Shown here one piece after another: positions 1 to 64,000 of a DNA stretch of 64,000 bases. The notes beneath the pieces are model-generated. The model had not been told where the DNA came from, did not search any database, and worked only from the letters and a program-made list of their open reading frames with translations. A program made the position numbers and the translations under genes. Within the stretch, counting starts at the first letter, position 1; the number at the start of each line of letters is the position of its first letter. Source of the stretch: Cirrosporium novae-zelandiae (lineage: Eukaryota); NCBI GenBank assembly GCA_026023565.1, contig JAPETS010000009.1:124001-188000 (forward strand). Reading direction: 5' to 3'.

Positions 1-1220
1 GATCGACGCTTTAAAGATGAAGCTGCAGATATGCTCACACTACCTCCAGGCATGGCGGATCTTGCTGCTGCAAAGAAAACCAAAGCAGCCATCGAACTCA
101 AGAAAAAGGAATGGGAGAGGGAAGAGAAATGGAGGAGAATGGCAAGGATCGTGAAAAGGAGGAAAGATGGCAGTGGCATGACGTTTGAATTTGATACTAA
201 AAGCCCTAAACTTGTCGAACGAACATGGAAGGGAATACCAGATCGATGGCGGAGTACTGCCTGGCATGCTTTCTTGACCACGAGTGCAAAACGGGACCCC
301 AGCAGTGCCAGTGACGAGGAATTGATAGCCACGTATCGAGACTTTCAAGAGGAAAGTTCCCCGGATGACGTACAGATTGATATCGATGTTCCTCGAACCA
401 TCAACCAACATATCATGTTTAGACGGCGTTACCGAGGTGGCCAGCGTCTGCTTTTCCGTGTTCTTCATGCAATGTCATTGTTCTTTCCAGACACAGGATA
501 TGTTCAGGGAATGGCATCTTTAACAGCAACATTACTATGTTATTACGAAGAAGATATGTCGTTTGTAATGATGGTACGCATATGGCAATTGAGAGGACTA
601 GAGCGCCTGTACAAGGCTGGCTTTGAGGGTTTAATGGAGGCATTGGAAGACTTTGAGAAAAACTGGTTGGAGGGTGGTGAGGTGGCTGTCAAACTTGTAA
701 GTTGACGGATTTTCTTTGCAGAAGACGACAAATTGCAATTTATCCATGTATGAGGCTCGATGTGATAAGTTTGGAAATGCTAATAAGATGGTGCTTGCAG
801 GAAGAGCTAGGGATCGGTCCAACCGCTTACGGCACTCGATGGTATCTAACTCTTTTCAACTATTCGATTCCCTTTCCAGCTCAACTCCGGGTCTGGGATG
901 TCTTCCTCCTTCTCGGTGACAGCGATCTCCCCGCCTCTCGTGCAGCACCTACTCCCACCCTCAATCCTTCTGCCACCTCCCTCGCTGTACCCGCTGCCAA
1001 CCCAACACAAATACCCAAGGTCTCTCCTTTCGGCAGAAGCTTAGATATTCTCCATGCAACCAGTGCGGCTCTCATTGATGGGACTCGAGAAATTTTATTG
1101 GAGTCGGATTTTGAGAATGCGATGAAAGTTCTTACGAGTTGGATACCGGTCCGAGACGAGGATTTGTTAATGAGGGTAGCCAAGGCCGAATGGAAATTTC
1201 ACCGTAAGAAGTATGGCTAA
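1..1220 (+). CDS. TBC-domain Rab GTPase-activating protein, 5' end outside the window; one intron 697-800
   Basis: Frame is open from base 1. TBC motifs: KGIPDRWR, QIDIDVPRT (IxxDxxR arginine finger), GYVQGMA (YxQ glutamine finger), YGTRWYLTLF, QLRVWDVFLL. The GTAAGT...GCTAAT...CAG intron joins ORF 31..705 to ORF 702..1220 in phase 0. Confidence 0.93.
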
Positions 1221-1878
1221 GAGGAATAATGGTGAAGAAGCTCCAAAGGAATTATCTCAAAACAGTGTTAGGAAACCTTATAACGATGATGTTGGGACTG
1301 GTGGCGTTCCTGATAAGTGGCCCCTGATTTGGAAAGATGGGTGAGAAAAACAGCATACACAGGTTCAAAAGTGGAAGACTATGAAGAGAATTGGCGTTAG
1401 GTTGGTTGAAGAACTTCATGCAGGTCATGAAGTTGGAAGCTTCAACTTTTGATCAGATTCATATTTCTTTATTCAGATGCTCAAGATGGCAAAAGGCCAT
1501 AGAAAGTCTAAGCATCAACAGGTGTCGATTCGGGCTCAAGACTACAATACCCCTTTTTTTCATTACTGCATTGCGTGGGTGGACTTGATCATGTTTGATG
1601 TATAGTCGGATTGTTTAAATCGTTCAAGGTCTGCAAAAGGAAAGCAGATGGCACCACATCTTGGAGCAAGCAGGGTGTGTAAGAGTGCATGGAGAAGATG
1701 GTTCAACACAGGATGGAGCTGTGTTATACGCCTTGTTATGTGATACCTTAATTAATTATTAATACAAATAATCTTCTGGATCTTGCAATATATGTTGTGC
1801 TGTACTGTACTGTGTGTACATATCTAGATAATTATTTAGTTTCACCCTTGGCCTTCGTCACGTAATTGAATCTAATCG

Positions 1879-1908
1879 TTATCGATAAGAACATGCCCCA
1901 CCTTATCT
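1879..1908. promoter_or_regulatory. GATA (AreA/NIT2-type) site cluster upstream of allantoicase
   Basis: Palindromic TTATCGATAA (1879-1888, two back-to-back GATAA) and CTTATCT (1902-1908), about 200 nt before the likely ATG. Fits nitrogen-catabolite control of purine catabolism. Confidence 0.55.
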
Positions 1909-2095
1909 GAGATTCTAAGATCTAGGAAGTATCCCTGTCTCGAAGCACACAACTCAATTGACGCTCTCCTCCCATCCCCACCTTTGTATCTCTTTCTTTA
2001 ATTCCCCAACCAACACGTCCATTCCTTCTCAAGTCCAACAAGCCCAACAAGCCCAACAAGCCCAACTCCAGCTCCAATTCCGACGAAAAACAGCC

Positions 2096-3202
2096 ATGTC
2101 TACCACCGCCCCCACCCCAGTCGACCCCACCATGATCTCAACGACCTTCGCACACACCACGAATCTGAGCTCCTCTACGCTCCTAACCCACATCCTTTCC
2201 CTCTCCGACGACTGGTTCGCGTCGGCAACCAATCTCCTGACGCCCACGCCCCCAATCCACCGCCCCGGCGTCTTCGTCTCCACCGGCGCCTGGTACGATG
2301 GATGGGAAACCCGACGCCACAACCCGCAACCGTACGACTTTGTGGTGCTCCGCCTAGGCGTAAGCTCTGGCCACATTCAAGGCATCGAAATTGACACGGC
2401 ATTCTTCAAGGGAAACGAAGCCCCCGCCGTAAGCGTCGAGGGATGCTACAGACCACAGGAAGCAGAGGACTGGGAACGGGACATTAGAGAGGGGAAAAAA
2501 GAGCCAATCCGAGGCGCGGGGATGGACTTCCCAGAATGGAACTGGGCGAAGCTTTTACCTGTTTCCCCATGTGGTCCCTCGGCCCGCCACGTCTGGGCCC
2601 TCCCTCCCTCGGTATCCACAACCCCATTCACGCACATCCGCCTCCGCATGTACCCCGACGGCGGGATCGCACGTCTCCGACTCTACGGCACCGCAATTCC
2701 GCTCCCTCTCCCCTCCAGCACCACTCCCAGTCTCCCTCCCCTAGAAGAACTCTCAGCAGCGCTAAACGGCGGCCTCGCCCACAGCTGGTCAGACCAACAC
2801 TTTGGAGTTGCAGAATTCCTCCTCATGCCAGGTCGCGGCAAGGACATGGGGGACGGTTGGGAAACGAAACGTTCTAGGGGTAAGGGACATGTGGATTGGG
2901 TCGTTGTGAGGCTGGGCCTTCCGGGGACGGTGGAGAAGATTGTGTTGGATACGAAGGACTTTAAGGGGAATTTTCCTAGGGCGTGGGTTGTGGAGGGGTG
3001 GGTTGGGGATGGGGAACCTAGGGAGGGTGAAGGATGGGTTGTTATTTTGAAAGAGCGGGAGGCGGGACCACATCGGGAACATGTTTATGAGGGTGGGGAG
3101 TTGGAGGGGGTGAAGGGGACGGTGTTTGAGTTTGTGAGGTTGACTATTGTTCCTGATGGGGGGGTTAAAAGGTTTAGGGTTTTTGGGAGGAGGAGGGTTT
3201 GA
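2096..3202 (+). CDS. DAL2: Allantoicase (two allantoicase repeats), intronless
   Basis: Repeat 1: SDDWFA...WYDGWETRRHNP...IEIDTAFFKGNEAP...MYPDGGIARLRLYG. Repeat 2: SDQHFG...PGRGKDMGDGWETKRSR...DTKDFKGNFPR...PDGGVKRFRVFG. The first in-frame ATG is 2096 (the track start at 1958 is TTG). Confidence 0.96.
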   Translation: MSTTAPTPVDPTMISTTFAHTTNLSSSTLLTHILSLSDDWFASATNLLTPTPPIHRPGVFVSTGAWYDGWETRRHNPQPYDFVVLRLGVSSGHIQGIEIDTAFFKGNEAPAVSVEGCYRPQEAEDWERDIREGKKEPIRGAGMDFPEWNWAKLLPVSPCGPSARHVWALPPSVSTTPFTHIRLRMYPDGGIARLRLYGTAIPLPLPSSTTPSLPPLEELSAALNGGLAHSWSDQHFGVAEFLLMPGRGKDMGDGWETKRSRGKGHVDWVVVRLGLPGTVEKIVLDTKDFKGNFPRAWVVEGWVGDGEPREGEGWVVILKEREAGPHREHVYEGGELEGVKGTVFEFVRLTIVPDGGVKRFRVFGRRRV

Positions 3203-3269
3203 ATATGATATACTATATGGAAGAAAGAAAGAAAGAAGGAAAAATATTACGGTATATACCGTATATCCA

Positions 3270-5700
3270 TTCCCTTTCTTTTTCACCCCTCCTCACCCCC
3301 ACATCTCGAACACCACGTAAGGAAATATCCCCCTCCCCCTCCAACCTTTCCTCCACCCCATCCACAAAAGGGACAACCCCCTCCTCAGCTCACTTCCTTT
3401 CTATTACTATAGAAAGCCAAACCAAACCACACACTCTCACCTACTTATCTACCTAATTCAACCCCCCCCCCCAAAAAAAAAACATGGGATATATTAACCT
3501 CCCTCCACCCTCCCCCCCACAGTTATTTATTTGGTTATTCTTCCATACTCTCTCATACTTGAAAAATCCTTTTTTTTTCTTTATTTCATTTCAAAATACC
3601 GTATACCGTATCCCGCATAAGTAAATATAAATGTAAATATAAACAAACCTCCTTATTTTATTTTTTATTTTATTAGGGAGGTTTTTTTCACACACACACA
3701 CACACACACACACAGTCCTTTCAAAACTTATATATCTATATTTAATAATATAACCTTATCCCATACCCATACCCATACCCATCCCATTCCGAATACTTTG
3801 ATCTAAAAATAAAAATAAAAAAAAACCAAAAATAAAAAGAGAGGGGGGGGGGGAGATGGAGAAGATGATGATGGTGAAATACACCTTTTGTAGACTTTTT
3901 AGAGACTTTATACTGTACAAAATAGATAGATTGGATAAAGATGGGATAAAAATAGTATTGGGAATGTAGGGGAGGGGGGGGTGAGGGAGGGGGATATAAG
4001 ATAGAATGGAAAAAAAAATCTCTCTTATTTTTTGTTTGTGTCTGACGATTTATATATATATATATATATCCATAATCACGATATCCTTCCTCTCCTTCCC
4101 CCCCCCCTTTCCCTTTCAACTCCTTCCTTACAACACCCCCCCCAAAAAGCCCCAAAACCCTTCACATGCCCTCTCTCTACCACTCTACTATCAAAAAAAA
4201 AACTCCCTTAACAAAAAGCAAAGCAAAACAAAAATCAAAACAAAGCGAGCAAATTCAAAAAAAAAAAAAAAAAAGCAGGTACGTACGTACGTAGATAAGG
4301 GTACCTACCTACCTACTAAACTTGGATTAAAATCGATAATAATTAATTGTTTCGTGGGATTTTTGTAGACTTTTATAAGACTTTAGAGATTTTTATTTTT
4401 ATTTTATTTTTTGCTTTTTTTTTTTTTTTTTAGGTAAGAGGATTTGGGAGATTTGGGAGATTTTGGAGAATGTTAAGGATGTGAGGAAGTGGAAGAGAGA
4501 GGGAAAGGGGGGGGGGGTAGTATGGTTCATAGGATAGGATATATAGACTATACACGCTCCTCTTTTAAAGAAAATATGGTTAGGGTAAAATCAGGGAAAG
4601 GGGTTGTTGTTAAGAATATTTAGATAGCTTTTAAGTAGCCTAGGATCTGAAATGTTTTTTTTAACGATTCCATTCCATTCCATTATAATAGTCTAACATA
4701 AACATTTTTTTATATATTTTTCATCACCATCTGACTTTCTTAATTGAATATATATTTTTTCTTTTCTTTTCTGTAACTGGGAGGGGAGGGGTGGGATTGG
4801 AAGTAGTTATTCTCAGTCTAGAGATCTAGAGGGTCTAGACTTGGAGGGTATATATTGAAGGATTTAGGGATTATGGATTTTATAAAGGGAAGCTGTTTGA
4901 TAAGGGGAGGGGGAGGGGGTATGAATAGGTGTTTTGGGTACTGTGGGGTTTGGAAGAGGGGAGGGTTTTTTTTTTTATAGAAGGGAAATGTGGGTGAGTG
5001 AGTGTTGGGTTAGGGTATGGATGGATGATGATAGGAGATGGACTAGTAAAGTGAAAAAAGGGAATGGATGAGCTTGAGAACTATATAGATCTGATTTGTG
5101 GATGGATATACTTTGTAAGATTTTCTAAAATTATTATATTCTGCTATCTAATTTTCTTGATTGGATTTTTTCTTTCTATATTTGGGGATTTGGGGTATTC
5201 TTATCTAAAGCTCTATATTGAGTTTCGTGGATTTAATCTGTTCTGGTTTCTATGAAGGTTGGAAGAACTCTTTTTATGGAAGGGGAACGTGGGTGGGTGC
5301 GGTTAGGGTATGGATGATAGGAGATGGAGTGGTAAAGTGAAGGGAGGGGGTAAATGAGTTGGTAATAATAGGTCTGGTCTCATATAGATATACCTTTGAA
5401 GCCTTCTGGAATTGTTGTATTTTGCTATCTGATTTCTTGATTTAATTTTTTTTCCCTGTAGCTGGGGGGTTGGGGGTTTGGAGTATTTTTTATCTAGGGC
5501 TCTATATTGAGGGATTAGGTGTTATGGATTTAGTCTATACTGGTTTCCATAAAGGTTGGAAGAGCCCCGTTTCATGGAAGGAAAGTGGGTATGGGAATAC
5601 TGTAGGTGATAGGAGATGGGACTGGTGAAAGGAAGGAATGAATGAGCTGGTAACAATAGATTTGGTTTGTCATGAATATACCTGAAGCCTTGATGCATCA
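3270..5700. repeat. Low-complexity region: homopolymers, (CA)n at ~3689-3714, (TA)n and eroded tandem duplications
   Basis: Directly visible poly-A/T/C/G runs and microsatellites. ORFs here are compositional artefacts. Confidence 0.85.
4840..5700. repeat. Three diverged tandem copies of a ~280-350 bp unit
   Basis: The same ordered motifs recur three times: (c)tatattga, tggattta, gttggaaga, gataggagatgg, ggtaaagtga, aatgag. Copies start near 4850, 5210 and 5500. Confidence 0.75.
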
Positions 5701-8176
5701 TGAAGAATCCCATCATGATGATAATTCGGTTATTGTTCATATGGAATTATATTTGTCCGCCATAACCTAAAGGCGACATGCGGGCAATAAAATCAATCAT
5801 CATCAATTGTCCATGTGGCTCTGTAGGCTATAATGGATGTATGAAGAATCTCATAAAATCTCGACAAGTGTTAGAAAGGCAGGCCAATGCTTACCTAACT
5901 AAGCCAAAAGGACGTGGGTATCTGCTACTTGAGCTAATACCCAGTGTTAGGATAGACTATATAACTTAGCTGCGCCGTAACAGTAAGGCATAAGTTTTCT
6001 CGTAACAGAATTCAAGGAAATATTCTCCAGGCACATACTACAAGTAGATACTTGGCCAAACCCTCACTCACAAAGTCTAAAAAGACGTTCGCTATCAAAA
6101 ACTCAACTGCTAGGGCTGAGTGGCAATTGCTTGAGGGATTAGCTTTCTTTCCGGGAGAATAGAAACAACAGGTACCTTGATGTTGATCCAGTCGGAGATA
6201 GCGGAATATTTCATCGAGGTTAAGATGCGACGTCATTATTGAAAAAAAAAATTCCATGACTTCGTTAGTCGTGGCGGTAGGGAAATACCAGAGCCAGTCA
6301 AACGTCTCATCTAGATCAGGTCCAAGGATTTAAGTTTAACCCAGAGAAAAATGTTTAAAGAACCGTTGACTGAATATATTGATTCTTAACTCTACCCAGT
6401 AAAATTGATTCGGGGTCCACACATTCAAGCCGCTGCAATAGATACAGCTGAGGGCTAGATATCCGTGGACCGACGGTACTGGTAGGTTTGTTCAGCCATG
6501 TCGTAGATGACAATGCAACCAAATTTCCGGCTCCTTTCTCCCCGCTCACTTCCAATTTCTTTTAGACCCTGATAAGTGATAACAAATGGCAACAGCTCAC
6601 AAATTGCCACGCGTATTCGGAGAGATTCCCAGAGAGGGAAGGAAGACAAAATGTCAGCTGTTATTCGCCTCAACATTAATGAGCTTCACCAACCAGGTAA
6701 ACGGGTTCGGCGAATTTACAGACGAAATTTTTCTTCCTGGTGAGGCGGGACGCTCAGATGTTTAATTCCAAAGTGATCGGCGTAGAGGGTTGAAAAACAA
6801 AGTTGCAGATTTGCTCACATGGACGAATCAAGTAATATATCCTTTGTCAATTGTAATATCGATGGGTTACTTTGATCAACGGGCGATCAACCCCTCAACG
6901 AGCGATCCATATCCATGAGGGGCATGTGTAAACCCAGCAACGCCATGCGACGTCTCACGCCGTTGATGGAGTCCCTGCTGGGCCTGACTTTGTGGTGAAC
7001 AAAAGTTTGCCGATCGCGGGTATAGCGACAAGGATTGAAGAGACAGCCTCAACCCATTTCTGATGTTGTCCCATCAAAAAGCTTCTAGAAATAGAGAAGC
7101 AATAGATCCAAACGTGTTTAATGGGTGGGTGTTCAACCACTCTAGTTGGAATCAAGATTATCATGTTCCCCTCCACGTCGGCAAGACTTGGCAAGCACTT
7201 TGATTATTCTGGTTGAATTCTATTTGCTGTTGTGGAGCGAAACTGAATGGGATATAGCTACCTTTACGCTAATATTTACCCATCTGGGAAGGTACCAAGG
7301 AGTAGACCAAATAGTATCAATGGTGTGCAGAGAGCCATCTTCTTCTTCTTGCAGCAATAAGATAACGGTGATATTGAAGAGGGGGAGGTCGAGCCAAGAC
7401 ATATCCCGTGATCTGATGGAGTGATATCGAATCTGATAGACCATATCCGATAGAAAACCGTCGTTTCCCCACGCTTCCGACCTGGTTGTCGATAGGTCGC
7501 ATTCCTTTGGTGGATTGATTGGACCAGAAGGCGCAAATGGATTCTGAATTTAAAAAGGTCAAAGCGACATTTTCAAGTTTCAACTGGCGGGGGGGTTGTC
7601 AAGCAATCCTCCTGGCTTCTCCGTGGTTCGCCGATTAATATCATTTTCATCTACTTGGACGTACGTTAGTAGATTAGGACGATCGACAAGCATTGCGTTG
7701 TGCGTGAGATTCTCTGAGACCTCGGAGAATTTCTCACCATAGAGATGACCTTGACTTCAGGGAAAATTAAGGCGACGAGCGCTGTCAACATTTGGGAACC
7801 AAGGGTTCAGACAGGGTTTGGGAATTACCGATCTGGGGGATGATGCCCGCCATCACACCTGGTGAACGATTCCCATCTAAGAGACCGAGGGGTGTCCCTT
7901 TTGTCTTTGTAGCTCAACGGGCACAATGGGGCCATTTTTCTCCTCGGCGAGTGAGATGGTACAGTACCGGTAGAGAGATAAATATGTCAGTCTTCAATAA
8001 ACCGGAAGGAATGCGGACATGGAAGGAATTGTGCTGTATTCAGATGACAGTGCATTTAACCGGGTTCCTGGATATAATTGAGGATACGATAATGATAAAA
8101 ACATGTTCGCATTCTTCCGAATTTGATGCTGCTTTTAGATATTTTATTAGGCATTTAACTTTCTTGCTGTGGCTCT

Positions 8177-8281
8177 TGTGCCACTGTGCCACTGTGCCAC
8201 TATGCCACTATGCTACTGTGCCATTTTTATGCTATTGTGCATTGTGCCATTGTGCCATTGTGCCATTGTACATACCGTGCC
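8177..8281. repeat. Minisatellite of an 8-bp unit TGTGCCAY, about 11 degenerate copies
   Basis: tgtgccac tgtgccac tgtgccac tatgccac tatgctac tgtgccat ... tgtgccat tgtgccat. Confidence 0.85.
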
Positions 8282-11200
8282 TACCAATGCCCTTGCCCTA
8301 TTTCCTTCTACCTTAATTGTACCAAGGTTGGAACGCCACCCTAAACCTACCTAGGTACGCCATCTACAGAGTTTCCACAGACTCAGACGACTCTTTGTAA
8401 CTAACTTCTTATCAGAAATCGCGGCTACTAATCAACTGATCTCCACCACCTCTCAGCCAAGCCCATTGAGAGCTTCGTAGCACCTACGCGGCCTGGCCGT
8501 CCATGGCAAGGGGTTATCGGGGTCATGGACCATTTGACAGGGAAACGCTTGAAATCTTGAAATTGTCACTACCGTATGTGGAACTGTATGGTGACCGATG
8601 AGGAAAACCCACTTTTTCCTCTCATATATTAAACTTGATTTGAAATTATATTCAGAGTAAATTTCAATCCCATCATCCTAATCTGATTGGAATCCTATTT
8701 CTACTATTCCCGTTTGACAACCCCAGGACGCGTTTCCTAGTTAAAGTTGCGAGTATAATCTGTTTCTTCAAACGGTACCTAGGTACCTAGGTAGTTAAAC
8801 GGTAAACGGTAATCTTGGTTAATGTAAGGATAGACCGTAAAACCTATTCCAACAGGTCCGGTGATCTCAATCTACAGTACCTAATTCACCATGCACATGG
8901 TACTCCTGGTAACTACTTGTTCTAGCCTCCAACTTTCAACTTCTACGCCATGTCGTTTATCTTGCCAATGTTGATAATGTTGATGCCGTTTCAAGCCGTT
9001 GGTTGACAAGTTTGACATCGGCCGATGTCTGTTTCGGATCATTCGCGTTTCAACTTGAAGTCTAAACAGGTACAGTCGGTTTAAGTTATTATCCGATTTG
9101 TCTTGTCAAAAGCCACCAGATGGATTTGCAGTGGTTCTTGATATTGAAGTCGAGATGCAAATAGTAGCCGGAAACAACGTCTGCTGGTGCCCGTGGATCA
9201 TGTATGTATTATCGATCCGGACTCGCTCGGACCGTGCGAGAGATCCTCGGCCACGGTTCTTGCCAGGTTCAGGGAAGTTGGAGGATGTGCCATGCTAGCC
9301 TCAACAGGAAATTCATCATGGTTTCGATTTCTCTCAGCAGGAGATAGATTGTTAAAGGGTGAGCGGGTTCCAGGTTAGTAATTCATCATGGGATGGTGAA
9401 TCCAAAAGATGCGAGGATCCAGATTCAACATGGTCAATGGTCTAGATATTGTCTATCGGTCACCGGGAGAGTAAGAACAATGGTAGAAAGTAGGAAATAG
9501 AATATGTATGTAGGATGAAGAGGACCAAGTTTCTATGACTCTTTCGGTACCAGATTGCAGGATGACGGTGCGGAACTTGGGAATGCATGACCGGTTGAAA
9601 AGCGAACTCTATACTTGCCAATCTGATTGATGAGACAGTTTTTCTCTGCCGTCCCAATGATGATTTCCTTTGTATGCGTGTCCTACACGGAGACTTGTCT
9701 GATTTTTTGGATGAAAGAGGAACTAGGGACATTGATGGTACGGACCACGGTAGAGAAGCAGCAGCTAGCCTTTCCTGTACCTGGAGATGGCTGCTGCTGT
9801 GTTCCCCAATAGAAAAGTATTTGGAAGGGTCTCGATCTGTAATTGTGTCCCTCGAAGGTCGACATTGGGTCATCCGAAGAGAGAGAACAAGGCGTTTTTT
9901 TGGAGGAAGAGGACAACCTGGATAAAAGTCGCTTCCGAATGTCGAGCCTTTTTTTTTTATTTTTTTTTTATTTTCTGGGGTCCCAAGTGACATGACATGA
10001 CTTGACTGTTGATGATGAGATGAAATTAGGTACCTCTAGACCTCTAAAATGGTCGATTGTAGAAATCATCAAGCTACAATTTTAATAACAATCTATAATG
10101 ATTATCCTTACCCCACTGTCTTTGTGTCTGGACGTGGCATATTATAGTACCCTTTTTAGATGAAGTTAATGTGCTTTCACTTCTCCTGGATGTTCCTCCA
10201 ACAAGTCAACTTGGGTACAAATGTAATACTAGTACAGACCAAGTACAGAAAACACAAAAAGGACAGAAGCCGTTTCGAGCTGCATTGAGGTTTCCATCCC
10301 TTCTGTCTCGGATGTGTCACCATAGCAAAAAAGTAAGCCTAAGGATCAAGTTTTCCCTTGTTTTCGCTCTTCTCCCCTTGCTTTGTCGGAGTCTATCTGC
10401 CAAGTCCCAGGTACACTGCCGATATTCCAATTATTGTGAAAGAATTGTGTACCTCTCCGTCATTGTGTAAGACTATTGACTTGATGTTGAAGTTGATGTA
10501 ATTATTGTTCTATTCGTCATCAAATAGAAATAGTTGAGGAGTAAAGACGGAGAAGGGTCAAGGAAGGTGATAGTGTCAGAATTGAATTGGGAGAGACTTG
10601 GACCTATTTTGGAATATGTTTGAATAAGATATTAATAACCAAGATGAAGGTATACTATTATTTCACTAATTAGAAGAATGAAAGGAATACTTACTGTCTT
10701 TTCTTTGTTGTCCGTGTGTTCTTATTCGTGAATCAGAAGTCCCAATGGAGGAACAAAGCCAGATGGATGACAATACCGGGCTTAGCCTGGCTCTAGTCAA
10801 CTTCTCCATTTGGGTGCCTCTCTCTTATTATCACTCTCATCACTCTTATTTCTCTTCCTGGTACACCCTTGTCCCTAAATTGCAAACCTCCTACTCGAGT
10901 AATTTGTCTACCGTGGTAGATAGTCTAAACATTCCTTCATTAAGACAATGGAAAGGAAAAAGAAAGAAAAAGAACAAAGATAAAAAGACAAAAAATAAAA
11001 TAAAACAAGACATTAAATGACATCTTATTCGTTTGCATACCCCCTCCCCTCCCTTCCATCCCCCCACCAAAAAAAAAAGACCACCAAGCTAAATCATCAA
11101 ACTAACCCACCTAACCCAACTAACCACCAACCCAAACCATCAAATCCAATCCCATTAATTTATTTAGCTACTACGCATCTTCCCTGTAAAACAAAACAAA

Positions 11201-12029
11201 AAAAAAATGAACCTTCCTTTCTGGCCATCAGACTTTACCTTTAACTTCCTCTTGACAGCTCTCGGCTCTTCTCGTTTTGGGTCGGATTGGATCGCCCTGC
11301 GGCTTCTAAACAGCTTATTCCTTTGGTGGGACGCCATGTCGCATCATCCAGACTTACATTCCCAATCCGGGCTTCTAGATGGTCCTAAAGAAACATCAGC
11401 CATAACCATAAGGCATAACAAATGACTTTTAACTGTCAAGGAATCTTCTCACCCCCGAATCCCCCCCCCCCATGTTGCTTTATACCCCAAATCCAGCCAA
11501 AATCTAGTTCCCCCAAGACTTTTCCCATAGCCAGAACTAGAAGAAGGAAAAAAAAAAAAAAAAAAAAAAAGAAGAAGAAGAATAAGAAAAAGAAATACAC
11601 ACATACACATACACACTCACACTTACACTCACACTTACACACAAGAATCAAATCATTCTTCGTCCTATCTTCTAGTCAGAACTAAAAAAACACTCTACAC
11701 ATTATTACCTACTATTGTACCTCTATTATTGTTGCACATTTACTGCACATCTTCCCTCTTCCGATTAAATCTGCCCATATTCATTCTTGTAACCATCGGC
11801 ACTGGTTTCCCTTCGTTTACCTTGAATCATCCTCCCCCCCTCCCCCCTCTCCAAAACCGTCGCACGCGTATCGTGGTTCAGCGCGCCGTCATTACTTCGC
11901 GAGAAGATCGGCTGTGCTGTGCATAGTCCGCTGAAGTCTTCTTTGGGCAGCCCTATATTGGAGCGAATCATCAATTCCCCCTCGGTACCTCGTGTCTCAG
12001 CTAGGAGACCTTTCCAGTACCAGTCCGCC

Positions 12030-12044
12030 ATGAAGATCTCTTGA
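12030..12044 (+). other. Candidate uORF (MKIS*)
   Basis: ccgccATG AAG ATC TCT TGA: an ATG in strong Kozak context, with the stop 140 nt before the main ATG at 12185. Confidence 0.4.
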
Positions 12045-12184
12045 ACTTGCTTCATAAAACATATTTGCGTGCCCAGGAGGTTCGCCTTGTGTACTCTTCC
12101 GTTTTGTTTCCAATATCCTTTGTTTCTTCTAGGGCAATCCCCACCATCTTGTGATAGTTTACCAGAAACATTTCTGTCGCCCTC

Positions 12185-12915
12185 ATGTTACTCACCCTTA
12201 CGCCGCCTATTCAGAACGGTATCAGATCACCTCATGATATCAAACTTCCACCACCACCTCCTCCTCCCCCGGCGGTCACTACTACCTCGAGATTCTCCCC
12301 ACCCGCGGTGACAGCTCCTTCTCTCCCCTCTCTCTCTTCCGAATCCCCCCGCACCATGGGTACACCACATCGAGGTCTGCCCCCCCCGACAGGCCTAACG
12401 CTTCCAAATCCAAATCCTGAACGAGCTCCACCACCTCCAATCAGTCAGCCGGCGGGTCAATTACCTGCCCCCCCTTCTCAATGGCAAGGTGCGGATGAGT
12501 CCATGAGGAATTGGCTGCAGGCGAAAGCAGAGGATGACCGGAGAAGGCAAGAGGAAGAGAAGACGCGACAGGAAGCCTTACGGCTGGACCAGAGGAAAAT
12601 CGAACAAAATATGCTACGAGAATCGCTTCAGGGCGGTGTCCCTCCTTATTTAGTTCCGCTCATTTTTGCGGGTATAGGTGGAGGAACTTTGGCAAACGTG
12701 AGTTGGGAGTGGGCTCAACAGTATATGGCTCAGGTCAGTTTCCAACAGCAGCAGCAACAGCAACAGCAACAAATCGCCCAACAGCAGGCAATGGCGCAAC
12801 AGCCGCCAGCAGGCCATGAAATGCGCAGAGAAAGTCGTGGAATTCCTCCAAATCCATATGGGGCTGCGCAGCCACCTTCAATTTTAACCGGGACGTCAAC
12901 CCCAATAGCACCCCC

Positions 12916-12963
<48 letters not shown>

Positions 12964-13870
12964 GCAACCTGCATTTAGCACGAGGGCTCAGCCTATTCAA
13001 ATTGCGCCCAGCGCCGTGCCGAAAACCCCAGCGCAATCTGTTCTTCCCCGATTAAATACTAGCGAGATGCAGATACAGGGACCACCTTCGGCTCTACATG
13101 CAAGTGGCGGACATCCTTTACAGCAAACGCAGACGGCACATCAGGAGCAACAACAATCATCACCATCTCTTTACTTTCATCATTGGGTTCCCCCGACATC
13201 TCAAGCTGGATCGAGCTCAAACCAGCCGACTACGCCATCTACGAAGACCCACGAGTCCAGCTTTACTTCATCCCATCTTCGTTCAGAGTATACTACTAGC
13301 TCACCCAAAAAGAGAAAGGCTACGGGAACCCACCAACCAGCTCCTCCACCGTCAGATACGTCTCCGAAACAGCATTCGGCGGGTTCAACGCCTCCGGCGG
13401 TTGGGCGAGGTAGAGGGCGACATGGTCGGCAACGTAGCGATGCTTCATCTCGGGGACATGCAGAAAGTATTTCTGGTCCTCATCGACAGTTTGAAAACAT
13501 CACCAGTGTACCGAGCAGCAGTCAGGTGGAGCAAAGGCGGGCGAGTATGGGGCAGCAACCGAGGCCTGCAGCAGTCATGTCAGGATCGGGTCCAGGCTTC
13601 TCTGAAGGTGCAGTAGCGGGATTTGAAGAGCTAGGAACAAGGAAAAGGGCAGGCCGCATGGAAGGCGACAGAGAAGAGGGGGATAGAGGACAACCAGGCC
13701 AGACGGGCGAAAGAGAGGGGCAATTCGCGTCAAGTGGGGGTGGCTACGGCGGCGGCGGTGGCAGAGAATTTGAAGGTGGTGGCGGTATGGGTGGTGCGGG
13801 AAATTTATCAAAGGATCGCAATCTGCCAAAGGGGGCATCGGAAGCGGAAACCGCGGCGGAACCGGAATGA
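12185..13870 (+). CDS. Uncharacterised Pro/Gln-rich protein with a coiled-coil core, intronless, 561 aa
   Basis: Long ORF with a folded-looking block QWQGADESMRNWLQAKAEDDRRRQEEEKTRQEALRLDQRKIEQNMLRESLQGGVPPYLVPLIFAGIGG. Also polyQ from (CAA)n at ~12917-12965, a short LYFHHWVPP motif and an NLS-like SPKKRKA. Confidence 0.85.
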
Positions 13871-16800
13871 AACGAAATTAACTTGGAAATGAACGTTGTC
13901 TGTTTCGGGCCATCTGAAACCAACGCGAATTTCCCATCCGACAGTCAAATCAACCACCACCATTTCATCATCAATTTCTTGACTTTTTTCAAATTTCGGA
14001 TAAGGAAAACCACTTTAAAGCTTCCATAGCTTCATCTTGCTGCTTTTACCCATTGGATACCCATTGTTATTTGCTTTGAGCTTTTGATTGCGTCTTTTCT
14101 TGTCAACCTCTTCCTCCAAATTGCTGTGCACATTGGATTGAGAAGAAGGCAACAATTCCATCGAGATGCCATGTTAGCTAGCTTGGCGATATATTCCCTG
14201 TACCTATTTACCCTTCATCTTCTTGTCCATGATACTTGTGTGCGCGAGCACGTGGAAGGCAGAAGATGGAAAAACCATGTACCATAGCGACAATGTGAAG
14301 TAACATACGGACACAAGGATCCATCCTGTTTTTGTTCATAAGTTTTGGTGTTGTTGGGGCCGCAGCCGGGGGCTGTTCAATGTTATCATGGTGAACATCA
14401 GAGGTTGGAATGCTATTTGAGACGTATTGCTCAGAATGTGGTATGGGAAAGTCTGCCATGGTTCACTTTGAACTTGACCGAGGTTTGTTAGACTCCAGAC
14501 GGATAGATGATCTACGCTAGCTGACCATCAGCACAGACTGCCGGTAGTTGGGATCATCCTCGTACAACTTATGCATACATTCTGAATTCCTGTTACCCAG
14601 TCAGCCGCTGAAGAAATCAACCTGCAGACACCTAATACCTGGGTACGCGGAGAAGTTCCAATGATTTTTCTCGCCTGCTTCAATGGGTTATATGTCATGT
14701 CTGGTATTGCATACTGTCCGGTTTATCGGTCATCTGCTAACAAGTCTTTGGGACCGGCGGCGAATCTGCAGTCATTAAGAACCTCCTCCCGATTCCCAAG
14801 AGTGTTGGAAATGGTCTTGCTCATCGACACCATTAAATTATCTACGTCGTATCATGCCATATTCAAACATTTTCTGACCGCCTATTGAATGCGTTTCATG
14901 CACACGGTCAATACCGATAATTCATTGGACTCGAATCATACGAAAGCAACTTTTCAATTTCTGCAGTCCATTGCCGCATGCTCCCAAGTTTGAATAAAGT
15001 CCTTGTTTGCCTCAACTTGAGACTTGCCTCCACGTTGCGATCTTTCCAACCAGCCTTGGGGCTCTCCCACCATCCAGGATGAAATATCTGCGACCCAGGT
15101 TGCTTGAGCTCTGCGGCGAGTTTGCGTTTTCCATTTATCCAACATATCACATATATCGGCGTCAAAGCTGCAAAAAGGAACTGTCCGAGCAAAGATTTAC
15201 ATTTCTGGAAATCCTTGTTTGTTTGTCTATATGGCAGCTAATTATGATTGTAGCCCATCTAAGTGACATGCATTGCCCTGTCCAGATGTTGGAACGACTT
15301 TATGGGCAACCAGAGATAATGACATGTAGTATCTATTTTATTGCGGGGTCCTTTTCTCTCATCCAACACATCTCATCTACGACCTGATAGGATACAGTTT
15401 TGGGCAAAGACCTATGTTTCAGGTGACTCGAGGAGTTTAGACGATAGCTAATGGTATCTGTGCCTCACCAGCTAACATAGTATCCAGCTCAGATGTTGGA
15501 GTCATTCTAGTTCTCCATCAACTACCGTGATGCGCATATGTTTAATTCATGCAGCAGCTTTCGCATTTTGGAATCTAGAGACAGACAAAGCTGATAAGTG
15601 AATCATTCGGACAAAGTATCAACTATTCTAGACGCCTCCAGTAGACGCTTACTCGAATCGCAATGGCCAGAATAATATTAGGCGACATTCGACCAACATA
15701 TTCTTTCCCCTAAACTACTAGTACCAGCCAGCTCAATTCAACCCCTAGATTTCTAAATTACCTGTTGACTATGCATCCAGCCAACTCCAATCAAAATACC
15801 TATGATGATTATACTACTATCTATTTCAAAGATCCATGGATGAGAACAAATCCTTTCAGACCTACGGAAAAACGTTTAGAAGATGACAAAAAATGGTTAA
15901 ACTACAATAGAGGGGATCGTTAAAGCCTCCTGCATATCCATGATGCTGGGTTCCTGGCCTATAAAGTAGTCGCGCGTGGCTACTAATGCAGGCCTCTAGC
16001 TCATCTCTGGGCCCTGGGCTTTCTGATCCCAACCCACGTTACATCCCTCAAAATGATCTACCAATTGGGATTTAATGCCTACCAAAGATGTTTCTTTGTA
16101 CATTTCTTTCCTGACCACCATACAAGACTTTAGGACCAATATCTAAATTGCAAGCAAAAGGAAAGATCTGCTTAATGAAGTCTCACTACACTTCAAGCTA
16201 TAGATTAGCTCGACTTAGTTCCAAAGCCGAGGAGCAATCATGAACTAGCCTCGCAGACGATCAATGCATGGGCCATTCATCTTCAAGATATTTCCACTGA
16301 CGTGCATGACCACTAACCAACTACAAACAATCTTCCATGTCAATCAATCCCCAGAATTAGAACCTGTCGATCTCTCAATCCAACGGCTTTCAGCAACAAA
16401 AAGCGTTCCGACTTTCCGACTTCTATGACAATTCCACGTCGGCCTCTCCTCCTTATAGGACCTCGGCGACTCCTTGGTCGGATAAAAACGGGAATTGATT
16501 GACCGACACCCGAATGGCCGGTCATACAGTAGGCCCGAAGCACTTTGACCCATGTTTCGATCGGCGACTATCAATAAATGGACCCCTCCGGCGACAAACA
16601 AACAAACGATCATACGAGCAAAAAGAAACCTCCGTTCCACCCAAAACTCCGACGCCGGCATCACCGAACATAATAATCGGCCAAAGCTAATCGAACCCGC
16701 CGAAGTGTAAACATTCAACGTCATGTACCTAAAGTTAGCTTAACTGCACGTTAGAACCAGGACACGAAAATAGAAACATGAACCATAAAGAAAAAGGGAA

Positions 16801-18550
16801 CTCTGATTTCAATTTCAATTACTAGTTAAAAAAAGGTATTGTTTCTCCCATCCTATCCCATCTAAATACATTGTGTTTAATCTAGCATTCTACTCTGTAT
16901 ATATCCTAATCCCTAAACCTCTTGAAACAATATCCGCTTTATTAACTTTCACATGCCTCCTCCTTATCTCCCTCGACGTCCCTTGGCCAATTGAACCACC
17001 ATTATTTCTCTCTTCTTCCTTGTTATGCTATAACTAGCTGGCCAGTCAGTCAGCCAAACAACTAAATGGGGTATAACCTGCCAAACAAATATCTACGGCA
17101 GTTTAGAAACTTCCCGTCCTATTCTAGTAGGCGAGTCTCGCCGTCCTAATCTCGCACGACTGCGCGATAAGGGGTGAGCTTAAGGATAAACCAAGAGTGA
17201 TTGTCACAAATAAGAGGTCTAAGGGTGGTGCGCAAAGCATAGAGAATGGGATTGGGGAGTCTGCCTTGGTGGTGAGGACTAAGTGCGGGGAAGCACGTCA
17301 TAAGAGGGAGAAGGGACTCTTATAGAGAGCAAGGCAGACAAGGCGGAAGGTCAGCTTCTGGTCTTGTATTACTATAGACCCTACAATTTATATATTTCAT
17401 ATGATACGCAGCATGGAGCCTGCAGTGCGCTACCTACGCTATTTGATTGGATTCTTGATACTCAGTGGCCCTGCTCGCATGGACGCTTCAAAAAAGACAC
17501 CTTGAATCATACGTTTTAATCTAAAGGGTGTGATAGTTCAGGTACATGTATTGTGAAGTGCTGGCTTGTGGCATCCGAATTGTAGGCGAAATGCATCGTA
17601 TCGTTGCAAGACGTGATGGCTTTTCCATGACTATCGAGAATAATCAAGGCTAGGAACGCTATTCGATAAAAAGGACTTTTCAGCACTCATTCTGCTGTGT
17701 AATTATTCTATAAACACTATCCCAACACGTGCCCAACTACCATAAATAAGTCCTCCTGCTCCACCCTCAAGATTCTGTTCCCTCACGAGATCATATATTT
17801 ATTCATAGCCTAGTCTAGAGCACGCCAACAGGTTCACAGTATATATTAATTTTCATATATATTACGAAGCTACTGCTACGATGGCTATGATGCGCCGCTG
17901 GTGGCTTGGGTCTAAGCGTATAACTTGTGCTGTATGTACGACGTGGAAGGATGAGCAACAAGAGGCCTAGTAAAGTCGTCGCAAAGAAAAGCTCGCTTAT
18001 GGTGACGCTAGTCCAGACTGGTTTTCCTAACCTGACAACCGCCATCCCCATCTCTAGTTCCTCTGAAAAGAATTTCTAGAGACCATCTACGTTTAGTTCC
18101 ATTCAGTTCATTCTTCTTTCTTCCAAGACGAACATTCCGTTTATTAAAGCTTCATTACCGTGTGTCGATCAATCTCATCAGCTGTTATTCTATGAGGTGA
18201 TTTCTAAGCACAGTTCCATTAACACCATTGATGCCCTCCTTGTGGAAGGCCACCCTGATAAAAATTTTATAATGGATTCAACCCTCCAGCGGTTAACCAC
18301 GTGACAACTATGTACCGAAATGTGTAGGTGGTGAATGTAACTGGAAGTGTCTACAATTACGTTGACAGAAAACGCAAGAAGTTATGTCCTATATCCGATA
18401 GGCGGAGCTGCGTCTTCTGGGTTTATAAGCCAGGTCGATTAATAATCCAAATCAATATAAAATAGAAAAAAGGAGAAAGAAGAAATATCCAACAAAATAG
18501 ATTACCCGAATCTATCTATTCTCATTTCGAGGTTTCTTTCTTTTGTCAAA

Positions 18551-19622
18551 ATGGAATCAACATCGAAGAAGCTGGCAATCTTCCCCGCAGCAGGTGGCCT
18601 AGGCACCTCCACCTCCACCCACCTGCTCAAACTTGTTGATCCTTCTCAGATCATCCTCATCGCCCGCTACCCAGAGAAGATTCCCGCCCATGTTAAAGAC
18701 ACCGGCGTCACCATCCGAAAGGCCGACTACGACCATGCGGAAACATTGGAGCACGCCTTTGACGGAGTGTGGTGTCTAAATCTAATCTCCTATCCCTCCA
18801 TCCAAAACGAACATCGCGCCATGGTAAGCAAGCAAGCAAGCAAAGAAACCGATCAACCCCAACCCCCAACCAAACTAACCCAACCCCCCCGATGAACCCC
18901 CAAAGGTCCACAAGCGTGCCATCTCCGCCGCCCGCCACAGCGGAGTCTCGCATATAATCTACAGCTCCCTCGCCTTCGGCGGAGCCTGCACCCCCCACTC
19001 CACCGCACACGTAATGCAACCCCACCTCTCAACAGAAGCCCACCTATCCTCTCTCACAGCAGCAGCAGCAGCAGCAGCAACAGACAAAGCTTTCACCTAC
19101 ACCGCTGTCCGCGAAGGCCTCTACTCAGAATCCTTCCCCATCTACACGGGGTTCTTCAACCTGAAATCACCAACCACCGAAATCGCTATCCCCCACGACG
19201 GCTCCGGTCCAGGCATCGCATGGGCGAAACAAGACGAACTCGGCGAGGCAACAGCGCGACTTATCGCCTCGTACGCCAAATCCAAATCCCCTACAGACTT
19301 CTCCCACACCAACAAGATAATCCTCCTCTCCGGCCCACGCGCCATCTCCCTTTCCGAAACCGTTAAAATCCTAGGAAAAGCAACCGGGAACCCGCAGCTA
19401 CATATCCGCCCTGTAAGCGTTGAAAAATATAGCGAGCTACCACAGGTACGGGCGGTTTGGCCTAAGGGTGGCAGTGAGACCCCGGAGCAGTGGGCCACTT
19501 CTTTTGAAGCCATCAGGAGGGGCGAAACCGCCGTGGTAACGCCACTCCTTGCAGAGATTTTAGGGAGAGATCCAGAACCCTTTGAGAAGACGGTAGAAGA
19601 GTTAACGAAGAAGTCGGTTTAG
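18551..19622 (+). CDS. NmrA-like / atypical SDR NAD(P)-binding protein; intron 18824-18905
   Basis: N-terminal Rossmann-like AIFPAAGGLGTS, then VTIRKADYD and LNLISYPS. After splicing (GTAAGC...CTAAC...AAG): VHKRAISAARHSGVSHIIYSSLAF, H-x3-E (PHLSTEAHL), FTYTAVREGLYSE, LLAEILGRDP. Confidence 0.9.
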
Positions 19623-20120
19623 AGAAATTGTTACGCATAACAAATAAACCATCCATCTATCCATCCAATCCATACATTTGTCTATCTGCCTATCTATTTA
19701 TCTTGGGGGGGAAGAAATTGATCCAAAAGCTCTGATTTATATATCTATACCCTTATCAAGTTTTCTACACAAAATATCAATTTTCCTTTTTTCTTTTCTG
19801 TCACCTGCAAGCTTTACCTACTCTTTACTCTTTACTCTTCGTTCCTACCTTTGTGGGGTCATACATACAAATTCCAATCTCCCAAGCACCGAGCTTGGGG
19901 GGTTAGAGACCTAGGGAGTAACATCCACAGCCACAAGTTAAGTCCCCAAAATCTAAACCTATACCCAAACTCAAAACCTAAGGACCAAGCTTGGGATCTT
20001 AACTATATATATGTGGATGTTAGATATACCACCATTATTATTATTCTTATTCTTATTATAGCCCCCCTATCCAGCCTTATTTAACCTTATCTAGTTATCT
20101 AGCTCTATTTAAGGGTGAAT

Positions 20121-20526
20121 TGTGTGTGTGTGTGTGTGTGTGTGTGTATTCTGGTGTTTGAAATTATAAAATAATGGAATCGTAAATCATAAGACTAAAA
20201 AGAATTAAAAAAAAAAAAGTGTTACGGATACCTTATATGACTCGATAGATTGCCCCTTGGTAACAAGCGGGTGGGTAATCACGTCCTTTGTGGCTTAGGG
20301 GGGTAAACTTCTAGCTTATCCCTGACAAAAAGTCAAGGATTTAAGAAGTCTTCTTTTTTAATCTTTGATTCCTTGATTCCTTGATTCTCCCTCCTTGCCT
20401 GTCTGTATATAGTCTCTATGGTTTTATAAGTCTACGGGGGGTCTTGCAGGTTCTTACAAGGTCTAACATTTACGCTATAGGTCAAAGGTGGAGATCCATC
20501 TAGGTAGGTAGGTAGGTAGGTAGGTA
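20121..20526. repeat. Microsatellites (TG)n at ~20122-20147 and (TAGG)n at ~20500-20528
   Basis: Directly visible between two convergent genes. Confidence 0.85.
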
Positions 20527-21174
20527 GGGCAAGGGGTTTTATATTATATCGTATTGTATCATATTAGACTGGATGGTACTTACTGACCTCACTTTACATA
20601 CCCCGAATACGATACTATACTCATTCACTGATTCATATTCATCTGTTTATTCGTCTGTCTGTCTGTCTGCTTATCTGTCTGTTTGACCTACTCCAAATTT
20701 ACCACGATATGAATCCACCCACCCATCCATCCATCCACCAAAAGGCCGGAAGTTTGAGTTAGAGTCAAAGTCAGTAGTTAGAGCGAACCAAGATCGGAGC
20801 AAAGAAAAGGCCAGGGATAAAAAAAACCCCCCATCCATCCATCCATTCCATTCCATTCCATCAATTCCACATTTCCGCTTTCTTTGCGCCTCCCTTTCTC
20901 CCCGTACCAGTACCGGTACCAACGCCATCATAATAATGCGTAGTGCATGTTGTGCGTATATATGTATAGCACCTAGCCATTTTCATTCCCAAAGTCCAAG
21001 TCCATCTTCGCTTATACGCCATACTCCTTGCTGTGTTAGGCCATAACCTGCCTTACCTTGGCCGATTTAGGGTGGTGGAATGACCACTTGCATTCAACAA
21101 ACGAGGTTGAAGAGGTGGGTGTTTCAAAAAACAAAGGGGACATGATGTGTATATACACCGATTAATTTGTTTGT

Positions 21175-24100
21175 TCAGCCCGTCGTTATCGGAGTTGCTT
21201 GTACACTGCTAACGCCCTCTTTCAGTTCTGCATCTCCACTGTTTGTAGTCGCATCTCCGTTGTCCGTAGACACATCTTTGTTCATAGGCACATCTCTGTT
21301 TATAGACACATCTCTGTTTATAGACACATCTCCGTTACTTGTAGGGGTAGGTGTTGCGGGTGAAGTAGCCGACGTCGGGGATACTAATTCCATCCCCTCA
21401 AGACCAATAGTATTCTTCGCTTCATTACCGTTTCTGTCTTTCATTGGCTCGTGGTTAACCTGTTCTTTCAGTTCTCTGTTTTCATTCCTTGTCGGCGTAG
21501 GTGTCGTGGGCGAGGCAGTCGAGGTCGGTGACATCAACCCTATTCCTTCAAGACCAATAGAATTCTTTGGTGTGTTGCCCTTCCTGTCTTTTAGCGGCTC
21601 GCCACCAGCATCCCCATTAGTCACGGTCTTTGGACTCTTTGGACTCATGGGTTCTGGTTCTGCAACGACATCCCGGCTAGTAATCTCCTGGTCATCTCTC
21701 TTTCGTAAATATCCTTCCAACATCGCCGCCAAAACCCCAGCCCGAACAGGTTTCGCGAGATAATTGTTCATCCCTGCCTCCAAGCACCTTTCCCTATCCC
21801 CTCTAATAGCACTTGCCGTCATCGCAATAACCAATACACCCTTAACCTTGTCATTCTCATCTTGTCTGATCCTCCGTGTGGCTTCATATCCATCCAGAAC
21901 AGGCATTTGCACGTCCATAAGCACGATATGAAAGGGACGCCCTTCGGAAGCAGCTTTTTGGAGGGCTTGAAGAGCTTGCAGGCCATCAGAATAAGCAGAG
22001 GATGAAAGGCCGAGCTTGCGGACAAAAGAGACCGCAATTTTTTGGTTGATGGGGTTGTCTTCGGCGATGCAGATGCGGAGGTCTTTTCGAGGGATGTTAG
22101 GGAGATTGAAATAGCAAGGTGGTGTTGCAATACTCGGATCTGGGTTGCTTAGCCCATCAAGGGACGAAGAGCTCCATCGAGCCATAGGATCAGGGTCCGG
22201 AGGCGCGGGAAGGCGTGCTGGGGTAGTGTTCCTGAGGCTGCTTATCGCAGGCGTGGTGGATCTGATGTTGCTGGTCCTGATTTTGGTGGATGCTTGTAGG
22301 GCGGGTGTGGTAGAAATACCATCTTTCCGCGGGGGTGATGATTCTGAATGTGCTTTGTAGAATGCAAGAACAAAGTACACAGTCGTCCCCTTACCGGGTG
22401 TGCTCTCCAACCAAATTTTCCCACTCAGCACATTCTCAATCATAGCTTTGCAAATGCTCAAACCCAATCCACTTCCTCCATATGATCGTGCGGTGCTGGA
22501 ATCCGCTTGGCTAAAGGGCTGGAAAAGCCGTTTAAGTTGTTCCTTTGTGATTCCAATGCCCGTGTCGGCGACAGAGAACGTGATTTCGATTTTCTCGGGG
22601 GTTTCATGCTCGATGCGAGTGCGGACAGTGACGGAACCCTGGGGGGTGAATTTATAGCTGTTGCTCAAAAGGTTCATAAAGATTTGGTGGAGGCGAACAG
22701 GGTCACCCATCACCATTAACTCGCGATCAATATCGAGGTCCTCAATAGTTTGTAGGCCACGCTCGGTGTTCGTGTAGGCCAGAGCGCGGACAACTTCGGT
22801 GATGGTTTCGTGGAGTTTGAGGGGAACGTTGAACATTTGCATTTTGCCTGCTTCAAGCTTTGAAAAGTCAAGAATGTCGTTGATGACAGTGAGAAGAGTG
22901 TCTGCGCAGACCCTTATCGAATCGGCATAGCTCTCCTGTTCCTTGTTGAGGGTGGTCCCTTTCAGTAATTCGGACATCCCTATGACCCCGTTGAGAGGAG
23001 TTCTCAGTTCATGCGAAACGTTAGCCAAGAACATTGATTTGGCCTTGGCTGCTTCTTCTTTCAGACGAACGTTGCGCATTGCTTCCGCTTCTGCATCTTT
23101 GGCTTTCTGTTCAGCTTCTCTTGCTTGAACGAGAGCGCGCTTTTGGGATTCAACCATGGAAGCATTGGAGGCGCTGACTTTCCGTACTTTCCTAAAGAGC
23201 AAGGCATTTGCAATGGAGATGCCAACTTGATTGCAAAGCAGTTGGAGAACAACAAGATTTCGGGTCGTAAACGAATTTGGCTGGCCCTCGAGATATATTG
23301 ACCCTAGCAATCGTTCCGATTGGAGGATTGGAAGCGTAATTACTGATTTGCCCTGGGGGTTTCTTGCTAGCCAAGCTTCCGAGACATTTGAAAATCTCTC
23401 ATCTTCCAGCAAATTTGGCATAAAGACACTTTCTCTGAAGCGAAGGGTATAGAGGGTAACCTGTTTTGCAACCTGGTCCTCAACCTCATCCAAAGGCACT
23501 CCCTCCGGATAAGCTTGAACGCCGTGTTCTGCATTTCCTCTGGCGGCAACAGCCCATCCAGCATCCGACTCGGTAACTACGGCCGCAAAATTTGCCGAAC
23601 CGCCGGTGCATTCGAGAATAATCTCTGTCATCTTTCCAAGAAGCCGATCAATCTGCAGCTCCGAAGAGATGACCTGGCTGGATTCCAAGATACTTGACAG
23701 ATCAATAATGTCTAGAAGGTTCAGTAGCTGTTCAAGGAGTACAGGATCAAGGTTACTACACGTACCCAGTCCGAGTCCAGGCAAATCAGCAGTCTTCGTA
23801 GAGTCAAGTTTACCGGCTGGCTCAAGCCATGCTCGGGTACGTTCATCCTTGCTAAGTGACCCTTGATTTTCTCTTGCATGACGTTCATTCTCTTCGACTT
23901 GAAATCTCATATTTCCCACATTTGCCACGGTTTCAACCGTCTGGCAGCCTGTGTCGACCATCTTCGAGAGGCTTGCGGTCTTCAAGACGAATTCATATTT
24001 TTCTCGTAGTTGTTGGACCTTCCCGGTGGCATTCATTTCAGCATAAGTTGCGATTGCGTCATGGAGAAGAGCACGAGCTGCCCTCTTTGATCCGGCTCGG

Positions 24101-27100
24101 ATGAGAAACTCTGCTTGCAGCTCATATGTAAGAGCCTCCTCCAAACTGAAGCCATGAATTTGAGAATGGTCGATGGCCGCTTCATAGGCCTGCGAAGCGC
24201 CTGCATAGTCCATCTCTATGTCGCAAAGTTCTGCTTTAAGGATCAAGGACCACATTGCATAATTCACATCGTTCTCGATCGTCCATTCTTCGATTCTCGC
24301 CTTGTATTTGTGTACCGTTTCCAGAAGCTCGGTATTGGGTAACTCGGGATGTGTTCGCGATACCGCAATGACAGAAAGACACAAGTAGAATAGTGTTTGT
24401 GGAACATTCCGGAGTGACCATAGTTCGCTCATGGATTCTACAAGGCGATTGCCGACTTCGATGGCATATGTGTAATGTCCAAAGTAATACAACGGAAGCA
24501 TCGCCATGGACCAGTATATGTCCTTGGACCTTTGAGGATTCGAAGCGCGCAGTTCAATGAATCTCATGTATTCCACCGTGTCATGGGTCTCGTCAGACAT
24601 GATCTCGCTCGGGGAATGGATTCTGGTTTTGCCTTGAAGGGCACGTGTTGTTTGCCTACAGATCTCATTAACGGATCGTGAAGACTTGAATACGGGAGTT
24701 ATTAGTTCGCATACCTGACGCTAGTAAGAATTGCACCACCTCGAAGATCTTCTGTCCAGCCAGGGAACTCTTCAGGACCATAGCCACAAAAGGCTTCGAT
24801 CTCTGCAAGGTCCTGTCCTAAACCCAATCGGCAATATGCCATGCAACCTAAATTAAGGAGGGAGGCGACCGTATCACCGGAAGCCAAGGTAAATTCAAGA
24901 CCATCCTCCAGCATGGAGAGATCTAGAAAATTATCAGCAAGTAATAGTAAAGCAAAGGAGGTCAACGTACGTTCACGGAGAGAAGAGAACAAATGAGACA
25001 CAAAAGCCGTGTTGGCGGTCCATCCACCTATAAGCAATTAGATAACGCCAAGACACTGGGGGCAGGGTAAAACACATACGTCCTTGCGTGAATGGATCTT
25101 GGAAACGATTGAGGAAAGCCTTTGATGTTTCAGAAAGCAAGCGAGCAAAGCCGAGATCTCCAAAACGACTGATGGAGATCATTGCAAGATATGTATATCC
25201 CAAGCCAGCTTGGTGGTAATTACCTCTATGCAGATTGGATTTGACCAGGGCGTTGGATAGCTGAAAGAACCATAAAGAATCTGTCCAGAACGCAGCACTG
25301 ATAGCCTCGGTCAACACTGTGCCAATGGCTCGTACTGCCCTATTGCTGGTCAACGACCGTTCAAGGAGTGCACAGCGATCCGCGGTTAGAAGTTCCTCTT
25401 TTATCTTGTGGTATTCCTGGTCACACTCCTCCCAGCTAGTAATCCGAATCGGCAAACCGAGTTCTCCTAAACAAGTCCTGAGGGCTTGAAAAGCGCCAAA
25501 CGAGTCCCCTTTGTGAGCTAAAATTCGACTTTGGAGGATCCAGGACCGAGCCTTGCATGTTGGGGTTCGCGCATGGCAGAATGTCTCTGACAACAATTGC
25601 AGTGCATGCTCGGTATCACCTTGAGCCAACAGTGCTTCTGCGGTTTCCTCGTAAATAGTGAGAGTTTCCTCGTATCTTACATCCGGAAGACTGTCTGTCC
25701 ATGGATGGTCTTGCAAAAGGTTCAGGCAGTTGCGATAGTATTGAAGAGCAGAAGATCTGGCTCCCGATTCTCGTGCTTGCCGAGCTGCTCGGTGTAGAAG
25801 TTCTCTGAACTGGGCACGATGTTTCACTCGCGTCTTGATCAGATTTATTGCCAAGCCAATATGTCTAGCTCGGAGGTAGAGTTGCCCTTCAAGGCCCATA
25901 TATTTCATCATTGTCTGAGCAATTATGAAATGCATCTTCTCGCTATTGTGACATTCCCTGAGATGACTGGAGGCTGTCATATAGCGATCATGTGTAAACC
26001 GGAACTCATCATCATCATTATCTCCTGGGACAATAACAAAAGCCTGCAGAAGTTTTTGAAGTCCTTCTACCGTATCGTTCTCTGACTGTGAGTACATCGC
26101 TGTCTTCATAGTGCAAAGTGGATCAACAGAGCCATCCTCATAATTAAACTCACCACTTAGAAGCCGTTGGACAATCGAAAATTTAAAAGTGTTCCCCAGT
26201 AGAGATGCCCATGCAAGAATTGCTCTGGGAGCAGGAGACAGCTCCTCCAGTCTTTTAGTAATGAAATCAGTGTTTAGCCTTGAACCATACTCCTCGGATT
26301 CAAATTCACGGAAAACCCTGTCAATATCATAATCCCAAGTAGAAGCCTTCCAGTCGAACCATAAACAATTCTTTCGATGACAAGTCTCCAGCATTTCTCG
26401 CATGTAAAATGGGTTTCCCCTAGATTTTTCCGCGATTACGGCCGCCAAAGGAAACACTTGGCTCGGATCTGCAATATGTAGACAGGTGGCAACATATTCA
26501 AGAATCATTGGTTCGGTCAAAGGTGCAAGCTCGATTTTGGTGATATTTGACCTGTCAGTCTCCAGAATGGTTTTAATGTTGGCGGGCAGCACCGCTTCTT
26601 CACGGCAAGTTAGGATCAGCGCAAGATTGGATCTCCCGGTGATGATATTTGCAAGTAGTTCTAGACTCTCATCATCAGCAGCGTTAATGTCATCAAAACA
26701 TAAACAGATGAATTTATGGTCGGTTAGAATTCGCAAGACTTCCAGAAATGTGTTCATGAACCTGAGACACTTGGCCGAGGAGGGGCTTTTGCATACTTCG
26801 GGAATTGTCAAGTCAATGGTTAAATTTGAAACAGAGTTGCTACTCTGACTGTCTCTGTGAAGAAAATCAGCCCTGACGGACTTGTTCAAACCCCTTTCAG
26901 CACCACCACTGGTCAGAGTGAACTTTCCCTTGACGACCTTCTTCTGCGACGTTGGAGACAGCAGATTCTCAGGAAGGTCGAGCATGCCATGGAGCGACGG
27001 CCAAATAGGACGAACCTTGGATCGAATATTGTTATGGTATTCGGTAGTAACATCGCTCTCGGAGAATATTTGGCGAAACAAACTCCCCAATGCGCGTATC

Positions 27101-29117
27101 AAAGCTGCATAGGGTGCTTGTCGGGCCGGATCAAATTTGGCAGAAGCAAAATAGCCATGCTTCCTGATGTGGGCCTGCACACTCTGGACCAAGCTTGACT
27201 TTCCCATTCCTGCACCACCAATTATACTAATCACCTCACATCGTCCCCTTTTGAAGAATTTGGTGCTTCCACGGCGACGGGTTACCCCACCAACGCCTTC
27301 GGGACCCCGGATTTCGCCAGTTCCCAGACTAGTAACCGTGGAGCCATGCTTATCTGGACTCTCGTTGGGGGACCTTGATCGGAACGAATCTCTGCCATTA
27401 GATCCATCCACCAATCGTACAGTTCCGGCTGAATCAATACTTTCTCGTGAACCTTCTCTCATGTTCTTCGTGGAAATGAATGCAGGAGCCATTTGAAGTG
27501 AGTTGTTTCTTACTTCCCGGTTAAGGTCGCCTCGAATACTACTATTCTCACTCGACCCCTCATCGATGCGAACTTCTGATATGGAGGAATTTGAGCTGAT
27601 GCTGTGCAGACCACCTCCTTTCGCATTTGACCTGACCTGAACTCTCGAAATCTTTTCGATTACCTTGGATATCTTATCTATGGCCTCCTTTCTTCCAAGC
27701 ATGACGCCGGGAAGCACAAAGAATGCAGATACATCTTTCTGTCCCACCTTGAAATTTTCCAATTCTTCACTATCACCATTGCTAAATAACCTTTGAACTT
27801 CTATGAGGTCATGCTTTAAACCGCTAACCGATTGATATCGATCTTCCAATTGCTTCTGTCCCATCTTCTGGACAATGTCAGAGAGCGCCTTAGGAACGTC
27901 GAGGCGTTTCTCGGAAAGGGGTGATATACGGCGACCTAGGACACTCTGGACAATATCCATCGGGGTCGGACCATCATGGGCTGGTTTGCCACTCAACATG
28001 ACATAGAATAAAATGCCAAGACTGTAAATGTCTGTTCGGCTATCGGGCTCTGCATTTCCGCGCCCGGTCTGTTCAGGCGCAATAAATTGTAACTTGTTTT
28101 TTATTCCTATTTCTCGTGAAAGGAGAGACCATCCTTCACTCGTAAGCCCATTCTCAAAAGATTTGGGGCCAGACCCAAAATTTATGAGTTTTACCGACCC
28201 TGTTTCCTGATTGTAGTGAAAAGCATCCGCACGAATCTCGCCATGAATGACGTGTTGACCATGGTGTAATAGCTCCAAGCATTCACAGCATCCAACGGCA
28301 AGATCGAAAAACAGAGGTAGGGAAAATTGGTTCCCCGGGCTAGACGTGTTGCTGCCGGCCCAGTCTTGGGCATTGGCAGTTCCATACCACGAATTTCTAT
28401 TTCTTTCGTTCCAGACACTTTTGGTGCCTGATGACCCATACCATGCGGTTCCGAAGTTGACCAATTCTTTCAGATAGTTTCGTCCTGGAGATTGAAATAT
28501 TGATACGGTCAACATCTCTTCGTTGGGTTGGGTTGGGGCAAGGTGAAATAAATCTATCGGTCGAACGGTATGCCTGCATTCCGGATCTGCAGTCGCGATA
28601 AGACTCTTGCACATCTGAAATTCCCGCTCCAACCGTAGATGGTGAACCGATATTCTTGTAATGACTGGCATCCATCCTTGCTGTTCTTGTTTTGTTTCCG
28701 ATGACGACGTTTCACTACCAGCATCACTGCTCATACTAGTCCGATGATGTCGAAAGCGGGGTCGAGCACCAGCTCCGCGGGGAGAATCCTTGGAGGATAT
28801 AGATCGCTGAGGGGCGGAGATGGAGGTAGCAGTTGTATTCGGTTCTTCCGGAGCATGTCGAATTCCATGGACGTGCCAATTATCATAACTCTATCATCGC
28901 ATTATCAGTGGTAAAGCCCAAAAAGTCATTTCAAGAGCTTACTGAGTGAAAGGGCTCAATAGTAGTATCCCAGGTATAGCCAGAGATCTGGGCCTAATCC
29001 TTGCCGTCAACAACATGATGGATGGGGTGCCGACAAAGGCAAACATACCAGACGATCAAAGAGGCGCGGGGGAATGGGTGGAGCCTCTTCGGGATTCGGG
29101 CTCAGGTTACCCTCCAT
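21175..29117 (-). CDS. Group X hybrid histidine kinase (Candida Chk1 / S. pombe Mak2-3 type): kinase-like, P-loop ATPase, helical repeats, GAF, HisKA, HATPase, receiver; ~2540 aa, 6 introns
   Basis: Exons: 29117-29049, 28993-28943, 28890-25080, 25027-24971, 24922-24715, 24655-23766, 23711-21175; all introns GT-AG and frame-consistent (7623 nt). Motifs: RLAQISGYTWD...PFHSSYDNWHV, HGEIRADAF/NFG/APE, GGAGMGKS, CLCFDD, GAF (LLGSIYLEG), ANVSHELRTPLNG, NLLSNSYKFT, DTGIGI, GGSGLGLSI, AEDNPINQ, DVQMPVLDG, YLAKP. Confidence 0.96.
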
Positions 29118-32100
29118 GATGGATATCAAGGTATTCGTGGAAAAAGAAGATGCATTGCCGTTGCCGTAAGGAAGGTGTGAAAAAAAGTAGGATGAATCTG
29201 GGGTGAAATATTGGTCTTAGGATGGTCAAAGTTCAGATGCGGACTTTGACATACTCAGCATCTCAGCGATTACTCTTTCAAATGCTAACGGCGCAGATGT
29301 ATCAGAGCTTTAGAACTTAGTTGGACGAATAGGTCAACTCTGATGGCGTCTCTCTCTAGTGACAAATCAGAGGACATTGGCCGACACCTCCCTTGGAGCA
29401 ACCTAGAAGGCCTCGCTAAACCTTGATTCTGGAGAATAACTACAAGTTTGAATATTATAAATAACACGAAAATAAATGAATCAATTTGAACGAGAGAATT
29501 CCGAAAATCTCTGTTTACATGTTAAGGATTGCCTGGAGATATATGCATTATGCAACCTTTAACCGTCAGCTAATTTGACCATTTGTGGCATTTATTTGCT
29601 ACTCTGATTGAACCAATTGCTTGTTCGTCTCCACTGAAAATTCCAGTGCAGATGACCGTACAAGGCCAAGATCCCCACCACAGAAAGGCCGATACATTAG
29701 TGAGAAGTCACGATGAAAAGTGAATATAATACATACTCTCGGATAAAACCGACTATGAAAGATAAGTAAATACTATATAAGGATAAGGTTTACTCATGTG
29801 CGAGGAGGGGCTTTAACGGTGGACCATTTTAATTTTTTAATTTTTATTTATTTTATTTTATTTTTATTATTTTATTTTATTTTTATTTATTTTATTTTAT
29901 TTTATTTTGACGGGGCAACTGACTAAAAGATGTATGAAATGTGAAAACCTATGAAGGTATTCATACCATCTAAAAGAGCTTCCCAGTAGTCAGTATAATT
30001 CGAAGCATCCAGAGCCATGGAAACACTACTCGTCTGCTACTCGGCCGCTTAACTAATTTCTGATAAGCTTCCTTGATACTATCCGAAGGGTCCCTGGCTG
30101 GTGATTGCGTACATAAGCGCAATACGGAATACGATGTACTGTAATCACATATTCCCTACTCCGTCTACCGTAATTCACATTCTGATTCACCGTCATATGG
30201 TACAGTACATATACATGACGCATGATGCATTATTCTTTGCTTCACTTTTTGGAGTTTGTTAGCCCCTCCACTCCTTTTTAAAACTATGGTCATTTCCTTG
30301 GATCATTCTGCCATCTTCTTTTCTTGTATTCAATTTATACCAACTATCATTATCAATATTTGTATATTAACAAACCTGATGAATTTATTTACTATGACAA
30401 ATGTTTTATGATAACCAAGAGGATATTGAGCTACACAATGACCATAGATCATTTATGATCTTGGTGATAATTATCCAACTATACATCTTCGCCTACTTAG
30501 TTCATCTACTTCCTTCTAGTCACTCTCCCATTTTCACACTTTCATCGTCACACTCTCCCACCTTCAATGTTGTTTTCATTTTCAAAATAGACCTTTCGAA
30601 ATTCAGTTGTTTCATACGTCGTATATCTTTAATTCTATGCTATGTTATAAACAACGTGAACCTGATACTTTGACATTCTAAGTGGATCTGCTTACCTTTT
30701 GTTGCTTACCGAACTAACATTGCTCTTATTTCGATAACAGAACAGAATGCATTGTTCGACTTACTACCAATAAAATATTGAGCTTGTCTTAATAATTTCT
30801 ACCCTAAAATCGTTCACGCAATGGAGACATGAAATGAATACCTCATATAAGTTCAGACCAACTTACCAACAGCAACCTTCTACTTCTCAAGCATTCTATA
30901 CACATCTATTGAAAGGGTCTCTTTGGGGAACAAGATAGCGAGCCTATGTTTTTATTCTGATATTACCAAACCCTTTAACTGGGAAACCATCACAATGTCC
31001 TATCCGACGTTGGTAATACCATAGCCATGTATACTACAGTCGAAATCAAACACGATCCATTCGAGCAGATGGATATCAAACGAAGCATACCCGGCTAGCA
31101 GGAAAGCGTCGTAGTGGCCCCAGCAAAGGTGGTCGTGAGCCCGTCACCCATGCTGATGCGTTTGGTGGTGAACTGGATCCGGAGAAGGGGTAAGGGATGC
31201 CAGGCTCTCCGAACTATCAGCGTAAATTCTACCTAGGCAACGAATCAAGAAATCTAATATGCGGTATCATGATTCCAATCACCTGTACCACTAGTTAAGC
31301 GACCTAGAGATTGGGAGTTGATCAGAGCAATAACAATGCACCAAGTTAGATAGTACCAATTAGTGCGAGATGTGATTTTAATCTATTATACCACCCCCTT
31401 GAACCATTGAAGTTACGGATCCAATGTTAGTTCGGGCATAACCAAGAAAAATCTCACTCTGCTAATTCAGAGAAGCTTATATCTTTGTCATCGTAGGACC
31501 TCCCCAAGTAATCGGGTTTTGGGTCCATGAAATAAATGGCACTATGCCGCCGCTCAAGCAAAACTGAGCCTTTCGGTTCCACTCGAAAATGTTCGCATTG
31601 ATACAGGTGCACGAATTGGTTTGATTGACCGCACATTTTTGCTGTGTCAAAATTCCAATGCCTATATCAAGCAGTCTACTGCCGCCGCCTAGTTACTTAT
31701 TAGCTGGCTATACATTTATTGTTGATAATATGACTTATTTACCCAGGATATGCATGTATGGAAGAAAACGCACCTCAACGAGAGACGCAAGTGACTACTC
31801 AACAACAGACAACTGGATAGAACTCCTTGAGTGGAGGATCATCACCAAAGTCAAGAAAATAACATATTCGATGAATTCGACCTAACATCCATCTCCACCT
31901 ATAACAACAGCCAGCCTCAGAATCCATACCGCTACGTTTTTCGGTACTCTGGAATATACCAACACGAGACCACCGACAAGATCATCAAAAAGATACTTGT
32001 TGACATTGCACCAACCATCAGGGTGCATCCACTACTATTTGGGATCCGTCACGAATCCAAAGGTCTCGTTGTCAGGACATGGGATTAATGGAAGAAAGGA

Positions 32101-33899
32101 TGATTTGATCCAACAATAACAATGGAAACGTGGCCACCCTCCTCCATTTGAACCCAATCATCTTTATCAAACCATCAAAGTCCCGTTGATTCCCAAGATT
32201 GAATACCATCTCCATATTATCTATTCAATCAACCAAGTCAGCTTCAGTAGACTTCCAGCTTATGAAGCGTCTTCCTGGCTAACCAGCGACTTTCAGTTCA
32301 ATAGAAATATATTAGCAGATAGCGAAGAGTTTCTGTCTCATAGCTAGACCACAAAACCATAAACCTAGCAGCAAAGTTCAAAAGAAGACCACGAGGGACA
32401 TATACATCGACATCTTCTCCCCCACCTCATCTACTGAGAGCACTAGAAGCTCTCAATACGCTTTTTCTGGTGATGACCTACCTTCCTCGTCTCGCGAAAG
32501 ACACCCATTTATGAACCGATTCTTCCCACTTAGGCGACGAGGAAGTAAAGGAATCACGAAACAGACAAGGCCAACGCACAAACAATACAGAGAACGAGGC
32601 CCACCCTAATTCTAATTTAGATACTAAAATCACAAATTCCCTTGATACTAGGAGCGTTCCTCAACAATCTGGATACTATATCTACAATCACGTTTCTCAT
32701 ATACTATCTAGACCTCCCAAGCTAATACTTCAAGCCTACATTAAGTCCTTTCACACCATACGTACTCGGATCATGAACTTACAGGAATACAGGGTGGCGC
32801 CCCAACCCAGGCCAATGGCAAATGCGTTCGCAATTCCTCCCCGCCCGCTTCTTTCTTCAATCTCACTATCGATCCGACAAATCTTATCTCATTTTTCTAA
32901 CTATTATCATACACCAATGTCTACTTTCAAGGGTTCTCTCCAAGACGACTATTTAAAAGATTCAGATCACCGTCCCCCCCCCCTCCGACGTGCTCGGTCC
33001 TTGACTAGTCGTCTCTCGGGCCTCGTATATTAAGGCGGGATTTATACAAAAGTAAGTATACTTATATAGTTACGATCCGTAACTACAACTAACTTATATA
33101 ATCTTGGACCTCCTTGGGAAATATAGTTTTATATTAGCAGTACAGTCACAGAAAAACGGTCGTTGGGATAAAACATATATTTTCGTTCTTTTGGTGAAAT
33201 ACATTAAGGGCTGTTGTGGGTTAGTAACGATTAGATTCCACCACAAGTCAACTATTCTAAGTAGGCAAAAGAGAACTAAATCAAATTTCAACAATGGTCG
33301 AATAACAGAATATAAAAAGCTCCAGAGCAAGACACCGCCACATCCCAACCCATCTACCTCAAACAACAAACTCTATCAAAATCATAACACAACACAACCC
33401 CCCCCCCACACACACAAATACCTTCACCAAAAATATATATATCATCAAATCCCAACAATCCAGATAGTCAATCAATACACCAACAAAACCCGAATCCGAA
33501 CAAACCATCAAGATATATCAAATTCGCTCCCCCAACAGCTCACGGATGCGGATCCACTTTCTATGGAATATACAAAAGGGAAAGCCAGGCAGTCATAAAA
33601 GCACAGCGGTAACCGGTTACGACTCGTCGCTTCTTGCAATAAAAAAAGAAACCGGAGATATCACCAATGGCCAAACTAGGTTTCCCTAAATTTTCCACCT
33701 CCTTCACCTCTTCACCTCGCCTTTAAGGTCTCTCGTCACCTCCACCCCGAGCTGTCTGTCGTGAACTATGAAGTATCCATTACTTATCATATTATATCTA
33801 CGGATTCACCCCTCTCACCCCCTCACTAATAATATGGATAGAATATACGAAACATACGAACCTTTCACTACCACCACCACTTCCCAAAGCCATAATACC

Positions 33900-35187
33900 G
33901 AGTCCGAGTTCACCCCCCCCCCTCCCTGCTCCCGCCCTTATCAACCCTTTCATAGAACCCGAAACCAAACTTCCCCAATTCCCAAATTCCTAACCCACCT
34001 CTTTCCTATAATGATGGGGGGGGGGGGGGGGGTCGATTTAGGTAAAAGGCCTAGCGAAAAAAGAAAACCTAACTTATAAGTAAAGTAAAAAAAAAAAAAA
34101 ATCAAAAGAAAAAGAAAGGGTTTTTTATACGTAAGGAGAAATAAACAGAAAAAGAACCAGTTATCCCCTTTCTTTCATTCCATTCCTTCATATATATCTA
34201 CAATAAATAACTCAAGACCCACCCACTTCTTCTACCCAACCCGACAAAAAATAAAAAGGGGGAAGGGGGGGGGAATGAAAATAAATGAAAATAAATGAAA
34301 ATAAATGAAAATGAATGAAAGGGTTTTTCAATTCAGAAAGGGCGGTTGGTGGTATACATAGAAATAGGAAATGGGGATAATGATGGCAATATCTCAACTA
34401 TTGTATACATACATATATACATATATACATATATTATTATCAACTTGAACTTGATTTAAATTCTATTACTTTACTGCACTGCACTGTACTGCTTAACGCC
34501 TCCCTATATAGGTTATACTCTAGTCCAACTTCCCATTCCATTTTACTTCACACCCAAATCCCCACCTAACCCAAAGCTCAAACCCCAAGTATCCCATCCC
34601 ATCCCATCCGTTCCCGTTTCCCATTTCCTCGAAAAAAAAGAAAAAAAGAAAGGGAAATGAAATAAAAGTACCTACCCATCTATCAATCTACCACTATACT
34701 AGATATCCCACCCTTAGCTTATCCACCACCACCATCAGATATATATTCCAGCATCAGTGCCATGTATCCTTTACAACGTAGTAGATAAAAAAATGTATAA
34801 TAAGCCCTATTTCCACTATTTCTCTATATTCCACCACTCCCATCTCAACTAAAACTTCTTTTTTTATAGCCATCTTTTCTTTCCCCTTTCCAAGTCTTTG
34901 TTTCTTTTGCTGTGGAATGATAATAATAATAATAATAATAATATTAAGTATAGTATATAGGAAATGGGTGTGGGGGGGGTATTTTGGAGGAGGAGTTATG
35001 GTTTACAAGCTTGGGGCGTTAAGAGGTATTTGGTTGAAAATTGGGGAGTGAGAAGTTAAGACTTGTAATTAGTGAGAATTACGACTTAGAGTAAGACTTT
35101 TATCTAGAGCTAGAGTAAGTAAGAGTGAAAGGGGTGGATATACACCTATAGTACCTACCTGCATGCCTATCAATTAACTTTAATTAG

Positions 35188-35222
<35 letters not shown>

Positions 35223-35968
35223 CTCTCTCTCTCTCTTCCTACCCTAGAATTTGAGAATTTGAGCGGATATAAGTATAGAAACATATAAGCCGTCGTCGTT
35301 GTGGTAAGTGCTGATTTTTTAGATCTAAATATAATAAGGGGATAAGGGAGATAGCATAGCATAGGATAGCAGAGCATATACTAACCGTCTAGAAATAATA
35401 AGGAGCCTTCCTACTCTTAAAGTTTAAAAAGAGAGAGACAGCGGTTTGCCCATGGGGTTTAGGTTTTGTAATTATCTGTTAAGAATCTAGGTAACTAACG
35501 TTGGAACGGGTGATAAATATGGATGTTTGGTTGTGGGTGTTGGATAGGTAGGTACTTACTTTTCTATATTGCTACAGAAAGAGAGAGAGAGAGAGCTGTA
35601 GTCCGTGGTCCGTGGTTCGTAGCCCATGGGGGTTGGGGTTTGGGTAATTAACTTAATTAACTTTAGAGCTTGTGGTGACTCCTACTTTGATATAGAAGGG
35701 AGAGAGCCATGGTTTGTGATCCGTGGTCCGTAGAGTTTGATCCGTGAGTTTTGGGGTTTTGTAATTAATCTTGTAGTGGGTGATGAATGGTAGGTGGTGG
35801 ATAATAGGTGTTTGGGTAGGTAGGTAGCGACTTTGCTATACTACAGAGAAAGAGAGAGAGAGAGAAAGAGAGCCTAGGTTGGTCTGGCTAGACTGGTCGT
35901 GCCATCATAGTAATTAGCAATAGTAGCCATAATAGGGGATTTGGAAAGGTGTGTTGTTAGAAAACAGC

Positions 35969-36008
<40 letters not shown>

Positions 36009-37000
36009 GCAATAGCGGTATCATTCTAGAACCCAACCAACCCAACCCAACACTCATCCCTCCCTACCTACCCCAAAAGGACGTACGATATTGTTAACAG
36101 CACCTATATTCCTATATCCTATATCCTATCCTAAACATTTGGATATGGTATGGATATGGATATCCCACGTCGTCCTTCTGGCTTTGTTGGCTTAAGTTAG
36201 GGTAAGAAGGTAAGACTGTTGGCTTGGTTTGGGATTTTAATGGATGGATGTTTAGGGTTGGATATTTAAGGGTTGGGATTTTGGGATGTTGGGGATATAT
36301 AACCTAGCTAGCTGATTGTGCTGTAATAACAGTAATAACAGTAATAACAACAATGACAGTATTAAAACCCAACCCAATCCAACACTCTTCCCTCCCTACC
36401 TTACCTACTTACCTACCCAACCCCCCACCTAACCAAAGCCTAGCCCGAACCCCAAATCCCAAAGCTCAAAGCACATAGGACGTACGACGTAGGATATTGT
36501 TAACAGCACCAATATCCTATGTCCTATCCTAACGCGCTAAGTATGGTATAGGTATGGTATTCTGTATTAGATATCCCACATCCCACATCCCTTTTGGGTT
36601 TGGGTTTGGATTTGGCTTATGTTAAGTGGGTGGGAAGGTAGGTAAGAAGGTAGGTAAGAAGGTAGGTAAGAGTGTTTTGTTGGCCTTGCTTTGCGTTCGT
36701 AATGGATGGATGGATGGATGTATGTTTAGGGTTGGGATTTTGGGATGGTAGGATGGTAGGATAGGATGGTGGGATATATAGCCTGACTACACTTCCATCA
36801 CCTCCCCGATTAAGATGCACCTTTTATTATTTCTGGTTTTTTTTTTCAAAAAAAAAGAATAGATAATCAAGTCAACTAACTACCTATTGTTTCTTTCTTT
36901 CTTCTTCTTGTAGCATTCGTTCAGGTAAAGAATAATAAGAATAATCATCATAACCCATCATCAATCAAACGCACACATACCACAACCACATCACATCACA
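33900..37000. repeat. Low-complexity region with microsatellites ((CA)n/(CT)n ~35190-35235, (CAA)n ~35968-36008) and eroded tandem duplications
   Basis: Directly visible. Two or three related units at 35430-35870 and two related units at ~35965-36310 and ~36324-36790. Confidence 0.8.
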
Positions 37001-37333
37001 TTACATAATCATTTATTCCTTCTCAGTTCCGAAAAAAAAGATCTGGGTCATGTCATGTCATGTCACGTTTTTCATTGATTGGGTTGATGAAAAAGAAAGA
37101 AAGAATAGGGGGGGGGGGAATAGAAGACTCCATATGATGACAAGAAGGACCAACAGCAGTGCTCAAAAAAATTTAATGGGGGTATCTACGAAAACCAGGG
37201 CAGTCGTAAAACGGTCGTTGTTCATAAAGACGTCAAAGCATCATCATCAATTCCAGATAGATGGATGCGCGCACACATCCACACCCATACACCCACACAA
37301 TATGCATCCATGCATGCGTCAATCAAATCCTCC

Positions 37334-38938
37334 TTATATGTCCCAAGGATAATCCGCCTCGAGAACCTTGGTGCAGGTGAGATATCCTAACCCGCCTCCA
37401 TCTCTCCCCAGATCCAGTTCCAGGGAATTCCGCATTAGGGGTTTCACGATATCCTGAGCGAGATGTTTGATTTCATCCATACGTCTCTCGAATTTCTTGA
37501 GCGCATCTCTACTGTAATCGTCGGGTCTCAGCTTTAGGAATTTTTTCGTCTCGTCGTGTGCTAGGTATGCAGTACCACCAGTGCCGATTAAACGGTATAT
37601 TTTTCCAGTGTTGAATTTCGGAGGTGGTGGGGGCAATGCGTGCGACGAGGTACCATTGGCATTGCGGTGCTTGAGGATGGGTGCAGGTGGGGGCGTGGTG
37701 TTTTCAGCCAGCCACTGGCGGAAAAGTGATACGGCCAGCCAATCCAGATAGGCATTGTGAGGGGTTACTCGTTCACCTCTGGAGGTTGTGAGGGTGAGCC
37801 TGAATAATTTGCTTTCCACCTTTGATTTCATGTCCTCGATTTCCTCCACCTTGTCTTCGATAATATCGAGGACCAAATCGGGGAGGCTGTTGTTTAGTTG
37901 GTTTGCACCTGCAGGCCATTGCCCGACGACATGGATCAGCGCTTCAGAGAATATGATCTTGGAACGAGCCAGGTATCCAAGCTTAAGATACGAGGGCGGG
38001 TATTTTGCAATTTGCTTAAACAGTTGTCGTCCGAATCGGAGCATATGATGATCCACCCGTGGCCCAATAACTTCCAACGCATCGTATATTTCCGCAAGTC
38101 CTAGCAAAGACTTGCATTCCGCATAAGACCCTGCGATATTGACGGCATCCAAGGTAGGCGGGTAGTTATAAAATATTCGAAAGAGGTTGTCATAGTCCCG
38201 AATCGTACGGTCGGCTGGGGTTCCAGACGAAGGAAGATGGGTGGTTGAAGAGAGGGCGGTGAGATTTGCCATGGATCGAAAGAATCCTGACTGCGGTGTC
38301 GGAGGTTTATTACGAACTGGAGGTGGTCTTGAACTTGGACTATCTGGAAAGAAGCTGGAGGAATTCGGGTCCTATTGTAACATTGTTAGCAATGTCGGGA
38401 CAACCACTCCAAAAAATATTCTGACCTTTTGGATTAATATTGGCGTGTCGCCATCCTCTGTATTATGCCAATCCAGTTCATATCTCCATCTCATCCCACC
38501 ATTAGCAGTTGGCGCCGAGGAAGACTGCACGAGTTCTGAATCTGCCGCTTCATTTTCTGTAATCCTCGATAACCCTCCAGCCGATTCCTGTGAGGACCGT
38601 AACTGCGCCTGCGCACGCGAACATTGCTCGCTTGTACTCTCTTCAAAGAATCCTGAACATTGTGCCAAAATCAAGCGATGCAATAGATATTTCTTTTCTT
38701 GTCCATGTGATTTGATGATGATCTCGACATCGCCCGTGTAAGAAAAGAAAGGAAAGTCGTTTTGTGTGGAGTGGTGATGGTGGTGAGAAGCTGCGCCGGC
38801 ATGGGATTGATTGTAGCGGTGTCGGCGCGAAGATGTGGCTCTAGAGACTGCCGAGGGAGGTCTTCGGACTAGAGTCCGTTCAGTGTCTGGTTGTGAAACC
38901 ATTTGAGGACGGTTGGGTGATGCAGGGGAGCTCGTCAT
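37334..38938 (-). CDS. Conserved fungal protein with an N-terminal BTB/POZ-like segment; intron 38425-38372
   Basis: GDVEIII...KKYLLHRLILAQCSGFFE is BTB-like. It continues YDNLFRIFYNYPP...ECKSLLGLAEIYDAL...IFSEALIHVVGQWP. A 54-nt GTCAGA...GCTAAC...TAG intron joins ORF 38372..38938 to ORF 37334..38272 in frame. Confidence 0.88.
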
Positions 38939-39360
38939 CTCATATAAGGAAACGTAGGATCATTCTGAGTTTTTTTTTCAAACCGCGATGGAAAGCGACA
39001 GATTCAGATCATGTAGTTCTATGTTCAGAACGCGACTTATTTTCCCCCTTCAGTGTGCCTTGTGAGGATGTTTATGTTTTGCCTCACCCCGCTGTCCGAG
39101 CTCAAAGATGTTTGGATGAAAGTGTTCCACCTGACAACGACCCTTGACTAGGATAGGATGGTCATCGAGGTCCCAGGAACCAGTGCAACCAAGATTGATT
39201 GAAAGCAGCCAAAATCCAAAGATCTTTGTTGGCTGGTTTGTATCAAAGCAAATTCTTGGTGGGAAGCTGTCCAAGGAATGAATAATAATGATGATGGTTG
39301 GAAGTTATTTTTATGATCTCGTCCACCTCTTGAAGCTTGAAGCTTGAATCCACACCTTAG

Positions 39361-39492
39361 GATTTCGTGTATTTCTTGTATTTCTTGTATTTTTTGTATT
39401 TTTTGTATTTCTTGTAATCTTTGTAATTCTGATAATTCTTGTATTCTTGTAATTTGTACTTCTGATAATCCTTGCAATCCTTGTAATTCTTG
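39361..39492. repeat. 9-bp minisatellite (consensus TTCTTGTAW), about 14 degenerate copies
   Basis: atttcttgta tttcttgtat tttttgtatt ttttgtattt cttgtaatct ttgtaattct ... ccttgcaatc cttgtaattc. Confidence 0.85.
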
Positions 39493-39975
39493 GACTGTTG
39501 GACACTGTTGGCTTGTCACAGGAATTATAAGTAGGTGGCCTGGATGCTCTTCAGCATGCTGTCCGACTCCAAAGGCAAAAAAAAGGGCAAAAAAAGGAGC
39601 AAAAAAAAGCTTCTCTTAAAGCTATCCACAACTGGATGCATCATGCAGCTTGAGACTTGAGCGATGGCGGTCGTGGGCCAGTCCGCAGACAAACAATTGT
39701 GGACTTGGTAGACAACCGTTTCCTTTGGTCTTCGTCCGAGTCAAAACCACCCAATAGTCGGCATCACACACCCGTTTACAAGGCCCTTGTCCAGCTGAGG
39801 ACTGCCGCTTATCACCGCCATTCAAGACCGTCAAACCATGTACCTTAAAAGTGTTAAATGATAAATCCCACCAACAAAAGTCGAATGACTTAAAGGCCGT
39901 TATTATGGTGTAAATATACAAAGTATGCTCTAGAAGCAAGGGCATCAAAAATCTATGGTCTTTTGAGTCATATGT

Positions 39976-41875
39976 CTATACTTCACTGATCTCGCTGCTA
40001 CTCCTCCTACTAGCCAGCATAAAAGGAGCCCCAGCTTCATCCTCTGAATCTCCATTGTCTTCTGAAATCTTCCGATTGCGCCGCGCTAGCCTAAGTCCTG
40101 TCCTGATCTCCCAAATTATTATACCTATTCCCATAATTGCAACAAATCCACACATCACTTTAAGGGGTATCGTATCGCTCTCCGTCAGATGAAGACCTCG
40201 GTCAGCCTGCAGCAATTAGAATTAGCCTTTTATATCAAGGGGACCTGGTTTCTTACACTCACCTTTGATTGACCAGACTCAACAATGTCACTATAGCCAA
40301 GAACGTTTCCGTCGTCATCGATCGCAGTAACCCTGACATATGAGCCAGAGTTGTCATCGAGAGCCGCCAGGGTCTCGAATCCAGCTCTCCTCACAGTCTT
40401 TACCTGGTAGAATTCCATATCGGCGGGTTCTGCCGAATTCGCTCCTTCAATAACCCAGCTTGAAACTTCGGTGGCACCATTCCAGCTCATATACACGATA
40501 TTATGGTCAACCTTGATTGCAGGCGAGTCCGTAGGATAGCCTTTCCATGCTTGCTTGTAAGCTCGATAAGATTGAACATTTCCCGATTCGAATGATGACG
40601 CGGCTTCAAAGTGAGTATCGCACAGGACCGTTCCATCTTCATCGAATTCGGTGAATACACCGTTGAACCCATAACCAACAAGAACGTGGCCATTGTTAAG
40701 AACCTGGAGGGATCCTTGGGAGGAACTAATGAATCGTTTAGGGTTGATGTAGGCTTGCTTAAGCTCGGCTGTCATCTTCTCGAAATCGAGCTTGATCCAC
40801 ATGCCCCGTGCATAATCCGCGGTGGTTAAACCAGCTCGTGCACCATTGTCAAAAAGGGTAATAGTAGAGTAGTCGTCATGCCAGCGTGCGTGATGTTGCC
40901 AAGCAAAATTCGTAGCTTCACCGCTGGAAATGTCCTCGAAATCGCTATTCTTTCCGCCCAATTTCCAGATAATTTCACCATCGGTACCGTTGATGTAGGT
41001 GACTGTGTGCATGTACCGAGAGGATATCAAATAATTTCCCTTGGGATCCTTTTCAATACTGTTTATGTGGAAAAAATCCAGAGGATCGCTACTCGAAGTT
41101 CCTCCAGCCGTAAAAAAACTTTCCTCGACCTTGTAGTGTTCGGATGCGCGCCACATGAATTTCAGTTCGCCAGTCTCGATATCAATCTCTTGGATTATTC
41201 CATCCCAGATGTAACCGGTCGCTGATTTTCCAATAGCTGTAAGATCATGTTGGACGATTTGATAGACGGTAATTAGGGCAGTGCCTTCGCCGGTAAAGAG
41301 GAATTCATGCAGGTCACCATCAAGGCCCTGTGCCGCACCGAGCTTGTATCTTTCATTGTAGGATTGATCGAGCTAGAAATCCCTTTAGTAAAAAAATCCA
41401 GGCCAAGAGGACCAGGGAAAACCTGGAGGTACATCTCGGCAAGGCCAGTTAATGGGGAAATTCATCAGCTTACCATGTAGTAGAAACCAGCGCCGTGTCC
41501 TCCTACGGCATCATTACCTGCCCAGAAGGTAAGATAATCCTCTCCTTTGTATTGTTGCACCTTCAAGCCATATACATCCCCGTAGCCATCTTGACGCCAA
41601 ACCATGCTCCCACTCTCATCCAGAATCATCGGGCCACGACTTTGGACAGCATTTCCTCGGGGGGCTATCATATAATAAAGTCCATCATGACATGACGGAT
41701 GATCCTGTAAAATGTTCACTCGAGGGGACTTGAAGTCGGTTGACATATGGGTTTCAGTCGGGTAGGATCCATAATCGCCCCGGTCGAAGGATGATGACTT
41801 GAAATATGGAGAGACATCGGCCAAGGCTGATATTAAAAAGGTAAAAAAAATCGCAACAACAGAATGGAATGGCAT
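39976..41875 (-). CDS. Arylsulfotransferase (ASST)-family protein with signal peptide and C-terminal TM helix; introns 41473-41373 and 40262-40207
   Basis: Signal peptide MPFHSVVAIFFTFLISALA. Family motifs: GPMILDESGSMVW, VQQYKGEDYLTFW, DLHEF, DFFHINSIEKD, YLISSRYMH, FAWQHHARW, SQGSLQVL, SYRAYK, YMSWNGATEV. Last exon encodes the hydrophobic VMCGFVAIMGIGIIIW followed by basic residues. Confidence 0.92.
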
Positions 41876-43735
41876 GTGGAATGAGTGTATGGTAGTTGGA
41901 TTTAAAAGGGTTGGGTATATGGATTAGAGGGTGAGGTAAAGATTTCGGATATCAACTCAAGAGGACCGGGGCGCGAACAGACAAGACAAGGCACAAGGAC
42001 ATGAAGCTGGAACATATATGCAGGTGAAACTCACACGGCAGCAACATGGAAAGTTACAGATTGGATAGCAACAGGGAATATGAATCAGTAATAGCTTAAA
42101 AACGGAGATCAAAAAGAGCTAGCAGATAAGTAACATCGGCAAGCCAAATAATAAAACAAGTCGAGGGGCCACGAAGTCTACGGAGTTTGAAGGCGCGTGG
42201 AAGGACTACGAAGTACGAAGACTACTTTTGAGGCTGGAGTGAGATAAGATGAACAAGGGACAAGAGTCCGCCGATTTTTTTTCTTTTCTTTTTTATTCTT
42301 TTCCCCATCACCCTGAAAGAAAGGAAAGGCTAAAAAAAAAACCAACATTAAGCGGATCCTAAAGATGAGAGGGCAATTACTGAGTACCTAGGGACATTAT
42401 GATGACTACGGGGCCTTTGGTTGAGGCGGGGAGACTACTTTTGGGAGGGGGGGGGGGGGTGTCGGGGGCTTGAAAGAAAAAAAAAATACATTGCGCGGTG
42501 CCAAGAAAATGCCAAGAGCCGAACTTGACTGGATAAGTATCAGGAGAGCTTAGCCTGATTTGAATTAACCAATCGCCGAATCCCGTTCTTCCCGGGATAT
42601 CCAACAATACAAACTACCACAGTCATTTCCTATCGGGTGGAGTTTGTACGCGTGTAGCTCTTTCTCTTTTGTTCTCTCTTTTTATACCATCTAGTTAACT
42701 CTATAATTTTTTCACCATCTATAATAACTAATAACTAATTCATTAGATGGTTTACTAAATATTTTTTTGTTGTATCTGTAATTAAATTGATTCTTTCGGG
42801 TTGATTTCTAGCTTAGCTACTTCTGGAAGGATTGAATTAATTGATCCTTTAATGCCAAGACACATAAAGGAGAAACTCGCCGGAACCTAAATCTCTAACA
42901 ATTCTTAAACTTTTCGTTTTCTTTGTCTCTGCATGGGGGCTGCAATCAGTGGTGGGGACTCGGGAGGGGGAGGAGGTGCCAGGAAGTGCCAGGAGAGGGG
43001 GGGGGAGGAGATGCACAAATCTCCTTTTCTTGGAATCAGCTTGGAGTTCTCGTCAAACAGTCGATGTGTGACCTTGAAGGCTTTTTAGGGCCTTGGTATC
43101 AGATCAGATAGATAATACGTATGACTATAAAAATAACAGCCTACCTAACTTTTTCCGCACCACCTAACAACGTTTGGTATATAAGAACGTGTCACTGAGG
43201 CCAGACAGCTTCGTTTTACGGATATTCGTGCAAGTAAAGTACGTAGGCTCTGTGGCAATCCAGCTACAAACAACGGTAAGCACTCGCAACCAGTACGTTA
43301 TCTGATCATTGATCAACGTTGTCGAGTCGTCGACTAATTAATAGCAACAAGTTAGCGGACACAAAAATGACTGGGGAACGGTGGTGGACAAATAGCAGGG
43401 GGAAGTGGAGTGGTGGTGGCACACTAGACCAATGATTTGCGTAATCACTTTTAATTAAATGAGGAACGTCAATGTGTAACTACTCTTAACTACTCTTAAC
43501 TACTCTACTCTCCGTTTAGTAGGCTAGCTACTTGAGTGGCTTGATTTTGGGGGAAGAGGAAGAAGGGGGTACGGGGAGGACGTTGAAGTTGGGTGTTGGG
43601 TGTTGGGTGGGAAAGGGAAAGGTGGAAAAGCCTTTTTCCATTCTTTTCAACTTCCATTTGACTTCCCACGCACGCCACTCTTCCCTCGGAGTTTTGGGGC
43701 TGTAGAGCCGGTAGAGCCTTAACCATAAGGCCGAA

Positions 43736-43763
43736 GTCACGTGAGATTAGCAATAATTTTTTC
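43736..43763. promoter_or_regulatory. E-box (GTCACGTGA) followed by an AATTTTTT (RRPE-like) tract upstream of SPB4
   Basis: gtcacgtgagattagcaataatttttt lies ~180 nt before the ATG of a ribosome-biogenesis gene. Confidence 0.4.
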
Positions 43764-43920
43764 TCAAGCTCAACTGTAAGACCTAGATAACCTGTATGAT
43801 CTATATGGATTAACTACAATTCCTCTCTGACTCTCTCTGACTAGTCATTGAGGGGAGATCTCTTCTTACTCTAGAGAGATTCTTTTAAGATTTTTTTTCA
43901 AAACAATTCCCTTTTTCACC

Positions 43921-45920
43921 ATGGCCCCCGAACCATTGACGAAACGGTCATCCAGTAGAGCTTGGGAAGCTCTGACCCCACCACTATCAGAATGGATTCT
44001 TGATGCGACAGCCAGTATGGGCTTCGGTCGCATGACACCAGTACAGGCTTCCACAATCCCTCTATTCATGACGCACAAAGACGTGGTAGTTGAAGTAAGC
44101 ATATTATTCTTGGTGAACCAATCACGCAATCGGCGGCTAACAGCTCGTTCTTCAAGGCTGTTACTGGTAGCGGAAAGACCCTCGCTTTCCTGATACCTGT
44201 GGTGGAAAAGCTATTAAGGATTGAGGAACCGATCAAGAGGCATCATGTTGGCGCAATTATTGTTTCTCCCACGAGGGAATTGGCCACTCAGATATACAAT
44301 GTTCTTGTCTCATTACTTAAATTCCATGGTCCTTCTACGGCAGTTCTAAAACCTCCAGATGATGAAAGCCATGAGGGGCAGATGGACATTGATGGTGGCG
44401 CAAAGGAGGAGGAAACGCCCATATACCCCGCTTCTACTCTCAAGATTCTTCCCCAGCTTCTAGTTGGAGGCAAGACAGCAACCGTCTCTCAAGACCTGCA
44501 GCACTTTATGAAACATTCTCCAAACATCCTCATCGCAACGCCAGGACGACTTGTCGAGCTTCTCTCCTCTCCTCGCGTCCATACTCCACAATCCTCGTTC
44601 GAAATGCTCATTCTTGACGAGGCCGACCGACTGCTCTCTCTCGGGTTCCAACCCACTCTTCAAAAGATACTTTCTCTCCTCCCCAAACAACGACGAACTG
44701 GTCTCTTCAGCGCCAGTGTGTCCGAGGCCGTATCAAAACTCATCCTTGTCGGCCTTCGCAATCCCGTCAAAGTCTCTGTCAAAGTAAAATCCCAAGTCAC
44801 CGACCAAGACCTCCGGGTTCCAACTAGCCTCGAATTGACATATATGCTCACGCCTCCACGGCACAAACTGCCTGCCCTCAACCACATTCTCAACAATCTG
44901 TCTCCAACTCCACAAAAATCAATCATCTATGTCTCCACCTGTGCGACGGTCGACTACCTCTCAACCATACTCCCGATCCTGATTCCCAAATCCTTCACCC
45001 TCATTCCACTCCATGGAAAGCAACCACCACAAGTTCGCACTCGGCTCTTCAACCAATTTCTCGGAACCACCACGCCTTGTCTCCTCCTAACAACCGACCT
45101 CGCTGCCCGGGGCCTCGACATTCCCTCGGTGGATCTAACAATCCAACTTTCCCCCCCAAGCACCCCGTCGACCTATCTCCACCGCTCTGGCCGCGCGGGC
45201 CGTGCAGGGCGACCTGGTCTCTCCGTCCTCTTCCTAACCCCCGGTCGTGAAGAAGGCTACATTCCCTTCCTCGCCGTGCGCCACACACCCATCCATCCGC
45301 TCTCGCTTCCCAACCTTCCCGAATTCAACCCCACCCCTACCCAGATAACCACAACCGAAACCACAATCCGCACCCACCTCCTCACCGACCGAACCCTCCA
45401 CGACAAATCCCAACGCTCCTTTGTCTCCTACGCCCGCTTCTACAGCTCCCACGAAGCAAAATCCATCTTCCGAATCACCGACCTCAACTTCGAGGACCTA
45501 GGTCACGCGTGGGGTCTCCTTAAGCTTCCCAAAATGCCCGAACTCAAAGCCCATCCAGAAATAGATAAAACCCTAGGCCAAAAAGAGATCGACTGGAAAA
45601 ACTACACATACAAAGACAAGCAGCGCGAGAAACGACGACTAGAAAAACAAGAAGATGAATCCAACAAGCACGATGATGATGACACAACAGCGCCCCGAAA
45701 CGCAAACGCGGCCTGGAGCGCCCAGCACGCAGCGCACGCGAAGAGAAACAAGAGGAGGGAGCAGAGACATGTGCGGAGAGAGAAAGAGAGGAAAGCGAAA
45801 ATGACCGAGGAGGAGAGGGCGAGGGATGATGAGCTGGAGGATATGATTGAGGTTGTGAGGAAGGGGGTTAGGAGGCGCGAGGAGATGGAAGAGGAGGAGT
45901 GGGGGGGTTGTGAGGATTGA
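43921..45920 (+). CDS. SPB4: ATP-dependent rRNA DEAD-box helicase Spb4 (DDX55 orthologue); intron 44095-44156
   Basis: Q motif [16 protein letters not shown], then [14 protein letters not shown] across the intron, [47 protein letters not shown], and the Spb4-type C-terminal SFVSY...IFR...[12 protein letters not shown]. Confidence 0.95.
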
Positions 45921-45959
45921 GGATTTGGATGTGGGTGGACATGGGTATGGAGATTGTGG

Positions 45960-48320
45960 GATTAGAAGATGAATGCTGGGTTGTAATTTTACCTAGATGG
46001 ATGAATATGTGAATATGAATACGATATATGATACCCCTCAACACCTAAAGGCAGAGAGACCAAGAGACTTAAGGATAGTCAACCGTTTTTGTATATTAGC
46101 ATATTATATATTATAATCCTACTTACCCACCCACCCACCCACCTACATTCCCATATCCGCATTCATACATATACACCTCCCCTCCCCCCAAACTCCCCAA
46201 AAGGCCGAGAGACCGAGAGACCTCGATACGATTCGTCTTTGTAGATTAGAATTAGTATATTATAATCCTTTCCTCCCTTTCTATTCACTAACATCAACAT
46301 CCTCATTCATCCACATCCCCCCTCTCTCTAGTTCTAGGAATACACACCCAGAACCCAGAATCTGGAATAGTATATACTCATCTATCCATCCCCAGCCCCC
46401 CCAAATACCCGAATACCCAAAGTCAAAGTCAACTTTTATATTTTTTAAATTTTTTTTTATATCTATTTTTTTTTATATATCCCTTACCTATTTAAGTTAA
46501 TTAAGTTAGTGTGTGAAGTATCTAGGTAGGCTAGGTTAGGTAGCCAGCTATATTCTTACTATTCTAAACAATTTCAATATTTCTGTTACTACTACTACTA
46601 CTCTAGCTGGGTTTGATTGATTGATTGATTGATTGATTGATAGGATAGAATAAGTATAGGTATTAGCTATATTGGGTATGTTGGGTATGTTGGGTATATT
46701 GATGCACACGGGATAAGGCGAGATGAGACTCTTTCTACTCTCTACTCTCTATTATATTCTCCGTTTCCATTTCTATCAAGATTGTATTAAGTTTATATAT
46801 GGATAGGTATATCCCAGTTCATTACATACATACATACATACATACACACTCTCTATCCGGTTATTCCCATGCGTGAAGATTGATATTTTTCCAAAAAAAA
46901 AAAAAACAATAATAAAAAAAAGAGTTATTAAACTTCTAGAACCCCCTAAAAGGTACCAGAATTCTAGGTAAATGAATAAAAATTTAAAAAAAGGGGGGGG
47001 GAAGAGGGAAGGGGAAAGAAAGAGTTGGAGGGGTTTATGGAGGGAGGGGGAGGTTATGGATTTATAGACTACGATACAAGTCCTCCATCCTTATGTTTAT
47101 TCCCATATCCTCATATCCTCATATCCCCACACCCTCGGTAGCCCAAGTAACCCGTAAGAAAGCAAAGAAAGGAAAGGACACTTATTTAGGTATTTACTAA
47201 TGTTTGAACTTTGAACTTGCGACGAGAAAGCTGAGAACTTCTTCTTCTCTCATATCCCACGTCTCTATTAATCCCATTAAACAACCTATATTTTAGTAAG
47301 AAAGCAAAACAAAGCAAAGGAAAACAAAGAAAGGAACACCTTATTTACTTATCATACTTAAACTTGAACTTGTAAAAGAAGGTAAGAAGTTAAGCTCTTC
47401 CCTCCTTTCCTTTTTCCCTTCTCTCCCACTCATGCTCTTACGCTCTTCCTTCCTTACTCTTTCTTTGTATATCAGTATTCATACCATACCATACTATATC
47501 CAATAAAACAGCCCAGTTCCATCCAATCCAATTAAATCTACATTTTATACTCTTTTTTTTTCCCCTCCCCCCTTATTTAGCTTCATTCAGTCTCATACAT
47601 ACGTACGTATATATATATAATATATCACAGATCACAGGCAAATGTCATATGCGCTCGGATAAGGGTGAGGGGATGTGGAAGGAAGGATGAAGATGAGTAT
47701 GTAGATGAGGATGAGCATGTGGAAGAGAGATGGAGATGGAGATGGAGATGGAGAGATGGAGGGATGGGATCGTTGTAAGCATGAGGAAGAGGATGAGGAA
47801 GAAAAAGAGGATGGGAAGGGAGGAAGAGGAGAAGTGATAGCATAACCACCTATTTGCATACATACATACATACATGCCTACTTACCTAACATACTAGACC
47901 CCACCAGAATACTCTAGCCCTCAAATATATCTCTAGTATATCCCTAATCCCCGTCTCTCCCCCGCCCTCTAAAAAAAAAACAGTATATAATATACATATA
48001 CAGGATCTTGAGACTCAAAAGTAACTAGAAATACCAGGTATAGGCTTTGTGCCTGCTGTTCATCCATCTCTCTGTCTATCTCTCCACCTCTCCATTCATC
48101 CCTCCATCCCCCCCTGGCTTTTCACATCTTATATATAAATATCTAGGTAGACATGGAAAGATTTGGTCGGCTATGGAAGGGGTAGGCAGATAGATAGACA
48201 GATAGATAGATAAATAGATAAATAGGTAGGTAGGTAGGAAGATAGACGGGCAGAGAGACAGGAAGATAGAAAAGAAGATATAGACTAAAAGTGGCACCAC
48301 CGATTTACTTTTTTTTTAAA
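45960..48320. repeat. Low-complexity region with microsatellites and two pairs of eroded ~140-150 bp tandem duplications
   Basis: (GATT)n, (TACA)n, (GATGGA)n and (AGAT)n tracts. Duplicated units at ~46048/46201 and ~47154/47296. Confidence 0.75.
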
Positions 48321-49117
48321 GATTTTGAATTTTCGAATCTGTCTGCTAGACTAGTCCTAATTACCTAGTGTAATTAATGCAACAGACCCCTAAAAGATGT
48401 GTTCTTTTCACTTAGTTACATGAAAAAAGAAGAAGTAAAAAAAAGAAGCCCCTAAGAAGACGAATGGGATGGTCTGGCTCGGAAAAATTTCTTGCTGGAA
48501 GATTAACCCCAAGAAAGAAAGATCATGGCAATCAACTCGATAACTCAACCACCTTTTCGAGGACTAGGCTTGGTAGGTTTCCATCTGATGGACCCTCCTT
48601 CCCAAGGTGTCCCTTCCAAAGAAGGTAACCCCGATGAAGGAAAATCACAAAAGACTCCACACCATGCCCCGTCCATGAGTGGTGGTTGAGATCGGGTTGA
48701 CCGCATGACCCCTCAATCCCAAGGCTTCATGCCCCAGAAGAAAAAGCCCGAGCCAGACCCCCTTCGAAACCGAAGGTAACTTCAATAAGTACAGGATTCG
48801 CTGATCCCCCTTGGATATTGACAGAGAAGGGAAGAAAAGGATAGAGAAGAGAAGAAGAAAAGAGAAAAGGAAAAAAATGTCACAACTCCCCCAATCGCTT
48901 TATCCTATTCATACACGGTCGTATCCCACCGACTGTCCCGTTGACCATTGATTAGTTCTCCCTTACACAAAAATTCACAAGAGAAAGCATAAAAGAAAAC
49001 CGAGCATAAAACTTTTCATCGTGAAAAAAAAAAAAAAATCACTTTTGGTATACTGTTATTCCAACCGACTCCTTGGTGTACTAGTATTCCGACCAACGCC
49101 TTCGTTATGATGTGTCA

Positions 49118-51801
49118 TCAGGCAGCTTGCTGAATGCGTCCATTCTCCTTATAGAAACGAACATCATTGGCGAAATCATCGTCAGCAGCTTGTATTTGTT
49201 CTGGAGTGCGTTGATTGAATAGGGTCTGCGCATTCTCCAGCTCCTCTTGCGTGAATCTTCCTCCTTGTGACTTGAGAACAGTAGTTGGCCACTCTATTAA
49301 AGTAGGAGAAGTGTCCTCATTAGAAGCAAGGGAATCTTCAACTTCTGGCTCGACCTGTTGTGCCTTTGGTTGAGTCTCAGTTAGAACCTTTGGTTGAGTC
49401 TCAGTTAGGACATTTGGTTGAATCTCAGGTAGAGCTTTTGGTTGAGTCTCAGCTAGCGCCTTTTTCCAGGTATCAACTCCTCCTTTGACAGGGCTGACAG
49501 GCCGTGTAAAGTGGCGATTATGAACAGGAGTATTCTCGGTGGAACCACCTTCAACCACTGGACTAAGGGTAGTCTGATATTGACTGAGAGCACTTGGTCT
49601 GCGGGACCTGTGTTTCATAATCTCGGCTCGTTTCTTGGCTAGTGCATCATTCTCTGGAGTAACTGCAGGATTGGCGCTAGGAAGAGTAGCATGAGCAGGA
49701 GTTGGGCGGGGTGGAGGCGGCTGAGTCCACTTGCTTGGTTCCTCAGTAGACAAATTGTTCGACTCCTTGGTGGAAGATGTGCTTGGCTCTGCAGTGATAG
49801 GATTGCTTGGTTCCTCGATAGGAGGTTGGCTGGCTGTCGACGATGAACCACGCTCCGGCGAGAGTTCCTCATCATCAGAGTCGTCGCTATATGTCAATTC
49901 GAAGGTACCACTCTTGTTAGGGATCACAGGTGGAGGTACATAGTCAGGTGGGTTCTGGCCTTCTCGAACTTGCTGTCCCTGGACCTGTTGCCCCGTCTGG
50001 TTGACAGTAGCAGCCTGATCAAATAGGTTCTTCCCATTGTCACGCTTTAAGCTTCGGTTACTTGGATCAGCGAACATTGTACCGGTGTACGGCGCGGCGC
50101 GTTTTGGATCACCAATACGATTTCGAGGACTAGTTTCATTCTCATCGACACAGTCTTCGACACGAGCCTTCTTGGATGGACGAATACTTTCCGGGTCATC
50201 ATTCTTCCTCGCAGACTTGGGAGTACCAACAGCGGAGGCATGGTTGGTAGGAACTGTGTCGTTGCCATTTGCTTTGGAAGGCGTCTCTCCGTCGTCACTC
50301 GACTCATCGAAATAATCCTCCCACATCCCGTACGAGCAGCCTGGAGGGTTTGGTATTACTTCTGGACTCGTAATCCGCTTTCTCTTGCTGCCTGTCTTTT
50401 GAATTTCCTCGGCTTTAGCAAGTTCCTCTCGTTCAATTGCTCTCCTCGCTTGCTCTTTCTTGGTGAATTCAATCTGAGACTCGATGAAATCTCTCTCAAT
50501 TCGCTTATTTTCCTCCTTGATCATCTCTTCTTTGGACCTGAATGCCTTCTGTGGTTTCTTGGCTTGACGGCTACCTGCGGTTGGTATAGGACCGGCGCTG
50601 GCTGGAGCATTGTTTGCTGAAAAGATGACGCGACCACTGGGTTCTGTTTGAGGCATGGCACCGAAATCCAATGAGACCTGTTGACCAACAGGAGTAGAAG
50701 GGACATTATTAGGATTCACTGCTAAATAAAATGTGAAGATTAGCGTTAGTTATGCGCTAGCGATAGATGTAGCTTACCTGCGCGTCTTTCACCACCAAAG
50801 AGCTTTTTAACCGAGCCAAGAATAGCACGTATTTTCGACTGACCATTTCGTGGTGCTGGCGTGGGGGTTGCTGGTGCTGCAAACACCTCAGATGTTGGAG
50901 GGGATGCGGAAGGTGTTTCAGCAACTGGAGCGACCTGAGTCGACTTTTGATCTTCTCCCATCTGTACATTGCCAGCATCGTTAGTGCCATCAGCCATACC
51001 CACATCGGTATTGTCATTGATGGACTCGCGCTGTCTGTAGCCGAGAACCTTGCGGGCACTAGCTGCGCTGCGAAGTGTCCGACGGCGCAGAATACTGGAT
51101 TCCCAGAGCAGGTTTCCATTTCTGTCTCTTTGTTTTGTCAATGCCGAGGTCGGTGGGAATCTAGTAGATGTGGAGGTATTCGGATCGTTGGTATTGTTGG
51201 GTGGGGAGGATTGAGAAGGGGGGGGTGTTTCGCGTAAGCGTTTCGAGGCTGGAACTTCAGACTGATTATTTTCTTCATCAGACTCTGGATATTCTCGTCT
51301 CCGCTTGAGGGTTTCGCGACGTCGCTCGATCACTGTTGGGATATCATCAAGTAAGTCTCTCATTCTGGACGTTGGGCTTGTATTAGGAGTATATCTGAGT
51401 AAAGCTGCGGCAAGAGAGGTGCCCGTTGTGCGTTTGGGAAGCGCTACATGAGGCACCTTATTGGGGTCCTCAAAAGACTTCTCAAAGGACGACGCAGGGC
51501 CCTTGTGATGGCAGGAGGGGCAGCAGAGGTATATCACTCTAGGAGTATTGGTCTGGATCTGTGTCTGGATCTCTGGGGTCTCTGGCTGGGTCTCTGTCTG
51601 GGTCTCACAGTTGCTTGCTGTTTCCTCCACGATGGGCTCAACGGGTTCACTTGGTTCGCCGACCGGGTTCTCGAACGAGGGTTCAGCCGATGATGCGGAA
51701 GACGGGCCAGTTGGCGTATCTTTCTTCTTTCGCCCGCGTCTTTTCGGAGTCGGAAGCTTTTGCAGCGGCGAAGCGGCTGCCTGAGATCTTGTACGAGCCA
51801 T
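49118..51801 (-). CDS. Hypothetical disordered S/P/T/E-rich protein, likely nuclear, ~875 aa; intron 50777-50722
   Basis: Two long ORFs joined by a GTAAGC...CTAAC...TAG intron in phase 1. Basic motifs MARTRS, KRRGRKKK and GSKRKR; short motifs LCCPSCHHKGP, SPEVIPNPPGCSYGM and WTQPPPPRPTPAHATLP; a 24-bp/8-aa repeat (LTETQPKV) x4 at ~49360-49460. Confidence 0.8.
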
Positions 51802-53184
51802 TGTGATTGCCTTTTCGATCTTTAGTCAGAAGGTGGTTCAGGAAGGAACGAGAAGGTTGAAAATGTACAAGAAAGAGTTGGAGATGGATGAGGTGTTTCT
51901 GAGAAAACTAAAGGCAGGTACGAGTTGCATCGAAAAGATGCGATGAATGACGGGGATTTCGCTTACCTTAAACGCGATCGCGTCTATTTTACGCGACAAG
52001 CGAACGTCTTTGGCGAGGAACTTTATCTTGATATCACTTCGACTTTGGTACAGACAACTGCTTTGATTTTTGGTTGTTGATGTTTGAAATGGTTGAAGTT
52101 AACTTGTTGATATTCTTGTTAAGCTGACGTGAACACTTTGGGGTTGAGTTGCACTCTGGAGTGCTAAGCTAAGCTGTTCTTGTGCTTGAGACAAGTTTTC
52201 TTGAGATACTCAAGGTTGTTCAGATCGTCAACCTGGTCAAGAAGTGATTGTCTCTAAGAGAGCTAAGCTTGTTAAAAGGCTCAAGGTATGAGAAGTGTTC
52301 AGAGTCAGAGGTTAAGAAGTCAACGGGGTTGTGGTACATGAAATGTTGTAAAGGTTGAGAGTTGTAAAGGAAGAAGAGTTGAGAAGGAAGAGTTGTGGGA
52401 AATTTATAGTGGATATTTTGTTGTTGTTGCTATTGTTGTTGTTATTGTTGCTGTTATTGTTGTTGTTTTTATTGGTGCTGCCTAGATGTGGTGGTGCGAG
52501 GCAAAAAAAAAAGCGTCTCTAGTAGAGCTATGAACGGATATTGCCTTTTGAAAACAGTGGAGGACTATCCCATCACTCTCTGACTACTATGTTTTACCGC
52601 AAGAGACAACTAGCTTGGATATCTCCTCAAAGAGTGCGTTCGTCTTACTCACCCACGAGCCCTAGTTTGCGAGGAGATTTCTAACAGCTTATATACTAAG
52701 ATCAATTTCAGATCCTATTCTCCTTAAAGGTATCCCGGATACAGAATGGTTCGGTATATAATACGGCATAAACAGACTGGATATACTAGTAAAGGGAGCT
52801 GAAATATGTCAAGAGAGTAGATATTTATCCATTAGAAAAGTACCTAGGTATTTCATCATCTCACACGGTCCTACAACAGTACTAGAATTTAAAGTCACAG
52901 TATTCCTTAATTCACATAGAGGATAACCCAAGTGAAACTAGAAATTACCATACCAGTTTGAGAGATAAAAGCCAATAGCCTAGGATTGTAATACAGAAAG
53001 CCTAAGAACTAGAAATGATACATTCTTCAAGCCGTCAATAGCATCTAAGGGAAACATAGGTGTCAAATTTCAATCGGCCCGTAATAATTAAATAATATAG
53101 TTAAACACCAGTATCTACCAACAGCGAATCCGTAACTCTACAGAGATATCTACTTAGGCTTGACACAACTATCCATAAGTACAC

Positions 53185-55554
53185 TCAATATGCCTTCACA
53201 CCTTCCACTACACTCTTGGCCTCTGTGTCTTTTTCAACATCTCTATCCTTTTCGACGCCTTCGACGGTCTCCACTATCGTCCCGGCTCTGAGTTCTTCGC
53301 CCTTCTGTCCAGTGACAAATTTCATGAATGACAACAAGCTATCTTTACCTTGCCACAATGGCATGATCAAGATTGTCAAGCTAGCGACCCAGGCAAATAT
53401 GAATGTGAAAGCCACCCAGGCACGGAAGAAGGGCTTGCTGAATACATAAGATGATCCATACATGGGCATAGGGAATAGGATGACAAAGATAAGACAGAGG
53501 GCACTAACAGGTATGATTAGCTCTATAGGTTCCACGAAATTATCACAGACTCAAAACTCACATGGCTAGTGCAATTCCCCAATTTCTTGCTTTGTGCAAC
53601 GATCTCTCTTCTTCTGGACTCAAACTTTCCTTCTTCATTTGCTCGGCTAGCTGTTCCTGCGTTAATCCAGCAACATCGCTATCATCTATGACTTTGATCT
53701 CTGTCTGAAATCTCGACCAGTTGAAGTCATCGGGTCCAAATATGAAGGTGAGGAGTATAGAGTACACGGCACCAGAGACAAGAGATGTAGCATTGCCTAC
53801 AACGAGAGGAAGTGCGGTTGAGGTTGTAGCGATAGTCACAGAGCCTTCAAAGGCATACGCTGAGCCAAGCCAGGAGGATATTGCAGTAATGCTACCAAGG
53901 ACAGGGGCAATGCATATGGCCGCCTTGTTTTGACGTTTCCAAAGGATGGTACTATACATCGGCCAAACCATACTAGAAGTGAATATACTAAAATGACGCG
54001 TTAGAAATAGAACACCGCGATTTCGTCAGGGAACAAATCTTACCCCATACATGTCACAAGGTAGTTCACACCGATAGCATACTGCAGACCGGAAGCTATT
54101 CCTGCCATGAGAAGACTCCATATGATTACTGCCCAATGCGACATTTTCACTAGTCGACTGCCAGTAGCAGTAGGATTTATATATGTCCCATATATGTCGT
54201 AAGCGAAAACTGAAGCCACAGCTACCAGATCTGCAGAGAACCCAGATGTGCAGGCCATGAAAACCATCAACAAGATGAAGACAGCTCCACCATTACCCAT
54301 AAGAGCAGCCGCAACATAGGGAAGGGGGAGGCCTTGGTTAACCTCATCCGAAGTCATAAGTCGAGGCCACGTTGGGAATGCAGGGTTACTCTCCAGAGCT
54401 CGCGCCGCCAGGCCAAAGGTTGTTGCTAGGCAAAATGGGATGCTAAAAGTTGGATTAATTTCTATTCTTCCTGAAAAAACGGAGCGAGGGACTCAACGTG
54501 AACCATGCAAGACCTCCTATCATGTATCCCGGCAACGTACTAGATGGATTCGCAGCGATTGCCTGAAATTATTTCTAAGTATTGGCTTTTGAGAAAGAGT
54601 ATGAGCAACAGACCTTTTGATACAGCTGGAAATCGACCGTGGTACCGAATACTGCACACCAAAATATCACACCGAACAGGACAGCGTCAAGACTTCTCAT
54701 GGTAAGATATTCGCCACCCGCATTCCCAGAGACTGGAGCAGTCTGCGCGGCTTGTTTCAAAAGCTCCCACATAGCATCAGGAGAGCCAATCAGCGATGAA
54801 TGGGTATAGACAATGAAGAGCCCTGTAAGAACGAGCGCATAGACAATGACCGTGTGAACATAATCAGTTAAGAAGGTGGCCTTGATGCCACCAAATAAAG
54901 TATAAATTACCACACCAACAGGAAGAAGGAAACTTCCAAATCGTTAGCAAGTTTCTAGTCGCAAGGCCTCAAAGCTCACCATCCTGCAACTGGATGCATT
55001 CCCGTCAGAGCAGAGAATACTGCAGAACCCCCAACCAAGATGTTTACGCAATTGATAATCTGGTACATTGTGGAATAGATCATCTGAATCCAATGCCCAG
55101 TCTTTCCATATCGTATCTTTGATACTTCAAGGAAAGTATGAGCCCCTGGTGCCTTGCGTTTGAGCTCGATTGCGCTAACAGCAAAGACATATATCTGCAC
55201 AGATGCGCCTGCGCCGTAGAAATAAGCTCCAGAAATACCATATGAGTAAGTCCATGAAGTAGAAGTAAGCAAAGTCGCAGCAATTGTCCAGCCCGATACC
55301 ACAGCCGAAGCAACAAGTCCACTTTTGATAGAGTGTTTTGCTGTTGAAAACATCTCAGAGGTCTGAACCTCTTTATTGAACTTTCCAAGGACATATGATG
55401 CCCACCACATTCCGATTGCGAAAATTGCTCCAACTCCAATGAGAATTCCATAACCGACACCTAGAATATATCAGAATAAAGCTCAGATGTAATTCTGGGA
55501 GACGAGATCCTTGCCTTGGCCTAGCGGCGGTGCTACACTGGAGGTTGAAGACAT
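53185..55554 (-). CDS. Dur3/UreA-like sodium:solute symporter family transporter, a divergent paralogue; 6 introns, the first GC-AG (55514-55461)
   Basis: Spliced N-terminus MSSTSSVAPPLGQGVGYGILIGVG. Motifs: SEMFSTAKHSIKSGLVASAVVSGWT, IELKRKAPGAHTFLE, YTLFGGIKATFLTDYVHT, GNAGGEYLTMRS, KAIAANP..GYMIGGLAWF, YDIYGTYINPTATG, LFPMPMYGSSYVFSKPFFRAWV. Confidence 0.93.
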
Positions 55555-56594
55555 TGTACAAAAGACAAGAAAACAAATCTCCTATAGGGAACAGATAGAT
55601 GATAGTGCCGACAGACCCAGAAGAAGCGAGGTAGTGTACGGGAAGTGCAAATGGAATTAACGATAGGAAATATAGGAATAAAGGAATAGCAAGAGAACTG
55701 ATAAGACTTACCTTGCACCTATCAATTATGTGTAGGTGCCTCTTGCAGAGGCCATCTCCAAAGTATATTCCATCCTTATCAATATGAATATCGGCTATGC
55801 TGCATGATATCAACATTAGCTCACAAAGGACCCCTGACGATGAGCTTCTACTGCTTGAGACTTTCGTGTAATACAGTGGCTTGTTTCTCTCCTTACGGAT
55901 AACAGTATTTGGACTGTATACCTAAATAGGAAGAATCACGCCAGATGTGAGATGACATCAGTTAGATAGAAACACGCGAAGAACAGGTGTTTGAAAACAG
56001 CTCTAAAGAAAAGATAGCGATTGAATTTGGACATTTTGAATAATAATTATGGCTTGATACTGATTCCAACAAGGAAGCTGGTCTCGAAGAGACGCTTTCG
56101 GAGTTCTAGGTAAGAAGGTAAGATAATAATGTTGATCGGTCGGGGTTGACAGGTGGAAACCTAGATATCATCATACTAGAACATCATTGGAGATAATTTG
56201 ATATCAATACTGCTGCGATAACGGCTGATGGACTTGAAACATATAACCGCAGTCAGTTCACAATGGAAGTAAGGTTATCCTGGCTTGGCCCCACGAGCCA
56301 GCTTGAGTATATTGTGGTGAGTCGTGGTTGACCGATAACATCCAAATTAGGAAGCTGGCTTTATCTCCGACGAATTTAGGTGGGTTTAAATATTACGGAA
56401 TATGTCAACTAACAGCCATGTTCCACATGTTATCCATTTACCCCAGGGTTCCCACCTACATGCTTCCATATGAATTTAGGTTGTATTTAATACCTGCCGC
56501 AAATAGACGGCGCTTTCACTAAGGAAACTACTCATTCTTTAAATGACAAGGTAACAAGAGGTTTAATTGGAAGGTTAAACAATCTCCACAGAAT

Positions 56595-57621
56595 TTAAGC
56601 AAAGTACTTGGCGTTGAAAGCATCTACGACTTCTCTAGTAGCTTTGACAATATCCAAGCAGCCCGGAGAATCCGAATGACAGCAAATCGTCGTGGGATAA
56701 TCCTTCACCGGCAGTTGAACAATTTGTCCATCCACCGAAGTTACAGATTGAGTTTCAATCTGTTGTGAGACATGCTTCTTCACATCCTCGAGCACCCAAG
56801 GTTTCTTTTTCCGATCAATAATCAGCGTACCTTCATTTGTATATTTGACATCGCCGTAGAACTCTAAGCATTGACTGTCAGTAGTCAAAAGAAGTGAGAA
56901 TTCATATATACTTGCCTGCAAAGAACTTGATTCCAAGATTGTTGGCTGCTGTTTCCATGTTTGTTCCGGCAAGACCAAAAACAGGTACCCCCTTGGGAAT
57001 GCCACGCATAACAGCTTCTGCAACCTCATAGTCTCTGCACATCATTCCGTATAATATCCCTACAGTTGATTTAGCCACCCCTTCTGCCATTTGTAATATT
57101 TGCTTTAGCTACCATGAGGCTTGACATGATGCAATGGCATCCCTTCTTGATCGAGAAATCCTTTCAGAGCTCCAACTTGATAGATAGTGAGGGCCGTGAG
57201 TTCTTCCGGAGAGAGTTTCATCTCTTCTTGTTCATTAGGCAATTAGATATTAATAATGAAGAACTGACTTGCCTCTTCGTCCAAATCCATTCAAATCTGG
57301 TAAACCCGGATGGGCACCAACTTTGATATTGTGTTTTTTGCAATTGCGGACAGTTTCCATCATTATAAGGGGATCCCTGGTCATCGATGAGCCATTGCTC
57401 TAGACAATTAGCTAAGGGTAGAGCAAATCTCACGATGCATGAAAACCACAAGCGATATTTGCATAATCGATTAGAGGAATGAGCTCAAGATCAGGGCCAC
57501 AGACCCAGTTTCCATACTAGGAGGGAAATCGTCAGTTTCGGATCATTCATACAGGATTGAGTGCTCGTACCCCTTCTCCAAGGTCAACATTAATTAATGC
57601 CTTGTGTTGTATTGGACTCAT
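56595..57621 (-). CDS. lamB: LamB/YcsF family protein (5-oxoprolinase PxpA-like); 5 introns, two of them GC-AG
   Basis: Hand-spliced sequence: [120 protein letters not shown]...[11 protein letters not shown]...[10 protein letters not shown]. All LamB/YcsF signature blocks are present. The ORF track shows it only as fragments. Confidence 0.95.
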
Positions 57622-58132
57622 GATTCAGGTAATATGAGAAAGTTGTTGAAAATTCTTATGTCCAATTAGCAGCAGTGCTGTGACGAACATCTTCATATTG
57701 TTATTGTAGATCAATTGTTCGTATCACCCCTCCGGATCGTCTCCCGATTGCTTACTGGTGTAAAGTGGGCGATGGGCTAAAGTGTTGAAGCTTGAAATGC
57801 TCGGCACACCCATATACCCTATGTGGCAATTCGACTCGACCTCCACTATCAGTAAAGAAACCTTATGGGTACAACAACGTACATCCTGGAACTTCACCCC
57901 TCTTATCTACAATGTTATCGGATTTATCGTTCTATGACCTAGCTCGGCAAAGGACTTGCCCCTCAGATAGTAGCCGCCAAGGTTAACCTGTCCGAGATTG
58001 TACTACATAGCTCATATCACGGCATTCGATGATGGTCAAGATGGGTTTCAAACTTTGGCCGGCAGCTGCTGGCGATTCATATTTAAGGCTGCTTTCGGTA
58101 TTTATGGTATTATCTGGGTTGGGATTCTCAAT
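57622..58132. promoter_or_regulatory. Shared 511-bp divergent promoter with a CCAAT box and a GATA cluster
   Basis: CCAAT at 57662-57666. Three same-orientation TTATC cores at 57903, 57915 and 57924, with more GATA cores near 57845, 57965 and 58110. Confidence 0.65.
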
Positions 58133-61100
58133 ATGGAAGCCATAAGAACTTTGTTGGTAGCAAATCGGGGAGAAATAGCTGTGAGAATTATTAAAACAGC
58201 CAAGTATGTTACTATTCTATAATACTGACGCATAGATCGCTTATTTCTTGCAATATAGGGCTCTAGGAATTCGAACAATTGCGATATATACAGAGGCAGA
58301 TGCAGCATCAACCCACGTTGCCTTGGCTGACGAAGCGGTTCTTTTGGCTGGCGAAAATGGGTCAGGATATATTGACGGGTTAGAGTCTTCAATTTCGTTG
58401 ATTATTATGTTATAATTTAGCCCCTAACAATTCATGTCCTCATTAGAGACCACATTGTCCAAATTGCGAAAAAATACGATGCCAATGCTGTGATCCCTGG
58501 CTATGGGTTTCTCTCAGAACATGCAGAATTCTCACAGGCTGTTCATGCTGCTGGTATGGTTTTTGTAGGGCCATCGGCAGAGAGCATTGAAGCCTTTGGA
58601 ATTAAACATACCGCAAGGGGACTGGCAGAGAAGGCCGGAGTGCCTGTTGTACCTGGCTCTGGACTCGTAAAAGACCAAGAAGAAGCGTTACGAATCTCAA
58701 ATGAACTTGGATTTCCGGTACAGCACTCTCTCATGATTTGGACTATAGGATACCCCTAGTTTAGTAACTAATGCATTTTGACTAGATCATCCTCAAAGCG
58801 ACCGCGGGGGGAGGTGGCATGGGTCTTATGCAGTGCTCTAATGAAGAGGAGGTCAAGAAGTCATTCGATATGGTCCAATCGCGAGGTACTACACTCTTCA
58901 AGAATGCTGGAGTATTCATTGAAAGGTTCTACCCTTCGAGCCATCATATTGAAGTTCAAGTATTCGGTAACGGACTCGGCAAAGCTATAAGCTTTGGAGA
59001 GAGAGAATGTTCCATACAAAGAAGGCATCAAAAAGTCATTGAAGAGTGTCCCAGCCCCTTTGTCACGAAACACCCAGGTAGGTATATTCAATTCAAGGCT
59101 TTGAACGTGTACTGATATTTTGGAAGAGCTTCGAGATAAATTGTGCTCCGCTGCAATCAAACTTGCCGAGTCTATCAAATATGGCTCAGCCGGAACCGTT
59201 GAATACCTTGTAGATGACGAATCAGGAGATTTTTTCTTTCTAGAGATGAATACGAGACTCCAGGTTGAACATGGCATCACCGAGCTCTGCTACAATGTTG
59301 ATATGGTAGAGCTCATGTTAAAGCAAGCTGATGCCCAGCTGCTTGGGAGGGGAGGCCTAGATTCAGCAAATCTAGAGGCCCTCATAACAACCAAACCTAA
59401 TGGCTTCGCTATAGAGGCCAGGCTATACGCTGAAAACCCTGCCAAGAACTATGCACCATCTCCAGGAACCTTAGCGCTAGTCAAGTGGCAGGAAACAGAT
59501 GGTTCAAGGATTGATACGTGGGTGCATACAGGCTCACAAATCACATCATATTATGATCCTCTATTGGCTAAAGTCATGTTCCACTCAAAGACCTCCCGCC
59601 AAGATGCGATATGTGGAATGCTTGAGGTGCTCAAAGGATCTGAAGTGTGTGGGCCACCTACTAATCTTGATTTCCTAGCTTCAATCCTCCAAACCCCCGA
59701 ATTCATGTCTGGGAAAACGCTTACAAAGTTCCTTTCATCTTTCAAATATTCACCATCAGCTATTGATGTCCTCGCTGGGGGAGCATTGACACAAATCCAA
59801 GACTGGCCAGGGAGGCCGACGTTAGGGAAAGGATTTCCTCACTCTGGCCCCATGGACCCCCTCGCTTTTCGCATTGCTAATTTGCTCGTTGGAAACCCAA
59901 TGGGTATGGAGGCATTGGAAATAACACTAAATGGTCCCGACTTGGTTTTCTTGGGTCCCGCTATCATATCTTTATGTGGCGCACCTATGGAAGCCGAATT
60001 AGATGCAAACCCCTTTAAAATGTGGACTAGAACTAAGGTTGAAGCTGGGCAGAGGCTGAAGATTGGGAAAACCATAGGAGGGGGATGCCGAGCTTATTTG
60101 GCGATATATGGCGGGTTTCCTGGCATAGCGAGTTGGTTTGGCTCCAAGTCGACAAGCACAATGGTAGGCGTAGGAGGCCTCCAAGGTCGAGCTCTTGCAA
60201 CAGGTGACCTTCTAACCATAACTCAAGATCTTCCCAAAGATGTTGGAGATGCCAGCCTTCCCGAGAATCTTATACCAGAATATCCAAATCATTGGGAAAT
60301 TCTAGCAATGTCTGGACCTTACGATGATGACTTCTTAACGACTGAAGATGTCCAGGCTATTTTCAACAACACTTGGACAATTAGTCATAATGCTGCTCGC
60401 GGTGGAATTCGACTCCTAGGTGACATCAAACCAAAGTGGGCTCGTTCAGACGGGGGTGAGGGTGGAGCACATCCCAGTAATGTACCAGAGTATGGCTATT
60501 CAATTGGAGCTCTCAACTGGACCGGAGATGACCCCGTTATCTTTCCCGTCGACTGTCCTGATTTTGGAGGGTTTGTCTCTTGCCCTACTATAGTTAAGGG
60601 TGAATTTTGGAGACTTGGGCAGGTAAAGGCCGGGGACACGCTCAAATATAGAGAAGTTTCTTTAGCCGATGCCCTAGTAGTAAGAGCCACTGTGGAAAAG
60701 TATATTGATGGAGTCGCCAAATGTTGCTTGCGAAATACCGGCTGGAATGAGGTCTTAAGACTCGATTATAACGAATTGATATCTTCGACTTCTTCAAAAG
60801 GTGCTAAGAAAGGAGTTATCCGGAAGCTTGAAGCTACAGAGGCTAGGCCTGTAGTGTCATATCGGCAGGTCAGTAGTTCCCCGTTCTCAAACTTTTACCA
60901 ACCAGAGTGCTGACATCTAGTTAAGGGCGGGGATGACTTTCTCCAGGTGGAGTACGGTGTGGGAATGTTCGACCTAAATCATACATGCAGAGCCACAGCA
61001 CTCAACAAAACGCTCAAAGAATCAAAAGGCCCTATATCATTCTCTACCGGGATTACTAACACCGTTGTTTGTGGCAATTCCATAACGTTCCACTATGATG

Positions 61101-62203
61101 GCACCAAGATCCCCCAAGCAACACTTTTAGAGGAACTATGTAAGTTGGAGGATGTACTCGGTGATCTTCATAGTATAAAATTCCCAAGCCGTCTTTTCCG
61201 TCTCCCTTTGACTCTTGAAAGCTGGCGCCAGACGGCTGCAATCCAAAGATATATGGAGACTCAGAGACCTTATGCAAGTTATTTACCAGATAACATGGAC
61301 TTTGTTGCCAAGAATAACGGATTTACCCGCCAAGATCTGGAGAAGATATATTTCGAGCAGCGATTCATTACTATAGCCGTAGGTTTCTTTTGTGCGCTCC
61401 CGCTCTGTCTATCAGTGGATCCAAGATTCCGGTTGAACTGTCCGAAGATGAACCCCTCAAGAGTATGGACTCCTAGTGGCCAGTGGAGCTGGGGTGGATC
61501 ATGCGGTGCTCTGTACAATGTCGAGTCTCCCGGGGGCTATCAACTTACCGGACTTACAATTCCAAGTGTTGACATTCTAGGCTATAAAAAGGGTTACTCA
61601 CCTGATCGCCCTTGGTTATTTGAGGACTTTGACCAGTTGTCCTTCTACCCTGTTAGTGAAGAGGAATATGAAAGACAGCGCGCCCTATTCTATAGCGGAC
61701 GCTATGAATATGACTGGAAGCCTGTCATGTTTGACATGAAAGAGCATAACAAACTCCTGAAGGAGACCCGGGCCGAGGTGGAAGAGACCCGGAAACGCCA
61801 AAGGCTCGCACAAGAAGAAATGGACAAACTAGAAAAGGAGATGCTTGAGAAATGGAATCAAGAAAAAGCCAAAGATGAAATACCTATGGATGAAGTCGAA
61901 GCGCTGTTGAACGGTAAATGCGTCCTCATAATCGCAATGCTTCATCCTACTAACTCTTGCACAGATCCCGCCATCGCCAAAATCGAAAGCCCCCTAAACG
62001 CGAACGTATGGAAAGTCATGGTTGAAGAAGGCCATACTCTTGAAGCCGATGAAACAGTGGTGATCCTAGAAGCTATGAAATTAGAGATTTCCGTTCGCGC
62101 GGATGCGGGCCTCGCAGGTGCCAAGGTGGAGAAGCTCTTGGTCAGACCTAATGATGTAGTGAAGGGAGGAGGCTCGTTGTTACTTGTAAGGAAAAAAGGG
62201 TAG
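58133..62203 (+). CDS. lamA: Biotin-dependent urea-carboxylase-like protein (LamA-like): biotin carboxylase, AHS2/PxpC-like, AHS1/PxpB-like and biotinyl domains; no amidase domain; 6 introns
   Basis: BC domain: LLVANRGEIAVR, PGYGFLSE, GGGGMG, ERECSIQRRHQKVIEE, FLEMNTRLQVEHG, EARLYAE, YYDPLLAK. CT domain: TQIQDWPGR...GPMD, LEITLNGP, GSKST, PKMNPSR, SPGGYQ. Biotin site: EAMKLE. The last intron, 61914-61964, is in frame. The symbol is inferred from the head-to-head layout with lamB. Confidence 0.92.
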
Positions 62204-62632
62204 ACTTTAGACGATGACGGTCTATTTTCTCTGTTGATGACCAAATCCTCTAGTTTCTAATATCCATCTCCGTTATGTAGCATCCCTTCTCATCCTCAGT
62301 CCGTACTTGTGAACGTATACCAATGTTATAATTACTTCCTCATTAATATATTTTCAAACCCATTCCTAGTATAATAGGGAAATGATTCTCATTTTCTTTT
62401 GGTTGAGACTGGAGAGCTGTCAATGTCTACATTTTGCTCTGGTGGTTGGCGTGTTCGGCGCTTGGCTCATTTCGGTCCGACGACCTCTGATATCCCGATT
62501 GAAGCTTCTTAGCACATACAAGATACAAGCCCACAACATCTATGGGGCCTTCTGATATTTTGCTACTATAAATATTTATTCAAAGCTATCAGAATCAGAG
62601 TGTGTTCTCGCTTTATCGCTACTGGTTCTAGG

Positions 62633-63916
62633 CTAATCCTCATCCCTTTCGACCTTTGCTGGAATGGGTTTATTTGCCAAAGGAGTCAAGCGGAAACCAT
62701 GTCTCCTATCGCCAACAGGATAATCAAGTGTTTGTGAATGGTGCACAATTCTTTGATCCCAGACTAGGACAGTACCAGCCTCGTACCTGACTCGACAAGA
62801 GAAGTCCTGGCCTCGCGCAATATGATCAAACAGGAATTTCAGAAGATAGTCTGACTCCTCTTGGTCGAAGCCGACTATCCTTTTGGTGTATACCGGATTG
62901 ACATCTATATTTTAATGAGCAATATTGACAAGATATTGAACAAAGAGACTTACAAAGTGCCTTTTCGCGAGTGACTGGATGGACAATCACGACAGGATGT
63001 TCTGCTTTACAAATTCCACGTCGCATAACAGCCTTCTCGCCATGTTTCAACTCCGTGCGCACGCCATCATCGTTATTGTGAATAGCAGTTAAACCCTCCA
63101 GCCGCTTCCGAAACCTAGGTGAGAGACGACTGAATGCTCGGACGCTTGAACTGACCAGAGTATCCCCACCAGCAGATGAAGGTGACTCGAGCATGCAGAT
63201 GAATGTTGTCCCTGGAGGCTGCTGCTCGGCGCTTTGATCAGAATGCCATTGAACGGGGCTTCTGCCCGCCCATTGCTTACGTACACGGAGATCACTAGCG
63301 ATGAACATTTAGCAAAGCGGACAATCCGTATTATCGAGGGACTCATACTCCTTGTGGTCATATATAATCATGTGTTCCTCTGATCCAGCCACTGGGTGAG
63401 GAGCCCAGCTTCATGTTGTCAGCTTGAGTCTTCTAACACTCTAAAGATTCTACCCACCCATGTATGTGCAATGGACCGAAATGTCTGACAATGTTTTTCT
63501 GCGCTTCCATTCCAATGTTTGCGAAATCTTGATCACGGAAAACTAGCGCTCCCCGTTTAGCAGTTAGCAAAGCGAGCTCGTCCAATCCAGCACTGTCAAG
63601 CTGGGATAGTTGTACACCATGGATCTCTGTCCCAACATGGGGCGATAGATCCCACATCTTGGTCATGGTCTTTAACAAGGTCGGCAGTTTTGGATCAGCT
63701 CGATGTCCTGGATCATGGTGCTCAAAGGGGCCGATATCCTCTACTTTCTCAAGAGGGTCGTAAAACGCTATCCAGGAGCTTAGCAAACTTGTTCCGAATC
63801 ATGGAATCACACCTACGCATGTAGTCTGGGTATAGAGGAGACCCATCGTCATTTTTTGGGCGGACAACTTTTACGTGCTGAGGCACATTGGCCGTGGTAG
63901 TCGTAGCGATCGGCAT
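62633..63916 (-). CDS. TauD/TfdA-family Fe(II)/2-oxoglutarate dioxygenase (Jlp1-like); 3 introns
   Basis: Motifs: DPGHRADP, LSPHVGTEIHGVQLSQL, LVFRDQD, WHSDQS (HxD), GGDTL, HPVVIVHPVTREKAL|YVNP, ES..LLKFLFDHI, VWDQRIVHH (distal His), RRHGFR. ATG at 63916, TAG at 62635-62633. Confidence 0.93.
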
Positions 63917-64000
63917 TGGAAATATCAGATATGAAGGAACTCAATAATTTCTAAGAGATGCAATAATCCTAATACTTTTCTATAAAAATTACATTGACGC

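What the first reader, a model, noticed from the sequence alone, without database searches (positions are those of the whole stretch)
53185..63916. Compact transporter + LamB/PxpA + biotin carboxylase-PxpC-PxpB fusion + TauD block: candidate nitrogen-scavenging pathway for a lactam or cyclic amide, not urea
Seen: four metabolic genes with short spacers. lamB and the carboxylase share a 511-bp divergent promoter, the transporter follows lamB, and TauD converges on the carboxylase. Known: bacterial PxpA (LamB/YcsF), PxpB and PxpC form an ATP-dependent 5-oxoprolinase; PxpB/PxpC are homologous to the carboxyltransferase domain of urea carboxylase; Aspergillus nidulans lamA/lamB are a divergent pair needed for 2-pyrrolidinone use. 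Inference: this is a eukaryotic two-subunit PxpABC-like lactam hydrolase with fused biotin carboxylase and biotin carrier, possibly opening the ring by carboxylation-assisted chemistry, and supplied by a dedicated importer. There is no amidase/allophanate hydrolase domain in the gene or the window, so an automated 'urea amidolyase + urea transporter' label would probably be wrong. The lamA/lamB pair itself has precedent; the substrate and the added transporter and dioxygenase are the open questions.
Basis: partly seen in the sequence, partly recalled or inferred. Interest (0 to 1): 0.85.

Follow-up and report, generated by a model that had tools for sequence, protein, structure and literature searches.

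The report
Fungal lamA-lamB lactam gene pair
This stretch of a fungal genome carries the already known lamA/lamB gene pair for feeding on ring-shaped amides, which databases mislabel as a urea enzyme, beside a transporter gene and an oxygenase gene that are not its regular neighbours in other fungi.

Summary
Four intron-bearing genes lie at 53185-63916: a DUR3-like SSS transporter, LamB/PxpA, a 1240-aa biotin carboxylase-CT-BCCP protein, and a TauD-family dioxygenase. The spacers are 1040, 511 and 429 bp, and the window holds no amidase. The carboxylase is the orthologue of Aspergillus nidulans LamA (65% identity over its full length), so the lamA/lamB core is a new member of a known kind.

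The 'not urea' reading is supported. LamA and the other fungal stand-alone 'urea carboxylases' I sampled lack a one-residue Asp insertion (GLGD) that is present in yeast urea amidolyase and bacterial urea carboxylases. In prokaryotic loci, CT genes without that Asp have a LamB gene nearby in 17 of 22 cases, and CT genes with it in 0 of 9.

The four-gene pathway reading is not supported. TauD orthologues lie on contigs other than lamA in 4 of 4 Aspergilli. DUR3-like relatives do so in 9 of 9 species. One Sordariomycete (Neoarthrinium) does have a DUR3-like gene beside a LamA-like gene.

GATA motifs are enriched in the lamA/lamB promoter and in the transporter promoter. Carboxylation-assisted ring opening remains an inference.

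The parts
53185..55554 (-). DUR3-like SSS-family transporter gene, 682 aa. Exons: 55554-55515, 55460-54980, 54932-54614, 54562-54498, 54442-54044, 53987-53562, 53503-53185. The first intron is GC-AG.
   Evidence: Model. Pfam SSF and NCBIfam sss hits on the exons. The database model P0121 is the same gene but lacks the 65-nt exon 54562-54498 and uses a distant first exon. Full-length identity is 70% to a Fomitopsis protein, 66% to Pyrenula, and 47-51% to Aspergillus, Capronia and Exophiala homologues.
55555..56594 (.). Spacer between the lamB stop and the transporter ATG. It is the presumed transporter promoter and is rich in HGATAR motifs.
   Evidence: 13 HGATAR sites in 1040 bp. Dinucleotide shuffles gave a mean of 4.8, and 2 of 1000 shuffles reached 13.
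56595..57621 (-). lamB (LamB/YcsF = PxpA family) gene, 253 aa. Exons: 57621-57571, 57516-57434, 57376-57273, 57223-57113, 57059-56916, 56863-56595. Introns 3 and 5 are GC-AG.
   Evidence: Model. Pfam LamB_YcsF on four exons and NCBIfam PxpA models. The model is 46% identical to two bacterial LamB proteins over 239 residues; the only gaps (5 in each alignment) lie away from the splice junctions.
57622..58132 (.). 511-bp divergent lamB/lamA promoter region.
   Evidence: Coordinates. It holds 6 HGATAR sites; 14 of 1000 shuffles reached 6, and 0.5% of 547 GC-matched 511-bp windows reached 6. It also holds one CCAAT and one CGG-N8-CCG.
58133..62203 (+). lamA-like gene, 1240 aa: biotin carboxylase, CT_A_B (PxpC-like), CT_C_D (PxpB-like), BCCP. 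Exons: 58133-58203, 58259-58378, 58447-58717, 58786-59077, 59127-60868, 60926-61913, 61965-62203.
   Evidence: Model and Pfam. The database model P0001 differs only by keeping the last 51-nt intron as 17 extra residues. Identity to A. nidulans LamA is 65%. The biotin-attachment motif AMK is at residue 1198. The residue aligned with the catalytic Lys1605 of K. lactis urea amidolyase is kept, and its Asp1584 aligns to a gap.
62633..63916 (-). TauD/TfdA-family 2-oxoglutarate dioxygenase gene, 360 aa, convergent with lamA. Exons: 63916-63817, 63767-63458, 63408-63349, 63294-62954, 62904-62633. It is probably a bystander.
   Evidence: Model, identical to P0241. Pfam TauD on three exons. Nearest solved structures are the taurine/alkylsulfate dioxygenases TauD and AtsK. 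Relatives are 74-86% identical in exon 4, are spread over Ascomycota and Basidiomycota, and are named 'sulfonate dioxygenase' by one source.

Best explanation
The core is the fungal lactam-utilisation locus: lamA and lamB, divergently transcribed from a 511-bp promoter that is probably under nitrogen (GATA-factor) control.

LamA is a complete biotin enzyme. Its biotin carboxylase domain uses ATP and bicarbonate to carboxylate the biotin on its own BCCP domain. Its carboxyltransferase domain has the PxpC/PxpB-type pocket, not the urea-carboxylase-type pocket.

Inferred mechanism: LamA transfers the carboxyl group onto the ring nitrogen of a small lactam such as 2-pyrrolidinone. LamB, the PxpA-type hydrolase, then opens the activated ring. 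The resulting carbamate loses CO2 and gives the omega-amino acid (GABA).

The DUR3-like gene downstream of lamB may import the substrate in this species. The TauD gene is most likely an unrelated neighbour.

Shown here: gene structure, domain content, orthology to A. nidulans LamA, the difference in the active site, and the coupling of that site type with LamB in prokaryotes.

Inferred: the substrate, N-carboxylation, the order of steps, and the transporter's role.

My odds: lamA/lamB orthologue pair 0.95; not a urea-degrading enzyme 0.8; carboxylation-assisted ring opening 0.45; transporter functionally tied to the pair 0.3; TauD tied to the pair 0.07. The single confidence figure below is for the statement as a whole, mechanism included.
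For: Orthology:
- The 120 best of 5029 hits are 1,000-1,270-aa proteins of Eurotiomycetes, Lecanoromycetes and relatives, 60-67% identical.
- The 90% cluster of hit P0115 holds A. nidulans AN0887 = P38095.
- My model is 65% identical to it over 1243 columns, against 38% to the carboxylase part of Vanderwaltozyma urea amidolyase.
- Strope et al. 2011 (PMC3073912; abstract and passages read) used P38095 as 'the fungal urea carboxylase'. Their Table 2 shows Aspergilli with this gene and urease but no amidase.
- lamA and lamB are named as the AmdR-controlled lactam catabolism genes in PMC8016842 (passage read).

Active site:
- Asp1584 of K. lactis urea amidolyase (motif GLGD) aligns to a gap in LamA, and Lys1605 is kept. 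Lys1605 is described as the likely general base in PMC5770610 (passage read).
- Three metagenomic fused urea-carboxylase-like genes all have GLGD. Two of them are followed by an allophanate-hydrolase-like gene.
- Of 107 aligned CT_C_D rows, 60 have the Asp, 44 have the gap (the window and 8 LamA-family rows that I added are among these), 1 has Gly, and 2 lack coverage.
- A quick ML tree of 96 rows puts 41 gap rows on one side of a branch with SH-aLRT 98, and 54 Asp rows plus one long-branch gap row on the other.
- 10 of the 15 gap-class representatives I looked up carry names, and all 10 are fungal.

Coupling with LamB:
- In 31 prokaryotic or metagenomic loci, a LamB gene lies within the locus in 17 of 22 gap-class cases and in 0 of 9 Asp-class cases (Fisher p = 1e-4). 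Among loci of at least 10 kb the counts are 16 of 18 and 0 of 5 (p = 6e-4).
- 13 of the 22 gap-class loci also have a biotin carboxylase gene.

Intact biotin chemistry: all BC and BCCP Pfam domains are present and the AMK motif is present.

Regulation: HGATAR motifs are enriched in both promoters.

Transporter:
- In Neoarthrinium moseri, three assemblies merge a DUR3-like gene (50% identical to mine) and a LamA-like gene (55%) into one gene model, so the two are adjacent and co-oriented there.
- UreA paralogues of unknown specificity exist in Aspergilli, and UreA binds acetamide (PMC4077062, passages read).
Against: - No enzymology exists for LamA or LamB in anything I could read. N-carboxylation of a lactam is inference only.
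- The role of Asp1584 as a urea ligand is recalled from Fan et al. 2012, which is not held. What I tested is only that the indel splits the family and tracks the gene neighbours.
- The tree is the quick one; the careful search did not finish.
- The prokaryotic loci include close relatives (six Lachnospiraceae-type, four Pseudonocardia-type, three archaeal), so the Fisher p overstates independence. The search patterns also came from gap-class sequences.
- 9 of the 22 gap-class loci show no biotin carboxylase gene in the DNA held. Of these, L096 and L099 have long flanks and look like plain PxpABC, so the gap state is a PxpB-like state in general and is not specific to biotin enzymes.
- Conservation of the lamA-lamB adjacency in other fungi was not tested here, because I had no stored LamB protein and no searches left.
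- The transporter family is the urea permease family, which also fits a urea-like substrate.
- Transporter and lamA lie on different contigs in 9 of 9 species with single-contig records (eight Aspergilli and Pyrenula) and in Heliocybe. In A. multicolor both lie on a contig of the same length (2,425,875 bp), distance unknown.
- I dropped the multi-contig clusters (Paecilomyces, Elasticomyces, Exophiala xenobiotica) as ambiguous.
- Only the best 120 of 1258 transporter hits were visible, so a more distant paralogue beside lamA could have been missed.
Confidence: 0.55

Rival explanations
1. It is what the databases say: a urea (or guanidine or other small acyclic amide) carboxylase served by a urea-type permease. 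LamB replaces the missing allophanate hydrolase by hydrolysing the N-carboxylated product.
For: The best solved match is K. lactis urea carboxylase (E 2e-121), and the best NCBIfam model is TIGR02712 urea carboxylase. The adjacent transporter belongs to the DUR3/UreA urea permease family. A second DUR3-like/LamA-like adjacency occurs in Neoarthrinium. The catalytic Lys is kept. An allantoicase gene, whose enzyme releases urea, lies in the same window at 1919-3202.
Against: The GLGD Asp insertion found in all 60 Asp-class rows, yeast urea amidolyase included, is absent. The window has no amidase, and Aspergilli with this gene have none (Table 2 of PMC3073912). The two large exons score 571 + 223 bits against a TIGR02712 cut-off of 1304; the remaining third of the protein was not scored. 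A. nidulans genetics ties the pair to lactams. In prokaryotes, LamB goes with gap-class CT genes in 17 of 22 loci and with Asp-class CT genes in 0 of 9. The DUR3 family also carries other substrates; a search listing abstract says DUR31 homologues are thiamin transporters (PMC5997356).
Confidence: 0.12
2. It is a fused, biotin-bearing version of the PxpABC 5-oxoprolinase. Its physiological substrate is 5-oxoproline (pyroglutamate), giving glutamate, and not an exogenous lactam.
For: LamB matches the NCBIfam PxpA models, and the CT halves match the PxpC and PxpB models. The CT site has the PxpB-like gap state. Some prokaryotic gap-class loci sit beside glutamate dehydrogenase and amino-acid permeases (L096; L085, L086 and L089 have APC permeases).
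Against: The scores are far below the equivalog cut-offs: PxpC 127 against 500 and PxpB 33 against 146. PxpABC needs no biotin domains, whereas LamA keeps a complete BC and BCCP. The A. nidulans phenotype is for 2-pyrrolidinone under omega-amino-acid (AmdR) control (the older papers are recalled, not held). A DUR3-type carrier is an odd choice for an anionic amino-acid derivative.
Confidence: 0.15
3. All four genes form one co-regulated pathway. The TauD enzyme prepares or finishes the substrate, for example by oxidative N-dealkylation or hydroxylation of a substituted lactam. This would resemble the dioxygenase found in some guanidine carboxylase operons.
For: The genes are tightly spaced (429 bp between the stop codons). 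There is a precedent for a 2-OG dioxygenase feeding a carboxylase pathway in bacteria (PMC12508155, abstract in the search listing only).
Against: TauD orthologues (74-86% identical in exon 4) have a taxon spread unlike that of LamA. They lie on contigs other than lamA in 4 of 4 Aspergilli: A. oleicola, A. stella-maris, A. venezuelensis and A. filifer. The same holds for a 66%-identical relative in A. cavernicola. The gene is convergent with lamA, so it shares no promoter. Its own upstream region is cut off by the window end, with only 84 bp seen.
Confidence: 0.07

Closest known systems
Aspergillus nidulans lamA (AN0887, UniProt P38095) / lamB lactam-utilisation locus, AmdR regulon
   Same: Same 1240-aa architecture and 65% identity over the full length. 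A LamB/YcsF gene is paired with it, here divergently over 511 bp. Both are named as lactam catabolism genes (PMC8016842).
   Different: This is a different species, a Cirrosporium MAG by the database's name for the window's own proteins. A DUR3-like gene follows lamB and a TauD gene follows lamA here. In A. nidulans the gene numbered next to lamA, AN0888, is a JmjC protein (PMC4949671). AmdR control was not tested here.
Bacterial PxpABC 5-oxoprolinase (PxpA = LamB/YcsF; PxpB/PxpC = KipI/KipA)
   Same: The hydrolase family is the same, and the CT site of LamA has the PxpB-type state with no Asp insertion. LamB is 46% identical to prokaryotic LamB/PxpA-family proteins.
   Different: The PxpB- and PxpC-like parts are fused in the reverse order, C then B, and are flanked by BC and BCCP. 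The scores are far below the Pxp equivalog cut-offs.
Urea carboxylase / urea amidolyase (K. lactis 3VA7 and 5I8I; yeast DUR1,2)
   Same: Same BC-CT-BCCP layout and the best structural template. The catalytic Lys is kept.
   Different: Only 38% identity. The Asp of GLGD is missing. There is no allophanate hydrolase domain or gene nearby. LamA lies on the other side of a 98%-supported split in the CT tree.
Prokaryotic split cassettes: BC + BCCP + CT_C_D + CT_A_B + LamB
   Same: Same set of domains and the same gap-class CT site. LamB is adjacent (17 of 22 loci) and BC is nearby (13 of 22).
   Different: The parts are separate polypeptides in the order C_D then A_B. The neighbours are APC permeases, PucR regulators and a Cys/Met PLP enzyme, not a DUR3-type carrier.
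DUR3/UreA urea-proton symporters of fungi and plants
   Same: SSS-family fold and length. Sources name the relatives 'urea active transporter'.
   Different: Identity to Aspergillus, Capronia and Exophiala homologues is only 47-51%, against 64-70% to a patchy set (Polyporales, Pyrenula, Friedmanniomyces). Its specificity is unknown.

Membership tests
Fungal LamA (A. nidulans P38095 clade, the 'fungal urea carboxylase' of Strope et al. 2011) | Single polypeptide BC - CT_A_B - CT_C_D - BCCP of about 1240 aa without an amidase domain | tested here: met
   Pfam domains in that order on the exons. The model is 1240 aa. There is no amidase similarity.
Fungal LamA (A. nidulans P38095 clade, the 'fungal urea carboxylase' of Strope et al. 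2011) | Full-length orthologue-level identity to P38095, and placement inside its clade | tested here: met
   65% identity over 1243 columns. A 13-row clade with SH-aLRT 99 holds the window together with Aspergillus, Paracoccidioides, lichen-fungus and Neoarthrinium rows. The cluster of P0115 holds P38095.
Fungal LamA (A. nidulans P38095 clade, the 'fungal urea carboxylase' of Strope et al. 2011) | Paired with a lamB (LamB/YcsF) gene | tested here: met
   In this window the pair is divergent and 511 bp apart. Conservation in other fungi was not tested.
Fungal LamA (A. nidulans P38095 clade, the 'fungal urea carboxylase' of Strope et al. 2011) | Needed for growth on 2-pyrrolidinone; induced through AmdR | not testable with these tools
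   This needs genetics. Only a passage naming lamA/lamB as AmdR-regulated lactam genes was read.
Urea carboxylase EC 6.3.4.6 (NCBIfam TIGR02712) | Score at or above the curated equivalog cut-off (1303.85 bits) | tested here: inconclusive
   The two large exons score 570.8 and 222.9 bits. The N-terminal 330 aa and the BCCP lie on other exons and were not scored, so the total is unknown but unlikely to reach the cut-off.
Urea carboxylase EC 6.3.4.6 (NCBIfam TIGR02712) | CT active-site motif GLGD with the Asp equivalent to K. lactis Asp1584 (its role as a urea ligand is recalled, not read) | tested here: not met
   It aligns to a gap in LamA. The same holds in the 8 LamA-family rows that I added and in the consensus of 29 orthologues.
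Urea carboxylase EC 6.3.4.6 (NCBIfam TIGR02712) | Works with an allophanate hydrolase (fused or adjacent amidase) | tested here: not met
   There is none in the 64-kb window. The rest of the genome is not held.
Urea carboxylase EC 6.3.4.6 (NCBIfam TIGR02712) | Catalytic Lys (K. lactis Lys1605) | tested here: met
   It is aligned and conserved. Its role is described in PMC5770610.
PxpABC 5-oxoprolinase | PxpA subunit of the LamB/YcsF family | tested here: met
   Pfam PF03746 and NCBIfam PxpA models hit the lamB exons. Each exon scores below the whole-protein cut-offs, as expected for pieces.
PxpABC 5-oxoprolinase | Separate PxpB and PxpC subunits reaching the equivalog scores, with no biotin domains | tested here: not met
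   The parts are fused with BC and BCCP. PxpC scores 126.9 against 500, and PxpB scores 32.6 against 145.55.
DUR3/UreA urea-proton symporter | SSS-family transporter of about 680 aa related to named DUR3/UreA proteins | tested here: met
   Pfam SSF. 1258 relatives were found, many of them named 'urea active transporter'.
DUR3/UreA urea-proton symporter | Orthology to a characterised urea carrier, and the UreA residues W82, Y106, A110, T133, N275, D286, Y388, Y437, S446 | not tested
   No UreA sequence was at hand. The residues are listed in PMC4077062.
TauD/TfdA 2-oxoglutarate dioxygenases | TauD fold with the H-x-D ... H iron triad | tested here: met
   Pfam TauD covers profile positions 4-65, 96-198 and 197-267 on three exons. 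An H-S-D and a later His-His are visible in the translation. Which His binds iron was not modelled.

The most novel reading that the evidence does not exclude
The whole fungal family of stand-alone 'urea carboxylases' (LamA and its Asp-less paralogues in Ascomycota and Basidiomycota) is not a family of urea enzymes. It is the ATP- and biotin-driven half of a two-protein lactam-opening system that works with LamB: the ring nitrogen is N-carboxylated and the ring is then hydrolysed. That reaction type has no characterised example. In this fungus, and independently in Neoarthrinium, a DUR3-family permease has been recruited as its lactam importer.
Probability: 0.35. Interest if true: 0.7.

Novelty: new member of a known kind. 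Interest (0 to 1): 0.4.

Why it matters
The lamA/lamB pair has been known genetically for decades, but its chemistry has never been shown. Its carboxylase is still spread through databases as 'urea carboxylase' or even 'bifunctional urea carboxylase/allophanate hydrolase'.

The comparison made here gives a simple sequence marker, the presence or absence of one Asp before the catalytic Lys. This marker separates true urea carboxylases from LamA/PxpB-type enzymes, and in prokaryotes it tracks the partner gene (amidase or LamB).

The marker makes the open question testable with two purified proteins. It also warns against inferring urea use from this gene in fungal and lichen genomes.

For this window itself the result is mostly ordinary. 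The extra transporter and dioxygenase are not conserved partners.

Tried and rejected
1. Fungal synteny by DNA. The one metagenome scan with an alignment of 29 LamA orthologues drew its patterns from the biotin carboxylase domain. It returned 80 mostly bacterial BC genes. Only L050, L064 and L078 were full-length carboxylases, and none had LamB nearby. So fungal synteny could only be judged indirectly, from contig lengths and locus tags in the protein tables.

2. The window's own genome is not held. I therefore made no search for urease, DUR1,2, AmdR or other DUR3 paralogues in this fungus.

3. Earlier notes of this scan: no look-alike windows were found by place or by sequence, and there are no notes on this genome.

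4. RNA evidence: no RNA holder is listed for the stretch.

5. An alignment of eight gap-class CT sequences had no stretch usable as a pattern. A four-row alignment worked.

6. Papers not held: Katz & Hynes 1989, Richardson et al. 1992, Niehaus et al. 2017 and Fan et al. 2012. What I say of them is recalled.

7. Searches for a published mechanism found none in the held library. Terms used included lamA/lamB/pyrrolidinone; urea carboxylase/lamA; 5-oxoprolinase/PxpA/lactam utilization; lactam permease/amdR; and 2-pyrrolidone/biotin-dependent/lactam/carboxylase/LamB.

8. A complex prediction of the LamA CT domain with LamB was not run. The spliced LamB exists under no stored protein id, and a bacterial stand-in seemed poor value.

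9. An AmdR-site scan was not attempted, because I could not recall the site reliably. I noted only one CCAAT and one CGG-N8-CCG.

10. I considered mapping the UreA specificity residues onto the transporter and dropped it for lack of a UreA sequence.

Full report
**What is there.** The region holds four real, intron-bearing genes. I worked out the splice sites by eye from the sequence and checked each model by translation.
- DUR3-like SSS transporter: - strand, 55554-53185, 7 exons, 682 aa.
- lamB: - strand, 57621-56595, 6 exons, 253 aa.
- lamA-like carboxylase: + strand, 58133-62203, 7 exons, 1240 aa.
- TauD-family dioxygenase: - strand, 63916-62633, 5 exons, 360 aa.

Pfam finds SSF on the transporter exons and LamB_YcsF on four lamB exons, whose profile ranges abut (39-73, 72-110, 110-160, 160-238). 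On lamA it finds Biotin_carb_N, CPSase_L_D2, Biotin_carb_C, CT_A_B, CT_C_D and Biotin_lipoyl in that order. It finds TauD on three exons. NCBIfam gives the matching names.

The protein database holds models of three of these genes with consecutive-looking locus tags on one contig of 843,830 bp, named as a MAG of Cirrosporium novae-zelandiae.
- My TauD model is identical to the deposited one.
- My LamA model differs only by removing a 51-nt intron that the deposited model reads through.
- My transporter model restores a 65-nt exon and uses a nearby first exon.

Three of the 21 introns are GC-AG, two in lamB and one in the transporter. For lamB they are backed by alignments to two bacterial LamB proteins (46% identity over 239 residues) whose few gaps lie away from the splice junctions.

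No amidase or allophanate hydrolase is present in the 64-kb window.

**What the carboxylase is.** A search with the largest exon returned 5029 hits with E <= 1e-20. The best 120 are proteins of about 1,000-1,270 aa from Eurotiomycetes, Lecanoromycetes and some other Pezizomycotina, 60-67% identical, mostly named 'urea carboxylase'.

The 90% cluster of one of them holds A. nidulans AN0887 = UniProt P38095. My model is 65% identical to that protein over 1243 columns. It is 38% identical to the carboxylase part of a yeast urea amidolyase.

P38095 is the sequence that Strope et al. 2011 took as 'the fungal urea carboxylase'. Their table shows Aspergilli with this gene and urease but no amidase, and the words lactam and lamB do not occur in their text (PMC3073912; abstract and passages). 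P38095 is LamA (recalled). lamA and lamB are named as the AmdR-regulated lactam catabolism genes in PMC8016842 (passage). The original genetic papers are not held.

The core of the finding is therefore an orthologue of a known gene pair.

**Is it a urea enzyme?** The best solved relative is K. lactis urea carboxylase, but the carboxyltransferase site differs from it.
- In the alignment to K. lactis urea amidolyase, the Asp of its GLGD motif (Asp1584 by my count along the printed alignment) falls on a gap in LamA.
- Lys1605 is kept. PMC5770610 calls it the likely general base.
- That Asp1584 binds urea is my recollection of Fan et al. 2012, which I could not read.

Independently of that recollection, the indel divides the family.
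- Of 107 aligned CT_C_D rows (the window, representatives from an exhaustive search, and 8 LamA-family rows that I added), 60 have the Asp, 44 have the gap, 1 has Gly and 2 lack coverage.
- A quick ML tree of the 96 longer rows puts 41 gap rows on one side of a branch with SH-aLRT 98. On the other side are 54 Asp rows plus one long-branch gap row. The careful search did not finish.
- Of the 15 gap-class representatives I looked up, 10 carry names and all 10 are fungal: a second Exophiala paralogue, Seiridium, Colletotrichum, Ustilago, Heliocybe, Microdochium, Daldinia, Naematelia, Mycena and Sporobolomyces.
- The Asp class includes a yeast DUR1,2 protein.

**Does the site type go with LamB?** I scanned prokaryotic genomes with patterns from gap-class CT sequences and obtained 28 loci. 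To these I added the three fused carboxylases from the metagenome scan.
- Twenty-two loci are gap class. Seventeen of them have a LamB gene in the DNA held, usually directly after CT_C_D and CT_A_B, and 13 have a biotin carboxylase gene.
- Nine loci are Asp class (in one of them the contig end cuts off the Asp itself). None has LamB, and five have an amidase-like gene.
- Fisher p is 1e-4 for all loci. For loci of at least 10 kb (16 of 18 against 0 of 5) it is 6e-4.

Caveats apply. The loci include close relatives and the patterns were biased to the gap class. Nine gap-class loci show no biotin carboxylase in the DNA held, and of these L096 and L099 look like plain PxpABC. The gap is therefore the PxpB-like state in general.

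This agrees with three earlier unchecked notes of this scan on bacterial split cassettes, which I have now partly re-tested.

They do not show what the chemistry is.

**The transporter.** Its closest full-length relatives are an odd set:

| Relative | Identity |
|---|---|
| Polyporales (Fomitopsis) | 68-70% |
| Pyrenula | 66% |
| Friedmanniomyces | 64% |
| Heliocybe | 59% |
| Aspergillus, Capronia, Exophiala homologues | 47-51% |

I compared contig lengths of single-contig records between the LamA table and the transporter table. The two genes lie on different contigs in 9 of 9 species: A. californicus, A. heterothallicus, A. carlsbadensis, A. karnatakaensis, A. cavernicola, A. crustosus, A. 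nanangensis, A. heteromorphus and Pyrenula ochraceoflavens. For two of these the locus tags are also far apart. The same holds for Heliocybe.

Three multi-contig cases were set aside as ambiguous. In A. multicolor both genes sit on a contig of the same length, distance unknown. Only the best 120 of 1258 transporter hits were visible.

One positive case exists. In three Neoarthrinium moseri assemblies, a DUR3-like gene and a LamA-like gene (55% identical to the window's) are merged into one 1889-1940-aa model, so they are adjacent and co-oriented.

HGATAR motifs are enriched both in the lamA/lamB promoter (6 in 511 bp; 14 of 1000 shuffles reach this) and upstream of the transporter (13 in 1040 bp; 2 of 1000). 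This fits nitrogen control of both.

A. nidulans has three UreA paralogues of unknown specificity, and UreA binds acetamide (PMC4077062, passages).

I rate a functional tie at about 0.3.

**The dioxygenase.** Its relatives are 74-86% identical in exon 4 across Aspergillus, Penicillium, Leotiomycetes, Sordariomycetes, Dothideomycetes and Basidiomycota, and one source names them sulfonate dioxygenase. The nearest solved structures are TauD and AtsK.

In A. oleicola, A. stella-maris, A. venezuelensis and A. filifer the orthologue and lamA are on different contigs, 4 of 4. The gene converges on lamA and shares no promoter with it.

I treat it as a bystander, with odds of about 0.07 that it belongs to the pathway.

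**Mechanism and verdict.** The most likely reading is the known lactam-utilisation pair. LamA loads CO2 on its biotin with ATP and passes it to the amide nitrogen of a small lactam in a PxpBC-type pocket. LamB then hydrolyses the activated ring, and the carbamate decarboxylates to the omega-amino acid.

The domains, the intact biotin motif, the orthology, the site difference and the LamB coupling are shown. The substrate, the N-carboxylation and the order of steps are inferred.

Five literature searches found no paper that shows the chemistry.

The finding is a new member of a known kind, with a sound warning about annotation. The proposed four-gene pathway is not supported.

Noticed in passing
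window 57272-57224, 56915-56864 (lamB) and 55514-55461 (transporter): Three of the 21 introns in the four genes are GC-AG, with donors GCAAGT or GCAAGG. That is far more than the roughly 1% usual in fungi (recalled figure). The lamB ones are backed by alignments to bacterial LamB that have no gaps at the splice junctions.
   Followed up: partly
window 61914-61964; 54498-54562; 55996-56034: The deposited gene models differ from mine. LamA (P0001) reads through the last 51-nt intron, adding 17 residues. The transporter (P0121) skips a 65-nt exon that is conserved in relatives, and it starts in a distant exon with an intron of about 530 nt.
   Followed up: yes
window 53185-55554: The transporter's nearest relatives are Basidiomycota of the Polyporales (68-70% over the full length), ahead of any Eurotiomycete except Pyrenula (66%). 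This is a patchy distribution that could mean gene transfer or differential loss of a DUR3 paralogue.
   Followed up: partly
proteins P0163, P0559, P0560 (Neoarthrinium moseri): One gene model of 1889-1940 aa joins a DUR3-like transporter to a LamA-like carboxylase in three assemblies. It is probably two adjacent genes merged by the predictor, but a true fusion was not excluded.
   Followed up: partly
window 1919-3202 (+): An allantoicase gene (Pfam E 4e-91), whose enzyme releases urea in purine breakdown, lies about 50 kb from the lam genes. No link was examined.
   Followed up: no
window 21175-24720 (-), 24973-28890 (-), 40230-41372 (-), 44094-45920 (+), 1-1220 (+): Other genes in the window: a hybrid histidine kinase with GAF and receiver domains; a kinase/AAA_16/NACHT-type protein; an arylsulfotransferase; an SPB4-like DEAD-box helicase; and a RabGAP-TBC protein. 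A long ORF pair at 49118-51825 (-) has no Pfam match.
   Followed up: no
loci L085, L086, L089 (Lachnospiraceae-type); L108 has the same LamB, BC and CT layout by tblastn only: In these cassettes the biotin carboxylase is fused to a cytidylate-kinase-like domain. The operon also holds a PucR regulator, a Cys/Met-metabolism PLP enzyme (in L085 and L089) and an APC permease directly after LamB; L085 and L089 also have a biotin ligase. This hints at an amino-acid-like ring substrate in those bacteria.
   Followed up: partly
locus L090 (Butyrivibrio MAG), 3034-3924: This gap-class cassette has BC, BCCP, CT_C_D and CT_A_B but no LamB. An FmdA/AmdA-family (acetamidase/formamidase) gene and a class-III aminotransferase sit in the same gene run. 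The FmdA/AmdA gene is possibly an alternative hydrolase partner.
   Followed up: no
protein P0546 (A. nidulans AN0887): RefSeq names LamA 'bifunctional urea carboxylase/allophanate hydrolase', although it has no amidase domain. The same name is spread over many Aspergillus orthologues.
   Followed up: yes
proteins P0369/P0511 versus P0029/P0034 (Exophiala dermatitidis): One species carries both a LamA orthologue (64% in exon 5) and a second Asp-less paralogue (48% over the full length). Fungi therefore have several subfamilies of these carboxylases, whose partners and substrates are unknown.
   Followed up: no
window 52312-52583: A low-complexity tract, which would read as an Asn-rich or Leu-rich run depending on the frame, lies in the AT-rich spacer (GC 0.39) just downstream of the transporter's 3' end.
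   Followed up: no
A. nidulans AN0888 (literature): The gene numbered next to lamA in A. nidulans is a JmjC (KDM8-like) protein (PMC4949671), another 2-oxoglutarate oxygenase but of an unrelated family. I take this as coincidence.
   Followed up: no

Follow-up and report, generated by a model that had tools for sequence, protein, structure and literature searches.

An Asp-less urea carboxylase-like gene of Cirrosporium novae-zelandiae, divergent from lamB, is probably of the lamA type, its likely substrate being a lactam and not urea

Introduction

Does a fungal protein that carries an intact biotin carboxylase (BC) and biotin carrier domain (BCCP), and lacks the aspartate of urea carboxylases in its carboxyltransferase (CT)-like site, act on urea or on something else? 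The question was raised by a gene in the 64,000-nucleotide stretch of C. novae-zelandiae DNA analysed here (the window), for which a sequence-only reading had proposed a PxpB-like active site and a different substrate or chemistry. It reaches beyond this locus, as databases give hundreds of fungal proteins like its product the name 'urea carboxylase' or 'urea amidolyase'.

Lactam catabolism offers another frame for such a gene. According to the available part of PMC8016842, lamA and lamB of Aspergillus nidulans are lactam catabolism genes controlled by AmdR, and an excerpt of PMC3412718 relates ycsF to lamB and describes lamB as needed for 2-pyrrolidinone use. The opening of 5-oxoproline has an unfavourable equilibrium, and PxpBC is assumed to activate the lactam and PxpA to open it (PMC13274462, in part). 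A pxpABC paralogue of Pseudomonas putida has been described as a butyrolactam hydrolase from fitness data and a deletion (bioRxiv 10.1101/2021.12.09.472016, in part).

Results

Gene model and domain architecture

Removal of GT..AG introns of 49-68 nt left the seven exons of the lamA-like gene (Table 1) as one open frame, and the model was identical to a C. novae-zelandiae database protein (P0002) save for 17 residues, P0002 translating the in-frame intron 61914-61964. Pfam recognised Biotin_carb_N, CPSase_L_D2, Biotin_carb_C, CT_A_B, CT_C_D and Biotin_lipoyl in the 1240-aa product, and no amidase domain; the order along the single chain was BC, CT_A_B, CT_C_D and BCCP, as in urea carboxylase. 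With phmmer, the BC part matched numerous biotin carboxylase structures, and the C-terminal part of BC together with CT_A_B matched the Kluyveromyces lactis urea carboxylase (E 2e-121). The CT_A_B subdomains matched 3va7/5i8i (1e-72) and YbgK (5dud_A, 2e-31), and the CT_C_D subdomains 3va7_A (7e-42), 5i8i_A (1e-41), PH0987 (1e-6) and KipI (3e-5). These sequence matches already determine the fold.

Table 1. Features of the lamA-lamB locus (window positions; residue numbers are those of the 1240-aa model)
Feature	Position	Strand	Description
lamB-like gene (LamB_YcsF/PxpA family)	56595-57621	-	About 6 exons, splice sites approximate
Intergenic region between divergent start codons	57622-58132	.	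511 bp; lamB ATG 57621 (-), lamA ATG 58133 (+)
lamA-like gene	58133-62203	+	7 exons, 1240 aa plus stop
lamA-like gene exons	58133-58203, 58259-58378, 58447-58717, 58786-59077, 59127-60868, 60926-61913, 61965-62203	+	
Biotin carboxylase part	58133-59737	+	Residues 1 to about 455, 4 introns within; Pfam plus GGGGMG, E.N.R.QVEH and other motifs
CT_A_B subdomains (PxpC-like)	59831-60652	+	Residues 487-760; Pfam PF02626, E 2.8e-80
SNVPE	60476-60490	+	Opposite K. lactis SNAHD; His1320-Asp1321 replaced by Pro-Glu
PVDCPDFGGF	60545-60574	+	DCPDFGGF opposite DGPSLGGF of K. lactis
D730	60560-60562	+	Ser1345 position (GPSLGGF to CPDFGGF); candidate relocated acid
CT_C_D subdomains (PxpB-like)	60929-61558	+	Residues 834-1043; Pfam PF02682, E 3.5e-19
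Peptide FITIAVGFFCALPLCLSVDPRFRLNCPKMNPSR	61364-61462	+	Residues 979-1011
G985-F986	61382-61387	+	Asp1584-equivalent gap between the two codons
K1006 (AAG)	61445-61447	+	Equivalent of K. lactis Lys1605, proposed general base
BCCP domain	61965-62200	+	Pfam Biotin_lipoyl; EAMK at residue 1197
Biotinyl-lysine K1200 of EAMK	62078-62080	+	Codon read off the sequence

The BC motifs and the EAMK biotin site, which had been described as intact, were indeed found in the lamA-like protein, as well as in 74-75 of the 75 full-length orthologues, under motif definitions that we take to be those of the BC and biotin sites. This conservation suggests selection for real carboxybiotin chemistry. It also bears on whether the protein might be non-catalytic and regulatory, binding biotin as MSMEG_0435-0436 does when it sequesters the biotin of another carboxylase. 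There is a precedent in a PxpB/C homologue without the urea-carboxylase residues, which binds biotinyl-BCCP and makes another carboxylase less active (PMC13012033, in part). The lamA-like protein, however, contains a BC and a BCCP within its own chain, and their catalytic motifs are conserved; its hydrolase partner is conserved, and its A. nidulans namesakes are described as catabolic genes in the available part of PMC8016842, all of which makes a regulatory role very improbable.

Active-site residues of the CT-like module

Over the peptide of residues 979-1011, phmmer paired 3va7_A/5i8i_A with the lamA-like protein as 'lglgDvflgspcavpldprhrylgtKynpsr' / 'iavg-ffcalplclsvdprfrlncpKmnpsr', and both phmmer and MAFFT placed K. 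lactis Asp1584 opposite a one-residue gap (VG-FF) and Lys1605 opposite K1006. The sequence-only reading had given this peptide correctly and its start, about 61363, one base too early and out of frame; its claims of an absent Asp and a retained Lys agreed with both alignments, the AAG codon lay exactly where it had been put, and its D1584/K1605 numbering was confirmed when we counted residues along the 5i8i chain. A catalytic role for Asp1584 of the K. lactis enzyme was reportedly described by Fan et al. in 2012. Lys1605 is the general base proposed for this enzyme in the part of PMC5770610 at hand. Lys occupied the Lys1605 column in 145/145 rows of our CT-domain alignment and in 62 of 65 representative rows, and the Tyr1628 position and the DPR...K.NPSR frame were likewise conserved in the lamA-like protein.

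The CT-domain alignment comprised the window protein, the first 60 of 102 lamA-clade members, the first 60 of 90 members of a second fungal subfamily and 24 canonical sequences. The two segments that had been singled out as altered, SNVPE and PVDCPDFGGF, aligned by phmmer with their K. lactis counterparts (SNAHD/SNVPE and DGPSLGGF/DCPDFGGF). The Asp1321 column held Glu in 61/61 lamA-clade rows versus Asp in 24/24 canonical rows. The column of Ser1345, a residue taken as a canonical feature from our own alignment sample and not from the literature, held Asp in 60/61 lamA-clade and 53/60 second-subfamily rows and Ser in all 24 canonical ones. About 20 more clade-specific switches separated the lamA clade from the canonical urea carboxylases.

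The proposed resemblance to PxpB held in part: the GF of the lamA-like protein aligned with the GF of PH0987, KipI and two bacterial PxpB sequences, whereas the Lys and the DPR...K.NPSR frame set it apart from PxpB, which has Arg at this position. If the CT-like module nevertheless worked as is assumed for PxpB/PxpC, it would phosphorylate the lactam at the expense of ATP before LamB acts, and BC and BCCP would be regulatory or serve another step. The retention of the BC catalytic and biotinyl-lysine motifs in nearly every orthologue and of the carboxyl-transfer base Lys where PxpB has Arg argue against such a phosphorylation, and we know of no separate ATP site in the CT fold. It would fit the homology of the CT-like domain to PxpC and PxpB, the PxpA-like partner, the division of labour assumed for PxpABC (PMC13274462, in part) and the handling of butyrolactam by a biotin-free pxpABC paralogue in P. 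putida (bioRxiv 10.1101/2021.12.09.472016, in part). Taking both sides together, we consider it unlikely.

Distribution of the Asp-less state

Among the close homologues, Asp was found at 0/118 readable sites (116 GFF, one GFY and one GFL), the other two of the 120 sequences lying outside the site pattern; searched by pattern, it was found in 0/102 and 0/90 full-length members of the two fungal subfamilies. In the CT-domain alignment, the Asp1584 column was a gap in 121/121 Asp-less fungal rows and Asp in 24/24 canonical rows. The absence of Asp is a family-wide trait, and neither chance, an assembly error nor a peculiarity of C. novae-zelandiae.

On a tree rooted on only two PxpB sequences, both very long-branched, the Asp-bearing rows formed one clade of 53 (SH-aLRT 98) nested within Asp-less forms; the PxpB outgroups were likewise without Asp. 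This nesting suggests that Asp was gained and not lost. It would probably be a derived insertion marking the clade of canonical urea/guanidine carboxylases, never gained in the lamA branch, and the Asp-less, LamB-partnered branch would probably be ancestral within the family. The missing Asp of the sequence-only reading is a correct observation that probably does not amount to a loss.

The Asp was tied to a second position. In 65 representative rows, Asp1584 went with Ser1345 in 33/33 cases, as it did in 24/24 canonical rows. Of the Asp-less rows, 16 of the 30 representatives and 113 of the 121 fungal ones paired the gap with Asp at the Ser1345 position. D730, the covarying Asp of the lamA-like protein, could be a substitute for the absent acid, and by putting an acid back in the pocket it may weaken the argument for a different substrate. 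The protein could then still be a carboxylase of urea, or of another small amide or guanidine, with its carboxylate shifted from the C/D loop (Asp1584) to the A/B loop (D730) and the pocket chemistry preserved. Besides the strict covariation, the retained Lys1605, Tyr1628 position and DPR...NPSR frame agree with this possibility, as do the database names of such proteins, and a bacterial urea carboxylase is said to take acetamide and formamide too (Kanamori in 2004). The relocated Asp, however, was not shared by roughly half of the Asp-less representatives, LamB-fused forms included, which had Thr, Asn, Gly or Ser instead. Moreover, no allophanate hydrolase or DUF1989 partner adjoins the gene, the conserved partner being LamB, and the genetic link of A. 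nidulans lamA, according to the available part of PMC8016842, is with the use of lactams and not of urea. We consider continued activity on urea or a similar compound quite unlikely.

The lamB-like neighbour and conservation of the locus

The gene divergently upstream of the lamA-like gene belongs to the LamB_YcsF family. Five ORF pieces each matched Pfam PF03746, jointly spanning the 239-position profile from 11 to 238. A tblastn search with P0490, a LamB protein of 253 aa, covered residues 1-251 of this query, and the nearest database proteins (65-77% identity over the last exon) were named 'Lactam utilization protein lamB'. The sequence-only reading had passed over this lamA/lamB locus, which explains the Asp-less urea-carboxylase-like site.

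The divergent lamA-lamB pairing was found in 17/17 related metagenome loci, which come from closely related assemblies, fall into about six sequence types at 58-70% identity with the window and do not represent 17 independent lineages. At least eight pairs of lamB-named and lamA-like database proteins came from contigs of matching length; a Pyrenula pair had the locus tags 001841 and 001843. In the window, the lamA-like gene was flanked by LamB_YcsF and TauD genes, an SSF transporter gene was also near the pair, and neither allophanate hydrolase nor DUF1989 was found beside it. Because the SSF transporter and TauD genes were missing beside the pair in all 17 related loci (0/17), we left them out of the proposed system.

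The 8-mers TGATAAGG and CCCCGCAT were common to 5 of 6 related intergenic regions and were not present in that of the window. HGATAR sites were at chance level in the window (219 versus 212 expected). A complex prediction for the CT part of an Aspergillus LamA (P0012 residues 456-1128) with its cognate LamB (P0490), run without alignments or controls, returned a score of 0.00, which gives no answer either way.

Fusions and bacterial loci

Both Asp-less long forms (P0136 and P0347; 2/2) carried an N-terminal LamB_YcsF domain, while the Asp-bearing long forms carried amidase/allophanate hydrolase in 5/8 cases and LamB in 0/8. In the 29 bacterial loci, GLGDVY was read at 27/27 readable sites and a LamB match was found in none (0/29); DUF1989 and/or allophanate hydrolase adjoined the gene in 6 of 8 sampled loci. 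No Asp-less bacterial form was present among the 27 readable sites, which is weak evidence because the scan used a single peptide pattern.

In this sample, two features cleanly split the lamA type from the true urea/guanidine carboxylases: the Asp1584/Ser1345 combination and the identity of the partner, LamB as against allophanate hydrolase/DUF1989. The divergent LamB/PxpA neighbour, the pairing in every related locus and the contrast between LamB fusions and the allophanate hydrolase/DUF1989 that accompany Asp-bearing forms argue for a substrate other than urea. The different substrate that had been proposed gains support from this genomic context.

Discussion

By its sequence and partnership, the lamA-like protein does not count as a strict urea carboxylase, but falls in an Asp-less branch whose partner is LamB. 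Lacking the urea-carboxylase Asp and standing head to head with lamB, it probably acts on a lactam and not on urea. We are rather confident that this enzyme is of the lamA type and that urea is not its substrate. With somewhat less assurance, we favour the fuller reading that the gene is a fungal lamA-type orthologue encoding a BC, a four-subdomain CT-like module and a biotin carrier, divergent from lamB, and that its product activates a lactam that LamB then opens.

The literature search returned no enzyme assay of any LamA protein, and so we infer from the evidence above which substrate is used, its N-carboxylation and how the steps follow one another. In the proposed mechanism, the BC domain would make carboxybiotin from ATP and bicarbonate, and the CT-like module, with Lys1006 as base and a less polar pocket (VG-FF) without the urea-binding Asp, would pass the carboxyl on to the ring nitrogen of a lactam, 2-pyrrolidinone for example. 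LamB would open the activated N-carboxy-lactam, and the resulting carbamate would shed CO2 to give an omega-amino acid (GABA). ATP hydrolysis would in this way drive an otherwise unfavourable ring opening, as urea amidolyase does for urea. This N-carboxylation route is put forward tentatively. To our knowledge PxpABC does not need biotin, and since the bacterial PxpABC proteins open lactams without it, a role for carboxybiotin is not dictated by homology.

In its widest form, our proposal is that LamA and LamB may constitute a biotin-dependent lactamase using carboxybiotin as a transient activator, a second 'amidolyase' logic, and that the Asp-less, LamB-linked branch may be the older one, from which urea/guanidine carboxylases would have derived by an Asp insertion paired with Ser1345; we hold this as a conjecture with somewhat less than an even chance. 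If it is true, the Asp1584/Ser1345 pair would offer a simple sequence test to re-annotate hundreds of fungal 'urea carboxylases'. ATP- and biotin-driven lactam opening by lamA/lamB would settle the chemistry of the long-known lam genes and add a new reaction type for biotin enzymes, and it would bear on the workings of PxpABC-type oxoprolinases and of the biotin-binding mycobacterial PxpB/C homologues.

Comparison with known systems

The urea carboxylase/urea amidolyase of K. lactis (3VA7, 5I8I) shares with the lamA-like protein the domain order, Lys1605, the Tyr1628 position and the DPR...K.NPSR frame. The lamA-like protein differs from it in lacking Asp1584, in having Asp for Ser1345 and Pro-Glu for His1320-Asp1321, and in that its gene has a LamB partner instead of a fused or adjacent allophanate hydrolase.

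The mycobacterial MSMEG_0435-0436 proteins (3MML, 9YX5) are PxpB/C homologues that also lack key urea-carboxylase residues and gave weak phmmer matches to the lamA-like protein. They differ in being a stand-alone pair that acts in trans on another carboxylase: such a pair binds BCCP biotin and is without urea carboxylase activity, and no LamB link is reported in the part of PMC13012033 that was available.

PxpABC systems (KipI/KipA/YcsF; YbgJ/YbgK) resemble the locus in the homology of the CT-like module to PxpC plus PxpB and in the GF motif without Asp; together with the butyrolactam hydrolase paralogue of P. putida, they also share the adjacent PxpA-family partner gene and the likely substrate class, a gamma-lactam. 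In contrast to the single 1240-aa chain found here, they consist of separate small subunits without BC or BCCP, and at the Lys1605 position, where the lamA-like protein has Lys, PxpB (PH0987, KipI and two bacterial sequences) has Arg.

The closest counterpart, compared by description, is the lam locus of A. nidulans, in which lamA and lamB were reportedly found by Richardson et al. in 1992 to be divergently transcribed, lamA resembling urea amidolyase. Numerous Aspergillus orthologues showed 63-67% identity over the portion of the CT domain that exon 6 encodes. The host here is another ascomycete, C. novae-zelandiae, and the arrangement is the same: a urea-carboxylase-like BC-CT-BCCP gene divergent from a LamB_YcsF gene.

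Gene model and domain content

The window is fungal; its ORFs were interrupted by short GT..AG introns, and the coordinates of the genes and sites considered here are collected in the table. The lamA-like protein contained, in this order, the Pfam domains Biotin_carb_N, CPSase_L_D2, Biotin_carb_C, CT_A_B, CT_C_D and Biotin_lipoyl. The deposited model of the gene, P0002 (1257 aa, labelled Cirrosporium novae-zelandiae), was 100% identical to ours over exon 6, and the sole difference between them was 17 extra residues in P0002, located directly ahead of the BCCP domain and coming from read-through of an in-frame 51-nt intron (GTAAAT...CACAG). Since no such insert occurs in the consensus of the orthologues, P0002 probably retains this intron.

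Features of the window considered in this study
Feature	Position	Strand	Remarks
SSF gene pieces	about 53100-55900	-	sodium:solute symporter
lamB-like gene	56595-57621	-	LamB_YcsF (PxpA family); 511 bp from lamA start
lamA-like gene, 7 exons	58133-58203, 58259-58378, 58447-58717, 58786-59077, 59127-60868, 60926-61913, 61965-62203	+	1240 aa
SNVPE segment	60476-60490	+
PVDCPDFGGF segment	60545-60574	+
Active-site peptide	61364-61462	+
Lys1006 codon	61445-61447	+
Intron read through in P0002	61914-61964	+
TauD/TfdA-family gene	62633-63940	-	dioxygenase; at least three exon pieces
Long ORF	44094-45917	+	DEAD, Helicase_C and SPB4-type C-terminal domains

The long ORF, with the domains of an rRNA helicase, is unrelated to the lamA-like gene.

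The carboxyltransferase active site

The peptide that the sequence-only reading had proposed as the active site was present, with its start placed one base off, and the codon position assigned to its Lys was exact. When the protein was compared by phmmer with the K. lactis urea carboxylase (3va7 and 5i8i), a one-residue gap was found opposite the Asp of 'GLGDVF' and K1006 was paired with the Lys of 'TKYNPSR', confirming that the Asp is absent and the Lys kept. Counted on the 5i8i chain these residues are Asp1584 and Lys1605, and the gap at Asp1584 was reproduced by MAFFT in three separate alignments. The role of Asp1584 was reportedly addressed by Fan et al. in 2012. According to PMC5770610, Lys1605 is the likely general base and the K1605A change cripples the enzyme.

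The site was readable in 118 of 120 close homologues (the other two had no match to the site pattern) and none of them had the Asp, the motif being GFF in 116, GFY in one and GFL in one. A search of the whole library with exon 6 as query yielded 1225 matches at E ≤ 1e-3; in the site alignment made from the best 150 of these 1225, which after dropping four fragmentary rows had 88 rows (87 representatives and the window), GLG[DE] was present in 51 and absent from 37, including the window. A second Asp-less subfamily, retrieved with the database protein P0133 as query, was likewise fungal and likewise annotated as urea carboxylase. Some of its members P0321, P0322, P0339, P0289 and P0303 were listed with extra methyltransferase domains or a fungal transcription factor domain (PF04082), which may reflect either genuine fusion or the merging of neighbouring genes in the models.

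The CT domain was aligned for the close fungal orthologues, or lamA clade (61 rows: the window and the first 60 of 102 full-length sequences), the second subfamily (60 rows, the first 60 of 90) and the canonical Asp-bearing enzymes (24 rows: representatives and bacterial ORFs). At about two dozen positions the lamA clade and the canonical enzymes were each fixed for a different residue. The most striking switch was at Ser1345 of GPSLGGF. All 24 canonical rows had Ser at this position; Asp took its place in 60 of 61 rows of the lamA clade (D730 in the window protein) and in 53 of 60 second-subfamily rows. A separate count took in 64 representatives together with the window, 65 rows in all. Each of the 33 rows with Asp1584 also had Ser1345, and the Asp-less rows had Asp (16), Thr (six), Asn (three), Gly (two), Ser (two) or a gap (one) at this position. 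Judging from these alignments, D730 may be a relocated acid, a candidate replacement for Asp1584.

Polarity of the Asp

A tree of 89 rows was rooted with two stand-alone bacterial PxpB sequences; P0229, which has a long branch, was excluded along with the four fragments already dropped from the site alignment. The Asp-bearing rows formed one nested clade of 53 rows (SH-aLRT 98), with secondary exceptions in P0241 (Glu) and P0267 (Gly), and its sister group, with a support of 87, consisted of two Asp-less proteins fused to LamB. Since the Asp clade is nested and the PxpB rows had the same gap at the Asp position, the Asp was probably inserted in the canonical clade as a derived trait, rather than lost in the window lineage; this polarity falls short of certain because the outgroup branches are very long. 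On the same tree the Asp-less P0136 and P0144, sister to the canonical Asp clade, had Thr at the Ser1345 position.

The lamB partner and gene context

The closest database relatives of the lamB-like gene carry the name 'Lactam utilization protein lamB'. The same divergent pair was found in 17 of 17 related metagenome loci, representing about six distinct sequence types, and several lamB-named and lamA-like database proteins came from the same species and equal-sized contigs. LamB_YcsF was also fused N-terminally in two Asp-less long forms, P0136 (LamB_YcsF followed by BC-CT-BCCP) and P0347. Amidase or allophanate hydrolase was present in five of eight Asp-bearing long forms, and LamB in none of the eight. 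Among 29 bacterial loci, the site was canonical in all 27 that could be read, no LamB was found near the gene, and DUF1989 and/or allophanate hydrolase adjoined it in six of eight sampled loci. Because LamB pairs or fuses with Asp-less forms, and allophanate hydrolase or DUF1989 goes with Asp-bearing ones, the partner gene tracks the Asp state. A urea or amide carboxylase working with a relocated acid, for which D730 would be the candidate, is quite improbable beside such a partner; we are fairly confident that the window encodes an enzyme of the lamA type whose substrate is not urea.

The TauD/TfdA gene and the lamA-like gene are arranged tail to tail, and the SSF pieces lie just past the 3' end of lamB; none of the 17 related loci had a TauD/TfdA gene beside the pair or an SSF gene in its flanks. 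The SSF family includes fungal urea transporters. In the lamB-lamA intergenic regions of six related loci (L001, L002, L005, L013, L015 and L016), the GATA-type 8-mer TGATAAGG and the 8-mer CCCCGCAT, a CreA-type GC-box, were common to five of six sequence types; neither was present in the 511-bp region of the window.

Possible function and comparison with known systems

In the literature, lamA and lamB of A. nidulans are lactam catabolism genes under AmdR (PMC8016842; PMC3412718), and PxpABC is an ATP-dependent lactam-opening enzyme; its assumed division of labour assigns lactam activation to PxpBC and ring opening, which has an unfavourable equilibrium, to PxpA (PMC13274462). The butyrolactam hydrolase of P. 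putida is a pxpABC paralogue (bioRxiv 10.1101/2021.12.09.472016), and a mycobacterial PxpB/C homologue pair binds BCCP biotin and has neither the urea-carboxylase residues nor urea carboxylase activity (PMC13012033). An enzyme that phosphorylates the lactam in the manner of PxpBC, its biotin part being regulatory, would resemble PxpABC, and would have to accommodate BC and BCCP motifs conserved in 74-75 of 75 orthologues; we consider it unlikely. The mycobacterial pair could be a precedent for a non-catalytic biotin binder, which is very improbable for a protein that keeps these motifs.

From this literature and the conserved BC and BCCP motifs we infer a carboxylation route, including all its steps past carboxybiotin formation. 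The BC domain would make carboxybiotin, the CT-like module would move the carboxyl to the lactam nitrogen with Lys1006 as base, LamB would hydrolyse the activated ring and the resulting carbamate would then lose CO2, so that ATP would drive ring opening as in urea amidolyase. This exact route, from lactam N-carboxylation through ring opening by LamB to CO2 loss, is proposed tentatively.

The full-text literature searched, which included few subscription papers, gave no biochemical characterisation of LamA, no description of a biotin-dependent lactamase and no use of the Asp1584/Ser1345 signature as a discriminator. The lamA/lamB locus type has reportedly been known from genetics since 1989-1992, and therefore the window pair is no new kind of locus and belongs to this already known type.
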